Shown: positions 1 to 64,000 of the stretch, in pieces
How positions within the stretch are numbered: the first letter of the stretch is position 1
Layout of the letters: the number at the start of each line of letters is the position of its first letter
Source: Vulcanimicrobiota bacterium
GTDB lineage: Bacteria; Vulcanimicrobiota; Vulcanimicrobiia; Vulcanimicrobiales; Vulcanimicrobiaceae
Reading direction: 5' to 3'
Assembly: GCA_963777315.1 (NCBI GenBank)
Contig: CAVZQC010000003.1
Span: forward strand, 44,344 to 108,343
Length of the DNA: 64,000 bases
Translations under genes and position numbers: made by a program
Notes under the pieces: generated by a model
The model's database searches: none
The model's input: the letters and a program-made list of their open reading frames with translations, nothing else
What the model was told of the DNA's origin: nothing

Positions 1-742
1 CAATTTGCACGTCCAGCGCCGCCTCCAAGTCTTTGACCGTTTCTATCTCGTGGACCAGGCTCGCGTTGTCGAGGCGTTTCACCTGCGGCTGCTGCGTCGT
101 AAGTGACTGTGCCTGCATGCATTGGGCGAAATCATCCTCGCGAAACTCGCCGCGCAATTGCAGGATAGCGATGGTTTGGCCACGCCCGGTGGCCTGGGGA
201 AAGCGGTAGCGTTCCGCTATTTCGGCCGCGCGAAGCGGCGATTCGCGGCGTTGCAAAGCGCCCAACCTCTGCGAACGCGGCCACTGGTGAAACCCGAACA
301 CGCCCCGCAGTAACGCCGCGATTTCCGCCGGCGCATGCAACGCGCCGTCGCGATGGCGGAAACGGTATCCGCTGGAATCCTCGAACGTCGCGACGGAAGC
401 TCCGAACGCTTCGATGGAACGATCCAACGGTGCGCGCAAGACCAAGCAACGCCAGTGCTGTTCGAGGACTTCAATGCGGTGACGAGTGCAGTATGCCCGA
501 AATTCATCGATGGCGCTATCGTCGGCCGCGCTTGCCTTAACCAGGGCCGCGCGTTCTGCATACGTTCGCGCGCCGATGGAAGTGTGGCCGATCTCGTACG
601 CTCGGCTCACATCCACCGCGTTCTGCGCGTGGGGCTGCAGCCAGGCCGTCAGTAAGACCTCGTTCTCCGCTCGAACGTCTCCTACGCGCGTACTCGCCGG
701 CCACTGTGTGCGTTTCGTTCCTGGAATGGCAACGCTCGTCAT
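1..742 (-). CDS. S53 family (sedolisin/kumamolisin-like) serine protease with pro-domain; runs off the left edge of the window
   Basis: Absent from the ORF track. Manual translation from ATG 742 is open to position 1: MTSVAIPGTKRTQWPASTRVGDV...LRGVFGFH...EIAERYRFPQATGRGQTIAILQLRGEFREDDF...KDLEAALDVQI. This matches the kumamolisin layout (Y.FP..G.GQ.IAI.. and the catalytic E-x-x-x-D motif, EAALD). Confidence 0.85.
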   Translation of the reverse strand, partial: MTSVAIPGTKRTQWPASTRVGDVRAENEVLLTAWLQPHAQNAVDVSRAYEIGHTSIGARTYAERAALVKASAADDSAIDEFRAYCTRHRIEVLEQHWRCLVLRAPLDRSIEAFGASVATFEDSSGYRFRHRDGALHAPAEIAALLRGVFGFHQWPRSQRLGALQRRESPLRAAEIAERYRFPQATGRGQTIAILQLRGEFREDDFAQCMQAQSLTTQQPQVKRLDNASLVHEIETVKDLEAALDVQI

Positions 743-828
743 GCGTGGCAGATTGGACAAGGGTGAAACGGAACCCGCCGGCCGGCGCGTTCGGCGGAGG
801 GAAGCAACCCCAGCACGAAGCAGGTCGT

Positions 829-3627
829 ATGGGGATGCAGGCTGAGGCCGAAAACACGGTCTCCGTTCTCCCTACCGGTACGGTGACGTTTTTGTTTTCG
901 GATATCGAAGGCAGCACCGTGCGGTGGGAAAGCGCGCCCGATGCAATGGCGCTTGCGTTAGCGCGCCATGACGCGATGATGCGCGAGCTCATCGAAGCGC
1001 ACGGCGGATACGTGTTTAAAACGATCGGAGATGCTTTCTGCGCGGCCTTCGCAAGTACGCCTGAAGCGACCGCCGCCGCCCTTGACGCCCAGCGCGCCCT
1101 TATCGCCGAAGATTTTTCGCACGTCGACGGACTGCGCGTGCGCATGGCACTGCATTCGGGAACTTGCGGCGAGCGCGGCGGCGACTACTTCGGTCCCACC
1201 GTCAATCGGGTTGCGAGGTTGCTCGCAATCGGTCATGGCGGTCAGGTGCTGCTCTCGCGTGCCTGCGCGGAGCTCCTACGCGGTGACACGCCGCAATACG
1301 CTCTGCGCGATCTCGGCAGCCACCGGCTCAAGGACCTCTCCCAACCGGAATACGTCTATCAGCTGATGGCGCCGGAATTGCCCGACGCGTTTCCGGAGTT
1401 GCTCTCGCTCGATCATCTGTCAAACAATTTGCCGGCTCAATTAACGTCGTTCGTCGGACGCGAGGAGGTGATGGGTGAGATTAAGGCGCTGCTCGCGCAT
1501 AACCGGCTCGTGACGCTCGTCGGAACGGGCGGTGCGGGCAAGACGCGTTGTGCGATTCAGGTCGGCGCAGAATTGCTCGACGGTTCGGGCGACGGCGTAT
1601 GGTTAGCCGAACTGGCGCCGATCTCCGACGCCTCGCTCGTCACGAGTGCCATTGCGCGCGCATTGAACGTACAAGCATCGCCGAACCGCCCGATACTGGA
1701 TACGCTGATCGGTTATCTCAAGCGTAAACGGCTGCTGCTGATTCTTGACAACTGCGAACACGTCATCGACGAAGCGCGAACCGTCGCGAGCGCAATACTG
1801 CGGGCTTCTCCCGAGGTGCGTATTCTCGTAACGAGCCGTGAGGCGTTGAATATTGCGGGCGAACGGCTCTATCGCATGCCTTCGCTTGCCGTGCCGCCTA
1901 CAACGCAGGCGCTATCGCCGCAGGACATCCTCGGATTCGGTGCCTCATTGCTTTTTAGCGACCGAGCCTTGTCCGTGACCGATCGATTTACGTTGACGGA
2001 TGAGAACGTCTCGCATGTCGCGGAGATCTGCCGGAGACTCGATGGGATTCCACTGGCCATTGAACTGGCGGCCGCACGGGTGAAAGTGCTCTCGCCCAAG
2101 CACATCGCGCAGATGCTCGACGAGCGCTTCCGTTTGCTGACCGGCGGCGATCGCAATGCGCTGCCGCGCCAGCAGACCATGCGCGCCCTGATCGATTGGA
2201 GCTACGATCTGCTCACGGACGACGAACGAGCGCTTTTCCGCAAACTCTCGATCTTCGCCGGCGGCTTCACGCTGGAGGCCGCCGCGATCGTATGCACCGG
2301 GAGCGAGATGGATGAAATCGCCATGCTGGATCCGCTTTCGTCGCTCGTAGACAAGTCGCTCCTGCAAGCCGAGCAAGTTGAAAGTGGGACGCGGTACCGA
2401 TTCTTGGAATCCACGCGGCAATATGCCCGCGAGCGTCTCGCCGAGCATGGAGAGCATGCAGCGGTTGCACAGGCGCATGCAACCGCATTTCTGACCCTTG
2501 CTGAAAAGCTGGGGCGAAGTTGGGAGACGACGTCCGATCGGGAGTGGTTCGCCCAGTTGGAGCCGGAGCTGGAAAACTTCCGCGCAGCGTTGAGCTGGTC
2601 GCTCGGCGCGCGAGGCGATGTTTTGCTTGGGCAGCGGCTGGCGGGGGCGTTGCATCAAGCGTGGTGGTCGCTGGCGACGGCAGAGGGGCGCAGGTGGGTG
2701 CAGATGGCGCGCGATCTTACCAACGACCAGACGCCCCGGCCGGTGATGGCCGTACTCGATCTCACGGAAGCCGAGCTCGCCGCGTCGCTCGTACAATATA
2801 CGGCAAGCCGTACGGCGTGTGAACGTGCTCTGGGGCACTACAGTGCGATTGGCGATGCCATGGGAATTGCGTACGCGCAGCGATGTCTGGCCCTCGCGCT
2901 GATCTTTCTGGGAAAGATCGAAGAGGGTGAGGCGCTGCTGGGGCCGGCCCTATCGCAAGCTCGAGCGCTGGGAGCGCGAAGACTGACGGGAGTCGTGCTG
3001 CAGACGCTAGCGGACGCGCGTCATTCGGTCGGTGACGTCAGCGAAGCTCGACGCCTGCACGCCGAAGCATTGGCCAACCTTCGAGCCGTCGGCGCGGAAC
3101 GCACGGCCGCAAACGTCTGTGTAAATCTCGGCGAAGCGGAGTTTCACGGCGGAAACGCAGACGAAGCGCTTCGATGGGCAAGTGAGGCGCTCGCTACCCA
3201 CCGGTCGTTCAACGCCACGCGCGGTATCGCGTTTGCGCAGATCAACATGACGGCATATTTGACGGCGCTCGAACGGTACGATGAAGCGCGCCTTTGCGCG
3301 CGCGCGGCGATCGGCGCGGCACGCGACGCGCAACTCCAAGTAGGTACGGCATGGGCGCTGCAGCATCTTGCGGCAACGGTTGTGCTGCGCCCGGCAGATC
3401 CCAAGCAGGCGCGTGACGAACGGCGTTGCGGGACGCGTCTTTTGGGCTACGCCGATGCGCGCCTGACTGAACTGGAATCGTTGCGTGAATTCACCGAGCA
3501 GCAGGAGTACGAAAAAATGCTTGCCGCATTAGGCGCGGCGTTAGATGCGGATGAAGTTGCAAAGCTCATGCGGGAAGGCAGCCTCTGGAGCGAAGATCAA
3601 GCCGTCGCCGAGGCGATGCTCATTTAA
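829..3627 (+). CDS. Class III adenylate/guanylate cyclase domain + P-loop ATPase (AfsR/LuxR-type STAND) + TPR-like helical repeats
   Basis: LPTGTVTFLFSDIEGST, GDAFCAAF and GPTVNRVARL (cyclase); NNLPAQLTSFVGRE, GTGGAGKT, LILDNCEH and LDGIPLAIELAAAR (ATPase). Start moved from 706 to ATG 829. Confidence 0.9.
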   Translation: MGMQAEAENTVSVLPTGTVTFLFSDIEGSTVRWESAPDAMALALARHDAMMRELIEAHGGYVFKTIGDAFCAAFASTPEATAAALDAQRALIAEDFSHVDGLRVRMALHSGTCGERGGDYFGPTVNRVARLLAIGHGGQVLLSRACAELLRGDTPQYALRDLGSHRLKDLSQPEYVYQLMAPELPDAFPELLSLDHLSNNLPAQLTSFVGREEVMGEIKALLAHNRLVTLVGTGGAGKTRCAIQVGAELLDGSGDGVWLAELAPISDASLVTSAIARALNVQASPNRPILDTLIGYLKRKRLLLILDNCEHVIDEARTVASAILRASPEVRILVTSREALNIAGERLYRMPSLAVPPTTQALSPQDILGFGASLLFSDRALSVTDRFTLTDENVSHVAEICRRLDGIPLAIELAAARVKVLSPKHIAQMLDERFRLLTGGDRNALPRQQTMRALIDWSYDLLTDDERALFRKLSIFAGGFTLEAAAIVCTGSEMDEIAMLDPLSSLVDKSLLQAEQVESGTRYRFLESTRQYARERLAEHGEHAAVAQAHATAFLTLAEKLGRSWETTSDREWFAQLEPELENFRAALSWSLGARGDVLLGQRLAGALHQAWWSLATAEGRRWVQMARDLTNDQTPRPVMAVLDLTEAELAASLVQYTASRTACERALGHYSAIGDAMGIAYAQRCLALALIFLGKIEEGEALLGPALSQARALGARRLTGVVLQTLADARHSVGDVSEARRLHAEALANLRAVGAERTAANVCVNLGEAEFHGGNADEALRWASEALATHRSFNATRGIAFAQINMTAYLTALERYDEARLCARAAIGAARDAQLQVGTAWALQHLAATVVLRPADPKQARDERRCGTRLLGYADARLTELESLREFTEQQEYEKMLAALGAALDADEVAKLMREGSLWSEDQAVAEAMLI

Positions 3628-3683
3628 GCGTACCAGTGCCGCGTTGCGCTCAGATGCACAGCGGCGCCACCGAGGAAAACGCT

Positions 3684-4886
3684 TCAAGGCTTTCCGCGCT
3701 TCTTCGTGTGCCACCAAGTCCAGGATGGCCTTCGGCGCGTTTTGCGCAAAGCGGGCTGGGCCGCCGAAGGGGCGACCGGAGCAGGGCGAAAGTTCATGAT
3801 GACGACGCGAAGTATACCGGCCACCGGCACCGCGAGCAGAAGGCCCGGAATACCGGCCAGCTCACCGCCTGCGAGCAAGGCGAGCACGACCGCAAGCGGC
3901 GTCAACTCGACGCTCTTGCTGACGACGTTGGGAGCGATAATGTGGCCTTCGAGCTGATTTATCACAACGATTCCCAACGTGACGAACAGCGCATTTTCTA
4001 CGCCGTTTGTGAATAGAGCGATGAAGAAGGCCGGGAGCCAACCGGCAATCGCGCCGATGTAGGGAATGACGTCAAGAACGCCGGCAACGGCGCCGATAAG
4101 TGCCGCATATTGCACGTGCAATCCCAGCAGCAGGAGCGTCACGAGCGTACCAACGATCGCGGCGACGATGAGCTGCCCGCGGATAAAACCGCCGACGACG
4201 TGATCGAGATCGGCAATGATTTTCAGCGCCTTCGGCTGCGCGTTCTTGGGGACGAACCCCAGGAGGGTTCGCTTGAGCCCTTCAGATTCGATCATCAGAT
4301 ATGCCGCCACCACCGGAATGATGACAAACAGCGCCCCTACGGTCACGATGGAGACGAGGACGGGCAATACGGTACTGGCCACGCCGGCGCCGTATTTCGA
4401 AATGTTCAGCTCGAGCTGCGCGGGGAAATCCTTGAGGTAATCACGCAGCCCCGACGGTAGATGCTTGGTAAATGGATTGTTTGGATCGACTAGCGCGGAT
4501 TGCGCATGGTTCACCAGCCTGGGAGCATCGTGAACGAGCTGCTGCGCGTCGGCACCAAGGATCGGCGCGGCGATATAAATCCCGAACGCAATGAGCAGCG
4601 CGATCCCCAGATACACGATGGCGATGGAGACACCGAGCGGGAGCCTGCGATTCAGCCGGGTTATGAGCGGAAAGACGAGATATGCAAAAAGTACCGCGCC
4701 GATGACGACGATTGTAAAGGTGCGAACCCGCACCAAAAACTCCAGCGCCTTATAGAGAATGAAACCTGCGAGTATGGCGAGCCAGCAGATGCGCACCGCG
4801 TACAGCACGCGATCGCTGCGCTGGACGAGCCGTAGCCGCGCGGTTTCTTCCTGTTCTTGACGGCCGGGAACCGTTCCGTCCTCCAT
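3684..4886 (-). CDS. AI-2E family transporter
   Basis: Multi-TM protein with GFIRGQLIVA, IPYIGA, NQLEGHIIAP..VSKSVEL.PL and GLLLAVP motifs. Confidence 0.9.
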   Translation of the reverse strand: MEDGTVPGRQEQEETARLRLVQRSDRVLYAVRICWLAILAGFILYKALEFLVRVRTFTIVVIGAVLFAYLVFPLITRLNRRLPLGVSIAIVYLGIALLIAFGIYIAAPILGADAQQLVHDAPRLVNHAQSALVDPNNPFTKHLPSGLRDYLKDFPAQLELNISKYGAGVASTVLPVLVSIVTVGALFVIIPVVAAYLMIESEGLKRTLLGFVPKNAQPKALKIIADLDHVVGGFIRGQLIVAAIVGTLVTLLLLGLHVQYAALIGAVAGVLDVIPYIGAIAGWLPAFFIALFTNGVENALFVTLGIVVINQLEGHIIAPNVVSKSVELTPLAVVLALLAGGELAGIPGLLLAVPVAGILRVVIMNFRPAPVAPSAAQPALRKTRRRPSWTWWHTKKRGKP

Positions 4887-4966
4887 TGCGCAGCCGCTCC
4901 ACTCATGACGATCGCTGCTCCCACCGTTGGTGGCGCTCCTCGCAGTATTTCACTGCGTTCGCCGGC

Positions 4967-6475
4967 TCAAACGATTTTGACGCGAAATTTTGCAACCACT
5001 TTGCCGTTGACCGGCAGCGAGCCGCCGCTATAGGTAAAGGTAACCGTTCCGCCGGACTGAGCGGGCGCGCACGAGAGCGGCCCGGGCGTGGTCACGCAGG
5101 TTGCGCTCGCCGCCACGTATGCCGTGTATTGCGGGATGGGGTCGCTGATGGAAAACGACTGCAGCGCGAACGCGCGGTGATTGGTAAACGTCAGCGTGTA
5201 TTCCAGTACGTCGCCGGGCAGTCCATTCACCGTATTTCCCGGCCCGAGGGACTCGGTGATGTTCGCGACCTGTTTGACGAGATTCGCCGCGGTAAACGTC
5301 GTCGTGACCGCGTTCGAAGAAAGTGTTTGCCCACCGTACTCCGAGGGGTCGAACGGAACGCTTCCCTGCGCGGTATTGACGGCGCTGCCGCTCGAGGAGC
5401 TCGTCGAGCCGACCACGTGCAGCGTCGCCGTAGCGCCCGCGCTCAAGTTTGAAGCGGTTGCAACGACGGTTTGAGCGCTGGCAGCCGACGTTACGGCGCA
5501 AGTGCCGGCGCCGCCGGTCACCGCGCATGATGGCGGTGTGATAGACGAGATTGTGATGCTCGCAGGGATCGGGTCGGTCAGCGAGGCGCTCGCGGCGGCG
5601 AAATATCCCGTGTTCTTGAGCGCGACGTCGTAGAAGAGTGAATCGCCCGGACCGGCAGCGCCGGTGCCCGCCTTCGCGATCGTGAATGTGGCCGGTACGG
5701 ATGCGAGATCGTTGACCACGTCGCTTCCGGTCGCAATCGCGGTGTGGCTGCCGACAAGCGCGCCTGCGGTGGTGTATTCCCACAGCGTCCAAGGAGAACC
5801 GCTGCCGATTTGCTCGCAGGCGGCCAGGTCGCCGTTGGGCAAAAGCGCCGCGCCCGTAAGGCTTCCGCTGGGCCCACTGAGCGTTACGGGACCGGTGACT
5901 GCGCCGGTCGTTGCGTTGATCGTGTACAGACTGTGCGTCGCAACGACGTAAAGCGTTTCGTTGTTGGCTGCAGTCGGAGCGGCGACGATGTCGCCGTTGG
6001 TACCGATCGACGTGCTCAGCGTAAGCGTCTTTTGAACCGCGGCCGTGGATGGGTTTACCCAGGCGACGGTGTTTGCGCTGGTCATCGTCACGAGGCATCC
6101 CGCAGCGCAATACTTCGTCGTAGGATCGAACGACATGCGCGCCTCCGTACCGGACAAACCGGAGATCGATCCCACGATCGTTGCGGCACCATAGGCCGTT
6201 GCCGACGTCGGCGCGTTCGGATTGAAAGCCGCCTTGACCAGCTGCCCGGAAGCATTCGAAACGTACAGATTGCCGCTCAAGTCCTGCGCCAGATCCTGGG
6301 CGCTGGTTCCCGAAAAAATACTCCCGTACGATTGAACGACGGAGCCCGACGTGGTGTCGATGAGATAGACGCCGGCGCTGTCGCTGAGCACCATGATGGT
6401 TGCCGCGCGTCCGGCAGCCATCGCACCGATCCATCCCAGCACGGCCAGCGCCGCCGCAAGAAGATAGCGGCGCAT
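4967..6475 (-). CDS. Secreted protein: beta-propeller-like N-terminal region plus two DUF11 domains (candidate tip adhesin)
   Basis: Signal peptide MRRYLLAAALAVLGWIGAMAAGRAA; propeller-like repeats (DLAQDLSGNLYVS, LYTINATTGAVT); DUF11 motifs GPGDSLFYDVALKN..LTDPIP and LPGDVLEYTLTFTN..ISDPIP. Confidence 0.75.
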   Translation of the reverse strand: MRRYLLAAALAVLGWIGAMAAGRAATIMVLSDSAGVYLIDTTSGSVVQSYGSIFSGTSAQDLAQDLSGNLYVSNASGQLVKAAFNPNAPTSATAYGAATIVGSISGLSGTEARMSFDPTTKYCAAGCLVTMTSANTVAWVNPSTAAVQKTLTLSTSIGTNGDIVAAPTAANNETLYVVATHSLYTINATTGAVTGPVTLSGPSGSLTGAALLPNGDLAACEQIGSGSPWTLWEYTTAGALVGSHTAIATGSDVVNDLASVPATFTIAKAGTGAAGPGDSLFYDVALKNTGYFAAASASLTDPIPASITISSITPPSCAVTGGAGTCAVTSAASAQTVVATASNLSAGATATLHVVGSTSSSSGSAVNTAQGSVPFDPSEYGGQTLSSNAVTTTFTAANLVKQVANITESLGPGNTVNGLPGDVLEYTLTFTNHRAFALQSFSISDPIPQYTAYVAASATCVTTPGPLSCAPAQSGGTVTFTYSGGSLPVNGKVVAKFRVKIV

Positions 6476-9400
6476 CTACCGGCTTGCCCCCCAGCCGAAG
6501 ATGCGATCGATGAGGGTTGTGAACGTGAAATAGAATCCCTTGCGTTGCGGCTTTCCGCTCAACGTCGGATCGATGCTCCCGGAAAAATTGTATCCGGCTG
6601 CCAGACGCGCGTCGTTGCCGATTGTGTAACCCGCCTCGGCGGCCACGTCGGTCGTTTGCGCACCGGGAACGTTGGCCGCATTCAACATCCGCAGCTCAGC
6701 GCCCACGTCGAACCGCGTTCCGACGTTTTGACGGGCCCGTAGTCCGAAAAGTGAGGTGTGGGCGGCGTAATAGCCGTCTCCGTCGAGTTTCTCGGCCACT
6801 CTTCCAGCCAGTTCGAACGTATTCCATGGCCGGTACACTTCTTCGAAGGAAAGCACGTCGGTGCGCTCGGGCAGCAAGGACGAAGTTCCGGTGAGGCGCT
6901 CATAGCCGAGCAACGATACCAAGGTGTCGTTGTTCTGCGGACGATAGGCGAGCGAGATGCGGTCGTCGGCGGCGTTCGTGCCGCTTCCGGAAACCTGATT
7001 GAGCGTTCCGAGCACCGCAATATTCGGTCCGACGTGGCCGGTAAGACCTCCGCTGAACGTGGTTCCTCCCAGCGACCCGGTACGCGACTGATATGCCAGG
7101 GCCGCGCGAAAATCTTTGGAATCGGAATAGGCAACCGAGCCGCCGTAGACGGTAAATCCTGCGGCGCCCGCGCCGGACGCGTTCGCCTGCTGCATCGTGA
7201 GGTTTCCACTGAGCCGTTTACCGATGCTGAATTTTTGCGTGACGCCGAGCGCGGAGTAGATGTCAGTAGCGTTTCCGGTATCCGTAATCAGATAATCGCT
7301 CTCAACGTTCATGGCCGGGCTCATCGCGCGTTCGAAGCCGATTTGCGTCGAACGCGTTCCAAGGTTCGTCAATCCGAGCGCGCCTGCAGATTGCGCGAAC
7401 GCCGTTGCAGCAGAATCGCTGAGCAGTTGCCGCACGAACACTTTGCTGCGGTCGTCGAACGCATAACTCAATTCAGCGGAGGTTTGTGCCGGCTGCGTGG
7501 TCTGCGCGGTTGCTCCGGTCAGATCCTGATCGCGCTGAACGTTCAAGCCGACGCGCTTGCTCGGTTTCCAGTCGAAGCCGAGCTGAGCTTGCATTTGCGT
7601 GGAGCGTTGCAGCACATTCGGCTCAGGGGAGCTGCCCGTGAGCGGCGGCGATATGGTCAGTGGAACGTTTTGCTGCGCGTGCGCCTGGACGCCGAACAGC
7701 AGCGAAATCGTTTTGTTCACCGCTGTATTCCACAGCAGGCTCGCGTTGTTTTGCGCGTCTTCAACGCCCGCTCCATGATTGCGCTGGCCATCGGCTTCGA
7801 GCGTCAACGTCTGGCCGGGCGCTGCATGACGAGACCACGCAACGCGATAATTGGTAAAGCCCGGCGAGGATATCCCGCCGAACGGGTCGGCGAAACCGGC
7901 TGCGGTGTCTTGATACAGCGCGTCGATTTGATTGGGGCCAATGCGGTCGTTCAAGGTGAGATCGATCGCGTTGCCGCCGCCCCCGCTCGAAAGTTGACCC
8001 CCCGTAACGCCGGGCGCCGACCCCGAACTCGACGCGTGTGAAAGTATCCACTGGCCGCCCGGAAGCTTTCCGGTTAATGATTGCGAGACCAAGGAGAAGT
8101 TCGATGCTCCGGTGGCATCGTTGACGTAGGAAACGCGCAGTTTGGCTGCCGCTGAGCCGCCGATATCGACCCATGCGTTGCCTCCGGTTACTGCCGAATG
8201 CGTGGCGATTCCTTGATACTGATACTGCAGCTGCAGCACCTGAGGATTGAAATAGGGGTCGAACGGCAGCGGAACGTTGATGAAACGCAGCGTTCCGGTT
8301 GCATAATCTATCGTGTAATCGACGTTTCGAATCAACGGCGTTTGCGAGATGACGGCGCCGGTTCGCCGGTCTATCGACGCAAGGGTGATGTAATCGGATC
8401 CGACGACGATGTCGGGCTGCAGCGGCTGCGCAAGCGTCAAAAGGCCGCTCACGGGAATGGTCGTCGAGACGTACGCCACTTGATTGCGCGCCGTGAACGC
8501 GTTCACATGAATGTGAGAATCCTTGTTCGCCAACTCGACTTTTGCACCCGAGAGCAACTGTCGATACGCGCCAACCGCGTTGTCATCGCCGGCGGTTGCT
8601 TGAAATTGTCCCCACATGATACTGTCGCGTCCGCTGTCGAGGCGTGCGTACAACCGATCGTTGGACTCAAAATCGGAAGATCGCGTCGAGGAATCTCCAT
8701 AGGTTTGATACGGGCGTTCGTTCGGATCGTCCACGAAGGGACCATACGAAGAGAGCGGGGCAAGCGTGTTCTGCGACTCGTACGCAACGGTCAGCAGAGA
8801 CTGTTTGCCGACGCGGCCGCTGGCAAACAGTGCAGCGCGTGCCCGGCGCGCGCTGCCGCCGTCGTCTACGCCATCGCCGTCGACCGCAATCGGCACGGCT
8901 CCGGCGCCTACGCTGACCAGTCCGTTGACCAGCGGTTTACGCAGATAGGGCGCGACGTACAGCGTTTGTGCAGACGTGAGTTCGCCCGCCGCGATTTGCA
9001 GCGTGATGTCGCCGGCCGTCAGCCCGGGAACGATGGGAATGCCGACATGCCCTCCGAGGCCGAGCTGCGCGGTGAAAACCGCGTTTTCGCTGCCGGGCGA
9101 GGCTGTGGGCGCCGGCGACGCGCCGGTGGTCGCCGACGGTAAGCCGGCGGATGCAAAGCGCGCATCGCCGCGCATGAGCGTGACCTTCACTGGGACTCCC
9201 GCCATCGCGGGATCCCCCCAGCGGTCCGTCGCGGAAACATCGAGCAATACGGCGCTTCGGCCGTCGGCCACGAGCGTGCCTTGCAACTGGGTGCGCAGCG
9301 TTGCGGGAGGCCCGCAACCGTAGATTAACGCCGTTGCCGAAGCTCCGCGCAACCCTGCTGCGCCTATCGGGGTGGCGACGAGCTCATTTGGGCCGGGCTT

Positions 9401-9805
9401 GAGGACGACGCCGAAATATTCGAACTGCGCCGTTCCCCCTTTGGCCGAAGCGGTACGGCGTCCGATGCGGGTAAGCGGCACGAGTTCGCCGTTCACGCGC
9501 AGCTCCACGCCGGCGCCGTACACCGTGTCGACGACGACTCGCGTTGCAACTGAAGGCGATACCGTTTTGTCGGACGGAAAAGCGAACGATGCCGTCAGCG
9601 GGCCGGTCGCGGTGTACGATTCATGCGCAAGATCCGCGTACTTGATCGAATTCGGCGACTCGGACGGTGCCGGGCTCGGGCTGGAGATCGGCGCGGCAAC
9701 GTCGTCGCCGGTGGCCCCCGATCGCGTCGCCGCCGCGCAGATCAACGAAATGGCAATCATCATGGCGCCGATTCGGCGAAGCGCATGTGCGATGGCGATT
9801 GTCAT
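6476..9805 (-). CDS. Large outer-membrane protein: Ig-like periplasmic domains plus a long amphipathic beta-strand region (putative beta-barrel translocon)
   Basis: Signal peptide after ATG 9805, which forms an ATGA overlap with the upstream stop. LVADGRS..L.V.ATD.WG (Big_1/invasin-like), LIRNVDYTIDYATGTLRF, and many alternating-pattern strands ending GFYFTFTTL. Confidence 0.7.
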   Translation of the reverse strand: MTIAIAHALRRIGAMMIAISLICAAATRSGATGDDVAAPISSPSPAPSESPNSIKYADLAHESYTATGPLTASFAFPSDKTVSPSVATRVVVDTVYGAGVELRVNGELVPLTRIGRRTASAKGGTAQFEYFGVVLKPGPNELVATPIGAAGLRGASATALIYGCGPPATLRTQLQGTLVADGRSAVLLDVSATDRWGDPAMAGVPVKVTLMRGDARFASAGLPSATTGASPAPTASPGSENAVFTAQLGLGGHVGIPIVPGLTAGDITLQIAAGELTSAQTLYVAPYLRKPLVNGLVSVGAGAVPIAVDGDGVDDGGSARRARAALFASGRVGKQSLLTVAYESQNTLAPLSSYGPFVDDPNERPYQTYGDSSTRSSDFESNDRLYARLDSGRDSIMWGQFQATAGDDNAVGAYRQLLSGAKVELANKDSHIHVNAFTARNQVAYVSTTIPVSGLLTLAQPLQPDIVVGSDYITLASIDRRTGAVISQTPLIRNVDYTIDYATGTLRFINVPLPFDPYFNPQVLQLQYQYQGIATHSAVTGGNAWVDIGGSAAAKLRVSYVNDATGASNFSLVSQSLTGKLPGGQWILSHASSSGSAPGVTGGQLSSGGGGNAIDLTLNDRIGPNQIDALYQDTAAGFADPFGGISSPGFTNYRVAWSRHAAPGQTLTLEADGQRNHGAGVEDAQNNASLLWNTAVNKTISLLFGVQAHAQQNVPLTISPPLTGSSPEPNVLQRSTQMQAQLGFDWKPSKRVGLNVQRDQDLTGATAQTTQPAQTSAELSYAFDDRSKVFVRQLLSDSAATAFAQSAGALGLTNLGTRSTQIGFERAMSPAMNVESDYLITDTGNATDIYSALGVTQKFSIGKRLSGNLTMQQANASGAGAAGFTVYGGSVAYSDSKDFRAALAYQSRTGSLGGTTFSGGLTGHVGPNIAVLGTLNQVSGSGTNAADDRISLAYRPQNNDTLVSLLGYERLTGTSSLLPERTDVLSFEEVYRPWNTFELAGRVAEKLDGDGYYAAHTSLFGLRARQNVGTRFDVGAELRMLNAANVPGAQTTDVAAEAGYTIGNDARLAAGYNFSGSIDPTLSGKPQRKGFYFTFTTLIDRIFGWGASR

Positions 9806-11973
9806 CGTGTATCCTGCAGAGCGAAGTTGACGTCTTCCATGAGGCCGTCGTCGAAGAGTCCGTGCACCAAACGCTGCATCGACCACGTGCTGTTCATGCG
9901 CGCGTTCGAGAAGGGACGAACGGTCTGCGGAATCGTCGCCGGATCCACGCGTAGCACGTGCATCCCGGGCCTCACGGCCGCGAACGAGTAGCGTCCGTTC
10001 TGATCCGTAAGGACGGAGCTCCCGTCCTCCAGAAAGATACGCACGCCCGCAATGCCCTCATCGCCTGTGCTGAACCGTCCGGTGCGATGCACGTCCAGAA
10101 ACACGCGGCCCGTGATCACGCCGCGCTGCGAGAACGCTCCGGCGACCACGCGTACGTCGGCAGTTGCGCCGGCCGTCGCCGAAACGGCGGTTCCCGGAAT
10201 CTTCGCTGAAGCGGTCACCGTGTTGACGAGCGTCGTTCCGGCCACCGCTGATGGAAAAACGAGGGCGGCGTAGACGATGTCGTGCGTCGTCGAGGGAGGT
10301 AACGCCGGAACGTTCCAGGTCAGAACGCGCCCGTTTACCGAAGGTTCCAGCGGCGTTGAGTCCATGCGCGCCGTGCCGGGTGCGTACGATTCGCCCGGCG
10401 GAAGCACGTCCGCTACTTGCGTTTCACCGAGTCCGGATTGCGATGGATTCCCGAATTGGATCGTGTAGATCAGCCGATCTCCGGGCTGCGCGACCGGCTT
10501 ATCCACCGCTTTGCTCACCGAGATCGATCGCGCGGTGAACAGCGGGACGTTTCCGAACAATCCGAACACGTTGGCAAGCGTTACGTTGGCGGAAGTCAGC
10601 ACAAAACCACCTGCTTGCGCCAGCGGCTGACCGTCCAGCGACGAAGCCGTGACGTCGTACAGCATCTTGCCGGCATCGAGTTTTATAATCAGACCGATCT
10701 TGCGGTTCATGAATCCCGGAGCGGTAATCGTCAGGAAAAACTGCGATCCCCCGGGCGCAATCATGCTCGGCGCGACCGCGAAGGAATACGCGCCGTTCGC
10801 GCCGGTGGTGAACGGATTCTGCGTGTTCGCCGTATCGACGGGCGGCACGCCGCTCATATTCACCGGTTTACCGTTTGCATCCAATAGCGTGACGACTGCT
10901 GCGCCCACCGGGCGATCGGCATTTGAAGGATCGAAAACGAGGTTTGCAGTCCCGATCAGCACGCTCGCAGGCGTCGTATTGGTGGCGGATACGCCGTCGG
11001 CCGCCACTTGCGCAACGTTGGTGAAGGTCGCACCGGTCGTCGAATTGGCCAGAACCGAGGCAGTAAAGGAGACGTCGAACGTCGCCCCGGCCGCAACCGA
11101 AGGAATGCGGACCGACAGCGTCCGACCGGAAAGCGTCGCAGCCGAACCCGCCGGCGACCCGTCGAGCAGCACCGACGAAAGATTCGCTTGCAATCCGGCC
11201 GGAACAACATCGGTGACCACCACGTTCGTCGCTGCCGCTTCGCCCGAGTTCTTCGCGCGAATGTCGAACGTGACGTCGGCGCCGGGGTTGGACTGTACGA
11301 TCAGCTGCTGATCGACCGTTTTCGATATCTGCGTCGCAGGGCCGCCGATCCCGGTGAATTGCGGACCTTGCGCTGCCAAGGCCCATTGCATGCCGGTGTC
11401 GCTTTGCAATCCGTTGGAGGTACCTGCGACCGTGGTTTGCGCCGTAATGGAAAGCGGAAACGCCGTTCTAAGCGCGATGCCGCCCGTTGAAACGACGATC
11501 TGCAACTCAATGGAGTCACCCGGCGGGACGCTGGGCGAAACCGTCGATCCAATCGTCGCGGGATACGATGCGCCGCCTGCGACGAACGCCGCGGAGAGCA
11601 GCTTACCGGGACCGGTGCTTGCGGTCTGGATCGTGTACGCGTCGGTGACGTTGCTGACGTTCGTGATTGTGAACGCGCGCGTCACGTTCGATCCGGCGGC
11701 GTAGGCGTCGGTCGCCGGATCGACTTTCGATTCCTTCGGCGTGACGGTGAGCGCTCCGACCGGCGCGTACGTTGTAATCACCGGGTTCGAATCGGCAACA
11801 TAACTCTGCCCCGAACCGTCTTCATATGTGGCGGTCGCGGTGTTCTGCACTTTGGAGCCTGCCGGAGTCGCGGTAATCATCGGCCTGAAAGGCGCCGCCT
11901 GCAGCAGTCCCGGTGCGAGCGCAGCCAGCGCGAACACGGGGAGAATCTGCCGAACAACGCGTGCGATGTTCAC
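9802..11973 (-). CDS. Secreted protein with two complete DUF11 domains and a C-terminal SdrD-B-like domain
   Basis: Signal peptide; [96 protein letters not shown]. Confidence 0.8.
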
Positions 11974-11997
11974 GCCGGATGCGCTAAACGCTTCCCG

Positions 11998-14331
11998 TTA
12001 TTTCGCGATCACCGCGAAGTACAGGATGCCGCCGACCTGTGGCGTCAGCACGAACGTACCGCCGCCGACTTGATCCATGAACGCGTTGGATGCGACCGCG
12101 TTGCCGTTGTCGTTGGGCGTGCTGGATCCGCCGACGACCGCGTACGTCGAGCCCGTGGTGTTGTCGCCGCAGGTTCCCGCAACGTTGCCGCACTGATTGG
12201 TTACCGCAGCACCCGAGGTGAGCGCTTCCTTCAATCCACCCGAATACGTGGCCCAGGTATTCGTGCCGGCGCCGCCGTCTTCGGTGATTTTTAGCGTTCC
12301 CGCGACCATCGCGAGGGCAACGTTTCCTGCTCCACTGACCGTGCTTACCGGAAGCGTATTGAGATAGGCGACTTTGTATTGGATTACGCCGGCCGGACAA
12401 ACGCCGTTCGCCGGAACGGAAGCACCCGCGGGACACCCGGTTGAGAGCACGGTTGCGGTTTTTTGCAGCGAGATGAAGCCGCCCGGCATGAGCACGTGAT
12501 AGGTCGAGTTACTGTACGATCCGGATGCTTGTGAGGTCGCGAGCACCTGAACGTATATTGGATTGAAGTCCGTCGGCGCGTTTGCTCCGCTTGCGCTGCT
12601 GTATTTCACGCAGTACGGCGCGGTCGCGCTCGCCGAAACGGAGATCTGATAGTTGCCTGAGCCGTCTTTGGTAGCCAGATTCGTGCAGTTATAGTCCGTG
12701 TACACGCCGGTCACCGTGACGGCCGCCGGCAGGCTCGGAAACGTAAAGGAGTACGTGTCGTTGCCGCTCGACGTATTCTGAAGATCGCCTGGAACGTTGA
12801 GCACCGTGCCGCCGGGGAGCTGGGCGCCGAACGTGCCGTTGGATCCCAGACTCGCTTGCGTGAAATCGGTGTTGGTAGTGTTGCTGCCGCAGGTCGCGGT
12901 GTTGTAGCAGCCGGAAGCGCCGGCGGCGCCTTTCGGGCCGTTGAGCACACCGGGAACGTTGCTGGTCGTAGTATTCGACAGGCCGTTGGCCGCAGGATTT
13001 CCGCTCGCGGCATTATACGCGGTCGATGGATCGGCGGTACCGTTATTGGGAACCGTTCCCGGCGCGATGCCCGGACCTTCTACAAAGCCCGCGTTGTCCG
13101 CGTATGCCGTGACCGCGACGTTCTTGATCGCATTTCCGGGCGGCAAGTTGGTGAGCGTGAGCGTAAACTCCAGTTCCGCTTGCGCGTTGCTGACGTTGCC
13201 TGCACTCGACCCCGACGACCCGACCGGAATCGCCCCGGTACCGGTGATGTAAACACCCACAAAGTACGCGGTGCCGGCGGATGGAGCGGTGGTCGTCCAG
13301 CCGGATTTTCCCGTGTTGTCCGTGGTGTAGACGATCGTTGCGGTGTCGCCCGCGATGCTGATGTTCTTGGTGATGCTGGCGCTCGAAACGGTAAGCGGCA
13401 CGCCGCCGTTTTGCGGAATCTTGTCGGTGACCAGGATGCCGTTGTTGGTTGCGCTGAGCGCCGAGCCGGTAATCGTCGTACCGCTTTGGCGAATCGACTG
13501 CAGCAACTGCGCGGGCGCAGCGCCGCCGTTGTTCACGTCGATCGTGTAGGTGAGGGTATTGCCCGAAACGACGCCGGCGGTTTTCTGCAAATCCAAGCGT
13601 GCGTCGGCGACGACCGTATCGCCGTACGTGTTCGATACCGCATTGGACGTCGAAGCGCCGTAATTCGAACCGGTCCCCGGATAAGTGATCGTCGCACCGG
13701 CAACCGTAGTGCCCACGGTGCCGGATCCCGCCGTTGTGACTTTATATTGAATCGCCACGTTGATGAACGCGCCTGCTGGCAGGCCGTAGACGTTCGTGTT
13801 TGCGGCCGTCGAAAGATACGTATTGGCTGCGGCGACCGTCGCGAACGTATGCGGCACGCCGTCCGTACCGGTGACGATGACGTTTTGGAACGTACCGGGT
13901 CCGCTGACCGTCGACGTGCCGGCGCCGAGCTGAAAGTAGCCGCTGGAATTTCCGGTGTTCGTCAGCGTGTAAATGTCGTTGATGACGTTGCCGTACACAA
14001 TGGGACCGGCCGGCACGTTTTGATTTTGCGTGGTCGAACCCGGCGCAGTTCCGTTGTTCGTCGTGATCACCAGCGAAGGCGCGTTCTGGACGAACGTCTG
14101 GACTTGATTGGACGTCGAGCTGTAGGTGTTCGTGCCGTCGCTGTATGATGCGCTGGCGGTGTTGTTGATCGCGGTACCCGGCGCGGTGGAGGATGTCGGC
14201 GTTGGCATCGGCGTGTAGATTGGCGGCGGCGTGGCGGCAATGGCGGGTGAAACGCCGATTCTCACCGCCGCAAGAGCCAGCCCACAGGCCAGAACGAAAA
14301 GCAGGGCCAGCAGGCCGCGCGAAGTCTTCAC
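11998..14331 (-). CDS. Large secreted Thr/Gly/Asn-rich DUF11-containing protein (candidate major fibre subunit)
   Basis: GTG 14331 preceded by GAGGA; signal peptide; N-terminal PGTAINNTASASY; internal LQKTA..LTYTIDVNN..VTDKIP..IKNVA; C-terminal LQKTA..GVIQYKVAYLN..ILYFAVIAK. Confidence 0.75.
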   Translation of the reverse strand: MKTSRGLLALLFVLACGLALAAVRIGVSPAIAATPPPIYTPMPTPTSSTAPGTAINNTASASYSDGTNTYSSTSNQVQTFVQNAPSLVITTNNGTAPGSTTQNQNVPAGPIVYGNVINDIYTLTNTGNSSGYFQLGAGTSTVSGPGTFQNVIVTGTDGVPHTFATVAAANTYLSTAANTNVYGLPAGAFINVAIQYKVTTAGSGTVGTTVAGATITYPGTGSNYGASTSNAVSNTYGDTVVADARLDLQKTAGVVSGNTLTYTIDVNNGGAAPAQLLQSIRQSGTTITGSALSATNNGILVTDKIPQNGGVPLTVSSASITKNISIAGDTATIVYTTDNTGKSGWTTTAPSAGTAYFVGVYITGTGAIPVGSSGSSAGNVSNAQAELEFTLTLTNLPPGNAIKNVAVTAYADNAGFVEGPGIAPGTVPNNGTADPSTAYNAASGNPAANGLSNTTTSNVPGVLNGPKGAAGASGCYNTATCGSNTTNTDFTQASLGSNGTFGAQLPGGTVLNVPGDLQNTSSGNDTYSFTFPSLPAAVTVTGVYTDYNCTNLATKDGSGNYQISVSASATAPYCVKYSSASGANAPTDFNPIYVQVLATSQASGSYSNSTYHVLMPGGFISLQKTATVLSTGCPAGASVPANGVCPAGVIQYKVAYLNTLPVSTVSGAGNVALAMVAGTLKITEDGGAGTNTWATYSGGLKEALTSGAAVTNQCGNVAGTCGDNTTGSTYAVVGGSSTPNDNGNAVASNAFMDQVGGGTFVLTPQVGGILYFAVIAK

Positions 14332-14344
14332 TGATGTTCCTCGA

Positions 14345-14848
14345 TTACGGCTTTTTGGCGGCGGGATGTCCGTTGACGCGCACTTCATAGCTGAACGTCT
14401 GCGTCTTATGCGGTGCAAGTGCCCGTGGCGCGATCCAGCGCACGGCCTTGTACAACGCCGGGTCGGCGGCTTTCACGAGCGTTCTTCGCGGCGTCTTCAC
14501 CGAAAAGGCCGGCCGGGCGGACCAGCTCTTCCCATCCAGCGTGTATTGGACGGCGGCATCGTCGCCGCGCGCAGACTGCAGAACGTATGAAGTTGCTTGG
14601 GGGATGGGGCCGACCGGAACGAGTTTGAACGCGGGAGAGGTTCCTACGTTCGTCGCGACGATCGTGTAGCGAACGAGATCGCCGGCCTTGAGCGTCAGCC
14701 CTTGCACGGGCGTTTGTTTGATTTGACCGTTGCTATGCTGCACAAGCACGCCGCTCAAATGCAGTTTCACCGCGGGTGCCGCCGCGGCTGCCGCCGAGCA
14801 GCACGCAAAAATCGCGCCCAACAGTAAAGGCGCGCGCAGAACTCTCAT
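14345..14848 (-). CDS. Small secreted single-DUF11-like domain protein
   Basis: GGGAGG RBS before ATG 14848; signal peptide; AGDLVRYTIVATNVG..GPIPQATSYV..YTLDGKSWS..VRW..FSYEVRV. Confidence 0.8.
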   Translation of the reverse strand: MRVLRAPLLLGAIFACCSAAAAAAPAVKLHLSGVLVQHSNGQIKQTPVQGLTLKAGDLVRYTIVATNVGTSPAFKLVPVGPIPQATSYVLQSARGDDAAVQYTLDGKSWSARPAFSVKTPRRTLVKAADPALYKAVRWIAPRALAPHKTQTFSYEVRVNGHPAAKKP

Positions 14849-14900
14849 GTATCCTCCCAACAGCGTGCGGTGCACCGGACCGCAACGCTTATTAGCACCA

Positions 14901-14927
14901 CTATCGGAAGGGAAGGCTCGCGCTATA
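14901..14927 (-). promoter_or_regulatory. Possible sigma-28 (FliA/WhiG/SigD)-type promoter for the DUF11 operon
   Basis: The minus strand reads TATA-N15-TCCGATAG about 50 nt upstream of the first gene; the sigma-28 consensus is TAAA-N15-GCCGATAA. Confidence 0.3.
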
Positions 14928-14993
14928 GGTGTCCGGCACTGTACATACGAAAATTTAACGCTGCACCGCTCGAGCTCAGCACGCCCACCGATT

Positions 14994-15515
14994 TCACTTC
15001 AGCGCGTCGCCGTACTTACCCGAGAGGTTCTCATTTACTTGACCGGTTTCGCCGGCCCAGGGCTGCTTGGAGTCCTTCATGTCCGTCATCGTCGCAACCA
15101 AGGTATAGCGCGGGTTGATCCTCCTGGCGGCGGTTGGAATAAAACAGCACGATACGATGCTGCAGCTTGAGATGAGCCGCTTGGACGACGATGCTCCGAA
15201 ACGTCGTGATACGTGTAATGTCAGGTCTCCGAATGGACCCTCGATGTTCGTGGCGCTCTCCAATGCTTCGGATTTCAAGACGCGTTTAAACGCCGTGCCT
15301 CGCGTACGCGTAGCGATCATAATATGTTCTTCGTACGGAGCGCTTGCAACGGAAAAGCCGCGTATTGCCTTCGCTGTCGTTCTCAGGCGGAATTGGAAAG
15401 CGTGATGTCGATAAACTGCCCGGCCGTAAACGTCCAATCGGCCGGCTTTGAAATTCGAAAGCCATCGTGCCCTTAGCGGCTTGCTCGCCTTAAGCGGCGA
15501 TATAAACGTCGGCCA
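14994..15515 (-). pseudogene. Decayed ferredoxin-NADP-reductase-type FAD-binding oxidoreductase
   Basis: Fragments across frames: GTMAFEF / TFTAGQFIDITL / EGNTR / GFSVASAPYEEHIMIATR..TAFKRVLK..IEGPFGDLTLH / FYSNRR.ED / NPRYTLVATMT..W.GETG. Several frameshifts, a stop and internal deletions. Confidence 0.75.
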
Positions 15516-15608
15516 CCAAACCGCACAGATAACGTGGACATTTGCCCCCTACGGTGCAACGATGAATCGCGACATTTTTGCTGGGCCGCGGCCCAACGCT
15601 ACGATAGT

Positions 15609-16164
15609 ATGAGGCGCATGCTGCTCACGCTCGGACATGGAACTGCGGCTGAGGATGAACTTGCGGCAATCATTCGTGGAGCGGGGTTCGAGTCGCTCGT
15701 CGACGTCCGCACTGTCCCTAAGAGCCGTCGTCATCCGCAGTTTTGGCGCAAAGAGATGGAACGCTGGGTCCCGGAACGCAGTAGAAGCGCGTATCGGTGG
15801 GAGCCGGCTTTGGGCGGCTTTCGAAAAGCCAATCGCAATAGCCATAACGTCGCCTTGCGTCATCCTTCATTTCGCTGGTATGCCGATTACATGGAGACCG
15901 ATGCCTTCGCAGTCGCGCTCGACGACCTTCTCGCGCAAACGAGGACGGCGCAGGTGGCGATCATGTGTTCCGAAACCGTTTGGTGGCGCTCTCACCGCCG
16001 GCTGATATCGGATGCCGCGCTCCTGCTTCATGGCGTTTCCTGTGCAGCACGTAATGCACGATGGCAAACTTCGGCCGCACATTCCCACGGCCGGTGTTCG
16101 CACGACGGCGGAGGGAACGCTCCGTTATGACGTACTGTTCGAGACCGCTGACGCTATGGATTAG
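15609..16164 (+). pseudogene. DUF488 family protein with a frameshift near the 3' end
   Basis: LLTLGHG, LVDVR..P.SRRHPQF, LGG.R, SFR.YADYM, MCSE.VWWRSHRRLISD. An extra base near 16038 moves the natural tail VQHVMHDGKLRPHIPT..GTLRY into another frame (stop 16164). Confidence 0.75.
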
Positions 16165-16254
16165 ACGAGATTTATATGGCAACGCCATCCGGTCGGATTG
16201 ATGCCGACTTGATGAGGCGGTACGTGTTGCTGGCCGGTAAAACGACCTTATGTT

Positions 16255-17936
16255 TCAGCGGCTCCGCTCGGGACGATTTGCGTAGCTGAATATTGGCCGC
16301 ATTGTCAGCCATGCGTAACCCGCCCCCGCTCGATGTGCTAGCGCCTGCAGTGTATCGATTTCTTCGGGAATATAGTGCGTGTGGTCGGTCTTCGGCCCAC
16401 AAACGATAAACCCAACCAAGTGAGTGCGTGCCGTCATCGGAAGCATGAGCGCCGCCCGCAAGGGGTGCTGCGGTGCATCGCATTCGAAGGGCTCGCTCCA
16501 GCGGCGTAGTCGCAGCACGGCCAGATCGTTTGCCGACAGTATCTCCGGCGTGCCCTGCACAATCGGGTGCGACTGTACGAACGTCGCGCCGTCTGCGGTG
16601 AAGATTGCGACGTATTGCGACTCGAGGCGCATGCGAAGCGTTTGAAGGGTTTGCGCGAGCAGCTGGCCTGGGTCGCTTATGAGATCCACCTCATGAGTGA
16701 AACGGCGGATAGCGGCCAGTGCAAGCGCCTGCGCGTGAAAGATGATGCGGTTCAAGGCCCGTTCGATATATTTGTGCATGCTCGTAATCGAAAAGCCCAG
16801 CGCAAGCGCTAAGGCGACTTCCGCGACGATGTGGAAGCGCGAATGCTCGAGCCACTTCCCGAAAGCCCAATCTGCTAACGCAAGGATGCCGATCGTTAAC
16901 GTCGTCATGAAACCGAAGACAAGAGCACGGCTCACGACGAAGCGAATATCGAACAACCGGTGCTTAAGGATCGTGTATGCCAGGGCAACAGGAGCAACAA
17001 TGAGCCACGCCTGAGTGAGATTTGCGACCGATAACGAAAGTAAACGTCCCGCCGCGTTTTCAACAGCGGTAAAGAAAACGTAGGGCAAAAAGGCGATTGC
17101 GAAAGCGGAGATGGCCCACCGTAGGCGCGTCCGTTCGTCTTGTTCCGAACGCGTATACCTGAAAATCAATACGGCAATGCCCGGCACGTAAAGCGCGGCG
17201 ATGGCTATTTGAATGTCGCTGGTGAGCGCTTGCGGATAACGTATGCCGATTAAGCTCGCGCCGCTGCAGATATTTGCTAGAGCAAGGACCGGCGCGACAG
17301 CGAACCAGAGTATTCGCTCGACGCGTTGAGGCAGGCCGGTGGGCTGCGCATTTGGAAAGCGCAGACCGAACGAAAATAGTGCGAACGGGGCGATCGCCTG
17401 CAGTACCGGGATCGTAAAGAAGCTGAAGAGTACAATGAGCCACGGCGGAAAATACTGGAGTGCCTGATCGCCGTTGTACAAGAAGGAAGAAGAAAATATA
17501 AAGAACGACCACGTCGTGGGCATGGGACGCAGCAGTACCAAAGCGGCAGCGATCAGTGTATACGCCACTAAGGACAAGACAGACTGCAATATCCGTCGCA
17601 TTCTCGGCAAGAGTTCGTGCCCTCGGATGTGCCACCAGCGTCGCGCTTTTTCCGGAAAGTAGCGGTAGCACGATGACTTGTCCGGCGTAGCCGACTCCCA
17701 CGGCGCCTAAGCTTGGTGCGTTCCGCCAGGGTCATCCGAGAGAGGTCGACAGCGTCTCCCACATGCAAGCCTTGGGCGCGCGCATAGTCGTCGACCGCCG
17801 TAACAACCCCGGCGCTATTCGTTCCAAATCCAAAGCTGCTCCAGGGCTGCCATGGATCAACGATGTCGGGGGCAGTAAATGCCAATGCGCCGAGCGCCAG
17901 AAAGAGGATAACGGAGACTCGCAAAAATGTGCGCAT
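16255..17936 (-). pseudogene. Membrane sensor-like protein (PDZ-like + multi-TM + C-terminal GAF-like domain) split by two frameshifts
   Basis: AGGAG RBS and ATG 17936 (MRTFLRV..ARAQGLHVGDAVDL); continues in a second frame (LGAVGVGYAGQ..AENATDI) and then in ORF 16255-17610 (YTILKHRLFDI..LVGFIVCGPK..EEIDTL). Shifts near 17709 and 17570-17590. Confidence 0.7.
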
Positions 17937-18172
17937 AGTCGTCTCTCCTGCGGCTTTTGCTACGGTTTGGGAGGACACCCCTAGGGCGTGGTCGTCGCGT
18001 GCACTGCTCGCAATCGAGTGAGGGTCCGCGTACCCGAGGCCGCCGCTCCAATAGGGAGCGTAACCGTAATACCCGTAATACGGCTTCCAGGACTCGCCGC
18101 TCGGGATTTGCGCTAACTTTGGGTCGTATGCAGGACACTGGACGCAGCCTCGTGGGCTGCATTGGAGAGATT

Positions 18173-18424
18173 GTGAAACTCGTAAACGCAATAAATGCCC
18201 AAGCTCTCAAGCATGCCACGCTGATCGCGGAATCGAACGAGTTTGCGATCTACGATGTCGGCAATGATACCTACGCGCTCGTGCATCGGCATGCAGCCGT
18301 TGAATGGCAAGCCATTACGATCTCGGGCGACGGCCTCTTCCGCGTGCTCGAAATATTGGCTCAGGCTACCCGCACCTTGTACCGAGATGTCGCGGGTGAG
18401 CTTTCAAAGCAACGGCGCTCCTAG
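18173..18424 (+). CDS. Small hypothetical protein (83 aa)
   Basis: GGAGA RBS then GTG 18173; protein-like sequence MKLVNAINAQALKHATLIAESNEFAIYDVGNDTYALVHRH. Confidence 0.6.
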   Translation: MKLVNAINAQALKHATLIAESNEFAIYDVGNDTYALVHRHAAVEWQAITISGDGLFRVLEILAQATRTLYRDVAGELSKQRRS

Positions 18425-18456
18425 CCGAAGCTCGAAGCCGTACTCGGCGACGCGAA

Positions 18457-19638
18457 ATGTTCTGCACGTTTCTTCTGAGCGCAATACTTACCATCGCGCC
18501 CTCCGACGGCTTGCGGGATCGCGCCGTGACGATTGCCGCGCATACGGCGCCGGATCGTGCGCTGGAGTTCGTTCTGCACCTGCGTGATGCCAACGGCGTC
18601 GCTTGGACTTCCCGCGTAGTTGCAGCGACCGACGCGCGCGGCGAGGCCAAGCTCGCCGAACCCAGGCGCCTTTTCAGCAGCGCGCTGCCATCGGTGGGTA
18701 CGGCGCCGTTCGCATGGCCGCGGGATCTGCAGCCCGCCACGGGGAGACTCGAGTTAGTGGAAAACGGTCGCGTCGTCGCGCAACAGCCGCTCGTACGCCG
18801 GCAAATCGGCGCCAATGTGATGCGGCAGCGCATCGCCACGTCGCGCGTGTACGGCGAATCATTCATTCCGCGCAACGGCACATCGCTGCCCGCCGTCGTC
18901 GTTTTGGGAGGATCGGAGGGCGGTTACCCGATCGACATTCCTGCGATGCTGGCCTCCCATCGGATCGCCGCGCTTTCCAGTGCATATTTCGGGGAACCGG
19001 GCTTACCGCAAGACCTCGTGGAAGTTCCAATCGAACGGGTGCGCGACGCGGTGCATTACCTCGCCGCCCTGTCTCGAGTCAACCCGCGCAGAATCGCGGT
19101 GCTCGGCGTTTCGCGCGGCGGTGAGCTTGCGTTCGTCGCCGCTGCGCATTTTCCCGAAATTCGCGCCGCCGCCGGCATCGTGCCAAGCCCGATCGTGGAA
19201 GCCGGATTGCGCTTCGGAAAAAGTCCGGTGAACGAATCAGCCTGGACGCTCCAAGGGAAACCGCTGCCGTTCGCATCTTACGCGCAGATCATGGAGTTCA
19301 TTCGCAGTGGCAACGCCGCGTCGGTCCCAAACGCCGTGATCGATTTTCAGCGCATCAACGGCCCCGTCGCAATCATCGCCGGTGCGGACGATCGCCTCGG
19401 CCTTTCCGGCCTGCTCTTCAGGCGCACGCTCAACCTGCTTCACCTCCGCGCCGGCGATCTGTTCGAGGACTATCGCGGCGCCGGGCACCTCATCGAGATC
19501 CCTTACACGCCGACCGCAAATCGCGAAACCCTTAAAACTCCGTACGGAATGCTCCAATTCGGCGGCAACCCAGACGCGTACGCAGCGGCCGATGCTCAAA
19601 GCTGGCCACTGCTCGTACACTTCTTGTACGCCCACTAA
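18457..19638 (+). CDS. Acyl-CoA thioesterase / BAAT-family alpha/beta hydrolase
   Basis: VVVLGGSEGG, LGVSRGGELA (nucleophile elbow), AGADD, YRGAGHLI.IPY. Confidence 0.85.
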   Translation: MFCTFLLSAILTIAPSDGLRDRAVTIAAHTAPDRALEFVLHLRDANGVAWTSRVVAATDARGEAKLAEPRRLFSSALPSVGTAPFAWPRDLQPATGRLELVENGRVVAQQPLVRRQIGANVMRQRIATSRVYGESFIPRNGTSLPAVVVLGGSEGGYPIDIPAMLASHRIAALSSAYFGEPGLPQDLVEVPIERVRDAVHYLAALSRVNPRRIAVLGVSRGGELAFVAAAHFPEIRAAAGIVPSPIVEAGLRFGKSPVNESAWTLQGKPLPFASYAQIMEFIRSGNAASVPNAVIDFQRINGPVAIIAGADDRLGLSGLLFRRTLNLLHLRAGDLFEDYRGAGHLIEIPYTPTANRETLKTPYGMLQFGGNPDAYAAADAQSWPLLVHFLYAH

Positions 19639-19775
19639 TTGGTTCTTCGGGGGTTGCGGCCGCATTGAGTGAAGTCGATGCACTATAGAGCGGTCCCTCG
19701 ATGGGGTTAAGGTGTTCGTGGAACGGGAATGGGCTCGAAAACGCTGCAGCGTCACGCACCCGGAAAGGAGTTTGT

Positions 19776-20228
19776 ATGCCCACGAGAACGGCAAAAGCGC
19801 AATGGTCCGGAGAAGTTAAGACCGGCAGAGGAACGATCGAACTTGGAAGTGGCGCGTTCTCCGGCACGTATTCGTTCGGAACGCGCTTCGAAAACGAACC
19901 AGGGACAAATCCGGAAGAACTTATTGCTGCATCACACGCCGGCTGCTTTAGCATGGCGCTCTCGCTGATGCTCGGAAAAGGCGGGTATGTACCGAAAACG
20001 ATTGACACAGCCGCAAAGGTGACGATCGAAGCTCAAGGAGAGGGCTTCGCAATCACGCGCAGCGAGCTTTCTACCGTCGCTGACGTGCCCGGTATCGGCG
20101 AGGAGGAGTTTCAGCGTTTCGCAAATGCGGCGAAGGACGGGTGCCCTGTTTCAAAAGCGTTGGCCGGAATTGCGATCTCGCTCGATGCGAAACTTGCAAC
20201 CTCGCGGAATGCGGATCTGCGCCGCTAA
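19776..20228 (+). CDS. osmC: OsmC family peroxiredoxin
   Basis: MPTRTAKAQWSG, GTNPEELIAASHAGCFSMALS, AKDGCPVSKAL; AAGGAG RBS. Confidence 0.92.
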   Translation: MPTRTAKAQWSGEVKTGRGTIELGSGAFSGTYSFGTRFENEPGTNPEELIAASHAGCFSMALSLMLGKGGYVPKTIDTAAKVTIEAQGEGFAITRSELSTVADVPGIGEEEFQRFANAAKDGCPVSKALAGIAISLDAKLATSRNADLRR

Positions 20229-20246
20229 CAGCGCGAGCGCATCGCT

Positions 20247-21707
20247 TTACGCGCTTACCGTGGAGGCCGACTCAGCTTCATTGGAAGCCGCACTGCGCGC
20301 AATATACGCCTTGAGCTGCGCGCCGAATTCCCCGAAAATCGTGACTTGGGAGAGATCGATGGGCGTGAGCGGCAACTGTAGGCGTAGCGCATCGCGGCCG
20401 CCCATAGCCCACGGAATGACGCTGCAGAAGAAGAACCCCAACGCCTCGACGGCATCGCAAACCTGCGGCGTGCCCGGATCTTCGAGCGGCAGGTTCACGT
20501 AGACCGCTCCCACATGCCCCAGCACACGGATATCCGCGAGCGCTTGCGTTATTTGCTGCACGGTCGCGCTGCAGGCTCTAACCACGTCGATGGCGGCAAA
20601 ACCTTCGCTGCGGGAAACCTCGATGTGCAGATCGCCGGTAGCCGTCGCAGCGCTGCCTTCGCGCACGTCGACCGGGAAACCGAGATTACCGTAAATCGTA
20701 GCGATCATTTCGCGGTGGCGCGGCGGCGCATAAATCGTACGCGATTCGCGCGCCTTTAGCGGTTTGATGTAGATCGTAAAACTTTGCCGCTGACCGGCGC
20801 CCGTATACTGCATTTGCTTGGGGGTGAAGTCCGCCGGATCGCCGCCAAGCACGATGCCGCAGAGGCGCGCGCCGATTTTAGCGCTGTCTTCTTGCGTGCG
20901 CGGATGCGTGGTCACCGGCTCGGTGTAGAATGCGCCGAAACCCAGCCGCACGGCCTCGTCTTCGGCAAACTGACGCAACCGTTCGAGCAGGCCGCGCCCC
21001 CGATGCGCGGGCGAAACGATAGCAGCGCACCCGTCGACCAGCGGCGTTCCGGGCAGCGGATCGAGCGCGAAGTGTCCGACGATTTCGCCGTCTTCGGCTA
21101 CCGCTACGATCGATATGTACGCATTTGCGCTATTCAGCTCGACGAGCCGCTTGGGTACGTAGACCGAGGGAAAGATGTAGCGATACCCCCACGTTTGGTA
21201 GAACGCGCGCGCAACGCCGGGCGCATCTTCGGGTTGAAAGCGCCGTATCACGTATTGCTGCTGCGGTGCGAGCGGTACGGTCGCTTCGCGGGGCGGCTCT
21301 GCGCCGACGTCGGCGATACCGTGCGGGCGTTGCAGCGTGAGCCGAAGTTCGCTTCCCGCTCGGCCGTGCAGCTTCCACTGCGCGCTGTCGACGCGTTCGA
21401 GGATGTTCTCCCAACTCGGGTCGCGGCGCGCGTTGCCGTCGTCGAGCGGCAAGCCTCGCTCCAGCAGGCAGATCTGCAATTCTTGCGGCGTCCAAACCGC
21501 GCGCACGTGAATCGGCTCGCGTTCACCGGCCATGGCATCGCGCACGATGAGTTCGAACCCCAACCGCGCCGCATCGGCGATCTTGGTGCAGTGCGCTTGG
21601 TCGAACTCTGCGCGCGAAGCGGCATCGCCGGCTATATAGGCGGCGAGCGTGGCGTAGCCGGCTTCCGGCGGAAGCCGCACATCGATAACGTGCTCGATAT
21701 CGGCCAT
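20247..21707 (-). CDS. GNAT N-acetyltransferase fused to an N-terminal degenerate HATPase/anti-sigma-like domain
   Basis: Central IRRFQPEDAPGV..YQTWGYRY and AIVSPAHRGRGL (acetyl-CoA motif), TEPVTTHPRTQ; N-terminal ERGLPLD..VDSAQWKLHGRAGSELRL. Confidence 0.7.
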   Translation of the reverse strand: MADIEHVIDVRLPPEAGYATLAAYIAGDAASRAEFDQAHCTKIADAARLGFELIVRDAMAGEREPIHVRAVWTPQELQICLLERGLPLDDGNARRDPSWENILERVDSAQWKLHGRAGSELRLTLQRPHGIADVGAEPPREATVPLAPQQQYVIRRFQPEDAPGVARAFYQTWGYRYIFPSVYVPKRLVELNSANAYISIVAVAEDGEIVGHFALDPLPGTPLVDGCAAIVSPAHRGRGLLERLRQFAEDEAVRLGFGAFYTEPVTTHPRTQEDSAKIGARLCGIVLGGDPADFTPKQMQYTGAGQRQSFTIYIKPLKARESRTIYAPPRHREMIATIYGNLGFPVDVREGSAATATGDLHIEVSRSEGFAAIDVVRACSATVQQITQALADIRVLGHVGAVYVNLPLEDPGTPQVCDAVEALGFFFCSVIPWAMGGRDALRLQLPLTPIDLSQVTIFGEFGAQLKAYIARSAASNEAESASTVSA

Positions 21708-21751
21708 ACGGCACAGTTCGACCGGCGCGTACGCAGCTCCGGCGGGGACGA

Positions 21752-22182
21752 CTATGGCGATCCCAGCCAGGGATTGGTAACGCTAACCCCTATGTTCTTG
21801 AAGTTCTTTTCATTGCGCGTCACGACGCTTAAGTTCCGCTCGAGCGCCGTTGCGGCGACCAATGAGTCCATCGCGCTGGGCGTAATTCTTCTTTGCTGCA
21901 GTGTTGCTACTAATCGGCCCCACCGGTCGGCCACGCCGGCGTCGAATGCCAGGATGCGACCGGCAAACTGGTCGCGATATCGTTAGTCAGCCACGATTCC
22001 AAGGTTGCCTTTTTCGCCGCGTCGTTGCAGCACTCGATTCCCTTGCGGAGTTCGCCGAGTGTCACAACGCTGATGTAGACCTGCAGCGGGTCCACAGTGC
22101 GCATCCAACCCGCCAATCCGCCGTCTGGGCGCTTTTTCACGACTTCAGAAACAGCGCAGGTGTCCATGAGGAACCCGCTCAG
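21752..22182 (-). pseudogene. vapC: VapC/PIN-domain toxin with a frameshift
   Basis: GFLMDTCAVSE..YISVVTLGELRKGI in one frame; FAGRILAFDAGVADRWG..MDSLVAATAL..VVTRNEKNF..NPW in another. One base is missing near 21976. Confidence 0.8.
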
Positions 22183-22554
22183 AGGTCGACCTCACGTAGC
22201 GCGCCCGGCAGACGCTCGAGATCCAGATCGACGCCGACGAGCGGCGACGAACGGAAAAACTCGAAAAGATTTTGTTTTGGGCGGACGGCATTGAAAAGGG
22301 TATCGTACGAGATGACGACGACGGCGTCTTTGCCATGCTTGGTTACGCATTGCGGATTGCCCTCGAGCGCGCGTTGCACTACCTCGCTGAATTGCGACTT
22401 GGCATCCTGCAATTGCCAGCGCGCGCACCTTCCGGGAGCGACAGCGCTCCAAAGCGCCGAGAGCAGCGCATTCGTATGGAACTCGCTGCCACGAATAGAC
22501 TCGCTGCCACGCTGCCGGCGTGCGGCGCGACGCAGCCCGCGCTTGCTTTTCCAC
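22179..22554 (-). pseudogene. Phd/YefM family antitoxin with a disrupted 5' end
   Basis: WQLQDAKSQFSEVVQRALEGNPQCVTKHGKDAVVVIS. The RBS (GGAGA) and GTG at 22554 are out of frame with this domain, and a duplicated CGTGGCAGCGAGT lies between them. TTG 22412 could still give a shorter product. Confidence 0.65.
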
Positions 22555-22567
22555 TGTGGTGATTCTC

Positions 22568-22611
22568 CTAGACTGTCTAGTCAGTATACCCAGTTGACCG
22601 CGCCTCAGCAA
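22568..22611 (-). promoter_or_regulatory. Sigma-70 promoter and palindromic operator of the TA module
   Basis: Minus strand TTGCTG-N17-TATACT, followed by the inverted repeat CTAGAC-N-GTCTAG (22568-22580). Confidence 0.6.
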
Positions 22612-22646
22612 GGCCCAACCGGTCGGTGCATTTTTACGGCCGCCCC

Positions 22647-22700
22647 TTGACATTCGCCAAAAATATAACTATATAGTTATATAACCAAACGGTAAAACGA
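22647..22700 (+). promoter_or_regulatory. Promoter with probable ArsR operator
   Basis: TTGACA at 22647; perfect 20-bp palindrome ATATAACTATATAGTTATAT (22663-22682) over the -10 region; a partial second site follows (ATATAACC-N4-GGTA). Confidence 0.7.
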
Positions 22701-22710
22701 AGGAGCCTCT

Positions 22711-23082
22711 ATGAACGCCACCGCCATCCGCATCAAAGGCATGGACCTCAGCGGCTACATGGTTAAAGACGCACCCCGCGCCATCGCGTTCTACCGCGAC
22801 GTCGTCGGCCTCGAGCCCACTCGCATATACACCCAAGATCGCGGCGCGGAATACGATCTCCCCGACGGTACCACGTTCGGTCTATGGGGCGGCGGCGGCC
22901 CCATTCCGTTTCAGCCCAGCAACGGCGTGCTGTTCGCGGTGGACGACCTCGACCACACCGCGGCCGTGCTGCAGGCCAAAGGCATCCCGGCCGTCTTCCA
23001 AACCGAAACGCCCTCTTGCCGCATGCTCGCCGTGCACGATACCGAGGGCAACAGCGTCTTTTTTCACCAGCGCAAATCGTGA
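22711..23082 (+). CDS. VOC/glyoxalase family protein
   Basis: AIAFYRDVVGL, LFAVDDLD, HDTEGN; AAGGAG RBS. Confidence 0.88.
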   Translation: MNATAIRIKGMDLSGYMVKDAPRAIAFYRDVVGLEPTRIYTQDRGAEYDLPDGTTFGLWGGGGPIPFQPSNGVLFAVDDLDHTAAVLQAKGIPAVFQTETPSCRMLAVHDTEGNSVFFHQRKS

Positions 23083-23414
23083 GCGCGAATCTCGATGCGG
23101 TTTTCGGTGCACTCGCCGATCCCACGCGCCGGCGCATCGTCGAACGGCTCGCGCGCCGGCCGCTCACCGTCGGCCAGATTGCGGGGGAGTTCCCGCTCTC
23201 TCAGCCGGCAATTTCCAAACACGTGCGCGTGCTCGAAGAATCCGGGTTGCTGCGGCGCAGCATCGAAGGCCGCGTGCATTACTGCAGTTTGGCTCCTGAA
23301 ACAATGCAACACGTATTAAAATGGCTCGAGCGGCAGCGCCGCTACTGGAACGGCGCGCTCGATCGGCTCGAAATCATTCTCAAAGAATCATCCGACGAAA
23401 AGAGCAAACGATGA
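23079..23414 (+). CDS. ArsR/SmtB family transcriptional regulator
   Basis: LDAVFGALADPTRRRIV, SQPAISKHVRVLEESGL; GTGA overlap with the upstream gene. Confidence 0.92.
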   Translation: MSANLDAVFGALADPTRRRIVERLARRPLTVGQIAGEFPLSQPAISKHVRVLEESGLLRRSIEGRVHYCSLAPETMQHVLKWLERQRRYWNGALDRLEIILKESSDEKSKR

Positions 23415-23860
23415 CGCAAACAACAGTCCCGGCGCTGGTGATCCGCCGCACCTACGACGCCGCGCCCGAACGCGTCTACGCCGCTTGGACCGATCCCTCG
23501 ATCGCCAAACACTTTCTTGGTCCAGGCGAAGTCTGCGCACAAGAAGTCGAGATGGATGTGCGCGCGGGCGGCACGTACCGCATCGCGATGCGGCGCCCGC
23601 AAGGCGATGTGTGGACGGTCGTCGGCGAGTACCGCGAAGTCGTCCCTAACCGCCGCTTGAGCATGACGTGGCGCTGGCTGGAAGACGACCCGGCCGACGA
23701 ACGAGAAACGCTGCTCACGCTCGAATTCAATCCCGACGGCGCGGGAACCGAACTTGTTCTGACGCACGAGTGTTTGGCAACGCAAGAGTCGCGCGACGGA
23801 CACGGCGACGGCTGGAACGCCATCCTTTCACAGTTTTCAGAATTGATGAGGAACGCATGA
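23411..23860 (+). CDS. SRPBCC/AHSA1-like domain protein
   Basis: IRRTYDAAPERVYAAWTDP, DVRAGGTYRI, HGDGWNAIL. Confidence 0.9.
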   Translation: MTQTTVPALVIRRTYDAAPERVYAAWTDPSIAKHFLGPGEVCAQEVEMDVRAGGTYRIAMRRPQGDVWTVVGEYREVVPNRRLSMTWRWLEDDPADERETLLTLEFNPDGAGTELVLTHECLATQESRDGHGDGWNAILSQFSELMRNA

Positions 23861-24309
23861 ACCAAGCAACACTCCCCGCGGTGGTCATCCGCCGCACCTT
23901 CGACGCATCGCCGCAGCGCGTATTCGCGGCCTGGACGGGCAAGGAATTCGCAGAAATGATTTGCCCTCAAGACGTTACGCTGCAAGACCTGCAGATGGAC
24001 GTGCGCCAGGGCGGTTCGTACAAGATGGACTTGCTCATGTCCGACGGCGACGTTTGGACGCTGCACGGCGATTACCGCGAGGTCACTCCGCCGCACCGGT
24101 TAGTCATGACATGGAGCTGGATCGAAGACGATCCCAAAGACGCACAAGAAACGCTGCTCACCGTCAAGCTCACCCCGCAAGGCGGCGGCACCGCGCTCGA
24201 ACTGCGTCACGAACTGTTCGTGCGCGAAGACTCGCGGGCATCGCACGAAGCGGGCTGGACGGAATGTCTGGACAAACTCGCCGCTAAACTGGTTGCCGGC
24301 AGCCCGTAG
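23857..24309 (+). CDS. SRPBCC/AHSA1-like domain protein (tandem paralogue)
   Basis: IRRTFDASPQRVFAAW, DVRQGGSY, HEAGWTECLDKL; clearly similar to the preceding gene. Confidence 0.9.
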   Translation: MNQATLPAVVIRRTFDASPQRVFAAWTGKEFAEMICPQDVTLQDLQMDVRQGGSYKMDLLMSDGDVWTLHGDYREVTPPHRLVMTWSWIEDDPKDAQETLLTVKLTPQGGGTALELRHELFVREDSRASHEAGWTECLDKLAAKLVAGSP

Positions 24310-24312
24310 TCG

Positions 24313-24462
24313 ATGAAGCGATCGTATGTCGGCATCGGTGTCGCGCTGGGCGTCGGAATCGGTCTAGCGATCGGCACTGCGGTCGGGAACCCGTCCGCCG
24401 GCCTTGCTCTCGGCGCCGGCATCGGCGTCGCAATCGGGACGGCCCTGAGCGGCCGCAGATGA
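24313..24462 (+). CDS. 49-aa glycine-zipper membrane peptide
   Basis: Below the ORF-track cutoff: MKRSYVGIGVALGVGIGLAIGTAVGNPSAGLALGAGIGVAIGTALSGRR. Starts 3 nt after the SRPBCC stop. Confidence 0.6.
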   Translation: MKRSYVGIGVALGVGIGLAIGTAVGNPSAGLALGAGIGVAIGTALSGRR

Positions 24463-25689
24463 AGCATCGTCATCCGCACCCGCGCCCGCGCGGAAACGGC
24501 CGAGCGCAAACGCGGATCCCACCGCCAAGGCCGGCAAAACGCCGATGAGACGCGCGCTCGCGCCCACGATCGCGGTACCGATCGCGGGCGCGAGAATGAG
24601 TGCGATGCTGTTGACCGAGTCGCTCACGCCCATGATCGCTCCACGCTCGTCCTTGGGAGCCCGTTCGGAAAGTATGGTCATGAGCGTGGGCTCTACCATC
24701 GCAGCGCCGGCCGCCCATAGGACCAAGACCGGAAAAAACCACGCCAAGTTCTGCACGAAATAGATCAGAGCGTACGAAGCGAACAGCAGCAGAAACCCGA
24801 TCTGGCCCACGCGTACGTTGCCGATGCGCTTGGTCAGCGGCGTAACGACCAGCAGCATCGTTATTCCGCCCACTATTCCCGCCCCCGCGAGCAGCCAACT
24901 CGAATGTTGAATGCTTTGGTGCAGCGCGTGATCCAAGTAGAGCGCGAAGTCGGCCAGTAAGTAAACGACGGCGAAGATGAACAGAAATTGCCGGAAGAGC
25001 ACGCGGCGCACCCCGGGCTTCCAGGCGGCCCGCAGCGATTTTTGGATGCTGGTGCTTTCGCGCTTGGCGCGCGTACGCGAGGGAAGCAGCCAAAACGTCA
25101 GGCCGATGTTGAGCACTTCCAAGCCGGCTGCCACGAAGAATGGAAACTGCAGCCCGTACCGCTGCAAGAACCCCGCCGCGACGGGCCCGACAATGAAGGC
25201 CGAACCGAACACGGCCCCGTAAATCGTGTACGCGCGATTGCGCTGGCGTTCGTTCGTAACGTCCGCGATGTACGACTCGGCCGCGCCGATGCTGCCGGCT
25301 CCGACTCCCGAAATCAGTCGCGAGATGTACACCCAGAACAGCGAACCGGCAAGGGCCAGAATCGTGTATCCGACCAGCGTAAAGCATTGGGCGATCAGGA
25401 TGATGAATTTGCGGCCGGCCCGATCGCTGGCTTTGCCCCATATCGGCGCGGCGATCGTCGCGCAGAACGCCGGAATGCTCAGCAGCATTCCGACCATCCA
25501 GTCGTGCGCGCCGTACTTGTGCGCCAGTGCCGGCAGCAGCGGTATGAGCAGCGTGTACCCCAGCATGTCCACGAACGTGGTCAGGTAGATCGGCAGCAGG
25601 TCTTTTGGAAGATTGACTATCGGGATCTCGCCCGCTGTGGAGCCCGCCTCGGATACCGATGTTGCTGCTTGTGCCACGCTGTGGGGCAT
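24364..25689 (-). CDS. MFS transporter, TetA/DHA1-like
   Basis: FVDMLGYTLLIPLLP, motif A GKASDRAGRK, SYIADVT, FIVGP. Start uncertain (25689 or near 25620). Confidence 0.88.
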   Translation of the reverse strand: MPHSVAQAATSVSEAGSTAGEIPIVNLPKDLLPIYLTTFVDMLGYTLLIPLLPALAHKYGAHDWMVGMLLSIPAFCATIAAPIWGKASDRAGRKFIILIAQCFTLVGYTILALAGSLFWVYISRLISGVGAGSIGAAESYIADVTNERQRNRAYTIYGAVFGSAFIVGPVAAGFLQRYGLQFPFFVAAGLEVLNIGLTFWLLPSRTRAKRESTSIQKSLRAAWKPGVRRVLFRQFLFIFAVVYLLADFALYLDHALHQSIQHSSWLLAGAGIVGGITMLLVVTPLTKRIGNVRVGQIGFLLLFASYALIYFVQNLAWFFPVLVLWAAGAAMVEPTLMTILSERAPKDERGAIMGVSDSVNSIALILAPAIGTAIVGASARLIGVLPALAVGSAFALGRFRAGAGADDDASSAAAQGRPDCDADAGAESKAGGRVPDRSADR

Positions 25690-25753
25690 GTACCCGAAAA
25701 CCCAACCGGCGATCCATGGTATCAATTGCGCTCGGTCGGGGAAGAAAAGCGGC

Positions 25754-26236
25754 ATGTGGGACCACGGCGTACTGATCGAGTCGGCTCGCATCGACTTCGC
25801 GCAGGGAATCGTCGCCGGACTCTGCGGCGGGTTCGCCATGGCAATCGCCATGGCCGTACTGAGCGTCGCCGTCGGACAAGGACCGTGGCAGATGCCCAAA
25901 CGTTTGGCGGGCGTGCTGATCGGCCCGGGTGCAAAAGACGGCGGACCGGGCGTCATCGCTTTGGGATTTGCGATTCACTTGGTGCTGTCGGCCGGTTTCG
26001 GCGCGCTGTTCACGCTGCTGGTCAACCGCCTCACCCACGAATTTTGGCTCACGGGCGTTGCATACGCTCTGACGCTGTGGGTGCTCAATTATTGGGGCTC
26101 GCAGTTCACTCCGGGCGGGCGGGAACTCACCGAACTCAAAACGTCTTGGCTCAGTCCGCTGGCGCATATCGTGTACGGCGGGGTGATGGCGGGTGTGGCG
26201 ATCGTATTCGCCGCCTCGGCGATGCACTCGGGATAA
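25754..26236 (+). CDS. Four-TM membrane protein of unknown function
   Basis: GIVAGL.GG.AM, G.AIHLVLSA.FG.LF, G.AY.L.LW..N, L.HIVYG. Confidence 0.7.
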   Translation: MWDHGVLIESARIDFAQGIVAGLCGGFAMAIAMAVLSVAVGQGPWQMPKRLAGVLIGPGAKDGGPGVIALGFAIHLVLSAGFGALFTLLVNRLTHEFWLTGVAYALTLWVLNYWGSQFTPGGRELTELKTSWLSPLAHIVYGGVMAGVAIVFAASAMHSG

Positions 26237-26241
26237 GGCGA

Positions 26242-26439
26242 ATGCATTATCCAAAGCACGAACTCGTCGAAAAGCTCGGTGAGCCGGCCGAAGAGAACGT
26301 TCGTCCGCATCTGAGCGAGCCGGGCAAACCGATGAACGTTTTGCGCTGGGATTGCGGATGCGGAGCAACCAAGTTGCGCGATGAACCGCTATGGGAATGG
26401 GACGTCTGCGAACGGCATGCAAAAGAGCGGCCTGGTTAA
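26242..26439 (+). CDS. Small hypothetical protein with CxC...C..H motif
   Basis: MHYPKHELVEKLG..WDCGCGA..WEWDVCERH; begins 5 nt after the previous stop. Confidence 0.55.
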   Translation: MHYPKHELVEKLGEPAEENVRPHLSEPGKPMNVLRWDCGCGATKLRDEPLWEWDVCERHAKERPG

Positions 26440-26464
26440 CGGGCCGCTCTTGTACTCGGTAGCG

Positions 26465-26959
26465 CTAGGCTTTCTTTTTGCGGCCGCCCTTGCGGCGTCC
26501 GCCGGCGCTCTTGCGCCCGCCTTTACGGCCGGCTGCAGCTTTGCGCGTCGATTTGCGTCCGCCTTTGCGTGCGCTGGATTTCTTGCGTCCGCCCTTCTTG
26601 CGTCCGCCGGTCGACTTCTTGCGTCCGGAAGATTTCTTGCGTCCGCCGGTCGATTTTTTGCGTCCGGAAGATTTCTTGCGTCCGCCGGTCGATTTCTTGC
26701 GTCCCGAAGATTTCTTGCGTCCGTTGCTTTTCTTGCGTCCGCCGGTCGATTTCTTGCGTCCACCCGTCGACTTCTTGCGTCCGCCGCCCGACGATTTACG
26801 TCCGCCTTTGCGTCCGGCCGCTTTACGCGCGGTGCTCTTGCGGCCGCCGGCCGATTTTCGGCCGTTCGATTTCTTACGGCCGCCCTTGCGGCGACCGCCT
26901 CGGCGTGACGAGCCTTCGTCGCCCATCGTTCCGCCGTTTTCCATCATGTCGGAATCCAT
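26465..26959 (-). CDS. Highly basic Gly/Arg/Lys/Ser repeat protein, histone H1/protamine-like
   Basis: GGGAGG RBS and a consensus promoter; about 25 RK/RKK units in GGRKKST/GRKKSS repeats after a short acidic N-terminus. Confidence 0.8.
   Translation of the reverse strand: MDSDMMENGGTMGDEGSSRRGGRRKGGRKKSNGRKSAGGRKSTARKAAGRKGGRKSSGGGRKKSTGGRKKSTGGRKKSNGRKKSSGRKKSTGGRKKSSGRKKSTGGRKKSSGRKKSTGGRKKGGRKKSSARKGGRKSTRKAAAGRKGGRKSAGGRRKGGRKKKA
26560..26790. repeat. Coding tandem repeat (18/21-bp subunits, 39-bp higher-order unit)
   Basis: Recurring TTTCTTGCGTCCG(CCGGTCGA) units that encode GGRKKST/GRKKSS. Confidence 0.9.
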
Positions 26960-27027
26960 TCATTCCTCCCTTCGTCCCCGGGGACGAACTTGAGATGTTG
27001 GACAGCGCAATATAGCGCTTTGTGCGC

Positions 27028-27057
27028 ATCATAAGGAATTTTTGCAATAATTGCAAA
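27028..27057 (-). promoter_or_regulatory. Sigma-70 promoter of the basic repeat protein, with an overlapping inverted repeat
   Basis: Minus strand TTGCAA-N17-TATGAT; inverted repeat TTTGCAA-N3-TTGCAAA at 27041-27057. Confidence 0.6.
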
Positions 27058-27126
27058 TCGGCTCGGTTTCGCGTTGCGCGCGCGGGCGAATTGCCTCATT
27101 TATATAGCGCGCGAACGGGGCGCGAT

Positions 27127-27163
27127 TTGCCGGGGGGTTGACCCCGGCGGTATACTAGGGCGC
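27127..27163 (+). promoter_or_regulatory. Probable leaderless promoter of topA
   Basis: TTGCCG-N18-TATACT, with the GTG start 7 nt after the -10 box. Confidence 0.5.
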
Positions 27164-29299
27164 GTGAAAAAGCCCCTGATCATCGTGGAGTCTCCCACCA
27201 AGGCGCGAACGATTAAAAAGTTCTTGCCCGCGCGCTTTGCGGTCAAGGCGTCCGTGGGGCACGTGCGCGATTTGCCCAAGAGCACGCTCGGAGTCGACGT
27301 GGAGCACGGTTTCGCGCCGAAATATCTGACGATTAAGGGCAAGGGCGACATCATCAAGGATCTCAAATCCGCGGTGAAGGGCGCGAGCGACGTGTATCTG
27401 GCGACCGACCCGGATCGTGAAGGCGAGGCCATCGCGTGGCATCTGGCGCAGTTGCTCAAACTCGAAGAGCCCAAGCGAATCGAGCTGCACGAGATCACCA
27501 AAGAGGCCGCCTTGGCCGCCATCAGGGAGCCGCACCGGATCGACATCGACCGCGTGAACGCACAGCAGGCGCGCCGAATTTTGGATCGCCTGGTCGGCTA
27601 TAAAATCTCGCCGCTGCTCTGGGCCAAGGTTCGCGGCGGCCTTTCCGCCGGCCGGGTGCAATCCGTCGCCGTTCGCCTGATCGTCGATCGCGAACGCGAA
27701 ATCCAAGCCTTCGTCACGCGGGAATACTGGTCGATCGCCGCGCTGCTCTCGTCCGCCGGCGAGCCCGGCTTGACGTTTTCCGCCGAGTTGCTCCTGCGCG
27801 ACGGCGAGAAAATCGCCGTGGAAAATCAGGCTCAGGCCGATGCCGTCTTGAGCGATTTGCGCGGCGCCGCCTACGAGGTCGCGTCGATCAAGCAGCGCGA
27901 GGTGCGCCGCCATCCGACCGCGCCGTTCACCACGTCGACGCTTCAGCAGGAGGCTTCGCGCAAACTCAAGCTGCGGGTGCGGCGCACGATGCAAATCGCT
28001 CAGGCGTTGTACGAGGGCGTCGATTTGGGCGCTGAGGGCACGGTCGGCCTCATCACCTACATGCGCACCGACTCAACGCGCATTTCGGATCAGGCGCGGG
28101 AAGCAGCCCGCGAGTACATCACCCAAACGTACGGTCAAGCTTATCACGGCGGCCGGGCGCACAAAATTCGCGAGGGCGCGCAGGACGCCCATGAAGCGAT
28201 TCGGCCCACCTCCGTCGCGCACACGCCCGAAAGCATGGCGGGAATACTCAAACGCGACGAACTGCGGCTCTACACGCTGATCTGGAATCGCTTCGTCGCA
28301 TCCCAAATGTCCGCTGCGGTTTTCGACCAAACCACCGTCGACGTTCGGGCAGGCGCCTACACGTTCCGCGCCACCGGCAGCGTGGTAAAATTCCCCGGCT
28401 TTACCAAGATCTATGAAGAAGGCCGGGACGATTCGGAGGCCGCGCTTGCGACCAAGAGCGAGGAAGAAAAAAAGCGGCTGCCCAAACTCGAACAGCACGA
28501 AGTGCTCGATTTGCGCAAGCTCGAACCCAAACAGCATTTCACCGAGCCGCCGCCCAGGTACAGCGAAGCCACGCTGGTCAAAGCGCTCGAAGACAATCGC
28601 ATCGGACGCCCTTCCACGTACAGCACGATCGTCGAAACGATTCAGGCGCGCGGCTACGTCGTGCAAGTCGAACGGCGTTTCCAGCCCACCGACATCGGCG
28701 CGGCGGTGAACGATCTGCTCGCCGAGCACTTTCCCGACGTAGTCGATTTGAGCTTTACCGCGCAAATGGAAGGCGATCTCGATAAAGTAGCCGTCGGCGG
28801 GGAGAATTGGGTCAAACTGCTCGATCGTTTCTACGGACCGTTCGTCGTGGAACTCGAACAGGCCGAGAAAAAACTGCCTCGCTTGGAGATTCGCGACGAG
28901 CCCACCGACGAGATCTGCCCCAATTGCGAGCGGCCGATGGTCATCAAGACCGGGCGCTTCGGGAGGTTCATCTCCTGCACCGGCTATCCGGAATGTAAGA
29001 CGACGCGGCCGATTCTCAAAGACACCGGCGCAAAATGTCCCAAAGACGAGGGCATGATCGTCGAACGCAAGTCGAAGAAGGGCCGCACGTTTTACGGCTG
29101 CGCCAATTATCCCAAGTGCGACTTCGTTTCGTGGGATCGCGTCGTGCCGCAGCGCTGCCCGGTTTGCGGTTCGCACGTCGTGGCCAAGACGCGCCGCGGC
29201 GGCGCGACGGCGCTCGAGTGCAGCGCGCATAGAGACCACGACGTGAGCAGCATCTCGGCCGGCGTCACGGAAGAACCGATGGAAGCCGTGTCTCCCTAA
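27164..29299 (+). CDS. topA: DNA topoisomerase I
   Basis: LIIVESPTKA, ATDPDREGEAI, SAGRVQS, GLITYMRTDS, C-terminal Zn ribbons. Confidence 0.98.
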   Translation: MKKPLIIVESPTKARTIKKFLPARFAVKASVGHVRDLPKSTLGVDVEHGFAPKYLTIKGKGDIIKDLKSAVKGASDVYLATDPDREGEAIAWHLAQLLKLEEPKRIELHEITKEAALAAIREPHRIDIDRVNAQQARRILDRLVGYKISPLLWAKVRGGLSAGRVQSVAVRLIVDREREIQAFVTREYWSIAALLSSAGEPGLTFSAELLLRDGEKIAVENQAQADAVLSDLRGAAYEVASIKQREVRRHPTAPFTTSTLQQEASRKLKLRVRRTMQIAQALYEGVDLGAEGTVGLITYMRTDSTRISDQAREAAREYITQTYGQAYHGGRAHKIREGAQDAHEAIRPTSVAHTPESMAGILKRDELRLYTLIWNRFVASQMSAAVFDQTTVDVRAGAYTFRATGSVVKFPGFTKIYEEGRDDSEAALATKSEEEKKRLPKLEQHEVLDLRKLEPKQHFTEPPPRYSEATLVKALEDNRIGRPSTYSTIVETIQARGYVVQVERRFQPTDIGAAVNDLLAEHFPDVVDLSFTAQMEGDLDKVAVGGENWVKLLDRFYGPFVVELEQAEKKLPRLEIRDEPTDEICPNCERPMVIKTGRFGRFISCTGYPECKTTRPILKDTGAKCPKDEGMIVERKSKKGRTFYGCANYPKCDFVSWDRVVPQRCPVCGSHVVAKTRRGGATALECSAHRDHDVSSISAGVTEEPMEAVSP

Positions 29300-29306
29300 G
29301 CGCGCC

Positions 29307-30674
29307 TTGCCGTCCGACACCGGTACCCTAACGGTCATCGGCGCGGGCCTTGCCGGCTGCGAGGCAGCGTGGCAAGCCGCACAGCTCGGCGTCTACGTCG
29401 ATCTCTACGAAATGCGTCCGCTTCGCAGCGGGCCGGCACATAAAACGGCACATTTGGCCGAATTGGTTTGCAGCAATTCGCTGCGCGGCGCGGCGCTTGA
29501 AAATGCCGTCGGTTTGCTCAAAGAAGAGCTCGCGCTGCTGGACTCGGTTATCATTGCCTGCGCGCGCGCGAGCGCCGTTCCGGCGGGCGGAGCGCTCGCC
29601 GTGGATCGCGACCTTTTCGCGCAAGCGGTGGAACGGCGCATCGGCGAGCACCCGCGCATTGCGCTGCACCGGCAAGAAGTCCGAGGGGTTCCGCTCGATC
29701 GCACCGTCATCGTCGCGTGCGGTCCGCTGCCTTCGCAAGAACTGCTGGGGTCGATCGATGCATTGCTGGAGCGATCGCATGGTGCTCGTCTGCACTACTA
29801 TGATGCAGCCTCGCCGATCGTTGCGGCCGACTCCATCGACGAAACGCCGATGTATCGCAAATCCCGGTACGAAAAGGGCGACGGCGACGACTACCTCAAC
29901 ATCCCGCTGAGCCAATCGCAGTATCTGGAACTGATCGCCGATTTGCGCACGCTCGCTCGTCACCAGCCCAAAGGCTTCGAAGATGCGGGGACGAGCCCGA
30001 CGCCCTACTTTGAAGGATGCCTGCCGATTGAAGAGATGGCGGATCGCGGCGACGACGTTCTGCGTTTCGGCCCGCTCAAGCCCGTGGGGCTGCGCGATCC
30101 TCGCACCGGTAAGACGCCGTATGCGGTCGTGCAATTGCGCAAGGAAAACTCGCTCGGGACGGCCTTCAACCTCGTGGGGTTTCAAACGCGGCTGACGTGG
30201 CCTGCGCAAAAACAAGCTTTTGGCAAGTTTCCGGGATTGCAGCACGCCGAGTGGCTGCGTCTGGGCGTCATGCACCGCAACACGTTTCTGGACTCACCGC
30301 GTTTGCTCGATTCGCATCTGCAGTTGCGCGCGGCCGGCGGTTTGTATTTTGCAGGACAAATCACGGGCGCGGAAGGCTACGTTGAAGCCGCAGCGTGCGG
30401 AGCGATGACCGGAATTCATGCAGCGCGCCGGATGCTGGGGTTACCGCCGCTCGATTTTCCGCGAGAATCCGCGCTGGGCGCCGTCGTCGCGCATCTGCAG
30501 AACACGCAAACCGCCGATTTCCAACCCGCGAACGTAACGTGGGCGCCGTTCCCGCCCTTAGACAACGCGGTGCGTGACAAGAAAGAGCGGCGCAGGCTTC
30601 TGGCAGCCCGTGCACTGGCGAGCATTCGCGCGTTCCGCGCGGCCATGCCGGCTCCAGCAGCTGCGCTTGGGTAG
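29307..30674 (+). CDS. trmFO: Methylenetetrahydrofolate--tRNA-(uracil-5-)-methyltransferase
   Basis: VIGAGLAGCEAAWQ, AELVCSNS, FEGCLPIE, GVMHRNTF, AGQITG.EGY. Confidence 0.97.
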   Translation: MPSDTGTLTVIGAGLAGCEAAWQAAQLGVYVDLYEMRPLRSGPAHKTAHLAELVCSNSLRGAALENAVGLLKEELALLDSVIIACARASAVPAGGALAVDRDLFAQAVERRIGEHPRIALHRQEVRGVPLDRTVIVACGPLPSQELLGSIDALLERSHGARLHYYDAASPIVAADSIDETPMYRKSRYEKGDGDDYLNIPLSQSQYLELIADLRTLARHQPKGFEDAGTSPTPYFEGCLPIEEMADRGDDVLRFGPLKPVGLRDPRTGKTPYAVVQLRKENSLGTAFNLVGFQTRLTWPAQKQAFGKFPGLQHAEWLRLGVMHRNTFLDSPRLLDSHLQLRAAGGLYFAGQITGAEGYVEAAACGAMTGIHAARRMLGLPPLDFPRESALGAVVAHLQNTQTADFQPANVTWAPFPPLDNAVRDKKERRRLLAARALASIRAFRAAMPAPAAALG

Positions 30675-30855
30675 CCACCGCTACGATTCGTCCGCATCGC
30701 ACGATATAGAAGCGGAAAGGTCGCCCGCGATAAAGCGGGTAACACTACTCTAGCACCGTTGGTGGATGCGTGGAGGCGTCCGAAACACGGTCAGAACGCG
30801 GCCGCCGCCATCGACGTTGCTTTTTTCCCGGCCTGTTCTGTGGAGGGACGATCTT

Positions 30856-33800
30856 ATGGGTAGTCTGCGACGGCACGCCGCTGCGATGCGCGCCGTTTTT
30901 ACGCTTCTCCTTTTATCGAGTTTCATTGCATCGTCGGCGGGCATGGCGCTGGCGAGCACCGTCGGCGTAATTAGCGGAACGGTCACCGATACGGCGACGC
31001 ACCAACCGTTATCCAACGTAAGGGTGACGGCGGCATCTCCGTCGGGATCATACAGAGCCACGACCGACGCGCACGGCTTTTATTCACTAACCGGCGTCTA
31101 CGCCGACACGTATACCGTTTCGTTTCAACTTCCGGGATATCAACCAACGTCAACTCCGGGAGTCACGGCCTTCGCCGATCAGGCGATCACCTTGAACCAA
31201 CAGCTGAACAAGTCACTGAAGGTGATTGCCACAGTTCGTTCGACCGGTGCGGGCAGCGCTTTCCATCCCTCGCAGACCGTCGACACGGTCAGCATCGGGT
31301 CCCAACAGATCCAACAGTTCCAGGGTACTTCGTTCAACTTTGATGAGGTCAACATCATCTCGTCGTTGCCGGGCGCCGAACTGGACTCGTCAGGTTATCC
31401 GGTGATACACGGTGGCCGTGAATATGAGGAAGGCTTCGAATTCGAAGGCATTCCGTACACGGATGCGTACTCGAACCAGTTCACCAACAGTTTAGCCGTC
31501 ACCACGCAAGGCATAAGCTCGGTGCAGCTGACGCCCGGCGGCGGCGACATCACGCAGACGTCCGGCGGGTTCGGTGCACTCAACGTGGTTGCCAAACGCG
31601 GCTCCTACCCCGCGTACGCGCAGTTCGGCCTGTCCGTAGGCGGGCCTGGGTTCGATCACCGCGCCACGATCGATTATAGCTTCGCAACGCCGGATGGCCG
31701 GTTTTCGAACTATGCGTCGTTCGCCGGCGACAATCGCACCTACAATTACGGCAACAACGGCTATCCCTACGCGCAGATCAGTCGTTTCTACAGCCGGCGT
31801 ATGGACGCAGATCGCGAGTTTCAGGACAACTTCGTCTTCCGCTTCGGCAAAAACAACCACGAGTCGATTCAGGCGTTCACCGACATCGCAATGCACAGCT
31901 TCTATGAGGGTGCGGGCGGTATGGGCGGGTTGTGTTATGCCAGCTGCGACTACGCGTACCTGCACACATGGAACGGTCTGTTGAACCTAATCCCGCAGAT
32001 TACACCAGGGCAGATTGCGGCAATCTCTCAATTGTATCCGGGGCAGAGCTCGACGTACGAGTATCTTTCTTGTCCGGTGCCTTCCGGTTTGCCGCCGCCG
32101 GGGATCGCGCCCGGCACCGCATTCACGTGCGATGGCAGCAATCGCGCTCCATTTACCTACTGGCAACCGAATCAGGCGTTTAAACTGGAATACACCAACA
32201 ATCTCAATGAATCGACGTTCTTGTCGGTCTTAGGATACCGCGTGAATTCGGTTACCACGTTTGATGGCCCATCCGCCGAAGGCAGCATCAACAACGATAT
32301 TTACATTGCCTCACAAGGCGGCATGACGAACGGCGTCACGGTTTCCTTGCAGAAGCAGCTCAGCAGCAAGAATCTGATGCAGGCCGGATTCGATATCAGC
32401 CATCTGCACCCAATCGATGCGTATCTGTCCGATTCGTTTTCCCTTTACGGGTCGTTGCTTGGTCTTCTGAACGGCTTCACGGAACAGTACTTCTTACCGT
32501 CGCAGTTCGTAAACCCGAACGATCCGAACTGTCAAAATCCTTTCTCGGCCGCAAATGGGTTCAACGCGACGGCCAGTGGTTGCGGATGGGCGTACCAAGG
32601 ACCTTACGCAAATGCGACGCAGCTCAAGTTTCCACAATTCGATCAGGTTTCCACTGTCGACCGGCAAGACTACTCGGCATACGTAAGTGACAAGTGGACG
32701 CCCAACGACCGGCTCAACGTGCAGGCCGGCCTGCGGCTCGACATGGCGACGTACCGGCTTCCCGCGCCGAGTATCGATCCCACCTACTGCACGACCACGT
32801 ACTTGCCCATAACTTGGGTCGCGCCGACCACGTTCAATGCAGCCGATGGTTGGAAGTGCAACGCGCAAGCCACGTTCTCGTTCGACAATAACGCGGTCAA
32901 ACCGAAGGTGTTCGAGCCTCAACTCGGCATCAGCTACCGTCTGGGGGAAGACTCGTCGTTACGGTTGACGTACCGCAAGGCGGTGCAGTTCGTCCCAATC
33001 TCCGACGTTGACTTCGGTGAAATCGACGCCCCTGCATATCTGAAGCCCTGGGGCATGATTCCGGCGTACGAACCGTTTGGGCCGGGTACGAGTAGCTGCG
33101 GAATACCGGGTACTGCGCAGCAACCCGCGTCGGGCCAAACGTCGCCGGCGAACCTCGCAGTTACCTGCCGGAACTTCGGTGAGCAACTGTTCTGGATCAA
33201 TCAGAACTTCGACGGCATTGCTTATCAGACGGCACGGCCGACGACCTCCGACAACTACGAGCTCACTTTCTCGCACCAATTTACTAAAGGCGCGCTCGAC
33301 GGTGTGTCGTTCAGTCTCTCGCCGTGGTATCGTAAGCAGCACGACACGGTCGCTTCGGAGGCATCACCGCTCATCGGGTCCAACGGGCAACCGATCGTCG
33401 CAAACGGCACGATCCTCTTTGGACCTCCGGTTTTGACGAACGAAGGCCGCGAATTCGCAGACGGCATCGACTTCAACCTTACGCGTGAAGTTCCGTACGG
33501 CCTGAGCGCTCAACTTACGGCAACGTACATCAACGAGTTCTCCAGCGTGATACCGCTGAGCAGTTCGGAGGATTTTTATCCCACAATTCAGCCTGCCTCG
33601 ATCGCGCTCGGGAACACCTATCGCGTCGGCTTCCTCTCGCCGTTCCAGAGCACGCTTGCGCTTTCGTACCGCACGCACAGCGGCTGGAGAATCAACCCGC
33701 GGTACACGTACAATATCGGCTACCCCACGGGGCTAGGATTGCTGACCGCCGCGTACGTGAACGGCGTTGCTTACAACGTTCCGAACACGAACGCGGTAGC

Positions 33801-34248
33801 CGGAAGTTCGCCCGCGGGCCCGTCGTGTTATGTTGACCCGATGAACCCCGGGACATTCTTCAGTCCCAACACGGTAGGATGCAGCGGAGCGTCGGAAACG
33901 TCGTCTCCAGGCGGCAAATTAACTCCGCCCACTTCAAATACGGACATAACGATCGAGTACAGTCCTCCGTCGTCGAAGTTGACGTTTGGCGTGAACGTTG
34001 ACAACGTCTTCAACCAAATCTACTACGGTCCGCAGTACAGCGCCCGGTATCAACCGCTTGCGACCGGTATCGCAGGTCCCCTGACGGGCCAGTCGACAAG
34101 CAGCATTAATTACGAGCAGGGAGGCTATTACACGTATCCGTCGGCATGGCCGCAGTACGGCTCGTTCATCAAATCAAGTGGTCCGTTCGTGAACTTACCG
34201 TCGGAAATCGGCCGCTCTTTCTACTTCTACATCCAAGCGAGGCTCTAG
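30856..34248 (+). CDS. TonB-dependent receptor-like outer-membrane protein with an N-terminal carboxypeptidase-regulatory-like domain
   Basis: GGAGGG RBS; signal peptide; ISGTVTD..ATTDAHGFYSL; plug-like region; DKWTPNDRLNVQAGLRLD; NVDNVFN; C-terminal RSFYFYIQARL. Confidence 0.85.
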   Translation: MGSLRRHAAAMRAVFTLLLLSSFIASSAGMALASTVGVISGTVTDTATHQPLSNVRVTAASPSGSYRATTDAHGFYSLTGVYADTYTVSFQLPGYQPTSTPGVTAFADQAITLNQQLNKSLKVIATVRSTGAGSAFHPSQTVDTVSIGSQQIQQFQGTSFNFDEVNIISSLPGAELDSSGYPVIHGGREYEEGFEFEGIPYTDAYSNQFTNSLAVTTQGISSVQLTPGGGDITQTSGGFGALNVVAKRGSYPAYAQFGLSVGGPGFDHRATIDYSFATPDGRFSNYASFAGDNRTYNYGNNGYPYAQISRFYSRRMDADREFQDNFVFRFGKNNHESIQAFTDIAMHSFYEGAGGMGGLCYASCDYAYLHTWNGLLNLIPQITPGQIAAISQLYPGQSSTYEYLSCPVPSGLPPPGIAPGTAFTCDGSNRAPFTYWQPNQAFKLEYTNNLNESTFLSVLGYRVNSVTTFDGPSAEGSINNDIYIASQGGMTNGVTVSLQKQLSSKNLMQAGFDISHLHPIDAYLSDSFSLYGSLLGLLNGFTEQYFLPSQFVNPNDPNCQNPFSAANGFNATASGCGWAYQGPYANATQLKFPQFDQVSTVDRQDYSAYVSDKWTPNDRLNVQAGLRLDMATYRLPAPSIDPTYCTTTYLPITWVAPTTFNAADGWKCNAQATFSFDNNAVKPKVFEPQLGISYRLGEDSSLRLTYRKAVQFVPISDVDFGEIDAPAYLKPWGMIPAYEPFGPGTSSCGIPGTAQQPASGQTSPANLAVTCRNFGEQLFWINQNFDGIAYQTARPTTSDNYELTFSHQFTKGALDGVSFSLSPWYRKQHDTVASEASPLIGSNGQPIVANGTILFGPPVLTNEGREFADGIDFNLTREVPYGLSAQLTATYINEFSSVIPLSSSEDFYPTIQPASIALGNTYRVGFLSPFQSTLALSYRTHSGWRINPRYTYNIGYPTGLGLLTAAYVNGVAYNVPNTNAVAGSSPAGPSCYVDPMNPGTFFSPNTVGCSGASETSSPGGKLTPPTSNTDITIEYSPPSSKLTFGVNVDNVFNQIYYGPQYSARYQPLATGIAGPLTGQSTSSINYEQGGYYTYPSAWPQYGSFIKSSGPFVNLPSEIGRSFYFYIQARL

Positions 34249-34249
34249 C

Positions 34250-35464
34250 GTGAAACTGGAACGTACATTTATTTGCAGGGCCTCTATCCCGGTGGCGGCG
34301 GCGCTCCTTGCCGGTTGCGCCGCCAACGGCGCTTCTCAACTGCCATCGGTGACGAAGGCAAATCTCAGCGCGAACGTTCTCCAGTTCGCCGTTGGAACGG
34401 CGAATATCGGGCAAGACGGGGTCGTTGGACTGAACGTCGTCACAACACTGCGCCAACCCAGCGGCGCCTCCGCGGTGCTTGCAAATCAACCGACCCTGAC
34501 GTTTCCCGCCGGCATGCTGGTGCCGGCCGGGACCGTGGGGGCATACGGAGGTGCGAATGTTGACGCGGGCACGAACCACGTCAGCGGTTCGCCGCAGGTT
34601 CCGCTGAGCAACACGGGATTGATCGATTCGACGCTCGGAACGTTTACCGGTGTGTTCTCGTACGGGTTCGGGCCGTTCAACTGCGACCAAACGTGTTCAT
34701 CCACCGGCGGATACTACATCGGCAATCCAAACGGCACGACGGGCAACGGGTTCGATTACTCGATCTATGATGGGTCGTCTATCGTTGCAGCGCCGACGAA
34801 AGGAGCCGTCGGCGATCCGACGCAGCCGTTGCCGTTTTTTTCAGCGGATCCGATGGACTACGTCGTCGGACCGCCGGCAGTGACGAATATCAACAACGGT
34901 AAATATCCCGTCGGCTTTGCCGGCTTTCCCGCGGGCTTCACGGCGTTCGAAGTGCCGCCCGCTACGGGCTCCTACGGTCTCTCGGTGCTCGTCCCGGCAA
35001 CGAACGTTTCACCCGTGACGTATACCGCCAACGCTACGCTTGCGTCCAAGGTGGTGCTCGGACCGATTTCCGTGACATTCATTAGTGACGCCAATCACGA
35101 CGGCGGCGGAACCGGCACTGTTACCGTTCCGGCCGGCGTAACGGAGACCGAAGTGTTCATCGTGGACCAGCACACGGATCCGGCATCGGGCGCGATCAGC
35201 GATTACTTCTATTCGGTTGGACCTCTGACCGGATCCGGTCCGGTAAACTACACGCTTCCTGCAAATGTTGGGCCTTGTACGACCAATTGTCCGCAGCCGA
35301 CAATCATCGCGGCGGGCGATCAACTGTACGTGGCGGCAGTGGGCTACGATTACCCGGCGTTCGAAGCCGGACCGCCGGGAAATACCTCGCAGAAACCGAC
35401 GATCGCCGGCGCGAATGGACAGGCCGATATCACGTTGTCGAAGATCATTACGCCCACGTACTGA
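34250..35464 (+). CDS. Lipoprotein coupled to the TonB-dependent receptor
   Basis: Lipobox LLAGC; beta-rich; starts 1 nt after the receptor stop. Confidence 0.75.
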   Translation: MKLERTFICRASIPVAAALLAGCAANGASQLPSVTKANLSANVLQFAVGTANIGQDGVVGLNVVTTLRQPSGASAVLANQPTLTFPAGMLVPAGTVGAYGGANVDAGTNHVSGSPQVPLSNTGLIDSTLGTFTGVFSYGFGPFNCDQTCSSTGGYYIGNPNGTTGNGFDYSIYDGSSIVAAPTKGAVGDPTQPLPFFSADPMDYVVGPPAVTNINNGKYPVGFAGFPAGFTAFEVPPATGSYGLSVLVPATNVSPVTYTANATLASKVVLGPISVTFISDANHDGGGTGTVTVPAGVTETEVFIVDQHTDPASGAISDYFYSVGPLTGSGPVNYTLPANVGPCTTNCPQPTIIAAGDQLYVAAVGYDYPAFEAGPPGNTSQKPTIAGANGQADITLSKIITPTY

Positions 35465-35485
35465 TCCAGCCAGCGGAGCGAACGC

Positions 35486-35519
35486 AAAAAAGGGGAGCGG
35501 CGAATCCGCTCCCCTCTTT
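35486..35519. terminator. Intrinsic terminator, probably bidirectional
   Basis: AAAAA-AGGGGAGCGG-CGAAT-CCGCTCCCCT-CTTT between convergent genes. Confidence 0.85.
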
Positions 35520-35535
35520 ACAGAAGTCCGAGCGG

Positions 35536-35943
35536 TTAGCTCGTCAGCTGCGCGTTGAACTTGTACTGCCGCATGCTGCGCTGATCGAACGCCGTTCCGA
35601 CGATGGCGCCGTTCTGAAACGTGCCGCTGACGTGCAGACGGCCTCTATCGCCGATGTCGATCCACACGTTTTGGCCGTCGCGTCCACCGGTCACGGGTAT
35701 GAATGCGGCGTTGTCCGCGGGCCGGTAATAGCCGTTGATGATGCCGTCCGGATGAATGGCGAGCTGGAGCGTGCCGGTCCACGGATAGCCAAAGCCGAAT
35801 GAAGGCGAGATGCTGGCGCTATAGTTCGCGTGTACCGTTTCGCTGCTTTGGTAAGCGGTCGCCGCGGGTGCGATTGCAGGCAGTCCGGCAAGTGCCATTG
35901 CCGCTACGAAGGCCGCTCCGCGCAAGATGGTAATCATAGTCAT
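35536..35943 (-). CDS. Secreted hypothetical protein
   Basis: Signal peptide; beta-rich PWTGTLQL..DGIINGYY..IPVTGG. Confidence 0.7.
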   Translation of the reverse strand: MTMITILRGAAFVAAMALAGLPAIAPAATAYQSSETVHANYSASISPSFGFGYPWTGTLQLAIHPDGIINGYYRPADNAAFIPVTGGRDGQNVWIDIGDRGRLHVSGTFQNGAIVGTAFDQRSMRQYKFNAQLTS

Positions 35944-36042
35944 ACACTGCTATCAACGCGTCAAGACATCGGAAAGTTACCCGCCGCCCATGTGCTTGAT
36001 TAAGGCCGGATGAAAACCGCCGCAACTCCAAATTCGTCGTTG

Positions 36043-36798
36043 CTACCGGATCGCAAAGCGCATGGTGACGCTCGCGTAGACGCGCACCCGCAGGTAATCC
36101 TGCGGTGAAGTGAACTGCATATTTTGATACGGCCCTATCGAGTAGCCGGAAGAACATTGCCCCTCGGGATTGTAGGGTGCGTTTTGCGTGTCCACGGCGA
36201 GCACGGCGCCGATTCTCTTGCCGATTTGGCGCGCGATGCTTTGCGCGTTGGCGCGAGCCTGGCGCAAAGCCGCTGCCTGCGCCTGCTGCGTGGCCTCGCT
36301 GCAGTCATCCGCGGTCAAGCGCACTTGCGCGTTGTTCACCCAGAGATCCGGCGCTAGCGGCGATGTGCTCGCAAGCGACGCGATTCCATTCTGGATCATC
36401 GCCACGGTGGGGTGCTGTACTGTCGCCGTAATGGTCGCGCCGGTCGCGTGCGTCGCGGGGCTCATGTAGATCGGCAGCGTGATGTTATTGCGCGGCACGC
36501 CTGCGCGGACGAGTGCATCCACGATCGGTGCGAGCGACGACGCGTTGACGTTCGCGTTGTTGTTGTGCGAGCCGACGAACAGCGACAGCGTAGCGGTCGT
36601 CGCCTGCACGTCGGCGGTACCGGAGCCTCGAACGGTGATTCCGTCGGGCGGCTGCGGATCGCTGCGCGGTGAGGACGGCATCGGCACGGCGGGCGGCACC
36701 GGCATGGCCGGCATCGTCTGCGCCGCCGCGCCCGAGGCCAACCACAGTAACGCGAACGGCAGCAGCACCGCACTCGCAAGCGGTCGGCGATTCATCAT
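36043..36798 (-). CDS. SIMPL (DUF541) domain protein
   Basis: Signal peptide; [41 protein letters not shown]. Confidence 0.8.
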
Positions 36799-36854
36799 GC
36801 CGGCGACCTTTGTCTGTAACCGTACGATGCCCTGCGGGGTACAAGGAGACCGAT

Positions 36855-37378
36855 ATGCGCATCCGTTCTACGACCATTCTGGCGGTTCGGCGCGACGGCA
36901 GGCTCGCCGTCGCCGGAGACGGACAGGTGACGTTCGACAAGACGATCATGAAGCACGGCGCGCGAAAAGTGCGCCGCGTTGCCGGCGGGAAGGTGCTGGC
37001 GGGTTTCGCCGGATCCGCCGCCGACGGCATAACGCTGCTCGAGAAATTCGAGGGTAAATTCAACGAATACAAAGACATCACGCGCGCGGCGGTCGAGCTC
37101 GCCAAGGAATGGCGTCAGGACCGCGCGCTGCGCCGGTTGGAAGCGCTGCTCGTGGTCGGCAACACCGATCATTTGCTCGTGCTCAGCGGAAACGGCGACG
37201 TGATCGAACCGGACGAAGGCATCGCGGCGATCGGCAGCGGCGGCCCGTTCGCGCAAGCCGCGGCGGCGGCGCTGTTGCGCAACACGTCGATGAGCGCCGA
37301 CGACATCGCGCGTAAAGGTCTGGAGATTGCGGGGGAAATCTGCATCTACACCAACGACAGCATCGTCGTGGAGTCGTT

Positions 37379-37382
<4 letters not shown>
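36855..37382 (+). CDS. hslV: ATP-dependent protease subunit HslV
   Basis: [34 protein letters not shown]. Confidence 0.97.
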
Positions 37383-38832
<1,450 letters not shown>

Positions 38833-38836
<4 letters not shown>

Positions 38837-39837
38837 ATCTGCTCGTCCTGGGCGGCTCGCGGTTCGTCGGGCGCCATATTACCGATGCCTGCATCGCGGG
38901 CGGCCATCGCGTGACGCATTTCAACCGCGGGGTCACGAGCACTGCGCCTCGAGCCGACATCGAAACGATTCACGGCGATCGCAATACCGATTTGCAGCGG
39001 CTGGCTTCTCGGAGCTGGGACGCCGTCATCGACACGAGCGGCTACACGCCCGACGCGCTCGAAAAGTCGACGCGGTACCTTGCGAGCCGCACCGCTCGCT
39101 ACGTTTTCATATCGACGATCTCGGTCTACGATTTTGCGGCGAAAGCGGCGCTGCCGGTCGACGAAGATTTTCCGCTGCTGGCCTTCCCGGCGGATGCCGA
39201 CCGCACGCGCAAGGACGACGAGCTGTACGGGGCACTCAAAGTGCTATGCGAAGCCGTCGTGCGCAGCAGTTTGCGTCATCGCGCAACGATCGTCCGCCCA
39301 GGATTGGTGGCGGGGCCCTACGATCCGACGGATCGCTTTACGTACTGGCCGGTCCGCGTCGACGCGGGCGGTTCCGTGCTCGCACCCGACGCTCCATCGC
39401 AGCCCATCCAGTACATCGACGCGCGGGATCTCGCGCAGTTCGTGGTGCATCTGATCGAGATCGGCGACGGCGGCACGTATAACGCGGTGACGTCGCCCGG
39501 CACGCTGACCTTCGGCAATCTTCTTGACGCATGTCTTGAGTCGAGCCGCTCGGACGCCTCGATTATTTGGGCCCCTCAGCAAGCCCTGAAAGAATGCGGC
39601 GTAGCGCCGTGGGGCGAGCTGCCGCTGTGGATTCCGCGCGACGATCCGTATTTCGCGCTTGCCGACGCATCGAATTCGCGCGCGCGCGTGCGCGGCTTAC
39701 GGAATCGCCCGATTTTCTACACGGTGCGGGACACACTAGCATGGGCGCGTAGCGCGGGAAAACGGCTCGGCTCGCTCAAGGCCGGCCTCACGCCCGCGCG
39801 GGAAGCCGAAGTGCTGCGTGACGCTATAACTGCCTGA
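38833..39837 (+). CDS. NAD-dependent epimerase/dehydratase family protein
   Basis: [31 protein letters not shown]. Confidence 0.88.
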
Positions 39838-40276
39838 GCGTTTCGAGATCGATCAAGTCTTTTGGACGCCCGCTGGCGCGTTTGTTGCGCATGAGCGCGT
39901 CACGTCCGATCACGAAAACGGGAACACCACCATAGACGGCCGAAATTTTTTGCGGCCAAGCTTCGTCCCAGGTGACGCCGCTTATGGACGTAATGATGTC
40001 TATGCGTATGGGCGCGACGCCGATCTGAAAGATGAGGTCGTCATCGATGAAGTCGCTTACTGAAATATTTTGCATGGGAGCGCCGAACTGCGAGAGCGCT
40101 TTGTAAACGCGGCCGGCGTTGTCTTGCGTCGCCCGGACCCACACGTCGAAGTCCTCGGAGTATCGCGGATGGCCATGCGCCGCGAGTGCGTGTGCACCCA
40201 CAACGAGAAACTCAACCTCGGCGGCGTTGAACGCGGCCAACAGATCTTTGTAATCGCTGTTTATCGTAATCGACAC
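39824..40276 (-). CDS. Nucleotidyltransferase family protein
   Basis: VEFLVVGAHALAAHGHPRYSEDFD, RIDI, NKRASGRPKDLIDL; GTG 40276 after GGAGAG. Confidence 0.85.
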   Translation of the reverse strand: MSITINSDYKDLLAAFNAAEVEFLVVGAHALAAHGHPRYSEDFDVWVRATQDNAGRVYKALSQFGAPMQNISVSDFIDDDLIFQIGVAPIRIDIITSISGVTWDEAWPQKISAVYGGVPVFVIGRDALMRNKRASGRPKDLIDLETLRQL

Positions 40277-40433
40277 CGCACATCTCTCCATACCGCACGA
40301 CCAGGGCCCATACGCGGGCCATTCGCTCCTCGGGCGTCATCTCCGAGGCGATGAGACGGTCCATCTCGCCGTCGTCCTCGTCCAGGCGGATTTTTCTGAC
40401 GTGCCAAGTGCGACCGTCGCGCGGAGTATCCAC
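40212..40433 (-). CDS. Small partner protein upstream of the nucleotidyltransferase
   Basis: 73 aa with MTPEERM..W.L and RLQRSV.RV.RR; overlaps the NTase 5' end. Confidence 0.65.
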   Translation of the reverse strand: MDTPRDGRTWHVRKIRLDEDDGEMDRLIASEMTPEERMARVWALVVRYGEMCGVDYDKQRLQRSVGRVQRRRG

Positions 40434-40519
40434 ACATCTTATATTCGCCCCAGCCGCGCGCGGTCCCCAGTCACGGCGTACGTGGGATTTTTTCGCGGCC
40501 TGCTAAAAAGAGAGCGGCC

Positions 40520-41056
40520 ATGCCCTACATTCGGAAAATCGTTACCGAAGGACATCCGGCGCTGCGCAAAGTCGCAAAAAGGGTGCACGCCAAAGAGATT
40601 GGCGATCCGCTGTTTCAGCAGCTCGTCGACGATATGTTCGAAACGATGTACGCTGCGCCCGGCGTTGGGCTCGCTGCGCCGCAAGTCAATGTCTCGAAGC
40701 GATTGTTCGTCATGGACGCCGGTGAGGACGAGGACCATCCGCAGGGCGGCCGCCACGTCGTCATCAATCCGAAGATCGAACTGGAAGAAGAAGAGGTCGA
40801 GATGACCGAAGGCTGCCTTTCCGTGCCCGGATTCGTGGGTGAAATTACGCGCTTCAACCGCATTGCAGTCAGCGGTTTGGATCGGTACGGCGAAAAGGTC
40901 CGCCTGGAGGGGAAAGGATTGTTCGCTCAGGCACTGCAGCACGAAATCGACCACCTCAACGGCGTGCTCTACACGGATAAAGCCAAGAACGTCCGAGTAC
41001 CGCAGACCAAAGAAGAGGAAGAGGCCGCCGAGAATACCGCGGCGCAAGCGCATTAG
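40520..41056 (+). CDS. def: Peptide deformylase
   Basis: GVGLAAPQ, EGCLS, QHEIDHLNG. Confidence 0.97.
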   Translation: MPYIRKIVTEGHPALRKVAKRVHAKEIGDPLFQQLVDDMFETMYAAPGVGLAAPQVNVSKRLFVMDAGEDEDHPQGGRHVVINPKIELEEEEVEMTEGCLSVPGFVGEITRFNRIAVSGLDRYGEKVRLEGKGLFAQALQHEIDHLNGVLYTDKAKNVRVPQTKEEEEAAENTAAQAH

Positions 41057-41960
41057 GACGCTTTTTTTCGGAACCGGCGAATTCGCCGTTCCCTGTTTGC
41101 GCATCACCGCGCAGCGCACCGATTTGGCCGGCGTCGTCACCCAGCCCGATCGCCCTGCCGGTCGAGGACACAAACTGCGCGCCACACCGGTGAAAACCGC
41201 AGCGCTCGAGATGGGACTCGCGGTCTACGAGCCTGCCTCGCTGCGAGGGTTCGCGCGGGCCGCGGGCAACGACGGATACGATCTTTTCGTGGTGGCGTCG
41301 TTCGGCAGAATTTTGCCGCAGGAGCTGCTGGATCTGCCGCGCCTAGGCTCGCTCAACGTGCATCCCAGTCTGCTGCCGAAATACCGCGGCGCAACGCCGA
41401 TTCAGTCTGCGCTGCGCGAGGGCGACGATGAAACGGGCGTGACGATCATGCTCATGGACGCAGGCATGGACACGGGCGACGTCGTGCTGCAGGAACGCAC
41501 GCCGATCGCGCCCGGCGAGCGCTACGGCGAGTTGCACGACCGGCTCGCGCGCTTCGGCGCACAAGCGCTCTCGCATGCGATCGACTTTGCCCGCAGCGGT
41601 TACATTCCGCACGTGCCGCAGCAAGGAACGCCGACGCTCACTCGGCCGCTGCGCAAGGAGGATCTGGCCATCGACTGGCGGTGGAGCTCGCGAAGGATCG
41701 TCAACGCGGTTCGCGCTCTGGCGCCCGTACCGGCGGCGCGTGCCACCATTGCAGGTGTTCGCGTGAAGGTGCTGCGCGCGGCGGGCGGCCCGCAACCCAT
41801 CGCGTCCGTGCCCGTCGGAGAAGTCGCCGGATGCACCGGCGCAGCGGTCAGCGTGCGCTGCGCCGACGGCACCGTGGATGTGCTCGAACTCATCGCGCCC
41901 AATCGCCCGGCGCAAAGCGGCGCTTCTTTCACGCAGACGTTGACGGCACGCCGGCAATGA
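41052..41960 (+). CDS. fmt: Methionyl-tRNA formyltransferase
   Basis: FFGTGEFA, VVTQPDRPAGRG, NVHPSLLPKYRGATPIQ, MDAGMDTG. Apparent ATT start overlapping the def stop. Confidence 0.95.
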   Translation: MRTLFFGTGEFAVPCLRITAQRTDLAGVVTQPDRPAGRGHKLRATPVKTAALEMGLAVYEPASLRGFARAAGNDGYDLFVVASFGRILPQELLDLPRLGSLNVHPSLLPKYRGATPIQSALREGDDETGVTIMLMDAGMDTGDVVLQERTPIAPGERYGELHDRLARFGAQALSHAIDFARSGYIPHVPQQGTPTLTRPLRKEDLAIDWRWSSRRIVNAVRALAPVPAARATIAGVRVKVLRAAGGPQPIASVPVGEVAGCTGAAVSVRCADGTVDVLELIAPNRPAQSGASFTQTLTARRQ

Positions 41961-43291
41961 CGGCGCGCGAAGTCGCGCTGCACGTCGTTCGCGACGTGTT
42001 TCCGCCGGCCGGTGCGCGCGTTGCGGAACGCGGCGCGCAGGAGTCGTTGGACTACCGGCTCGAGAAGTCGGCATTGGAACCGCGCGATCGCGCGTTCGCG
42101 ACGCGACTGAGTTTCGGTGCGATAAAGATGCGCCGCACGCTGGACTGGTATCTGCATCCGTACGTCGGCTCTCGCTCCACGGCGCTTCCGCCGGTCATTG
42201 CCGAAATTCTGCGCCTGTCCGTTTACGAACTGCGCTTTACTTCGGGGCAGGCGCATGCTGCGGTGAGCCAGTGGGTCGGGCTTGCCAAACGCTACGGACA
42301 CCGCGGAACCGCCGGCCTCGTCAATGCCGTCCTGCGCGGATTCCTTCGCGACGATCCGCCGGCGCCCCAGCGCGATCGGTTCGAGAACGAAGACGATTAT
42401 CTGGGCACGGCGTTCTCGTACCCGACGTGGCTGGTCCGTCAATGGCGCGGAACTTTCGGAGCGGCGCAAATCGAACCGATTCTGCACGCCTGCAACGAAC
42501 CGGCTCAACCGGCAGTGGTGATCAACCGAACGCAATCCACGCGCGAGGAAACGGCGTCGTGGTTTTCGCAGCACGGAGCTACTGCGCGCCTGTCCGAACT
42601 GAGCGACGACTGCGTACTGATCTCCGAGGGCGCTGCGGCACGCCGAACGCAAACGCAAGCACCCGTGAAATGGTGGACGCAAAGCGAGTCGTCCGCTGCG
42701 GTCGTCGACGTTCTCAATCCGCAGCCCGGGGAAGCGATCGCCGACGCGTGCAGCGGTCGCGGCAGCAAAGCGATGCAAATCGCTGCCCGACTGGGATCGG
42801 ATGGCAGTTTGGTGTGCATCGAACGCGACGCGCGAAAAGCGGCCGAGTTCGAGCGGCGCGCCGCGCACGCGGGCTTGGCGGCAGCCGCGATCGTCGGCGA
42901 TGCAACCGCGCCGATTTTGCAGCACCAGTTCGACCGGATTCTGATCGACGCCCCGTGTTCGGGAACCGGCGTCGTGGGGCGCCACGCCGAAGCCCGCTGG
43001 CGGAAGCAGCCCCAGGACGGCGAACGCCTAGCCCTTACGCAGCGCGCTTTGCTGGAGGCGCTCGCGCCGCACGTCTACCAAGGGGGAGCGATCGTGTATG
43101 CGGTGTGCTCGACCGATCCGCGAGAAAGCACCGAGGTCGCGGAGTGGTTTGTGCGCCGGCACAACTTCCAGCGCGGGCTCATTCCTGCGCGTTTTGCTCC
43201 CTTTGAAACCGAGCACGGCGACGTTGTGATTCCTCCCGGGCTCTGCGGACGTGACGGCTTCTTCATTGCGCGCCTGGAGCGCCGGCTATGA
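41957..43291 (+). CDS. rsmB: 16S rRNA (cytosine-967-C5)-methyltransferase with NusB-like N-terminus
   Basis: GLVNAVLR, SYPTWLV, DACSGRGSK, ILIDAPCSGTG, VYAVCS, DGFFIARL. Confidence 0.92.
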   Translation: MTAREVALHVVRDVFPPAGARVAERGAQESLDYRLEKSALEPRDRAFATRLSFGAIKMRRTLDWYLHPYVGSRSTALPPVIAEILRLSVYELRFTSGQAHAAVSQWVGLAKRYGHRGTAGLVNAVLRGFLRDDPPAPQRDRFENEDDYLGTAFSYPTWLVRQWRGTFGAAQIEPILHACNEPAQPAVVINRTQSTREETASWFSQHGATARLSELSDDCVLISEGAAARRTQTQAPVKWWTQSESSAAVVDVLNPQPGEAIADACSGRGSKAMQIAARLGSDGSLVCIERDARKAAEFERRAAHAGLAAAAIVGDATAPILQHQFDRILIDAPCSGTGVVGRHAEARWRKQPQDGERLALTQRALLEALAPHVYQGGAIVYAVCSTDPRESTEVAEWFVRRHNFQRGLIPARFAPFETEHGDVVIPPGLCGRDGFFIARLERRL

Positions 43292-43971
43292 GCTGGTTTT
43301 CGCGGATCGAAGAAACGTGCGCGGCGTTCATCGAGCGGGCGTTCGCGAACATGTTCCCCAGCGACGTGGAACCCGCACAAGTCGCCCGCAAACTGGTTGC
43401 AACGATGGAAGCGCGCACGCACAACGCCGGCAACGCCATGCGCGCGCCGGCACGGTATGCGGTGTACGTCAATCCGATCGATTACGCTCGCCTGCAGCCG
43501 CATCGCAAGTACTTGCAGGACGAATGGAGCGCGCTGCTGAGCGACGTCGCCCGGCGCGTGGGCATCACGTTCCGGGAAAGCGCGCCCACGGTTACCTTGA
43601 ACCAGGACGACGGCGTGGTTGCCGGAGGAATCGACATCGAAGTCGACTCGGGTACGGAAAAGCGCGGCGCAGCGAGCGTTGCTTTTGCGTTGCGTTCAAT
43701 CTCGGGCATGCCGCAAGCACCCGTGTTCGTCGTCGCCGGCGCAACGCGGGTGGGCCGCAACCCGCAATGCGATTTGGTATTGAGCGATCCGAGCGTTTCG
43801 CGCTATCACGCTTTGCTGGACGTGCGGGACGGCAATTTGCTCGTGCTCGACGCGGAGTCCACCAACGGCACCTACGTCAACGGTGAACGCACGGCCACGC
43901 GCGAACTTGCGGTCGGAGACGTCGTCGCTTTCGGCAAGACCCGGATGCGCGTCGAAACCGCACCTCCATGA
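43288..43971 (+). CDS. DUF3662 + FHA domain protein (FhaA-like)
   Basis: F.SDVEP.QVARKL...ME, AP.RY.VYVNP.D; FHA motifs VGR..VSRYHA..STNGTYVNG. Confidence 0.88.
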   Translation: MSWFSRIEETCAAFIERAFANMFPSDVEPAQVARKLVATMEARTHNAGNAMRAPARYAVYVNPIDYARLQPHRKYLQDEWSALLSDVARRVGITFRESAPTVTLNQDDGVVAGGIDIEVDSGTEKRGAASVAFALRSISGMPQAPVFVVAGATRVGRNPQCDLVLSDPSVSRYHALLDVRDGNLLVLDAESTNGTYVNGERTATRELAVGDVVAFGKTRMRVETAPP

Positions 43972-44408
43972 GCTCGGCGGCTCAGCTTCGCATCGGCTCA
44001 CTTGAAATATTGGCCGCGCTGCTGGCCTTCGGGCTGATCGCCGTCCGGCTGCGTTCCGGCAGCGGGGTCGCGGCGCGCACGGTGGCTGCCCGACTGCACA
44101 TTCAGGAAGGGCCGGGGTCGCCGGTGCAAGAGATGCGGCTGACTTTGGGCGACGGTTTGCCGGCTGCCGTGTTGGGGCGCTCGAACGCCGCGCAGATTCG
44201 CTTGAGCGATCCGGAAGCAAGCCGCCGTCACGCAAGCCTGGACTGCAGCGGGGGCGTCATCTATCTTACGGACCTGGGAAGCAGCAACGGCACGTTTCTG
44301 AACGGAACGCGTTTGGAAGATGAAGGTATCGAGGTCAAACCCGGGGATGATATCGATGTGGGAAACACCCGCGTTACCGTAGTGGAGACGGTGCGATCGT
44401 GGACGTAG
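43968..44408 (+). CDS. Membrane-anchored FHA domain protein (FhaB-like)
   Basis: N-terminal TM; LGR..ASRRHA..DLGSSNGTFLNG. Confidence 0.88.
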   Translation: MSSAAQLRIGSLEILAALLAFGLIAVRLRSGSGVAARTVAARLHIQEGPGSPVQEMRLTLGDGLPAAVLGRSNAAQIRLSDPEASRRHASLDCSGGVIYLTDLGSSNGTFLNGTRLEDEGIEVKPGDDIDVGNTRVTVVETVRSWT

Positions 44409-45139
44409 CGATAAGCGGCGACCCCAGCTCTTGCGTGTCCAGGCAGCTCGCGGACAATACGTATTTTTTTGCGATTGCCAGCGGCTTCGGTTCGATTCAG
44501 GGCGAACCCGCGGCACCCGCCGTGCTCAAGCGCCTGCGCACGGAATTCGAACGGCGTGGACGCGCCGACCGCTTCCGCCGGTGCGAACGCCGGCCCAAGG
44601 GCGTCACCTCCGGCATGCAGGCGGCATTTGCGCGAGTCAACGAGGACATGCACGCGCGCACCGCTTCGCACGACGACTACGTCACCGCGGGCTGTTCGGT
44701 CACCGGCGTGCTGCTGCTGGACGATCGCGCGTATCTGGCCCACGTTGGTTCGACGGCCGCGTACCTGGCGCGCGACGGCTACGTCGTATCGCTGACGAAG
44801 AACGACGCGTTCGAAGAACGAAACGTCGCTATTCTCACGCGCGCGCTCGTGTCCGCGCCGAGCGTCGAAATCGCAGTGTGTTCCTTTGCGCTCAACGAAG
44901 GCGACGCGCTCGTTCTTTTGGGGCATCGCGTTGCGCAGGCGGACGCGCGCGCTCGAATTGCCGACTGCGTGAGCCGCGTGGAACGCGGCCAGGCGTGCGG
45001 CGAGCAGCTTTTGGTCGTGCATTACGCGCCCGCGGCTGCTTCGGTAATGCCTTCACGATGTGCGTCGCACGCTTCGAGCAGCATCGCGATCGGCGTAGCG
45101 GCGACCATCGCGTTTTACGCCTTGCTTTGCGTCAGATAA
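44399..45139 (+). CDS. PP2C/PstP-like protein with degenerate metal-binding motifs and a C-terminal TM
   Basis: AYLAHVG...AYLARDG...SLT, ILTRAL, L..GD.LVL; syntenic position of pstP. Confidence 0.75.
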   Translation: MDVAISGDPSSCVSRQLADNTYFFAIASGFGSIQGEPAAPAVLKRLRTEFERRGRADRFRRCERRPKGVTSGMQAAFARVNEDMHARTASHDDYVTAGCSVTGVLLLDDRAYLAHVGSTAAYLARDGYVVSLTKNDAFEERNVAILTRALVSAPSVEIAVCSFALNEGDALVLLGHRVAQADARARIADCVSRVERGQACGEQLLVVHYAPAAASVMPSRCASHASSSIAIGVAATIAFYALLCVR

Positions 45140-46392
45140 CCACCAATCTGGAGCGCATTCTTCCGGTTGCCATGGCTTTGGCTATTGCAGCTTTTGCGCT
45201 CTCGTTTGCTCCGCCCAAAACGATCGGGCCGCCTTGGCTGATCGCGCTGCTGGTGGCGCTGAGCGTAGCGTGGGTAATGGTTCAGCCCGCAGCGACCCGT
45301 CGCGACGACGTTCTTCCGGCCCTTGCCGTTCTGCTTTCGGCGGTCGGGCTTTTGCTGGTCGCGCGCATTTCGCCGCAGCTGGCTCACAAACAGCAGTACT
45401 GGCTGCTCGTATCGCTGGGACTCTCGATTGCGCTCGGGCCTGCCTTTACGTTCTTCCGCCGCATGGCGGCGTTCAAGTACGTATGGGTACTGCTGTGCCT
45501 GGTGCTGTTCGTCATGCTGATCCTTTTCGGTCAGGAGGTCAACGGCGCCAAACTCTGGATCCGCCTGGGTTCGGTGCAGTACGAGCCCGTCGAACTGATC
45601 AAGCTGTTCATCGTCTTTTTCTTGGCCGCGTATTTGGCCGAAACGGCGGACGTGATCGCACGCGCCCGTCCGTGGTCGCTCCGAGCCAATTTGAAATACC
45701 TCGGTCCGCTGTTCTTGGGATGGGGAGTGTCGATGGCCATACTCGTCCTGCAACGCGACATCGGCATGGCCACGCTTCTTCTAGCCACATTCTGCGTGCT
45801 GCTTTATGCCGCTACGCGCCGCTGGGATCTGCTGGTCGGCAGTCTGGTGGTGTTCGGCGGAGTGGCCGCGTGGGCCGCGCACCACTACAATTACGTCTCT
45901 ACCAGAATAGCGGTGTGGCGCAATCCGTTTGCCGATCCGCTCGGCGCGGGATATCAGGCCGCTCAAGGGTATTATTCGTTGGCTGCCGGCGGTGTGTTTG
46001 GGACGGGGTACCGCTTGGGACATCCCAGCTACATCCCCGCTGCAGGCACCGACTACATTTATGCGGTGCTGGGTGAAGAGTTCGGCTTCATCGGCTCTGC
46101 GATCGTGCTTGGATTATTTTTGCTGCTGGTGCGGCGCATTTTGGCCGTCTCCGCTGCGCAGCCGGATTTGTATACGCGTCTGCTGGCCGTGGGACTGAGC
46201 GCAACGCTGGGGTTCCAGGTGTTCATCATCGTCGGCGGCGTCATCGGCGTGTTTCCGCTCACCGGCATTACCCTGCCGTTCATTTCGTACGGCGGCAGCT
46301 CGCTTGTTGCAAATTTTCTGCTGGTCGCGCTGGTGTGGGCCATGAGCGCGCGTCCTATGGCTGCACCGCAAAGGGAGGCGCTCGAAGCTTGA
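45136..46392 (+). CDS. FtsW/RodA/SpoVE family (SEDS) protein
   Basis: GQEVNGAKLWI, EPVELIKL, RDIG, TDYIYAVLGEEFG, PLTGITLPFISYGGSSL. Start is either ATA 45136 or ATG 45172. Confidence 0.93.
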   Translation: MTTNLERILPVAMALAIAAFALSFAPPKTIGPPWLIALLVALSVAWVMVQPAATRRDDVLPALAVLLSAVGLLLVARISPQLAHKQQYWLLVSLGLSIALGPAFTFFRRMAAFKYVWVLLCLVLFVMLILFGQEVNGAKLWIRLGSVQYEPVELIKLFIVFFLAAYLAETADVIARARPWSLRANLKYLGPLFLGWGVSMAILVLQRDIGMATLLLATFCVLLYAATRRWDLLVGSLVVFGGVAAWAAHHYNYVSTRIAVWRNPFADPLGAGYQAAQGYYSLAAGGVFGTGYRLGHPSYIPAAGTDYIYAVLGEEFGFIGSAIVLGLFLLLVRRILAVSAAQPDLYTRLLAVGLSATLGFQVFIIVGGVIGVFPLTGITLPFISYGGSSLVANFLLVALVWAMSARPMAAPQREALEA

Positions 46393-46436
46393 GCGAGTAC
46401 TATCGCGATAGTCGGTGTCCGCGAAAGGAACAAGGC

Positions 46437-46970
46437 ATGCATAGAACTGTACCCGTCCTGCTGATCGCCGGCGCGTTGGTGCTGGCCGCGGCGGCATGTT
46501 CGGGTGGAAAAAGCGGTAAATCCTCGACCACGACCACCACCACCACCACGGCGTCGTCGCCGGCCGCAGCGAACTCGCCGGCAGCTTCGCCGATGGCCAG
46601 TGCCGTTGCAACTACGAGTTCGAGCAGCATGAAAAGCGCGGCCGGAGGGGCCGTAGGCAACGGCGCGAGCCTCTACACCACGAATTGCTCGAGCTGCCAT
46701 CAAGCAAACGGCAAGGGGCAATCGGGCGTCTTTCCGCCGCTGGCCGGCAACGCGGTCGTCACCGGCACACCGGATAAGGTGATCGGGATAGTAAAAAACG
46801 GCCACAGCGGAAAACTGGTCGTCAACGGCATCACCTATAACGGCCAAATGCCCGCTTGGAAAGGCACGCTCAGCGAGGCCGACATCGCGCACGTCGTTAC
46901 CTACATTCGCACGTCGTGGGGAAACAGCGCATCGGCCGTGACGGCCGCCCAAGTCACCGCAGTCAAATAA
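46437..46970 (+). CDS. Lipoprotein monoheme cytochrome c (c552-like)
   Basis: Lipobox-like AAAC, Thr/Ser linker, CSSCH heme motif, FPPLA, GQMPAW, TYIRTSWGN. Confidence 0.9.
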   Translation: MHRTVPVLLIAGALVLAAAACSGGKSGKSSTTTTTTTTASSPAAANSPAASPMASAVATTSSSSMKSAAGGAVGNGASLYTTNCSSCHQANGKGQSGVFPPLAGNAVVTGTPDKVIGIVKNGHSGKLVVNGITYNGQMPAWKGTLSEADIAHVVTYIRTSWGNSASAVTAAQVTAVK

Positions 46971-46996
46971 TTCGTTCCTCCGGGTACGTTGACGGT

Positions 46997-47227
46997 ATGC
47001 CGGAAAGCGAACGCGCAATACGTGAACCCGCGCACTATGAGCGCGAACTGCAGCGAGCGCGCGCGATCTCGAGCGCGCTCGCGCAGCACAACCACGTTGT
47101 GGAGCTGCTGCAGAATGCCAAACGCGATCGCGAGCTCACGGATTTGCCGGATTACGACCCCGTGATCAAAGCGTTGGAAACGCTGGAGGTGGATTCCGGC
47201 GACCGCCTCGCGACCGAGCACTCGTAG
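46997..47227 (+). CDS. Small helical hypothetical protein
   Basis: 76-aa ORF MPESERAIREPAHYERELQRAR.. that fills the intergenic gap. Confidence 0.55.
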   Translation: MPESERAIREPAHYERELQRARAISSALAQHNHVVELLQNAKRDRELTDLPDYDPVIKALETLEVDSGDRLATEHS

Positions 47228-47259
47228 GCGAGCGGACGGCCGCGCCGAATACGCGCTAA

Positions 47260-50200
47260 GTGCTCGACGACTTTCACCCGCTGCTGCGCGATTGGTTTCG
47301 CGAGCGCAGCTGGACGCCCACTCAGCCCCAAATCGAAGGCTGGCCGCTCGTTCGGTCCGGCCGCGATGCGCTGATTTCGGCGCCCACCGGTTCGGGCAAA
47401 ACGCTGGCCGCATTTTCCATCGCGTTGGACGGGCTTGTTCGCCAAGCGGCTACGGGCGAGCTGCCCGAGCGCACGCTAGTGGTGTACGTTTCGCCGCTCA
47501 AAGCGCTCTCCAACGACGTTCGCAAAAACTTGGAGATTCCGCTGGGCGAAATTTGCGAGCTCGCGTCGCGCTACAATACGCCGCTTGCGCCGATTCGAAC
47601 CGCGGTTCGCACCGGCGACACCAGCTCCGCCGAACGCGCGCGCATGCTTCGCAAACCGCCGCACGTCTTGGTAACCACGCCCGAATCGCTGTTCATTCTG
47701 TTGACTGCGGAACGATCGCGCGCGCTCTTTACGGGCGTGCGCACGGTGATCGTGGATGAAATTCACGCCATGGCCGGCGACAAGCGCGGCTCGCACCTGG
47801 CGCTGACGCTTGCGCGTTTGGACCGGCTCGTGCAAGACAACGGCGCGGGCAAGCCGCAGCGCATCGGGCTTTCCGCGACGGTGCATCCGCTCGCCGAAGT
47901 TGCGCGTTTCCTGAGCGCGAGCGCTGCAGTCGTCGACGTCGGCGCGCGCCGCGAAATGCGCGTTTGCGTCGAAGTGCCGCGCGACGAACTGGGGCCGGTC
48001 GCCAGCAACGAGATGTGGAGCGAGATTTACGATCGCGCCGCCGAACACATCCGTGCGCATCGCACCACGCTGGTTTTCGTCGGCACGCGGCGCCTGAGCG
48101 AACGCGCGGCCTTCGCGCTCACCGAGCGGCTGGGCGAAGGCGTCGTCATGCCGCACCATGGCAGCCTATCCAAAGAGGCGCGATTCACTGCCGAAAACCG
48201 ACTGAAGAACGGCGAGTTGCGAGCCGTCGTCGCTACCGCCTCGCTCGAGCTGGGCATCGATATCGGATCGATCGATTTAGTCGTGCAGCTCGGCACGCCG
48301 CGGTCGATTTCCGTCACGCTTCAGCGCATCGGGCGATCGGGGCATTGGGTGGGCGCCAAACCCGAGGGGCGGATTTTCGCTACGACGCGCGACGAATTAC
48401 TCGAATGCGCCGCGATTGTACACGCCATGCGCGCGGGAACCATGGACGCGCTGACTATCCCACGCGCTCCGCTCGATATTCTGGCCCAGCAAATCGTCGC
48501 AGCGTGCGCGTCGCAAGAGTGGAGCGCCGACGAGCTGTTTGCGCTCGTGCAGCAGGCGTATCCCTATCGCGAGCTGCTGCGCACAGATTTTGACGAAACG
48601 CTTGCCCTGCTGGCGGACGGCGTAGCCACCTCGCGCGGACGCAGCGGCACGTTCGTTCATTACGACCGCGTTAACGGCCGGCTTCGCGCGCGGCGCGGTG
48701 CCCGCATCGCCGCGATCACGTCGGGCGGCGCAATTCCCGATACCGCCAACTACAACGTGGTCGCCGAGCCCGAGGGGCAGATCGTCGGCACGCTGGACGA
48801 AGACTTCGCCGTCGAAAGTTTGGCGGGCGACGTGTTTTTGCTGGGAACCAATTCGTGGCGGATACGCCGCGTCGAGCCGGGCGTCGTTCGCGTCGAAGAC
48901 GCGCACGGTGCGGCGCCCACGATACCGTTTTGGAACGGCGAGGGGCTAGGGCGCACGATCGAGCTGTCGCGCGAAGTGGCTGCGTTGCGTGCGGCAATCG
49001 ACGAACGCGACGACGTTTCGGCGCAGGCGCTGCTTGAGGGCGAGTGCGGCTTGGACGCCGGCGGCGCGCAGCAAGCCGTCGCGTACGTGCGCGCCGGCAA
49101 GAAGGTGCTCGGAACCGTACCGACTGCGCAAACGATTGTAGCCGAGCGCTTCTTCGACGAAGGCGGCGGAATGCAATTGATACTGCACACGCCGTTCGGC
49201 GCGCGAATCAATCGCGCGTGGGGCTTGGCGCTGCGCAAGCGCTTCTGCCGCTCGTTCAACGTGGAGCTGCAGGCGGCCGCGACCGACAACGGCATAGTGT
49301 TGTCGCTGACGGATCAGCATGCGTTTCCGCTGGAGATCGTCTTCGAATACGTGAAATCCGCCAGCGTTGAGTACGTGCTTACGCAAGCGCTGCTGGCCGC
49401 GCCGGTATTTGCCGCGCGCTGGCGCTGGAACGCCACCCGGGCGTTGGCGATTTTGCGCATGCGCGGTGGACGCAGAGTGCCTCCGCAGCTCATGCGCATG
49501 CGAGCCGACGATTTGCTCGCTTCGGTATTTCCCGATCAGGCGGCGTGCGCGGAGAATTTGACCGGACCCATTCGCGTTCCGGATCACGTGCTGGTGCGCG
49601 AGACGATCGACAACTGCCTGCACGAAGCGATGGATCTCGACGGGCTGTGTGAAATTCTGCGCGGCGTTGAAGACGGTTTGATCCGGACGGTCGCAATCGA
49701 CACGCCCGAGCCGTCGCCTTTCAGCCACGAGATTCTCAATGCGAATCCGTACGCGTATCTGGACGATGCGCCGCTCGAGGAGCGGCGCGCGCGGGCAGTG
49801 CAGCTGCGCCGCACGATTCGCGAAGATCTCGACGGCGCCGGAATTCTGGACGCGGATGCGATTGCGGAAGTGGCCGAAGAATCGTGGCCCGTGGTGCGCG
49901 ATGCAGACGAGCTGCACGACGCATTGCTGACGTTGGTCGTCGTGCCGCCGGCAGCGCAGTGGGAACAGTGGTTTGCGGAGTTGGTCGTGCAGCGGCGCGC
50001 CTGCACGCTGAACGTTGGCGGTAAGCAATTTTGGACCAGCGCCGAGCGGCTGCAGCTCGCGCGAACCGCGTATCCGCACGCCGTGCCCGAGCCGGAGATC
50101 GCCGCGGTGCCGCCGTCCCATCCGGTCGAATCGCAGGACGAGGCGTTTGCAGAGATTGTGCGCGGCTGGCTGGAGTCCAGCGGCCCGGTCAGTGCCGCGG

Positions 50201-51349
50201 AGTTGTCTGAGCGCTTGTGCATCGAGCGCTGCGCTTTCGACGCTGCGTTGATTCGCTTGGAAACGCAAGGGCAGGTACTGCGCGGGCGATTCTGCGGGCA
50301 AGGCGATCAGTGGTGTAACCGTCGGGTGCTCGCCCGCATTCATCGCCGTACGCTGGGACAGTTGCGGCGCGAAATCGAGCCCGTCACTTCCTCCCAGTTC
50401 GTTCGCTTTTTGCACCGCTGGCAGCACGTCGCGCCGGCAGCGCGGCTGCACGGGCTGGACGGAACGCTGCAGATCGTCCGGCAACTCGAAGGCTACGAAA
50501 TTCCCGCAGCGGCGTGGGAAACCCATATTTTGCCCTGCCGCGTAACCGGATACCGCGGCGAATACTTGGATAAGTTATGCTATTCCGGTGAAATCATGTG
50601 GGGCCGGCTGTCGCCGCATCCGGTGCTCGCAAGCCAAGATGAGGAAACGGCGCGCCGCATTCGCCCCACGAAACTTGCGCCGATTTCGCTGTTCCGGCGC
50701 GAAAGTCTCCGATGAACTGATCGTCCGCAACGCAACCGGGACGGCCGGCCTTTCTCGCGTGTCCAGAGAAGTTCTGCAGGAAATCGAACGCCGCGGTGCT
50801 CCGTTCTTCGGCGACGTCGTGCGTGCCGTCAAACGATTGCCCAGCGAAGTCGAGGAAGCGCTTTGGCAACTTGTTGCGGCGGGTTTGGTTACCGCCGATG
50901 GATTCGATGCGCTGCGTTCGCTGATCGATTCCAAGCGGCGGCTGGGCGAAAAAGGTCTGCGCGCGCGCCCGCGATCCTCGAGCGGCCGCTGGACCATCCT
51001 CGCGTCCGCCGCCGAAGGCATCGATGCAGAACGCTTCGCGCGCCGCCTGCTCAGCCGATGGGGCGTGGTGTTTCGGGATATTATCGCTCGCGAGAGCCTC
51101 GCGCCGCCGTGGCGAGAATTACTGCTCGCGCTGCGCCGCATGGAGGCTCGCGGAGAAATTCGCGGCGGCCGTTTCGTTTCGGGATTCGTCGGAGAGCAGT
51201 TCGCCCTGCCCGAGGCCATCGAAGCGTTGCGCGCTTCTCGCCGCAGCGGCGACGATAGCGAGCTCACGCGCGTCAACGCGTACGATCCGCTGCAACTGAG
51301 CGGAGTGGTTTTGCCGGGTTCGACGCGCGAGTTGCTTTCCGTCAGCTGA
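47260..51349 (+). CDS. lhr: Lhr-family ATP-dependent helicase interrupted by a single-base frameshift near 50710
   Basis: APTGSGKT, YVSPLKALSND, DEIH, GLSAT, SLELGID, QRIGRSGH. The C-terminal domain (RRMEARGEIRGGRFV..GEQFA) continues in the next frame (FRRESL/DELIVR). Confidence 0.88.
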
Positions 51350-51412
51350 GCTGCGCAGGCCTGCGCAGGGACCCATGTGCGGCGGCAGAGCTGAACAAAC
51401 GCCGGCTACTGG

Positions 51413-52243
51413 CTACGGGTGGCAGGCAAGGTCCAGCATTCGCGTCCACGCCAGCGCGCGACGCGGATGCGACGGGTCGAACCCACCATTGCCGTAATGA
51501 TCACTGGAGTATCCCCCGAACGACGACCCGTCGCTGCTCATCACGCCGGTAATCCTGTCGCCGGCCATGCCCGTACCGGCGATAAACGACCATTCATCCA
51601 CGTAGCGCACCGCGTGCGAATCATCGTACATTTCTCCGTAGGAGTCGCCGAAGAGCGGGCTTTTCGCGTCGTCGTAGCCCAGGAACATGCCGTGGTCTTC
51701 GGCCCAAAGGACGAGTGCGTCATCCTGGCCGACGCCGATATTCAAGCAGCCGTATCCGTCGACGCGCTGCGTCGGCCAAATAGTGGCCATAGAGTACGTG
51801 CGCCACGTTCCGGCAGGCGTCATCGCATTGTGCATACTTGGCCGGCGCAGTACTGCCTGTCCTGAAAAGAACGGATTGCTGAATGAACCCTTCCATGCCA
51901 TATCGCTCGAGTCGAATGTCAAATCCAGCGTAACGGCAAATTCGCCGCCCGCGCTTGGCGTTTGATGAAACCGCAAGCGCCCCGTTCGCATAACGAACAC
52001 CCCGCCGGCGCCGCTGCTCCACCATGTTCGCTCGGTTTTTCCCGCTTTTCGAACGTAAGTATCCAGGCGGAGCAACCGCACTGTTTCGTTTGCGTTCGTT
52101 GTAACTTGCAGCGAAAAGCCGGCAACTTCGCCCGGGGCTACGAGGCCCTCCCATGGCCCGGCGAGCTGCGCCGGCGGCGTAAGATTCTGCCCGATCTCGA
52201 TGTTCGGCTGCAATACGCCAAGGAGCATCAGTGCAAGAAGCAT
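51413..52243 (-). CDS. Hypothetical protein, probably secreted
   Basis: Hydrophobic N-terminus; two beta-rich halves each starting LAGPW/PAGTW. Confidence 0.6.
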   Translation of the reverse strand: MLLALMLLGVLQPNIEIGQNLTPPAQLAGPWEGLVAPGEVAGFSLQVTTNANETVRLLRLDTYVRKAGKTERTWWSSGAGGVFVMRTGRLRFHQTPSAGGEFAVTLDLTFDSSDMAWKGSFSNPFFSGQAVLRRPSMHNAMTPAGTWRTYSMATIWPTQRVDGYGCLNIGVGQDDALVLWAEDHGMFLGYDDAKSPLFGDSYGEMYDDSHAVRYVDEWSFIAGTGMAGDRITGVMSSDGSSFGGYSSDHYGNGGFDPSHPRRALAWTRMLDLACHP

Positions 52244-52298
52244 GGCGTCTATTTCTATCGAAACACGGCGCGCCGGCGTGACGCGTCACGTGCAGTTC

Positions 52299-52667
52299 CT
52301 AGCGCGAACCGTCGATGATTTCTATGCGGTTGCCGAATGGATCGGCGATATAGCAATGCGCCTTGCCTTCGAGCGGCAACAGGTCCGGCGTTACTGCAAT
52401 GCCTCGATCGGCAAGCCGATTCAACAGTTGCGCATAGTTCGAGCATGTCAGGGCCGGATGCCCTTTCTGTGCCGGGGCGAATGCGGGATCGACGCCGAGA
52501 TGGATGGTTGCGTCACCGCCGCGAAACCACGTGCCGCCGCGTGCAGCCAGAGCCGCAGGTTTCGGGACTTCTTCTAAGCCCAGGATACCGGCATAGAATT
52601 CACGTGCCGCGGGTTCGCCGCCGGCCGGCATTGCGATTTGCACGTGGTCGATTGAGTATCGAAACAT
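52299..52667 (-). CDS. VOC/glyoxalase family protein
   Basis: IDHVQIAMP.GGE..AREFY..ILGL.EVPKP, IHLGV, DPFGNRIE. Confidence 0.9.
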   Translation of the reverse strand: MFRYSIDHVQIAMPAGGEPAAREFYAGILGLEEVPKPAALAARGGTWFRGGDATIHLGVDPAFAPAQKGHPALTCSNYAQLLNRLADRGIAVTPDLLPLEGKAHCYIADPFGNRIEIIDGSR

Positions 52668-52728
52668 AGCCAATGCTGAACTGGCCATTCGCGCAAAATC
52701 GCGGCTCTCCGCCGAGGCCGGCTGCTGG

Positions 52729-53121
52729 TCATTGATTCAGATCGAATAGCACGGAGAAGAGGTACGCGCCTTGGACGGGCTTGCAGTCGACGATCTTAGG
52801 CGAATAGGTGCTGCCCTTCGCTGCGTTGAGTACGGCTTGATCGAAGGCCGCATCTCCGGTGGACCGTTCGATACGCGCGCTTACGACTTCACCATTTGGA
52901 CCTATGGTTACGCGCGAGGTTCCCGTCACGGTTCCATGGAGCTTTTCGCCTTTCGGTATGTCCGGTGTCTTGCCATGCGCTACGGCTACGTCGGCATTTG
53001 GAGTCACACAACCCTTTCCGGCGGCCGCCACGGCGGGTGCGGTGAAGGACGCCGGCGCGGGTGCGTACGCGAATGCGGGTGATACTAACTGGAGCGCAAG
53101 CGCGATAATGGCGAAGAGCAT
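52729..53121 (-). CDS. TonB C-terminal domain protein
   Basis: Signal peptide; VTIGPNG.V.SARIERSTG.AAFDQAVL.AA..STY.P..VDCKP; GGAGG RBS. Confidence 0.8.
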   Translation of the reverse strand: MLFAIIALALQLVSPAFAYAPAPASFTAPAVAAAGKGCVTPNADVAVAHGKTPDIPKGEKLHGTVTGTSRVTIGPNGEVVSARIERSTGDAAFDQAVLNAAKGSTYSPKIVDCKPVQGAYLFSVLFDLNQ

Positions 53122-53371
53122 AAACGTTCCTCCGATAGCGTAGTAATTCGAGCTTCACTTTATACTCAAGCATTGAACACAGCAGCGCTTGGACCGACCG
53201 CGCAAGCAGGATTCCAGCGATATCGCCGCGCAGAAGGTTCGCGCGCGTGGTCGATGACGTCTGCGAGTTCATCGTGAGAAGCATATCGCGAAGTGCGGCC
53301 GGATTGTAATCGCAGCCTACGGCAGAGGGCGCCCGTTGTCAACCAGATCTCTCATGGAGCAGAATTTCCTT

Positions 53372-53773
53372 ATGCACAGCAACTCTTGGACCTTCGCCCC
53401 GTACCTGCACGTTGAAAATGCGGCTGCAGCCATCGATTGGTACGTGCGCGTTCTCGGTGCAGTCGAGCGCGAACGCCATGAAATGGACGGGGGCATCGTT
53501 CACGCCGAAGTGGACTTGCACGGACACTTGGTTTGCCTTGCCGATTTGAACACCGGGATACCGCGGCCCGAGCATTACAATCAAGTCGCCATTTCGCTGT
53601 ACGCCGTAGTGCCCGACGTGGACTCCGTCTTCAAACGGGCGATCGATGCCGGCGCAACGGTCGATCGCGACGTTGCCGATCAGCCGTACGGCTATCGTAA
53701 CGGCAGCTTCGTCGACCCGTTCGGACACGTATGGTTCGTTTCAACGCCGATTGCCGGAGCCGCGCCTTCGTGA
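53372..53773 (+). CDS. VOC family protein (PhnB-like)
   Basis: PYLHVENAAAAIDWY, IVHAEV, VPDVDSVF.RAIDAGA, DPFGHVW. Confidence 0.88.
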   Translation: MHSNSWTFAPYLHVENAAAAIDWYVRVLGAVERERHEMDGGIVHAEVDLHGHLVCLADLNTGIPRPEHYNQVAISLYAVVPDVDSVFKRAIDAGATVDRDVADQPYGYRNGSFVDPFGHVWFVSTPIAGAAPS

Positions 53774-54189
53774 ATCGCGCCGTCGCGATCGCGCTCGCAG
53801 CCCTCGTGGCGGCATGCGCGAGCGTGCAAGCAGCGCAGCCGCGAACGATCGTCGCGCGGCCAGAAACCCGGACTACCGTTGGCCTGGGGGATGTGATCGT
53901 CTTTCCGATCTACGACTCCCGCCATGCGGTTATGGCCTACGGCAGTGTGCTTGAGCGATTGGGCGCGCGTTCGATCGCACGGCACGATCTGTGGAACGAC
54001 ATGCATCTCAAACCGCCGCCAAGCTGGCATATGTCGCGTGCGCTCGATGACGCCGCATCGGACCGAGGCGAGGCGTTTCGCGCTATCCGGCGCGGCTCGG
54101 GTAGCGCGAACGTGCTCCTCACCCTGCCGCGGATGAAACAGCAGTGCGTCAGTTGCCGCACCGTCCACTACTTCGTTACCGTACGTTAA
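53770..54189 (+). CDS. Hypothetical exported/lipoprotein with C-terminal CxxC
   Basis: GTGA overlap; MNRAVAIALAALVAAC; CVSCRTVHYFVTVR. Confidence 0.55.
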   Translation: MNRAVAIALAALVAACASVQAAQPRTIVARPETRTTVGLGDVIVFPIYDSRHAVMAYGSVLERLGARSIARHDLWNDMHLKPPPSWHMSRALDDAASDRGEAFRAIRRGSGSANVLLTLPRMKQQCVSCRTVHYFVTVR

Positions 54190-54219
54190 ACGAAGCGATC
54201 CGAAAGGAACGAGTATAGA

Positions 54220-54564
54220 ATGAAAGACGTCTCCCTCATCGTCTATCCGGCAGCGGACATGGCAAAAGCCAAGCGCTTCTTTAGCGAGCTGATCGGCGCC
54301 GACCCCTATGCGGATAGTGCCTATTACGTCGGCTACAAGAGCGGCGATATGGAAATTGGACTCGTCCCGAACGCGGATAACCGCGAACCGAACGGGCTTG
54401 CGTACTGGACCGTGAGCGACATCAGCGCGAGCGTGAGAGCCCTCGTGGACGCGGGCGGCACGGTGGTGCAAGACATTACCGACGTCGCCCAAGGATTACT
54501 GGTCGCCAGCGTCAAGGAACCCAACGGCAACATCGTGGGGTTACGGCAACCGCCCAAGGGCTAA
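54220..54564 (+). CDS. VOC/glyoxalase family protein
   Basis: YPAADMAKAK.FF, YYVGY, YWTVSDI, EPNGNIVGLRQ. Confidence 0.88.
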   Translation: MKDVSLIVYPAADMAKAKRFFSELIGADPYADSAYYVGYKSGDMEIGLVPNADNREPNGLAYWTVSDISASVRALVDAGGTVVQDITDVAQGLLVASVKEPNGNIVGLRQPPKG

Positions 54565-54578
54565 GGGATATTCTCGAC

Positions 54579-54977
54579 ATGAACAAGACGGCAATCTCGA
54601 AAGATGGCACGTCTGCCTCTCAGCTCATCGACGCGAGAATCAAAGAGCTCGGCGATTGGCGGGGCGAGACGCTCGCAAAGATGCGCAGACTCATCAAAAA
54701 AGCCGACCCAAAAGTCGTCGAGGAGTGGAAGTGGAGAGGCGTGCCCGTCTGGTCTCACGGTGGAATGATCTGCACGGGCGAGACCTACAAGAGCGTCGTC
54801 AAGCTGACCTTTGCCAAGGGCGCCAAGCTCAAAGATCCAAAGCGGCTCTTCAACTCCAGTCTCGAGGGCAACGTCCGTCGTGCCATCGACCTGCACGAAG
54901 GCGAAAAGATCGACGAGACCGCATTCGAAGCGCTCATTCGCCAGGCCGTCGCGCTGAACGAGTCCTCGGCCCGCTAG
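54579..54977 (+). CDS. DUF1801 domain protein
   Basis: DWRGETL..MR.LI..ADP.VVEEWKW, ICTGETYK, LFNSSLEGNVRRAID. Confidence 0.9.
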   Translation: MNKTAISKDGTSASQLIDARIKELGDWRGETLAKMRRLIKKADPKVVEEWKWRGVPVWSHGGMICTGETYKSVVKLTFAKGAKLKDPKRLFNSSLEGNVRRAIDLHEGEKIDETAFEALIRQAVALNESSAR

Positions 54978-55576
54978 TCCGCTTTCGCCACGACGTCGCG
55001 ACACGCAGCCGCCGCCGGTTCGAATTCGTTCGTGAACAAGTCTGCGACATACTCGTACATATTTGGGTCGATGCGTCGCAGCCGCTCGCGCGTTGCGCGC
55101 GGCCAAAACGAGTGCGCGTCGTTGACCTCGACGTAGGCGCGCAGACATTCGGCAAAGTATTCGTCCGCGCCGGTGGCTGCGTAGGGAGTGACATAGGCGC
55201 CGGCTTGCGCGAATAGGGCGCGCAGCACCGGATCGCTTCCCGAGCGGTAAACGCCTTGCCCCAGCGCGCAGTCCAGCGCATGACCGAATTCGTGAGCGAC
55301 CGTCATCGGGCTGCGCGAGCGAAGGTACACGGTGCGTTCTTCGACGACGAACAGACCTGCCGGCGGGGCGGGCCATGCGTCGACGTTCACTTTGAGCCGG
55401 CGCAGCGCTGCGGAACGATCGTCGTACCGCTGGCCGCCATGCAGGGGCACGACGCGAATGCCGTTGCGATACGCAAAGGCTACGGCGCCCGTACCGAAGC
55501 GGTTCAGGGTGCGAACCACGCAGAGCGATTCGCGCGGAGAGGCAGGATCGAGCAATAGCGCGGCATCGGCACTCAT
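54974..55576 (-). CDS. Zinc metallopeptidase, anthrax-lethal-factor/MtfA-like fold
   Basis: VAHEFGHALD (HExxH), YAATGADEYFAE, LRRIDPNMYEYV; no signal peptide. Confidence 0.75.
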   Translation of the reverse strand: MSADAALLLDPASPRESLCVVRTLNRFGTGAVAFAYRNGIRVVPLHGGQRYDDRSAALRRLKVNVDAWPAPPAGLFVVEERTVYLRSRSPMTVAHEFGHALDCALGQGVYRSGSDPVLRALFAQAGAYVTPYAATGADEYFAECLRAYVEVNDAHSFWPRATRERLRRIDPNMYEYVADLFTNEFEPAAAACRDVVAKAD

Positions 55577-55693
55577 TCGCGCCAGTATCGCGCACGGATA
55601 TTGCCGCGGAATGTGCCGCTCGTTGCGGCGCGGCGCTAACGGTGGGAGCAGGCCGCCTCGACAGGGTATAAACGGCGCGAGGAGGGACCCGCC

Positions 55694-56983
55694 ATCGAAA
55701 GCGTCGAGCGTTTTGCATCGGACGACCCGTTTGCGCGCATCGCGGCAGCGGTTCTTCGCAGCATATTCGGCGAGCGATACGCCCAGCGGTTCGCCGTTCG
55801 CCTGTGGGAAGGTACCGAGATTCCCGCTTCGGGTGAGCGGCTCTTCACCTTGCACGTCAACCATCCCGGAGCGCTGCGCACGGCGTTCAAGCCGCCGGTC
55901 GATCTGAACGCCGGCCGTGCGTTTACGGCGGGACTGCTCGACGTGAGCGGCGACGTTGAAGCAGCCGTCGACGAACTGCTCGACGTGATGCGCACTCCGA
56001 GCGGTCCGGCGCTGCTGCGCCTGACCATGCTGTTGCGGCGTCTTCCCACAGCGCCGTTGCCGCCGCTGCGCGAAGCGCACTTATCGGGCAAGCGGCATTC
56101 GCTCGAGCGCGATCGTGCCGCGATCGGATTTCACTACGACCAGCCCGTCGCATTCTACCGGTCGTTTTTGGATCCGCAGCTCGTGTACTCGTGCGCGTAT
56201 TTCGATACGGACGTCAGTTCGCTCGAGCAAGCGCAGCGGGCCAAGATCGATCACGCGCTGCGAAAGCTGCGGCTCAAGCCCGGCGAGCGATTATTGGACG
56301 TCGGATGCGGCTGGGGCGCGCTGGTCGTGCGCGCGGCGCGCGAGTTCGGCGCCTACGTGCTGGGCGTAACCTTGAGCGAACGCCAAGTGGAAGAAGGGCG
56401 CAAGCGCATCCGCGAGGCCGGCCTGGAAGAACGCGCAAGCGTAGAGCGTTGGGATTACCGCGAGTTGCCCGCTACGACGTTCGACAAGATCGTCAGCGTC
56501 GGCATGTTCGAGCACGTCGGCCGGGCGAAATTGCCCGAATATTTCGCAGGTGCGTTCCGGCTGCTCAAAAGCGGCGGCTTATTTTTGAATCACGGCATCG
56601 CCAACCAGAGCGCGTCGCGTTCGGGTCGGGCCTCGGGCTTTATGGAGCGCTTCATTTTTCCCGACGGCGAATTGGTCAGCGTTTCGGATGCGCTGCAGGT
56701 CGCGGAGTCCGCCGGTTTCGAGGTGCGCGACGTGGAAAATCTGCGAGAGCATTACACGCGCACACTGCGCGCGTGGGTGTCGAACTTGGAACGCAATCGG
56801 CAGGCCGCGGTGCAAGCCGCCGGCGAGCAGTCGTATCGGGCGTGGCGTTTGTATATGGCCGGCAGCGCGCAAGGATTCCGCGTCGGACGGATGGGGCTGT
56901 TTCAAGCGCTGCTGGCAAAGGCAAATAAAGACGGCGCGGTGCCGTTGCCGGCCACGCGCCGCGATCTGTACGCCCAGAATTAG
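55694..56983 (+). CDS. cfa: Cyclopropane-fatty-acyl-phospholipid synthase family methyltransferase
   Basis: FAVRLWEG, AIGFHYD, YSCAYF, LLDVGCGWG, SVGMFEHVG, HYTRTLRAW. Apparent ATC start at 55694. Confidence 0.9.
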   Translation: MESVERFASDDPFARIAAAVLRSIFGERYAQRFAVRLWEGTEIPASGERLFTLHVNHPGALRTAFKPPVDLNAGRAFTAGLLDVSGDVEAAVDELLDVMRTPSGPALLRLTMLLRRLPTAPLPPLREAHLSGKRHSLERDRAAIGFHYDQPVAFYRSFLDPQLVYSCAYFDTDVSSLEQAQRAKIDHALRKLRLKPGERLLDVGCGWGALVVRAAREFGAYVLGVTLSERQVEEGRKRIREAGLEERASVERWDYRELPATTFDKIVSVGMFEHVGRAKLPEYFAGAFRLLKSGGLFLNHGIANQSASRSGRASGFMERFIFPDGELVSVSDALQVAESAGFEVRDVENLREHYTRTLRAWVSNLERNRQAAVQAAGEQSYRAWRLYMAGSAQGFRVGRMGLFQALLAKANKDGAVPLPATRRDLYAQN

Positions 56984-57146
56984 GGAACCTCTGAAAAAGT
57001 CCCACGCAGTCCATCGCTATGTCGCTTTTCGTCCGGTTCATCGTTGCTGCGGCGGCCACAATGCGCTGCATTGCGTCCGTCCTCGCGCCTCGAACCGACC
57101 AAAAATCGCCACGGCGCTGCACCACGGAGACTTCTTCAGAGATTCC
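56984..57146. mobile_element. 163-bp MITE-like element
   Basis: Terminal inverted repeats GGAACCTCTGAAAAAGTC / GACTTCTTCAGAGATTCC (16/18 match), TAG on both flanks, nested internal inverted repeats, no transposase. Confidence 0.7.
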
Positions 57147-57457
57147 TAGGACATCGGCGGCGGAACGGTATGTCCTTCGGGCTCGAGGCTGATCGTTTCG
57201 GTGGTGCTCCACAGCTCGATCTCGCGGGTCCTGGGCTGCGGCTCGTCGTTGCCGCGACGCGCAATCGCAAGTCCCACGGCAACCGCTAGCGCGAGCGCTG
57301 CAGGAACGGCAAACCATAACCACGTCGGCACGCGCGACTCACCTTGGAGGTGCAGGCGCTCGCGTTCGCAGTCCGCATGCTCGGGGTCGTCGTCCAGAAA
57401 AACGTTGCGATGCTTGGGGCATTTGTTGTTCAGGCAGGTGTAATAGGCGGTCGTCAT
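57146..57457 (-). CDS. Small membrane protein with Cys/His-rich N-terminus
   Basis: MTTAYYTCLNNKCPKH..PEHADC, then one TM helix. Confidence 0.6.
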   Translation of the reverse strand: MTTAYYTCLNNKCPKHRNVFLDDDPEHADCERERLHLQGESRVPTWLWFAVPAALALAVAVGLAIARRGNDEPQPRTREIELWSTTETISLEPEGHTVPPPMS

Positions 57458-57523
57458 GGCCCAACTATACCCGCCTGCGGCGGCCTTGAAGTTTGGCACC
57501 GATGTGCTATATTAAAAGTATCA

Positions 57524-57934
57524 ATGCGAAAAACGAGCAGCCCGCCGCGGGCGGCGGATGAGGTTCTCCGGGGTCCGGTCAAGAGCAAAACAATCTTGCC
57601 CGTGCTGCTGCTCCATCTGCTCGCGCAGCGGTCCGATCACGGCCTGGCGCTCATGCAGCGCGTGGAAGCGTTATGCGGGGGCTTGCTGGCTGTAAATACC
57701 AATACCGTCTACCCGCTGCTGCGCAGGCTCGAAGAGCGCGGCTTCGTGACGGGTGAATGGGAGCATCCCAGCAAGCGATCGCGCCGCCGTTACTCGATCA
57801 CGCGCGCGGGCCTCGAGCGTCTCGAGCGCATCAAAGCCAACATGCTGCCGTATCTGACCATGCTTGCCGAGTCGGTCCAGCGACTGCGAAGCGAGTTGTA
57901 CGACGGCACCGAACGCACTTCCATAGCCAGCTAG
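57524..57934 (+). CDS. PadR family transcriptional regulator
   Basis: VYPLLRRLEERGFV.GEW, RRRYSIT.AG. Confidence 0.9.
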   Translation: MRKTSSPPRAADEVLRGPVKSKTILPVLLLHLLAQRSDHGLALMQRVEALCGGLLAVNTNTVYPLLRRLEERGFVTGEWEHPSKRSRRRYSITRAGLERLERIKANMLPYLTMLAESVQRLRSELYDGTERTSIAS

Positions 57935-57951
57935 AAAAGCGAGTTGAATCC

Positions 57952-59757
57952 ATGAGTAGCTATCAAGCGCCCCTGCGCGATATGCAGTTCGTTCTTCACG
58001 AACTCGCCGCGCTCGACGAAGTTGCCCGTCTTCCCGGTTGCGAGGACGTGCTCGATTCCGCCGAACCGATTCTGGACGAAGCTGCGCGATTCGCCGCCGA
58101 AGTGCTCGATCCGATCAATCAAATCGGCGACCAAGAAGGCTGCACGTGGAAGGACGGCCAGGTCACCACGCCTGCAGGCTTCAAAGAAGCATACGCGCAG
58201 TTTGCCAAAGCAGGTTGGATTGGTTTGCCGGTGCCGCCGCAGTACGGTGGACAAGGCTTACCGTCGCTCATGCTCGGGCCGACGCTCGAGATGTGGAACG
58301 CTTCGAACATCGGCTTCGCGAACGGTCCGCTGCTCAACCAGGGCGCGATTGAAGCGATCGAATTGGTCGGCTCCGACGAGCAGAAAAAGACCTACATACC
58401 GCGGCTGGTGGACGGAACCTGGACGGGCACCATGTGCCTGACCGAACCGCAAGCGGGCTCGGATCTCGCGCAGGTGCGCACGAAAGCCGTTCCGGACGGC
58501 GATCGATACCGCATCACGGGTCAAAAGATCTTTATCACGTTCGGCGAGCACGACATGGCCGAAAACATCGTGCACTTGGTGCTCGCGCGGCTGCCCGGCG
58601 CGCCGGAAGGCACCAAAGGCATATCGCTGTTCATCGTGCCGAAGTTCTTGGTCAATCCGGACGGCTCGCTCGGCGAACGCAACGACGTCGAATGTGCCGG
58701 CATCGAGCACAAAATGGGCATCAACGGCAATCCCACCTGCACGATGAACTACGGCGAGAAAACCGGCGCGGTCGGGTATTTGGTCGGTGCTGCGAACGAA
58801 GGCCTCAAGTACATGTTCGTCATGATGAATGCCGCGCGTTTCAGCGTGGGCGTACAGGGTCTCGCGCTTGCCGATCGCGCCTACCAAAGCGCCTTGGCGT
58901 ATGCCAAGGAGCGCGTGCAGTTCCGCGACGTTGCTTCGCGTTCGCCCGAACCGCGCCGGATCATCGAGCATCCCGACGTTCGCCGGATGCTCATGTCGAT
59001 GAAGGCGCAAATCGAAGCCATGCGCGCCCTGTCGTACGTCACCGCTGCATCGCTCGATTTTGCGCAAAAGCATCCCGACGAGAAAGTGCGGCGGGAACAC
59101 AAGTCCTTCGTCGATCTGATGATTCCGGTCGTCAAAGGCTGGTGCACCGAAACCGCAATCGACATCTGTTCCAACGCGCTGCAGGTTTTCGGAGGCATCG
59201 GCTATATCGAGGAAACGGGCATCGCACAGCAATACCGCGACGTGCGCATCACCACGATTTACGAAGGCACCACCGGCATCCAAGCGCTGGATTTGGTCGG
59301 CCGCAAGCTCGCGCAGGACATGGGCGCGACCGCAACGCGCGTCATCAACCAGATGCAGCAGACGTGCGGCGCCATGCCCCCGTCGCTCTCATCGATGGCG
59401 CAATTCCTCAAGGCGGCAACCGACGATTTGGCGCAAGCCTCGCAATTCATCGGCATGACCGCAATGGGCGATCTGCACAAGGCCGTGGCCTGCAGCGTTC
59501 CCTATCTCAAACTGTGGGGGATTACCGCCGGCGGATGGCAGATGGCACGGGCTGCATCCGCGGCTGCGTCCAAGATCGCAGCGGGCGATGCGGACGAATT
59601 TTATGCCGCAAAGCTGGCGACGGCGGCATTCTACGCCACCCACGTCCTCTCGCAAAGCGCGTATCTCAAACGGCAGATCGTCGACGGGTCCGGCGACGTC
59701 ATGGCGCTGCCTGAAGCGCAGTTCGATTTGGATCGCAAATCGGCGGTAGTTGCCTGA
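57952..59757 (+). CDS. Acyl-CoA dehydrogenase
   Basis: GTMCLTEPQAGSDL, GQKIFITFGEHD, EHKMGI, IYEGTTGIQALDL. Confidence 0.95.
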   Translation: MSSYQAPLRDMQFVLHELAALDEVARLPGCEDVLDSAEPILDEAARFAAEVLDPINQIGDQEGCTWKDGQVTTPAGFKEAYAQFAKAGWIGLPVPPQYGGQGLPSLMLGPTLEMWNASNIGFANGPLLNQGAIEAIELVGSDEQKKTYIPRLVDGTWTGTMCLTEPQAGSDLAQVRTKAVPDGDRYRITGQKIFITFGEHDMAENIVHLVLARLPGAPEGTKGISLFIVPKFLVNPDGSLGERNDVECAGIEHKMGINGNPTCTMNYGEKTGAVGYLVGAANEGLKYMFVMMNAARFSVGVQGLALADRAYQSALAYAKERVQFRDVASRSPEPRRIIEHPDVRRMLMSMKAQIEAMRALSYVTAASLDFAQKHPDEKVRREHKSFVDLMIPVVKGWCTETAIDICSNALQVFGGIGYIEETGIAQQYRDVRITTIYEGTTGIQALDLVGRKLAQDMGATATRVINQMQQTCGAMPPSLSSMAQFLKAATDDLAQASQFIGMTAMGDLHKAVACSVPYLKLWGITAGGWQMARAASAAASKIAAGDADEFYAAKLATAAFYATHVLSQSAYLKRQIVDGSGDVMALPEAQFDLDRKSAVVA

Positions 59758-59759
59758 CC

Positions 59760-61733
59760 GTGATTACCGTCATAACGCTCGACAATCCGCCGGTCAACGC
59801 GCTGTCGTTTGCATATTCCGCCGAGCTGCTCGAACGGGTTGCGTTCGCCGAAGCCGATCCGTCGGTCGACGTCGTGGTCATTACGGGAGCGAACGGCATC
59901 TTCAGTGCCGGTGCCGACATCAACGACTTTCAAGCAGAACCGCCGCAGGACGCAAAAACCGTACGCGACGTCATCGAGGCGATCGAGCGCGGGAGCAAAA
60001 CGTACGTCGCCGCCGTCGACGGCAACGCGATGGGCGGCGCGCTCGAGCTCGCGCTGGCGTGCGACTACCGCATTGCAACGCAGCGTTCGAAGCTGGGACT
60101 GCCCGAAATAACATTGGGGTTGCTGCCCGGAGCGGGCGGCACGCAGCGGCTGCCCCGTCTGATCGGTGCGCAAGATGCGCTGCAGATGATGCTCAAAGGC
60201 AATACCATCAGCGCCGAAGACGCCAAGAAAAAGGGCCTGATCGACGCGGTGTATTCGCAGGACGCCGACGTGAAGCAAGCCGCTGCGGCGTTTCAGGGCA
60301 AGCGTCGCGTTTCTGCGATGACCGTTTCGCTGGCCGGCCTGCCGGCCAACGCCGTGCCGTTCGTTATCGCGCAGGCGCACAAGCTCTGCCCGCCCGAAGA
60401 CAACGGCGGCTTTGCAGCGCACAAGGTCGTCGATGCCGTGCAGGCGGCATTCGAACTGCCTTTCGACCGCGGATTGGCCCGTGAAGCGCGGCTGTTCGAA
60501 GAACTGGTCCGTTCCAAACCCTCGCTCGCATTACGGCACGTCTTTTTTGCCGAGCGCGAGCTGTGGAAGGTCCCCACGTACCGCGGTGACGTCGCACCCG
60601 TCCAAAAGGCGGGCGTCGTCGGCGGCGGCACGATGGGCACCGGCATTGCGATCGCTTTTGCAAACGCCGGCATTCCGGTAACGGTTGTCGAGCCCAGCGC
60701 CGAGCAAATCGAAAAGGCGCGTCAGATGGTGTTCGGCATGTTCATGCATCAGGTTCGCCGCGGCCGGCTCACCCAAGAGCAAGCCTGGAAGCGGGGACAG
60801 TCCATCGTGTTTACCGGCGATTACGGCGACGTCGCGGACGCCGACGTGGTCATCGAAGCGGTCTTTGAAGACATGGACCTCAAGAAGTCGGTCTTTGCCA
60901 AACTCGCCGGCACCGCCAAAGCCCAGGCGATTCTGGCTTCGAACACGTCGACGCTCGACATCGACGAGATGGCCGCCGTGACGGGGCGGGCGGATCGGTT
61001 CTTGGGGCTGCACTTTTTTGCACCGGCGAACATCATGAAGTTGCTCGAAGTCGTTCGCGGAGCGCAGACTTCGGATTCAACCTTGGCGGTCGCCTTTGCG
61101 CTGGCGAAGACGCTGCGAAAAGTCCCAGTGCTTTCGGGCAATGCCTTCGGTTTCATCGGCAATCGAATGCTCTTCGATTACGCGCGTGAAGCGATTGGGC
61201 TCGCAGAGGAAGGCGTTGCGCCGTACCGCATCGATGCCGCGATGAAACGGTTCGGTTTCGCCATGGGGCCGTTTGCGATGTTCGATCTTTCCGGGATAGA
61301 CGTGTTTTGGCACATCAAGCGCGCGCGGCCGGACATTGCGAACGCGCGCACCGAGATTGTGGATCGGATGTACGAGATGAAGCGTCTAGGTCAAAAGACC
61401 GGCAAAGGCTTTTACCGCTACGATCCGTCCGTCGGCAACGGCCGCGAACCCATTCGCGATCCCGAAGTCGAGACGCTGTTCGCCGAACTCGCCGCCCAGG
61501 CCGGGCTTGCGCAGCATACCGGCATGTCGGATTCGCAGATAGTCGATCGGCTCACGCGCGCGCTGATCGATGCCGGTACGGGATTGCTGGAAAACGGTGT
61601 CGCGCGAGCCCCCGGCGACATCGACATTGCCTACGTGTACGGCTACGGGTTTCCGCCGCATCACGGCGGCCCGATGTGGTACGCGCAAGAAATCGGTTAC
61701 AAGGACGTGTATCGCGAGCCCGTCCATGCGTGA
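59760..61733 (+). CDS. Enoyl-CoA hydratase / 3-hydroxyacyl-CoA dehydrogenase multifunctional protein
   Basis: [53 protein letters not shown]. Confidence 0.95.
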
Positions 61734-62916
61734 AGCCGCAATCGTTTCGGCCGCGCGCACGCCGATCGGCAAAGCGTTTCGGGGCGCGTACAATCAAACG
61801 CACGGCGCAACGCTGGCCGGCCACGTCGTCAAGGCGGCAGTGGAACGCGCGCACATCGATCCGGCGCAGGTCGACGACGTAATTCTGGGCGTCGGGCTTC
61901 CCGAAGGCGCGACCGGAAACAATCTGGGGCGCGTAGCCGCGCTTCGCGCCGGGCTGCCGGAAAGCGTACCCGGAACGACGATCAATCGATACTGCGCTTC
62001 GGGACTGCAGGCGATTTCCGTTGCGGCGCAACGCATCTTGGTGGACGGCGCGAGCGTCGTCGTCGCCGGGGGAGCCGAATCGATCAGCATGGTGCAGAAC
62101 AACATGAACGTGCGGTTCTTTACCGAGGATTGGATGCTGCGCCACGAGCCCGACGTGTATATGCCCATGCTGCAGACGGCCGATTTCGTCGCCAAAAAAT
62201 ACGGTGTGTCGCGGCAGCGCCAAGACGAATATGCCTTGCAAAGCCAGCAGCGCACGGCGCAGGCGCAAGCGCGCGGCGCATTCGACAACGAAATCGTTGC
62301 ACTGCCGACCTGGAAGTACGTCGAAGACAAAACGGCCGGAAGCGTTCGCGAAGAGCAGGTCAGGCTCGATCGCGACGAAGGCAACCGGCCCGACACAACG
62401 CTGCAAGGTCTGCTCGCGCTCAAAGGCGTGCTGGATCCCGATTCGCCGATCACGGCGGGCAATTCATCGCAGCTGTCGGACGGCGCCGGCGCCGTGGTCG
62501 TCATGGATTCGAAAATCGCCGAGCAGCAAGGCCTACGGCCGCTGGGGTTCTATCGCGGCATGGTGGTAGTGGGCAACGCGCCGGGCGAGATGGGGATCGC
62601 GCCGGTGTATGCGATTCCAAAGCTGCTCGCCCGGCACGGACTGAGCGTCGACGACATCGGGTTATGGGAGCTGAACGAAGCGTTCGCCGTTCAAACGGTG
62701 TACGTCCGGGACACGCTCGGCATTCCGAACGAGCGTTTCAACGTCGACGGCGGAGCGATCTCGATCGGCCATCCATATGGGCTTTCAGGCGCGCGGATGA
62801 CGATGCACGCCCTCATCGAAGGGCGCAAGCGCAACGCGCGGCACGTGGTCGTTACGATGTGCATCGGCGGCGGCATGGGTGCTGCGGCGCTGTTCGAAGT
62901 GGCGCAAGACGGCTAG
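61726..62916 (+). CDS. Acetyl-CoA C-acyltransferase (thiolase)
   Basis: [25 protein letters not shown]. Confidence 0.95.
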
Positions 62917-64000
62917 AGCTCCGAACCGGAGCTTTTTTCGCAGCCTTGGTCGCGGGCGGTACGTAGTGCTGATGCCAGCGCACTTGATATTCGACGGTAA
63001 ACGAACGCGGCGCTAGAGGCGTCGTCGAATAGGCAAACGTCCCGCCGCCTTGAAGCGGCATCGGATCGATGCCCTGATACGTTGCGAACAAGCCGCTGTG
63101 CGTGCCGAAGATGTTTGCTTCGAACAGCCGCAGCGTTCCGCGCGGCACCTTGACGACGATGCCGGCGTTGTACAAGGTATATCCCGGCAGATTCTGCGGA
63201 TTGTCGGCGGAAGTGAACTCGGCGTCGACCAGCCATTCCAACGGCGAATGGGGCACGATCCCGTCGAGGATCAAGCCCGCTTTATGCAATGGCACGTGTG
63301 GAATTTGCGTGCCGATTGCATAGTAACTTCCCGGCGCGTCCAAACGCGGATCCAGCGCGGAGAAATACGTGCTCGTGGTTGCGTAGCTCGGATACGCCAG
63401 CACGTCTTTGCCCAGCGGTATCTGTCCGCTGATGGTCACGCCTTGATTCACCTGCGACAACCCGGCGATGTCTTGACTCACGTACACGTGCGTGGGATCG
63501 AACGGCATCGATCCGCATTCGGTGGGTTGCGACCACACATTCTGCAGATCCGCCAGATAGGACCCGAGCCCATCGGGAAACAGCGAATCGGGCTCGCTCA
63601 ATATCGGCACGGCCGCCCGAGAATTCATCCCCGCGTAGGTGTTGCGGTAAATTTGCGCGTTGATGAAACCGCCCTTGAGCGTATGTCGCCATCCCAAGTT
63701 GTACATGGCCGAAGACTGGCGCACGGCTTGATCGGTGGGACCTTGGACGTATACCGAACGGTTGTAGCAGTCGAAATCGCCGCTGAGCGGGTCGCCCACG
63801 TTCTGCGAGAACGCGTCCGCCGGCGTCGCGCTGCCCAGACCCACACCGGCGTCAAAGACATCGTCGCGAGCGGGCTGCCAAGTGACGTCTTCATACAGCT
63901 GCAGCGACGTGCCCGCACCGGTTGCGGACGACTCGGAAATGGAATGGTCGATTGTCAGCTTGTCGTTGGCTTTGACTTTGTCTTCGACCCATATGCTGGC
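62852..64000 (-). CDS. C-terminal part of a TonB-dependent receptor-like protein (5' end outside the window)
   Basis: Frame is open to the window edge; [31 protein letters not shown] barrel-end motifs. Confidence 0.75.

Follow-up and report, generated by a model that had tools for sequence, protein, structure and literature searches.

Chaperone-usher pili are encoded in operons for a chaperone, a shaft subunit, a tip adhesin, a terminator and an outer-membrane barrel, with an N-terminal donation completing the neighbour's Ig fold. The usher barrel has 24 strands and that of SprA/Sov has 36. The CLIPPER (DUF11) domain of fibrillar adhesins (PDB 9IFR) carries a Lys/Asp/Asn triad, K715, D748 and N806 in the solved domain, and its bonds lie within one chain in the accessible part of the report (10.1101/2025.04.25.650565). 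Donor-strand exchange with isopeptide locking has a precedent in Clostridium perfringens BsaA (TasA family), described in the accessible part of its source as a donor-strand polymer with an intermolecular isopeptide lock (10.1101/2024.11.04.621531). The archaeal thread Saci_0406 is likewise given as a donor-strand polymer in the accessible part of PMC9715654, and the title of the preprint on this thread names isopeptide bonds too. Archaeal DUF11 adhesins have been described (PMC10787695). A five-gene fibre and barrel system of the kind analysed below was not found described in the literature.

Other candidate relatives were rejected. From the accessible parts of their sources, the TLP-1 pond fibrils are single-domain, receive one donated strand and are Flavobacteriales-like (PMC11494351), and the Litorilinea grappling hook is a one-chain DUF11 trimer with no signal peptide. 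The 'DUF11' matches in PMC8343143 and PMC11821415 proved to be DUF1137 and DUF1102, and PMC13297417 only borrowed a DUF11 signal peptide.

Operon organisation

The window, a stretch of 64,000 nucleotides, comes from a genome of the Vulcanimicrobiota (Eremiobacterota). All five open reading frames are on the minus strand, and are listed here with the domains used below.

14345..14848, minus strand: g1, 167 aa; lone incomplete acceptor-type CLIPPER domain without the isopeptide Lys
11998..14331, minus strand: g2, 777 aa; donor hairpin, three Ig domains, C-terminal acceptor
14086..14190, minus strand: g2 donor hairpin, residues 48-82, carrying Asn57
12001..12480, minus strand: g2 acceptor, residues 618-777, with Lys624 and Asp685; stops short of the Asn strand
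9802..11973, minus strand: g3, 723 aa; donor hairpin (Asn44), two complete CLIPPER domains, C-terminal SdrD-B-like domain
9814..10137, minus strand: g3 SdrD-B-like domain, residues 613-720; constant partner of the barrel
6476..9805, minus strand: g4, 1109 aa; N-terminal pair of Ig domains (68-288), then a predicted ~38-strand barrel (289-1106)
4967..6475, minus strand: g5, 502 aa; propeller-like N-terminus, complete CLIPPER domain, C-terminal acceptor, no donor hairpin

The tight packing described in the sequence-only reading was verified throughout (13-nt gap, 24-nt gap, ATGA overlap and TAG-ATG junction), and the signal peptides that it gave all five proteins correspond to a signal-peptide-like N-terminal stretch in each, read by eye. 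Its domain calls were recovered in Pfam for g3 (DUF11 x2, 69 bits, above cut-off; SdrD_B, 27 bits, below cut-off) and g5 (DUF11, 32 bits), and for the small DUF11-like g1 by Pfam DUF11 below cut-off (22 bits) and TIGR01451 above it. The call of g2 as a DUF11 protein was borne out in part: no Pfam or NCBIfam family matched, and the identity comes from the fit of its structure model (pLDDT 85) to CLIPPER 9IFR, on which residues 241-460 were superposed with Z 9.1, rmsd 2.5 and 119 of 123 residues aligned. Neither sequence searches of the PDB nor fold searches gave g2 a further identity, the former yielding no match and the latter none to a filament or over the whole protein. No sortase, usher, PapD or prepilin family matched g1-g5 in Pfam or NCBIfam, as had been noted before, and no TasA-family subunit or SipW peptidase was found among the five proteins in the same databases. 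GC content was at the level of the flanks. An Rfam search over 3600-17000 returned no match, and promoter and terminator scans of the region were at chance level.

Split CLIPPER domains in g1, g2, g3 and g5

The CnaA-like sandwich was identified by PF01345 above cut-off in g3 and g5, and in g2 by the 9IFR match. Both the domain and the triad are those of the CLIPPER adhesins, and the triad geometry follows the solved domain, as far as the accessible part of the report describes it (10.1101/2025.04.25.650565); the difference is that the terminal domains here are split between chains and are accompanied by a dedicated barrel. A whole triad occurs in internal domains of g2, g3 and g5 (in g2, one Ig domain is a complete CLIPPER with K250/D303/N404), and a split one across the termini of these proteins. 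Both g2 and g3 start with an orphan hairpin bearing the isopeptide Asn, and the C-terminal CLIPPER domain of g2 and of g5 carries the Lys and Asp but lacks the Asn hairpin. There is no acceptor domain in g3. The last element of both g2 and g5 is a beta strand, with no sorting signal. Against the HMM of the complete domain, the g2 hairpin aligned to positions 96-127, which are the final two strands, with a weak score (E 0.07; 0.5 for the g3 hairpin), and g1 matched only positions 16-95.

Asn57 of g2 was present in 37/37 relatives and invariant in 150 sequences at ~31% mean identity, the acceptor Lys was kept in 34/37 and the acceptor Asp in 31/37 (Asn instead in 6/37), the internal triad was retained in 34-35 of 37 for g2 and 43-45 of 46 for g3, and in g1 the isopeptide Lys was present in 0/38 and Asp in 6/38; these counts run over kin, which are non-independent observations. 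Covariation was analysed by MI-APC on a shallow alignment (150 sequences, Neff 70). K250 and N404, an internal control, covaried in g2 with Z 5.4. Hairpin-acceptor pairs above Z 3.5 were not enriched, at 0.23 per 1000; pairing the hairpin with other domains gave 0.8-1.6, and the internal control 6.7. Asn57 itself cannot covary because it is invariant. The sequence pattern fits a two-strand version of N-terminal donation, with no signal from covariation.

On this pattern of donor hairpins and acceptor domains, with which the roles guessed in the sequence-only reading (chaperone, shaft, base adaptor, translocon and tip adhesin) are consistent, g2 is likely the shaft subunit, g3 likely the base adaptor, g5 likely the tip adhesin and g1 likely a periplasmic chaperone. 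Compared directly by profile, g1 and g2 matched weakly (probability 43%), and the match landed on the internal domain, not the acceptor; a sequence search of the PDB gave g1 nothing but weak matches. The propeller of g5 was called from profile matches alone (SAKe6BR, E 1.2e-7); Tachylectin was found in 2/10 and Kelch in 1/10 of its aligned relatives, and g5 alone had no PDB match by sequence. The N-terminal domain of fifth genes is hypervariable and propeller- or lectin-like, the acceptor motif closes 28/33 of the DUF11-like ones, and no hairpin match was present in the 44 examined.

The predicted barrel and its partner

The structure model of g4 (pLDDT 83.7) gave the barrel that had been proposed for the 1109-aa protein. 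It is modelled as a closed antiparallel outer-membrane beta-barrel with both termini on the same side and a domain inserted at 444-530. DSSP of the model counted 38 long strands, with every long loop confined to one side and turns of 2-7 residues closing the opposite side, and porin alignments from the fold search ran across the seam (289..1099). All fold matches were partial outer-membrane barrels or Ig domains; none covered the whole barrel, and this lack, like that for g2, does not exclude a family. BamA/TamA matches covered ~240 of the ~810 barrel residues. Sequence searches of the PDB gave no match to the barrel, and with query A2 only the Ig region matched, on GH2 enzymes. For g4 no match was obtained in Pfam at E<=0.1, the usher PF00577 included, or to autotransporter, TpsB/Omp85 or intimin barrel families in Pfam and NCBIfam. 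An Omp85 is encoded in the host genome.

In operon logic and in the proposed N-terminal donation the locus resembles chaperone-usher pili (FimD/PapC, FimC/PapD). It differs in that g4 has no match to PF00577, although the same model detects a true usher elsewhere in the genome; in a predicted barrel of ~38 strands, not 24; in a candidate chaperone that consists of one DUF11-type domain of 167 aa, does not match PapD and is itself an incomplete subunit domain; and in the donation of a two-strand hairpin between multi-domain CnaA-like subunits with a predicted covalent lock. Type IX SprA/Sov is alike in its very large single-chain barrel and in cargo that ends in a small beta-sandwich, and a short motif is held in common at g4 488-510 (TIGR04189, 13 bits on 23 residues against a cut-off of 200 bits). 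However, g4 is half the length, each locus here has one dedicated cargo, and the fold match is partial only (8gl6, Z 11.0, rmsd 9.3, 264 aligned). A search for SprA elsewhere in the genome had no match, and control genomes were equally without one. As in type V secretion, fused forms have an N-terminal passenger and a C-terminal barrel and split forms are two-partner-like, but here passenger and barrel are separated by two Ig domains, and the barrel is two to three times as large. Sortase-assembled pili differ, as no sortase was matched in the host genome (89.9% complete) and g2 and g5 have no LPXTG-type signal. As far as the accessible parts of their sources go, BsaA and Saci_0406 belong to other families and to monoderm or archaeal hosts, with a single donated strand and no outer-membrane barrel.

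Distribution among relatives

The proposal had been made to depend on co-occurrence of the genes elsewhere, and they were found to co-occur widely. The order g1-g2-g3-g4 was kept in 41/46 loci with sufficient upstream DNA (hand count; 62 loci, 16 left out as too short). Thermus thermophilus HB8 and Deinococcus aetherius have the same five roles in the same order, and variant versions occur in Synechococcus NIES-970, Acinetobacter haemolyticus and Pacificitalea; the set is full in T. thermophilus HB8 (TTH_RS10905-10925, with TTH_RS10910 as the counterpart of g2) and truncated in HB27. Three 38-stranded barrels of D. radiodurans are reported in PMC9388160, and DR_RS15655 may be among them. In distant metagenome loci the Lys+Asp motif was found in 24/25 shafts, 25/26 tips and 0/39 g1, by a regular expression that failed to anchor 10/49 g1, 23/48 shafts and 7/33 tips. 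The hairpin Asn motif, which partly defined the shaft class and so gives a count that is not independent, was present in 47/48 shafts.

One-piece giant adhesins are partnered by the same barrel family, and the SdrD-B-like domain also terminates these. The DNA of five such loci (L046, L051, L058, L066 and L067), which serve as a natural control, was examined and contained no match to the hairpin, g1 or g2. The invariant core is only the C-terminal end of g3 together with g4, and the SdrD-B-like domain is likely the docking site on the barrel; neither this core nor the proposed split-CLIPPER isopeptide mechanism was part of the sequence-only reading. The barrel belongs to a large family of hypothetical proteins that forms 1,487 clusters at 50% identity (E<=0.001). 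The ESM Atlas returned only clusters of hypothetical proteins, most commonly from Pseudomonadota and Gemmatimonadota.

Proposed assembly and alternatives

Sequence and model provide the set of genes, the barrel, the splitting of the domains and the pattern of residues. The operon probably encodes a covalently locked surface adhesion fibre, with g5 at the tip, g2 as shaft and g3 at the base, passing through the g4 barrel. The subunits would be exported by Sec, and g4 inserted by BAM. In the periplasm g1, as an acceptor unable to cross-link, would reversibly hold donor hairpins; alternatively, it may lend one of its two own hairpin insertions. We infer that the subunits polymerise: head-to-tail joining of g5, repeated g2 and g3 would let each N-terminal hairpin complete the unfinished CLIPPER domain of the preceding subunit, and Lys624 of one g2 would bond to Asn57 of the next with Asp685 as catalyst. 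As there is no ATPase in the block, folding and bond formation would power assembly. Through its CLIPPER/SdrD-B-like end g3 would dock onto g4, and the barrel would both let the chain through and hold it. Assembly that starts at the tip, grows at the base and is terminated by g3 is modestly preferred over nucleation by g3 with g5 as final cap. The completed chain would be the equivalent of the one-piece giant adhesins on the same barrel.

The shared barrel family of those adhesins also suits an adhesin of fixed length, in which g5, one g2 and g3 form a short stalk rather than a long pilus, and at 777 aa g2 is big for a pilin. We consider this unlikely, as g2 has both donor and acceptor and is accompanied by a dedicated g1, found in 42/44 distant metagenome loci with a shaft and sufficient upstream DNA. 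Moreover, the terminal acceptor of many fifth genes is closest to that of g2 (best BLAST match), so self-joining of g2 looks allowed.

The same fibre might be non-covalent between subunits, the Lys, Asp and Asn being structural remnants. The invariance of Asn57, and the retention of the Lys in shafts and tips with its loss in g1, make this quite improbable, even though some DUF11 domains have no bond, according to the accessible part of 10.1101/2025.04.25.650565, and g2 acceptors have divergent insertions and the Asn replacement of Asp685.

A periplasmic strut, in which the chain stays inside and links the outer-membrane barrel to the cell wall, is very improbable. Although the topology places the end of g3 and the Ig domains of g4 in the periplasm, and some relatives have OmpA-type domains, either fused or adjacent, the chain terminates in the hypervariable domain, the operon has no wall-binding gene, and the barrel gene has a scattered occurrence across the phylum (72 strong matches among 301 genomes) that a core component of the envelope would not show.

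That g4 is an ordinary large porin or receptor, with the DUF11 proteins leaving by another route such as the classical PF00577 usher on another contig, is hardly credible despite the automatic annotation of some relatives as 'TonB-dependent receptor', since g4 matched no TonB-receptor or porin family (Pfam, NCBIfam) and its CLIPPER/SdrD-B-like partner was fused to or beside the barrel in 54/54 long distant relatives and present with it in 41/41 loci with long flanks.

Implications

The proposed covalently locked fibre through g4 may extend well beyond this genome. On balance, we slightly favour a widespread, undescribed diderm pilus and adhesin export pathway with a single family of barrels, predicted at ~38 strands and so larger than any solved single-chain barrel. 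Its CLIPPER fibres would be either one-piece or a self-ligating polymer formed by hairpin donation, with enzyme-free isopeptide bonds and timing by a catalytically dead decoy chaperone, giving Gram-negative cells covalent pili without sortase. If true, diderm bacteria would have a new way to build fibres across the outer membrane onto their surface, with subunits joined covalently and a predicted translocon that exceeds SprA in size. The split CLIPPER pair would then be a natural self-ligating tag and catcher, and the large family of hypothetical proteins to which g4 belongs would gain a function.

Operon and host genome

The sequence-only reading had claimed a five-gene block; in the open reading frames and translations the block, its gene lengths and its junctions were all borne out, on the minus strand. 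Genes were numbered in reading order. Signal peptides of g1-g5, and the identities of the two neighbouring genes, were assigned by eye.

The operon and its downstream neighbours (window coordinates; proposed roles)
4967-14848 (-): g1 (167 aa, chaperone), g2 (777 aa, shaft), g3 (723 aa, base adaptor), g4 (1109 aa, barrel), g5 (502 aa, tip adhesin)
3684-4886 (-): AI-2E-type transporter, immediately after g5
706-3627 (+): adenylate-cyclase/NB-ARC/TPR-type protein, downstream of the operon

The Pfam DUF11 cut-off was passed by g3 and g5, g1 exceeded the cut-off of TIGR01451 only, and no Pfam family was matched by g2 or g4. Close relatives that carry a name are Vulcanimicrobiota/Eremiobacterota. 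The source genome (G000, 89.9% complete) encodes Omp85, carries OmpA-domain genes on other contigs and gave no sortase match. A classical usher (PF00577) lies separate from the operon at G000:C2:386243-387673. At G000:C2:445316-452644 are two proteins of ~1,080-1,250 aa, each with several DUF11-like repeats and no obvious signal peptide; the stretch scanned around them held no barrel match.

Split CLIPPER domains

Orphan N-terminal strands were visible in translations of the operon proteins. In the solved CLIPPER domain (a DUF11 domain with an isopeptide triad), Lys lies on the first strand, Asp 33 residues on and Asn on the penultimate strand, as given in an excerpt of the report (10.1101/2025.04.25.650565). 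The g3 profile aligned to the solved structure (9IFR) in keeping with this layout, and internal domains keep the full Lys/Asp/Asn set (g3, 43-45/46; g2, 34-35/37). The N-terminal hairpin of g2 bears Asn57 (37/37); g3 begins with the same hairpin type, with Asn44 in 44/46. The C-terminal domain of g2 has Lys624 (34/37) and, at position 685, Asp in 31 and Asn in 6, and stops before the Asn strand. In g1, Lys was found in 0/38 and Asp in 6/38. Against a complete-domain HMM, g1 and the g5 end fell within positions 13-95 and the donor hairpins on positions 96-127, the latter with weak scores. Among fifth genes, 33/44 were DUF11-like, of which 28 end in the acceptor motif (Lys and Asp, lacking the hairpin) and none matched the hairpin, a test blunted in two ORFs with over-long starts.

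The g2 model (pLDDT 85, hairpin region of high confidence) matched CnaA-type pilin domains and 9IFR. Its first Ig domain (residues 82-242) resembles T. thermophilus TTHA1873 (7WRK; Z 9.6, rmsd 3.1, 128 aligned). Profile comparison of g1 with g2 gave a weak match.

Conservation and gene order

With phmmer, 1,487 clusters were found at a threshold of E<=0.001; at 1e-30 the number was 205. Within the phylum, barrel matches occurred in 81/301 genomes, a tally that takes in two unpublished genomes (G213 and G263); removal of 9 weak Ig-only matches left 72. The order g1-g2-g3-g4 was counted by hand at 41/46 loci with enough upstream DNA (62 loci in all), several of these being in frameshifted pieces. 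The other five comprise L035, which gave no g1 match, L060, with the barrel only, and three loci pairing the barrel with a single giant CLIPPER adhesin.

Variant loci within the phylum
L046:2529-12823; L051:994-22819; L058:10001-18347: barrel and one-piece CLIPPER adhesin (1,800-2,450 aa)
L006:11713-17293; L027:13282-16857; L037 up to 17255: two consecutive tip-type genes after the barrel

No hairpin, g1 or g2 match was found at the one-piece loci; L046 and L051 share one contig, in tandem. The paired tip-type genes suggest that adhesins are interchangeable.

Conservation of the five roles in other phyla, a check that the earlier reading proposed, was found in Thermus thermophilus HB8, where TTH_RS10905-10925 has all five in the same order. 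On HB27 pTT27 (L070), g1, g2 and the leading portion of g3 are missing and no intact g5 is present; with the complete HB8 locus (L069) it forms a natural mutant pair. Barrel relatives on plasmid records (13, 38 and 40 records) came from cyanobacteria, Deinococcus, Thermus and alpha-, beta- and gammaproteobacteria. At distant loci the Lys+Asp motif was present in 24/25 shafts, 25/26 tips and 0/39 g1, excluding 23 shafts, 7 tips and 10 g1 that could not be anchored; g1 accompanies g2 at 42/44. Of 100 distant representatives, 54 were at least 1,500 aa long; DUF11 and SdrD-B-like domains precede the barrel in 54/54, in agreement with a Pfam scan of 22 distant proteins, and the N-terminal hairpin was matched in 31/54. 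Metagenome loci with 3 kb either side (41/80) had an SdrD-B-like partner in 41/41 and a g2-type gene in 34/41.

Proposed assembly

Donors and acceptors would allow a single arrangement: g5, then repeated g2, then g3 docked on g4. A covalent fibre of this composition is the probable product. At every subunit junction a full CLIPPER domain would be restored and a Lys-Asn bond formed. Against this reading stand the weak g1-g2 profile match and covariation, which gave no signal between hairpin and acceptor and recovered the internal K250-N404 pair in the same analysis. Binding of g1 would be reversible because g1 lacks the Lys; it may either shield donor hairpins or lend one of its own insertions. 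An adhesin of fixed three-piece composition is unlikely. A fibre held without covalent links is very unlikely, a strut confined to the periplasm scarcely probable, and a barrel that is an unrelated porin most improbable.

The predicted g4 barrel

AlphaFold2 modelled g4 from 115 sequences (pLDDT 83.7, pTM 0.76) as two Ig domains at 68-288 followed by long strands. By DSSP the model contains 38 strands; on one side they are joined by turns of 2-7 residues and on the other lie all the long loops, in support of the outer-membrane barrel claimed for the 1109-aa protein. A 95-residue insertion was modelled on the loop side. Residues 444-530 form a conserved inserted domain on that side, carry the sole motif shared with SprA, and could be a plug or gate.

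All fold matches were partial, the best being BamA (Z 14.6, rmsd 4.4, 241 aligned); SprA gave Z 11.0, rmsd 9.3 and 264 aligned. Porin alignments span 289..1099 of the model with ~200-250 positions aligned, suggesting contact between the first strand and the last. Single-chain barrels known so far have 8-36 strands according to a literature listing. Three barrels of 38 strands are predicted in Deinococcus radiodurans according to PMC9388160; that paper may thus have recorded the g4 family already, with no function assigned.

Relation to known systems

Ushers form barrels of 24 strands and SprA one of 36; in chaperone-usher pili, N-terminal donation by one subunit completes the Ig fold of its neighbour. 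In its way of working the system would resemble a chaperone-usher pilus, and its chemistry may be likened to that of BsaA or the archaeal thread. Pfam/NCBIfam tests of the five proteins, with sortase sought genome-wide, gave no membership of the usher, PapD, SprA, sortase, type V barrel or TasA families.

Judged from gene order, TTHB179-183 and DR_B0037-40 are probably old tags of the Thermus and Deinococcus loci, DR_B0037 being probably the g2 relative. In the passages concerned, the sole mention of DR_B0037 is in mass-spectrometry data tabulated for the culture supernatant of a mutant (PMC5382914), and DR_B0038 is listed among genes recorded under heat stress (PMC6888292). Full-text literature searches turned up no account of such an operon; subscription papers and supplements might add to them, and the system is apparently undescribed so far. 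The covalent fibre's polymerisation and cross-linking are predictions; the anatomy of the system is well supported, and the system, probably one of fibre export and assembly, is real and conserved.

Follow-up and report, generated by a model that had tools for sequence, protein, structure and literature searches.

How could a surface fibre be built from proteins that begin with the last strands of an immunoglobulin-like domain and end in such a domain without them? The question is raised by five genes on the minus strand of a 64-kb window (the whole stretch of DNA analysed, with its list of open reading frames), whose products are 176, 777, 723, 1109 and 502 aa long. The host is a soil bacterium with a genome of 2.83 Mb that is 89.9% complete. 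For the 777-aa protein, the initial annotation had proposed that each subunit, through its N-terminal strand, fills the C-terminal domain of the following one, where the strand becomes covalently locked, giving a sortase-free covalent fibre in a diderm. Covalent pili are a textbook trait of Gram-positive bacteria and depend on sortase; to our knowledge, non-covalent contacts hold together the pili of diderms. A literature search found no published description of an operon of this kind. We consider it fairly probable, though well short of secure, that the five genes encode a surface fibre made from a split CLIPPER/DUF11 (CnaA-like) domain, with donor-strand joining, a probable Lys-Asn lock and subunits in a set order.

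The proposed split domain of the 777-aa protein

The CLIPPER or DUF11 domain (PF01345, 9IFR) is described as a CnaA-like Ig fold with a Lys in the first strand, an Asp in the middle of the domain and an Asn about 22 residues before its end (PMC12617251). The operon contains four complete copies with this Lys/Asp/Asn set, one in the 777-aa, two in the 723-aa and one in the 502-aa protein, and all four sets listed in the initial annotation were present in these proteins. The 777-aa protein itself had no match in Pfam or NCBIfam. Its AlphaFold2 (AF2) model reached a mean pLDDT of 85.4 and a pTM of 0.68, with values below 50 at residues 1-6 and 18-39. In VIA alignments, residues 245-460 of this model matched BcpA with a Z of 9.3 (rmsd 2.9, 127 aligned residues), SpaD with 9.2 and Cna with 8.0, and the internal domain matched the CnaA-type domains of BcpA, SpaA, SpaD and GBS80 with Z of 8.2-9.4. 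When the whole model was searched with Foldseek and VIA, residues 82-618 were well covered and the C-terminal domain barely. By sequence only, the profile of the family (114 homologues) matched none of the PDB chain sequences at E up to 1, the solved TasA/BsaA and archaeal thread subunits included.

The last domain of the protein carries a Lys in LQKTA (K624, codon 12460-12462) and a Glu in ITEDG (E684, codon 12280-12282) and comes to a stop at LYFAVIAK, exactly as the initial annotation had read it. Both residues are conserved: N57, S74, N75, K624, G686 and W693 are invariant in the 114 homologues and E684 is kept in at least 90% of them. The assignment of this domain to DUF11 held in profile-profile comparison and not in Pfam, where scans at E up to 10 returned 0 families for the isolated domain and for the hairpin described below; the label thus derives from the former. 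By hhalign the match to a complete CLIPPER domain was weak (probability 35.5%, E 3.9e-4, positions 7-101 of 133), and positions 3-91 of 121 were covered in a second one. The match to the open last domain of the 502-aa protein was better (91.5%, E 8.5e-7), and since that domain in turn matches complete CLIPPER domains at 97-98%, it serves as the bridge by which the C-terminal domain is taken as a CLIPPER homologue. In the profile alignment to a complete CLIPPER domain, K624 falls on the Lys, E684 on the Asp and N57 on the Asn.

The truncation is a property of the family. Among 60 homologues, 59 end within 3 residues of an F-x-V-x-V strand, and the remaining one runs into the end of its contig. 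A profile of the domain found 429 matches in 1.84 billion representative proteins; 132 of the best 150 reach the end of the profile, and the protein itself ends within 3 residues in 127 of these, within 4-10 in 4 and after 15 in 1. A fused, unsplit relative was sought with residues 560-777 among proteins of 1361-3885 aa, and none was found at E up to 0.001, which is a weak negative. Taken together, the comparisons support a CLIPPER/DUF11-like domain that appears to be cut exactly where the N-terminal hairpin would start.

The candidate for the missing part lies at the other end of the chain. The initial annotation had placed an orphan last strand, PGTAINNTASASY, near the mature N-terminus. Its place was confirmed as residues 51-63 (14143-14181), while the single strand gave way to a unit of four, a hairpin of residues 49-81 with modelled strands at 54-57, 60-64, 69-73 and 77-80. 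Residues T49, I55, N57, D65, S74, N75 and V81 of the hairpin are invariant in the 114 sequences, and N57 (codon 14161-14163) and N75 (14107-14109) are the candidate isopeptide Asn residues. The hairpin aligned to positions 102-126 of 133 in one complete CLIPPER domain and to positions 93-114 of 121 in a second, both weakly (E 0.068 and 0.032). HMMs were used for the hairpin in place of a regular expression that proved too strict: in the 723 class it recovered 17 of 65 proteins, in the 777 class 59 of 73. Over 73 related loci the matches of the hairpin HMM were confined to two protein classes, with 67 ORFs in the 777 class and 65 in the 723 class, plus one fragment; all matches were N-terminal except one weak internal stretch (E 0.017). 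In the host genome it found only the 777- and 723-aa proteins, even at E up to 10.

To see how the two pieces might fit, residues 600-777 were co-folded with residues 44-96, using a user-supplied alignment and three controls. The ipSAE was 0.82 (0.82, 0.80 and 0.86 in the individual runs) against 0.00 for the best control. Of 157 solved complexes 116 attain the pass mark for this score, as do 2 of 215 mismatched pairs; these counts apply only roughly here because the alignment was self-supplied. The runs shared at least 88% of their contacts, with partner pLDDT of at least 69, and the C-terminal domain rose to a pLDDT of 82-84 with the hairpin, from 52-56 with unrelated partners. On the hairpin side the predicted interface comprises residues 49, 53-66, 70-82 and 84. 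Strand 59-63 is paired with 680-683, K624 contacts S74, N75 and V77, and N57 contacts Y652, N691 and W693. The complex called for in the initial annotation was therefore predicted with a high score, but the pair K624-N57 is absent among the 25 contact pairs listed. The score may also reflect a mere resemblance of the joined pieces to solved intact CnaA/CLIPPER domains.

Unmatched halves on the neighbouring proteins

The remaining proteins of the operon distribute the two halves unequally (Table 1). The 723-aa protein consists of a hairpin, two complete CLIPPER domains (ISKTV / TDVVP / FTNVA and VSKAV / ADVLP / LVNTV) and a C-terminal SdrD_B/CarboxypepD_reg-like domain, with no open domain. It was recognised by Pfam as DUF11 (E 4.1e-19, 69.4 bits against a PF01345 cut-off of 24.6) and by TIGR04226, the RrgB isopeptide domain (45.7 bits, cut-off 30), and its AF2 model has a mean pLDDT of 90.5. 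Two of its residues, D255 and N319, never vary in 58 homologues, and four more (K218, K488, D522 and N584) are kept in at least 90%. The hairpin profiles of the 777 and 723 families matched each other with a probability of 98.9% (E 1.5e-17).

Table 1. Positions in the window of the five genes and of the domains discussed in the text
Feature	Position	Strand	Basis or remark
176-aa ORF, small secreted CLIPPER-like domain, acceptor only	14345..14848	-	hhalign; ORF call to 14875, likely start M10 at 14848
777-aa protein (P0001), donor and acceptor	11998..14331	-	ORF, GTG start
Signal peptide of 777-aa protein, residues 1-32, ending ...SPAIA	14236..14331	-	read from sequence by eye
Donor hairpin of 777-aa protein, residues 49-81	14089..14187	-	conservation, profile alignment, co-fold
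Complete internal CnaA/CLIPPER-like domain of 777-aa protein, residues 243-415 (K250, D303, N404)	13087..13605	-	motifs LQKTA / TDKIP / IKNVA
Acceptor C-terminal domain of 777-aa protein, residues 612-777, without Asn-bearing last strands	12001..12498	-	hhalign
723-aa subunit, donor only	9802..11973	-	Pfam DUF11, TIGR04226, hairpin profile
Hairpin of 723-aa protein, residues 36-68	11770..11868	-	hairpin profile
1109-aa protein, no known family	6476..9805	-	ATG overlaps stop of 723-aa gene (ATGA)
502-aa subunit, acceptor only	4967..6475	-	hhalign of last domain
Open last domain of 502-aa protein, residues 391-502	4970..5305	-	LVKQVA Lys, ISDPIP Asp, end ...AKFRVKIV

Two further proteins carry only the open half. 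The 502-aa protein begins with a domain of unknown fold, followed by a single complete CLIPPER domain (IAKAG / TDPIP / AVNTA) and an open last domain, which matched complete CLIPPER domains by hhalign with probabilities of 97.0 and 97.7%, ending at 101 of 133 and 91 of 121. As 27 such fifth-gene products were chosen from 49 candidate ORFs for a terminal strand of this type, their ending there is by selection; none of the 27 was matched by the hairpin HMM. The 176-aa protein stops right after an F/Y-x-V-x-V strand and had no match to the hairpin HMM. Its family matched complete CLIPPER domains with probabilities of 95.4 and 95.9% (E 2e-8 and 5e-9), the alignments ending at 103 of 133 and 92 of 121, and 60 of its 71 homologues end exactly at that strand. 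In the host it has neither the Lys (H47) nor the acid (G89); across the 71 homologues the Lys position is K in 38, and the acid position is G in 51 and D or E in 11. In Pfam, the 502-aa open domain (19.9 bits) and the 176-aa protein (21.7-22.5 bits) both fall below the PF01345 cut-off, and NCBIfam TIGR01451 is passed by the 723-, 502- and 176-aa proteins.

The 1109-aa protein had no Pfam match, its best NCBIfam match was SprA at 13.2 bits against a cut-off of 200, and the PDB sequences gave one meaningless match (E 0.88). The nearest ESM Atlas clusters are unnamed, save one 'outer membrane protein' cluster at 0.91. From its sequence the protein is presumed to be an outer-membrane barrel or assembly platform.

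The operon is syntenic in Eremiobacterota: of 73 loci, 55 have the complete set of four core genes, across many genera. The 176-aa gene lies upstream of the 777-aa gene in 71 of the 73 loci and the 723-aa gene downstream of it in 61; the other 12 comprise 8 contig ends, 3 split ORFs and 1 real absence. The 1109-aa gene follows the 723-aa gene in 56 of the 61, the remaining 5 being contig ends. The host is compatible with the fibre that had been proposed. The cultured member of its phylum is described as diderm (PMC9758169), and the sortase family PF04203 gave 0 matches in the 89.9% complete genome, while control genomes did match, so both the diderm and the sortase-free parts of the earlier claim are supported. 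The 777-aa protein, ending in FAVIAK, carries no LPXTG-type sorting signal. Neither an usher (PF00577) nor a PapD-like chaperone was found in the operon proteins scanned with Pfam, that is, four of the five, the 502-aa protein having been searched with NCBIfam and, for its last domain only, with Pfam. A classical usher is present elsewhere in the genome as a sole match on another contig.

Proposed joining between chains, a probable covalent lock and the alternatives

The co-fold is equally compatible with insertion within one chain and between chains. Being blind to this difference, it would also suit a monomer whose hairpin fills the gap in the C-terminal domain of the same chain, to give a closed and possibly self-locked adhesin, and the pTM of the monomer model and its hairpin pLDDT of 87-93 could be read as docking of this kind. 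We had considered hairpin confidence as a test of cis against trans and dropped it, as the hairpin of the 723-aa protein, which was expected to be disordered, came out with a pLDDT of about 87 although its own chain has no acceptor; the value in the 777-aa monomer is thus uninformative on docking. What argues most strongly for joining in trans is the presence of unmatched halves on neighbouring proteins: the 723-aa protein has a donor and no open domain, the fifth-gene product and the 176-aa protein have an open domain and no hairpin, and these halves can be satisfied only between chains. Moreover, the hairpin is joined to the first domain by a conserved linker of 3-4 residues (Q82, N83, A84, P85), so that closure in cis would require the whole multi-domain chain to form a ring. 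We regard such closure as unlikely. It is improbable, too, that the proteins are ordinary tandem-Ig adhesins exported singly, with the hairpin a part of the N-terminal domain, the C-terminal domain a complete, shorter Ig domain and their match a modelling artefact. The silence of Pfam on DUF11 in either piece and the weak statistics of the hairpin profile would fit that reading, but it has to contend with the gap between the co-fold score and its three controls, with the low confidence of the domain without the hairpin, with four protein families cut at the same column, and with the terminal position of the open domain in 127 of the 132 library matches (from the best 150 of 429). A single giant adhesin gene, of which frameshifts or assembly errors left these pieces, would explain why the order 176, 777, 723 matches the halves, an open domain ending one gene and the missing strands starting the next. 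We rejected this idea, which retains hardly any credibility, on the grounds that every one of the genes starts with a codon and a hydrophobic signal peptide of its own and that identical boundaries recur in the 55 loci, across many genera, that hold all four core genes.

Granted joining in trans, the joint might still lack a covalent lock, with the Lys, Glu and Asn merely shaping the core of the domain, as in chaperone-usher pili. The absence of K624-N57 from the listed co-fold contacts points this way, as does the 176-aa family, which keeps the same open fold mostly without the acid and often without the Lys; complementation can evidently do without the full triad. Against it, K624 and N57 are invariant and E684 nearly so at the triad positions of complete domains, and in complete CLIPPER domains the bond is described as solved by crystallography (PDB 9IFR; PMC12617251). 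A purely non-covalent joint is therefore rather unlikely in our view.

In the fibre that we favour, the hairpin of one 777-aa subunit would enter the open C-terminal domain of the previous subunit by donor-strand complementation, and the joint would then probably be fixed by a self-catalysed isopeptide between K624 and N57 or N75, with E684 as the acid. The 777-aa protein, with both halves, would polymerise into the shaft. At the distal tip would be the product of the variable fifth gene (502 aa in this host), an acceptor only. The 723-aa protein, a donor only, would act as terminator or anchor and sit at the 1109-aa protein, which is presumed to be in the outer membrane. Without Lys or acid, the open domain of the 176-aa protein would probably bind hairpins with no covalent link and serve as a cap in the periplasm or as another kind of end piece.

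Relation to known fibres and significance

The split copy of the operon retains all three triad positions of the CLIPPER domain. Whereas the known CLIPPER bond is described as intramolecular, within one domain of a single-chain fibrillar adhesin (PMC12617251), here the Asn strands lie on the other end of the polypeptide, Glu takes the place of Asp, and the domain of the presumed shaft goes undetected by Pfam. Two of the close parallels are sortase-free. In BsaA of Clostridium perfringens, an N-terminal segment is reported to insert into the sheet of the next monomer and to form an Asn-Lys isopeptide with a recipient Glu as catalyst (PMC11580942). This 'donor strand exchange and lock' belongs to the TasA-like fold family in a monoderm host, and the account in PMC11580942 is of one small subunit, whose secretion goes with type IV pilus genes and SipW, with no outer-membrane, tip or terminator parts among those it describes. 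[quoted passage not shown] We class the operon with the fibres that "exchange and lock" a donor strand, the split-CLIPPER version being a new form of that principle.

[quoted passage not shown] The proposed division of labour is also alike, with an acceptor-only tip adhesin, a polymerising shaft, a donor-only terminator and an outer-membrane assembly protein. PapH is the donor-only terminator of chaperone-usher pili. The operon differs from these pili in that it uses a hairpin of four strands, not a lone strand, as donor, its joint is probably covalent, and its small accessory protein resembles an acceptor, not a strand donor. With the sortase-assembled pilins of Gram-positive bacteria (BcpA, SpaA, SpaD, GBS80) the 777-aa protein shares a CnaA-type domain, but it has no LPXTG motif, the 89.9% complete genome gave no sortase match, and the host is a diderm. 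The chemistry proposed is the same as that of SpyTag/SpyCatcher, a man-made split isopeptide domain that re-forms its bond in trans; that pair is artificial, and SpyCatcher comes from a CnaB domain. A 6,596-aa single-chain DUF11 grappling-hook protein (bioRxiv 10.1101/2025.08.19.671072) and the haloarchaeal tafi with DUF1102 proteins, as described in PMC11821415, were set aside as different systems.

A broader reading, which we offer tentatively and are inclined to doubt, is that these fibres constitute a separate and widespread class of diderm pilus that needs no sortase, ATP or classical chaperone-usher. A natural split isopeptide domain, nature's own version of SpyTag/SpyCatcher, would join the subunits, the irreversible bond would drive ordered outward growth through a dedicated giant outer-membrane protein, and the small bond-incompetent open domain, a 'reverse chaperone', would keep donor hairpins waiting in the periplasm. 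If the fibre that we favour is real, diderm bacteria would possess a self-ligating fibre that has an outer-membrane component to itself, one that belongs to no known family. For protein engineering, its halves would be natural tag/catcher pairs already shaped by evolution, covalent in some cases and non-covalent in others. Hundreds of proteins now called "hypothetical", from a soil phylum that is abundant and has few cultured members, would gain a function.

The two ends of the 777-aa protein

The initial annotation proposed that the 777-aa protein carries a split DUF11 domain, with the N-terminal strand of one subunit completing the C-terminal domain of the next. All of the motifs quoted for it were found at their coordinates. 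The protein has no match in Pfam or NCBIfam, and its isolated ends match no Pfam family at E values up to 10. The orphan N-terminal element (residues 49-81) is present and conserved, but it is not a single strand. In the AF2 model of the protein (mean pLDDT 85.4, pTM 0.68) it consists of four short strands (54-57, 60-64, 69-73 and 77-80), because of which we regard it as a predicted double hairpin. An alignment of 114 homologues showed T49, I55, N57, D65, S74, N75, V81 and N83 to be invariant in this element and K624, G686, W693 and G699 to be invariant in the last domain, in which E684 is kept in at least 90% of the sequences. Most homologues have their mature N-terminus 2-4 residues ahead of the hairpin; the window's protein and a few nearest relatives carry an additional segment there, rich in Pro and Thr and about 15 residues long. 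The likeness to Gram-positive pilins lies in the internal domain (245-460), which resembles their CnaA-type domains (BcpA, Z 9.3, rmsd 2.9 over 127 aligned residues; SpaD, Z 9.2; Cna, Z 8.0).

Profile-profile comparison indicates that the C-terminal domain (612-777) is a cut CLIPPER/DUF11 domain, partly through an intermediate, the open last domain of the 502-aa protein. The 723-aa protein has two complete CLIPPER domains, which the intermediate matched with prob 97.0% (E 7.9e-11) and 97.7% (E 1.8e-12), stopping at position 101 in the first (133 positions) and at 91 in the second (121 positions). The C-terminal domain of the 777-aa protein matched this intermediate with the same end column (prob 91.5%, E 8.5e-7). 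Its direct match to a complete CLIPPER domain, spanning positions 7-101, is weak (prob 35.5%, E 3.9e-4); in that weak alignment the Lys of ISKTV is matched by K624 and the Asp of TDVVP by E684. Statistics are weak (E 0.068 and 0.032) for the hairpin, which aligned to positions 102-126 of the first complete domain and 93-114 of the second, exactly the part missing from the C-terminal domain, and this weak alignment places N57 on the canonical Asn. The spacing from N57 to the hairpin end agrees with that in the solved CLIPPER domain as given in a 2025 survey's description of it (triad Lys715/Asp748/Asn806, domain end at residue 828; PMC12617251). The other candidate, N75, is invariant in the donor hairpins, and the equivalent position is not conserved in the consensus of complete CLIPPER domains.

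A profile of 60 C-terminal domains, searched against 1.84 billion representative proteins, gave 429 matches at E values up to 0.001. Among the best 150 of these 429, 132 cover the profile up to its end; the protein end lies within 3 residues of the profile end in 127, at 4-10 residues in four and at 15 residues in one, and the missing hairpin would not fit behind the profile end in any of them. The remaining 18 are either fragments or long proteins with many repeats, of which only a short core is matched. In the related loci, 59 of 60 homologues stop at the F-x-V-x-V strand, the exception being a contig end. The cut domain thus appears always to be C-terminal in its protein.

The last domain also holds C633 (region of residues 632-643, window 12403-12438), kept in at least 90% of the 114 homologues, and C645, which follows 12 residues later within an insertion that separates the Lys strand from the one after it. 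A disulphide between these two cysteines may staple a loop beside the proposed reaction site.

Putative donors and acceptors in the operon

Genes of the operon with its downstream neighbour (window positions), and examples of the fifth gene in three related loci (locus positions)
Feature	Position	Strand	Remark
176-aa gene	14345-14848/14875	minus	first of five tightly packed same-strand genes
777-aa ORF	11998-14331	minus	second; GTG start
723-aa gene	9802-11973	minus	third
1109-aa gene	6476-9805	minus	fourth; its ATG overlaps the stop of the 723-aa gene as ATGA
502-aa gene	4967-6475	minus	fifth; ATG immediately after the TAG of the 1109-aa gene
AI-2E-transporter-like gene	3684-4886	minus	next downstream, probably outside the operon; all NCBIfam matches below cut-offs
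Fifth gene, locus L009	17806-20259
Fifth gene, locus L006	17991-20867
Fifth gene, locus L061	17704-19242

A homologous hairpin stands directly behind the signal peptide of the 723-aa protein (profile-profile prob 98.9%, E 1.5e-17), the remainder of which consists of complete domains. Searched with hairpin HMMs, the related loci gave matches in the 777 class (67 ORFs), in the 723 class (65 ORFs) and in one fragment. All of these are N-terminal save for a weak internal one (E 0.017), and the other protein classes gave none; in the window's own genome the 777- and 723-aa proteins alone were matched. None of 27 fifth-gene products was matched. These 27 were chosen from 49 candidate ORFs for ending right behind the F-x-V-x-V strand, so that their end point is set by selection; most have the Lys and the acid in register. 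The 176-aa family ends exactly at this strand in 60 of 71 members, with K at the Lys position in 38, and G at the acid position in 51 as against D or E in 11. The window's member has H47 and G89 at the Lys and Asp positions, respectively; it resembles an acceptor that binds non-covalently and may act as a 'reverse chaperone'. On this evidence the genome encodes two donor and three acceptor proteins, and the 176-aa acceptor is unable to form the bond.

A half that lacks a partner within its own chain can be completed only by another protein. For the operon as a whole, assembly in trans is the most economical interpretation, and the case for it is drawn from the genes around the 777-aa gene. One intended control, the orphan hairpin in the 723-aa protein, failed as such; because it still scored a pLDDT of about 87, confidence values cannot tell cis from trans.

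The arrangement was followed in 73 related loci, almost all of them with Eremiobacterota/Vulcanimicrobiota in the title. The 176-aa gene lies immediately upstream of the 777-aa gene in 71, the two misses beginning at a contig edge, and the 723-aa gene immediately downstream in 61; the other 12 comprise eight contig ends, three split ORFs and one real absence. The 1109-aa gene comes next in 56 of those 61 (five contig ends), and the complete set of four is found in 55 of 73. The sole real break, locus L050 (7104-9742), has the 176- and 777-aa genes and no 723- or 1109-aa gene within 10 kb downstream. Another locus, L073 (690-12811), has two incomplete sets, 723-1136-fifth gene and then 176-777-723. 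The fifth gene is variable, which fits a tip adhesin. It falls into at least two classes with unrelated N-terminal parts. In one, of about 500-760 aa, the open domain is of the canonical DUF11-like kind (the 502-aa type); in the other, of 810-990 aa, the open last domain resembles that of the 777-aa shaft protein and holds a Cys pair.

The 1109-aa protein has no relative in Pfam or the PDB, and its closest Atlas clusters are unnamed; its signal peptide and strand-like C-terminal half suggest an outer-membrane barrel. It occurs in 71 of 301 sampled phylum genomes, 50 of 234 high-quality genomes and 35 of 100 genera, a tally to which two unpublished genomes (G213 and G263) contribute matches. 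Its distribution is patchy (17 of 19 genomes in one genus, 0 of 59 in another), which suggests an accessory system gained or lost as a block.

Co-fold of the C-terminal domain with the hairpin

Residues 600-777 and 44-96 were co-folded with a separate alignment for each. The ipSAE was 0.82 (0.82, 0.80 and 0.86 in three runs), as compared with 0.00 for the best of three controls. The pass mark is met by 116 of 157 solved complexes and 2 of 215 mismatched pairs, counts that hold only roughly here because self-made alignments were supplied. At least 88% of the contacts were common to the runs, and partner pLDDT was at least 69. The C-terminal domain rose from a pLDDT of 52-56 with unrelated partners to 82-84 with the hairpin, and the hairpin from 32 with an unrelated chain to 70-74. 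Strand 59-63 pairs with 680-683, N57 contacts Y652, N691 and W693, and K624 contacts S74, N75 and V77. The peptide-domain complex called for in the initial annotation was thus predicted with a high score, but the K624-N57 pair was absent among the 25 contact pairs listed. Because intact domains of this type have already been solved, the pass may reflect likeness to the whole domain.

Proposed assembly and related systems

Computation shows complementary truncation, conservation, synteny and co-fold compatibility of the two pieces. We infer an assembly in which the fifth-gene product, an acceptor-only tip, would start the fibre and each shaft hairpin would enter the open domain of the subunit before it, after which K624 would attack N57 (or N75) with the assistance of E684. 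The donor-only 723-aa protein would halt growth and remain at the 1109-aa protein. The 176-aa protein, which is bond-incompetent, could hold hairpins reversibly in the periplasm or serve as an alternative end piece.

The initial annotation inferred a sortase-free fibre in a diderm, and the results agree with both points. The window's own genome (89.9% complete) gave no match to a sortase family. The source names of the homologues assign the organism to Vulcanimicrobiaceae in the phylum Eremiobacterota, whose cultured member is described as having a typical Gram-negative envelope that includes an outer membrane (PMC9758169). Outside the window, on another contig (C2:386243-387673), is a fimbrial usher of the classical type (PF00577, 87.1 bits, exceeding the cut-off). 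Because of its location the five-gene operon is not the organism's chaperone-usher system, and an ordinary one, separate from the operon, is therefore probably also present.

For BsaA of Clostridium perfringens, the published proposal is 'donor strand exchange and lock', backed by mutagenesis (PMC11580942), and archaeal threads are reported to combine donor-strand complementation with an unusual isopeptide bond (PMC9715654). For CLIPPER domains, intramolecular bonds are the only ones described (PMC12617251). Searches of article full texts found no literature on a split CLIPPER domain, or on such an operon, in diderm bacteria. The covalent-fibre reading as first put forward is supported in part: the split and the fit of the two pieces are well supported in silico, while the putative covalent lock at the joint is plausible but unproven. 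The split-domain fibre proposal is directly testable.
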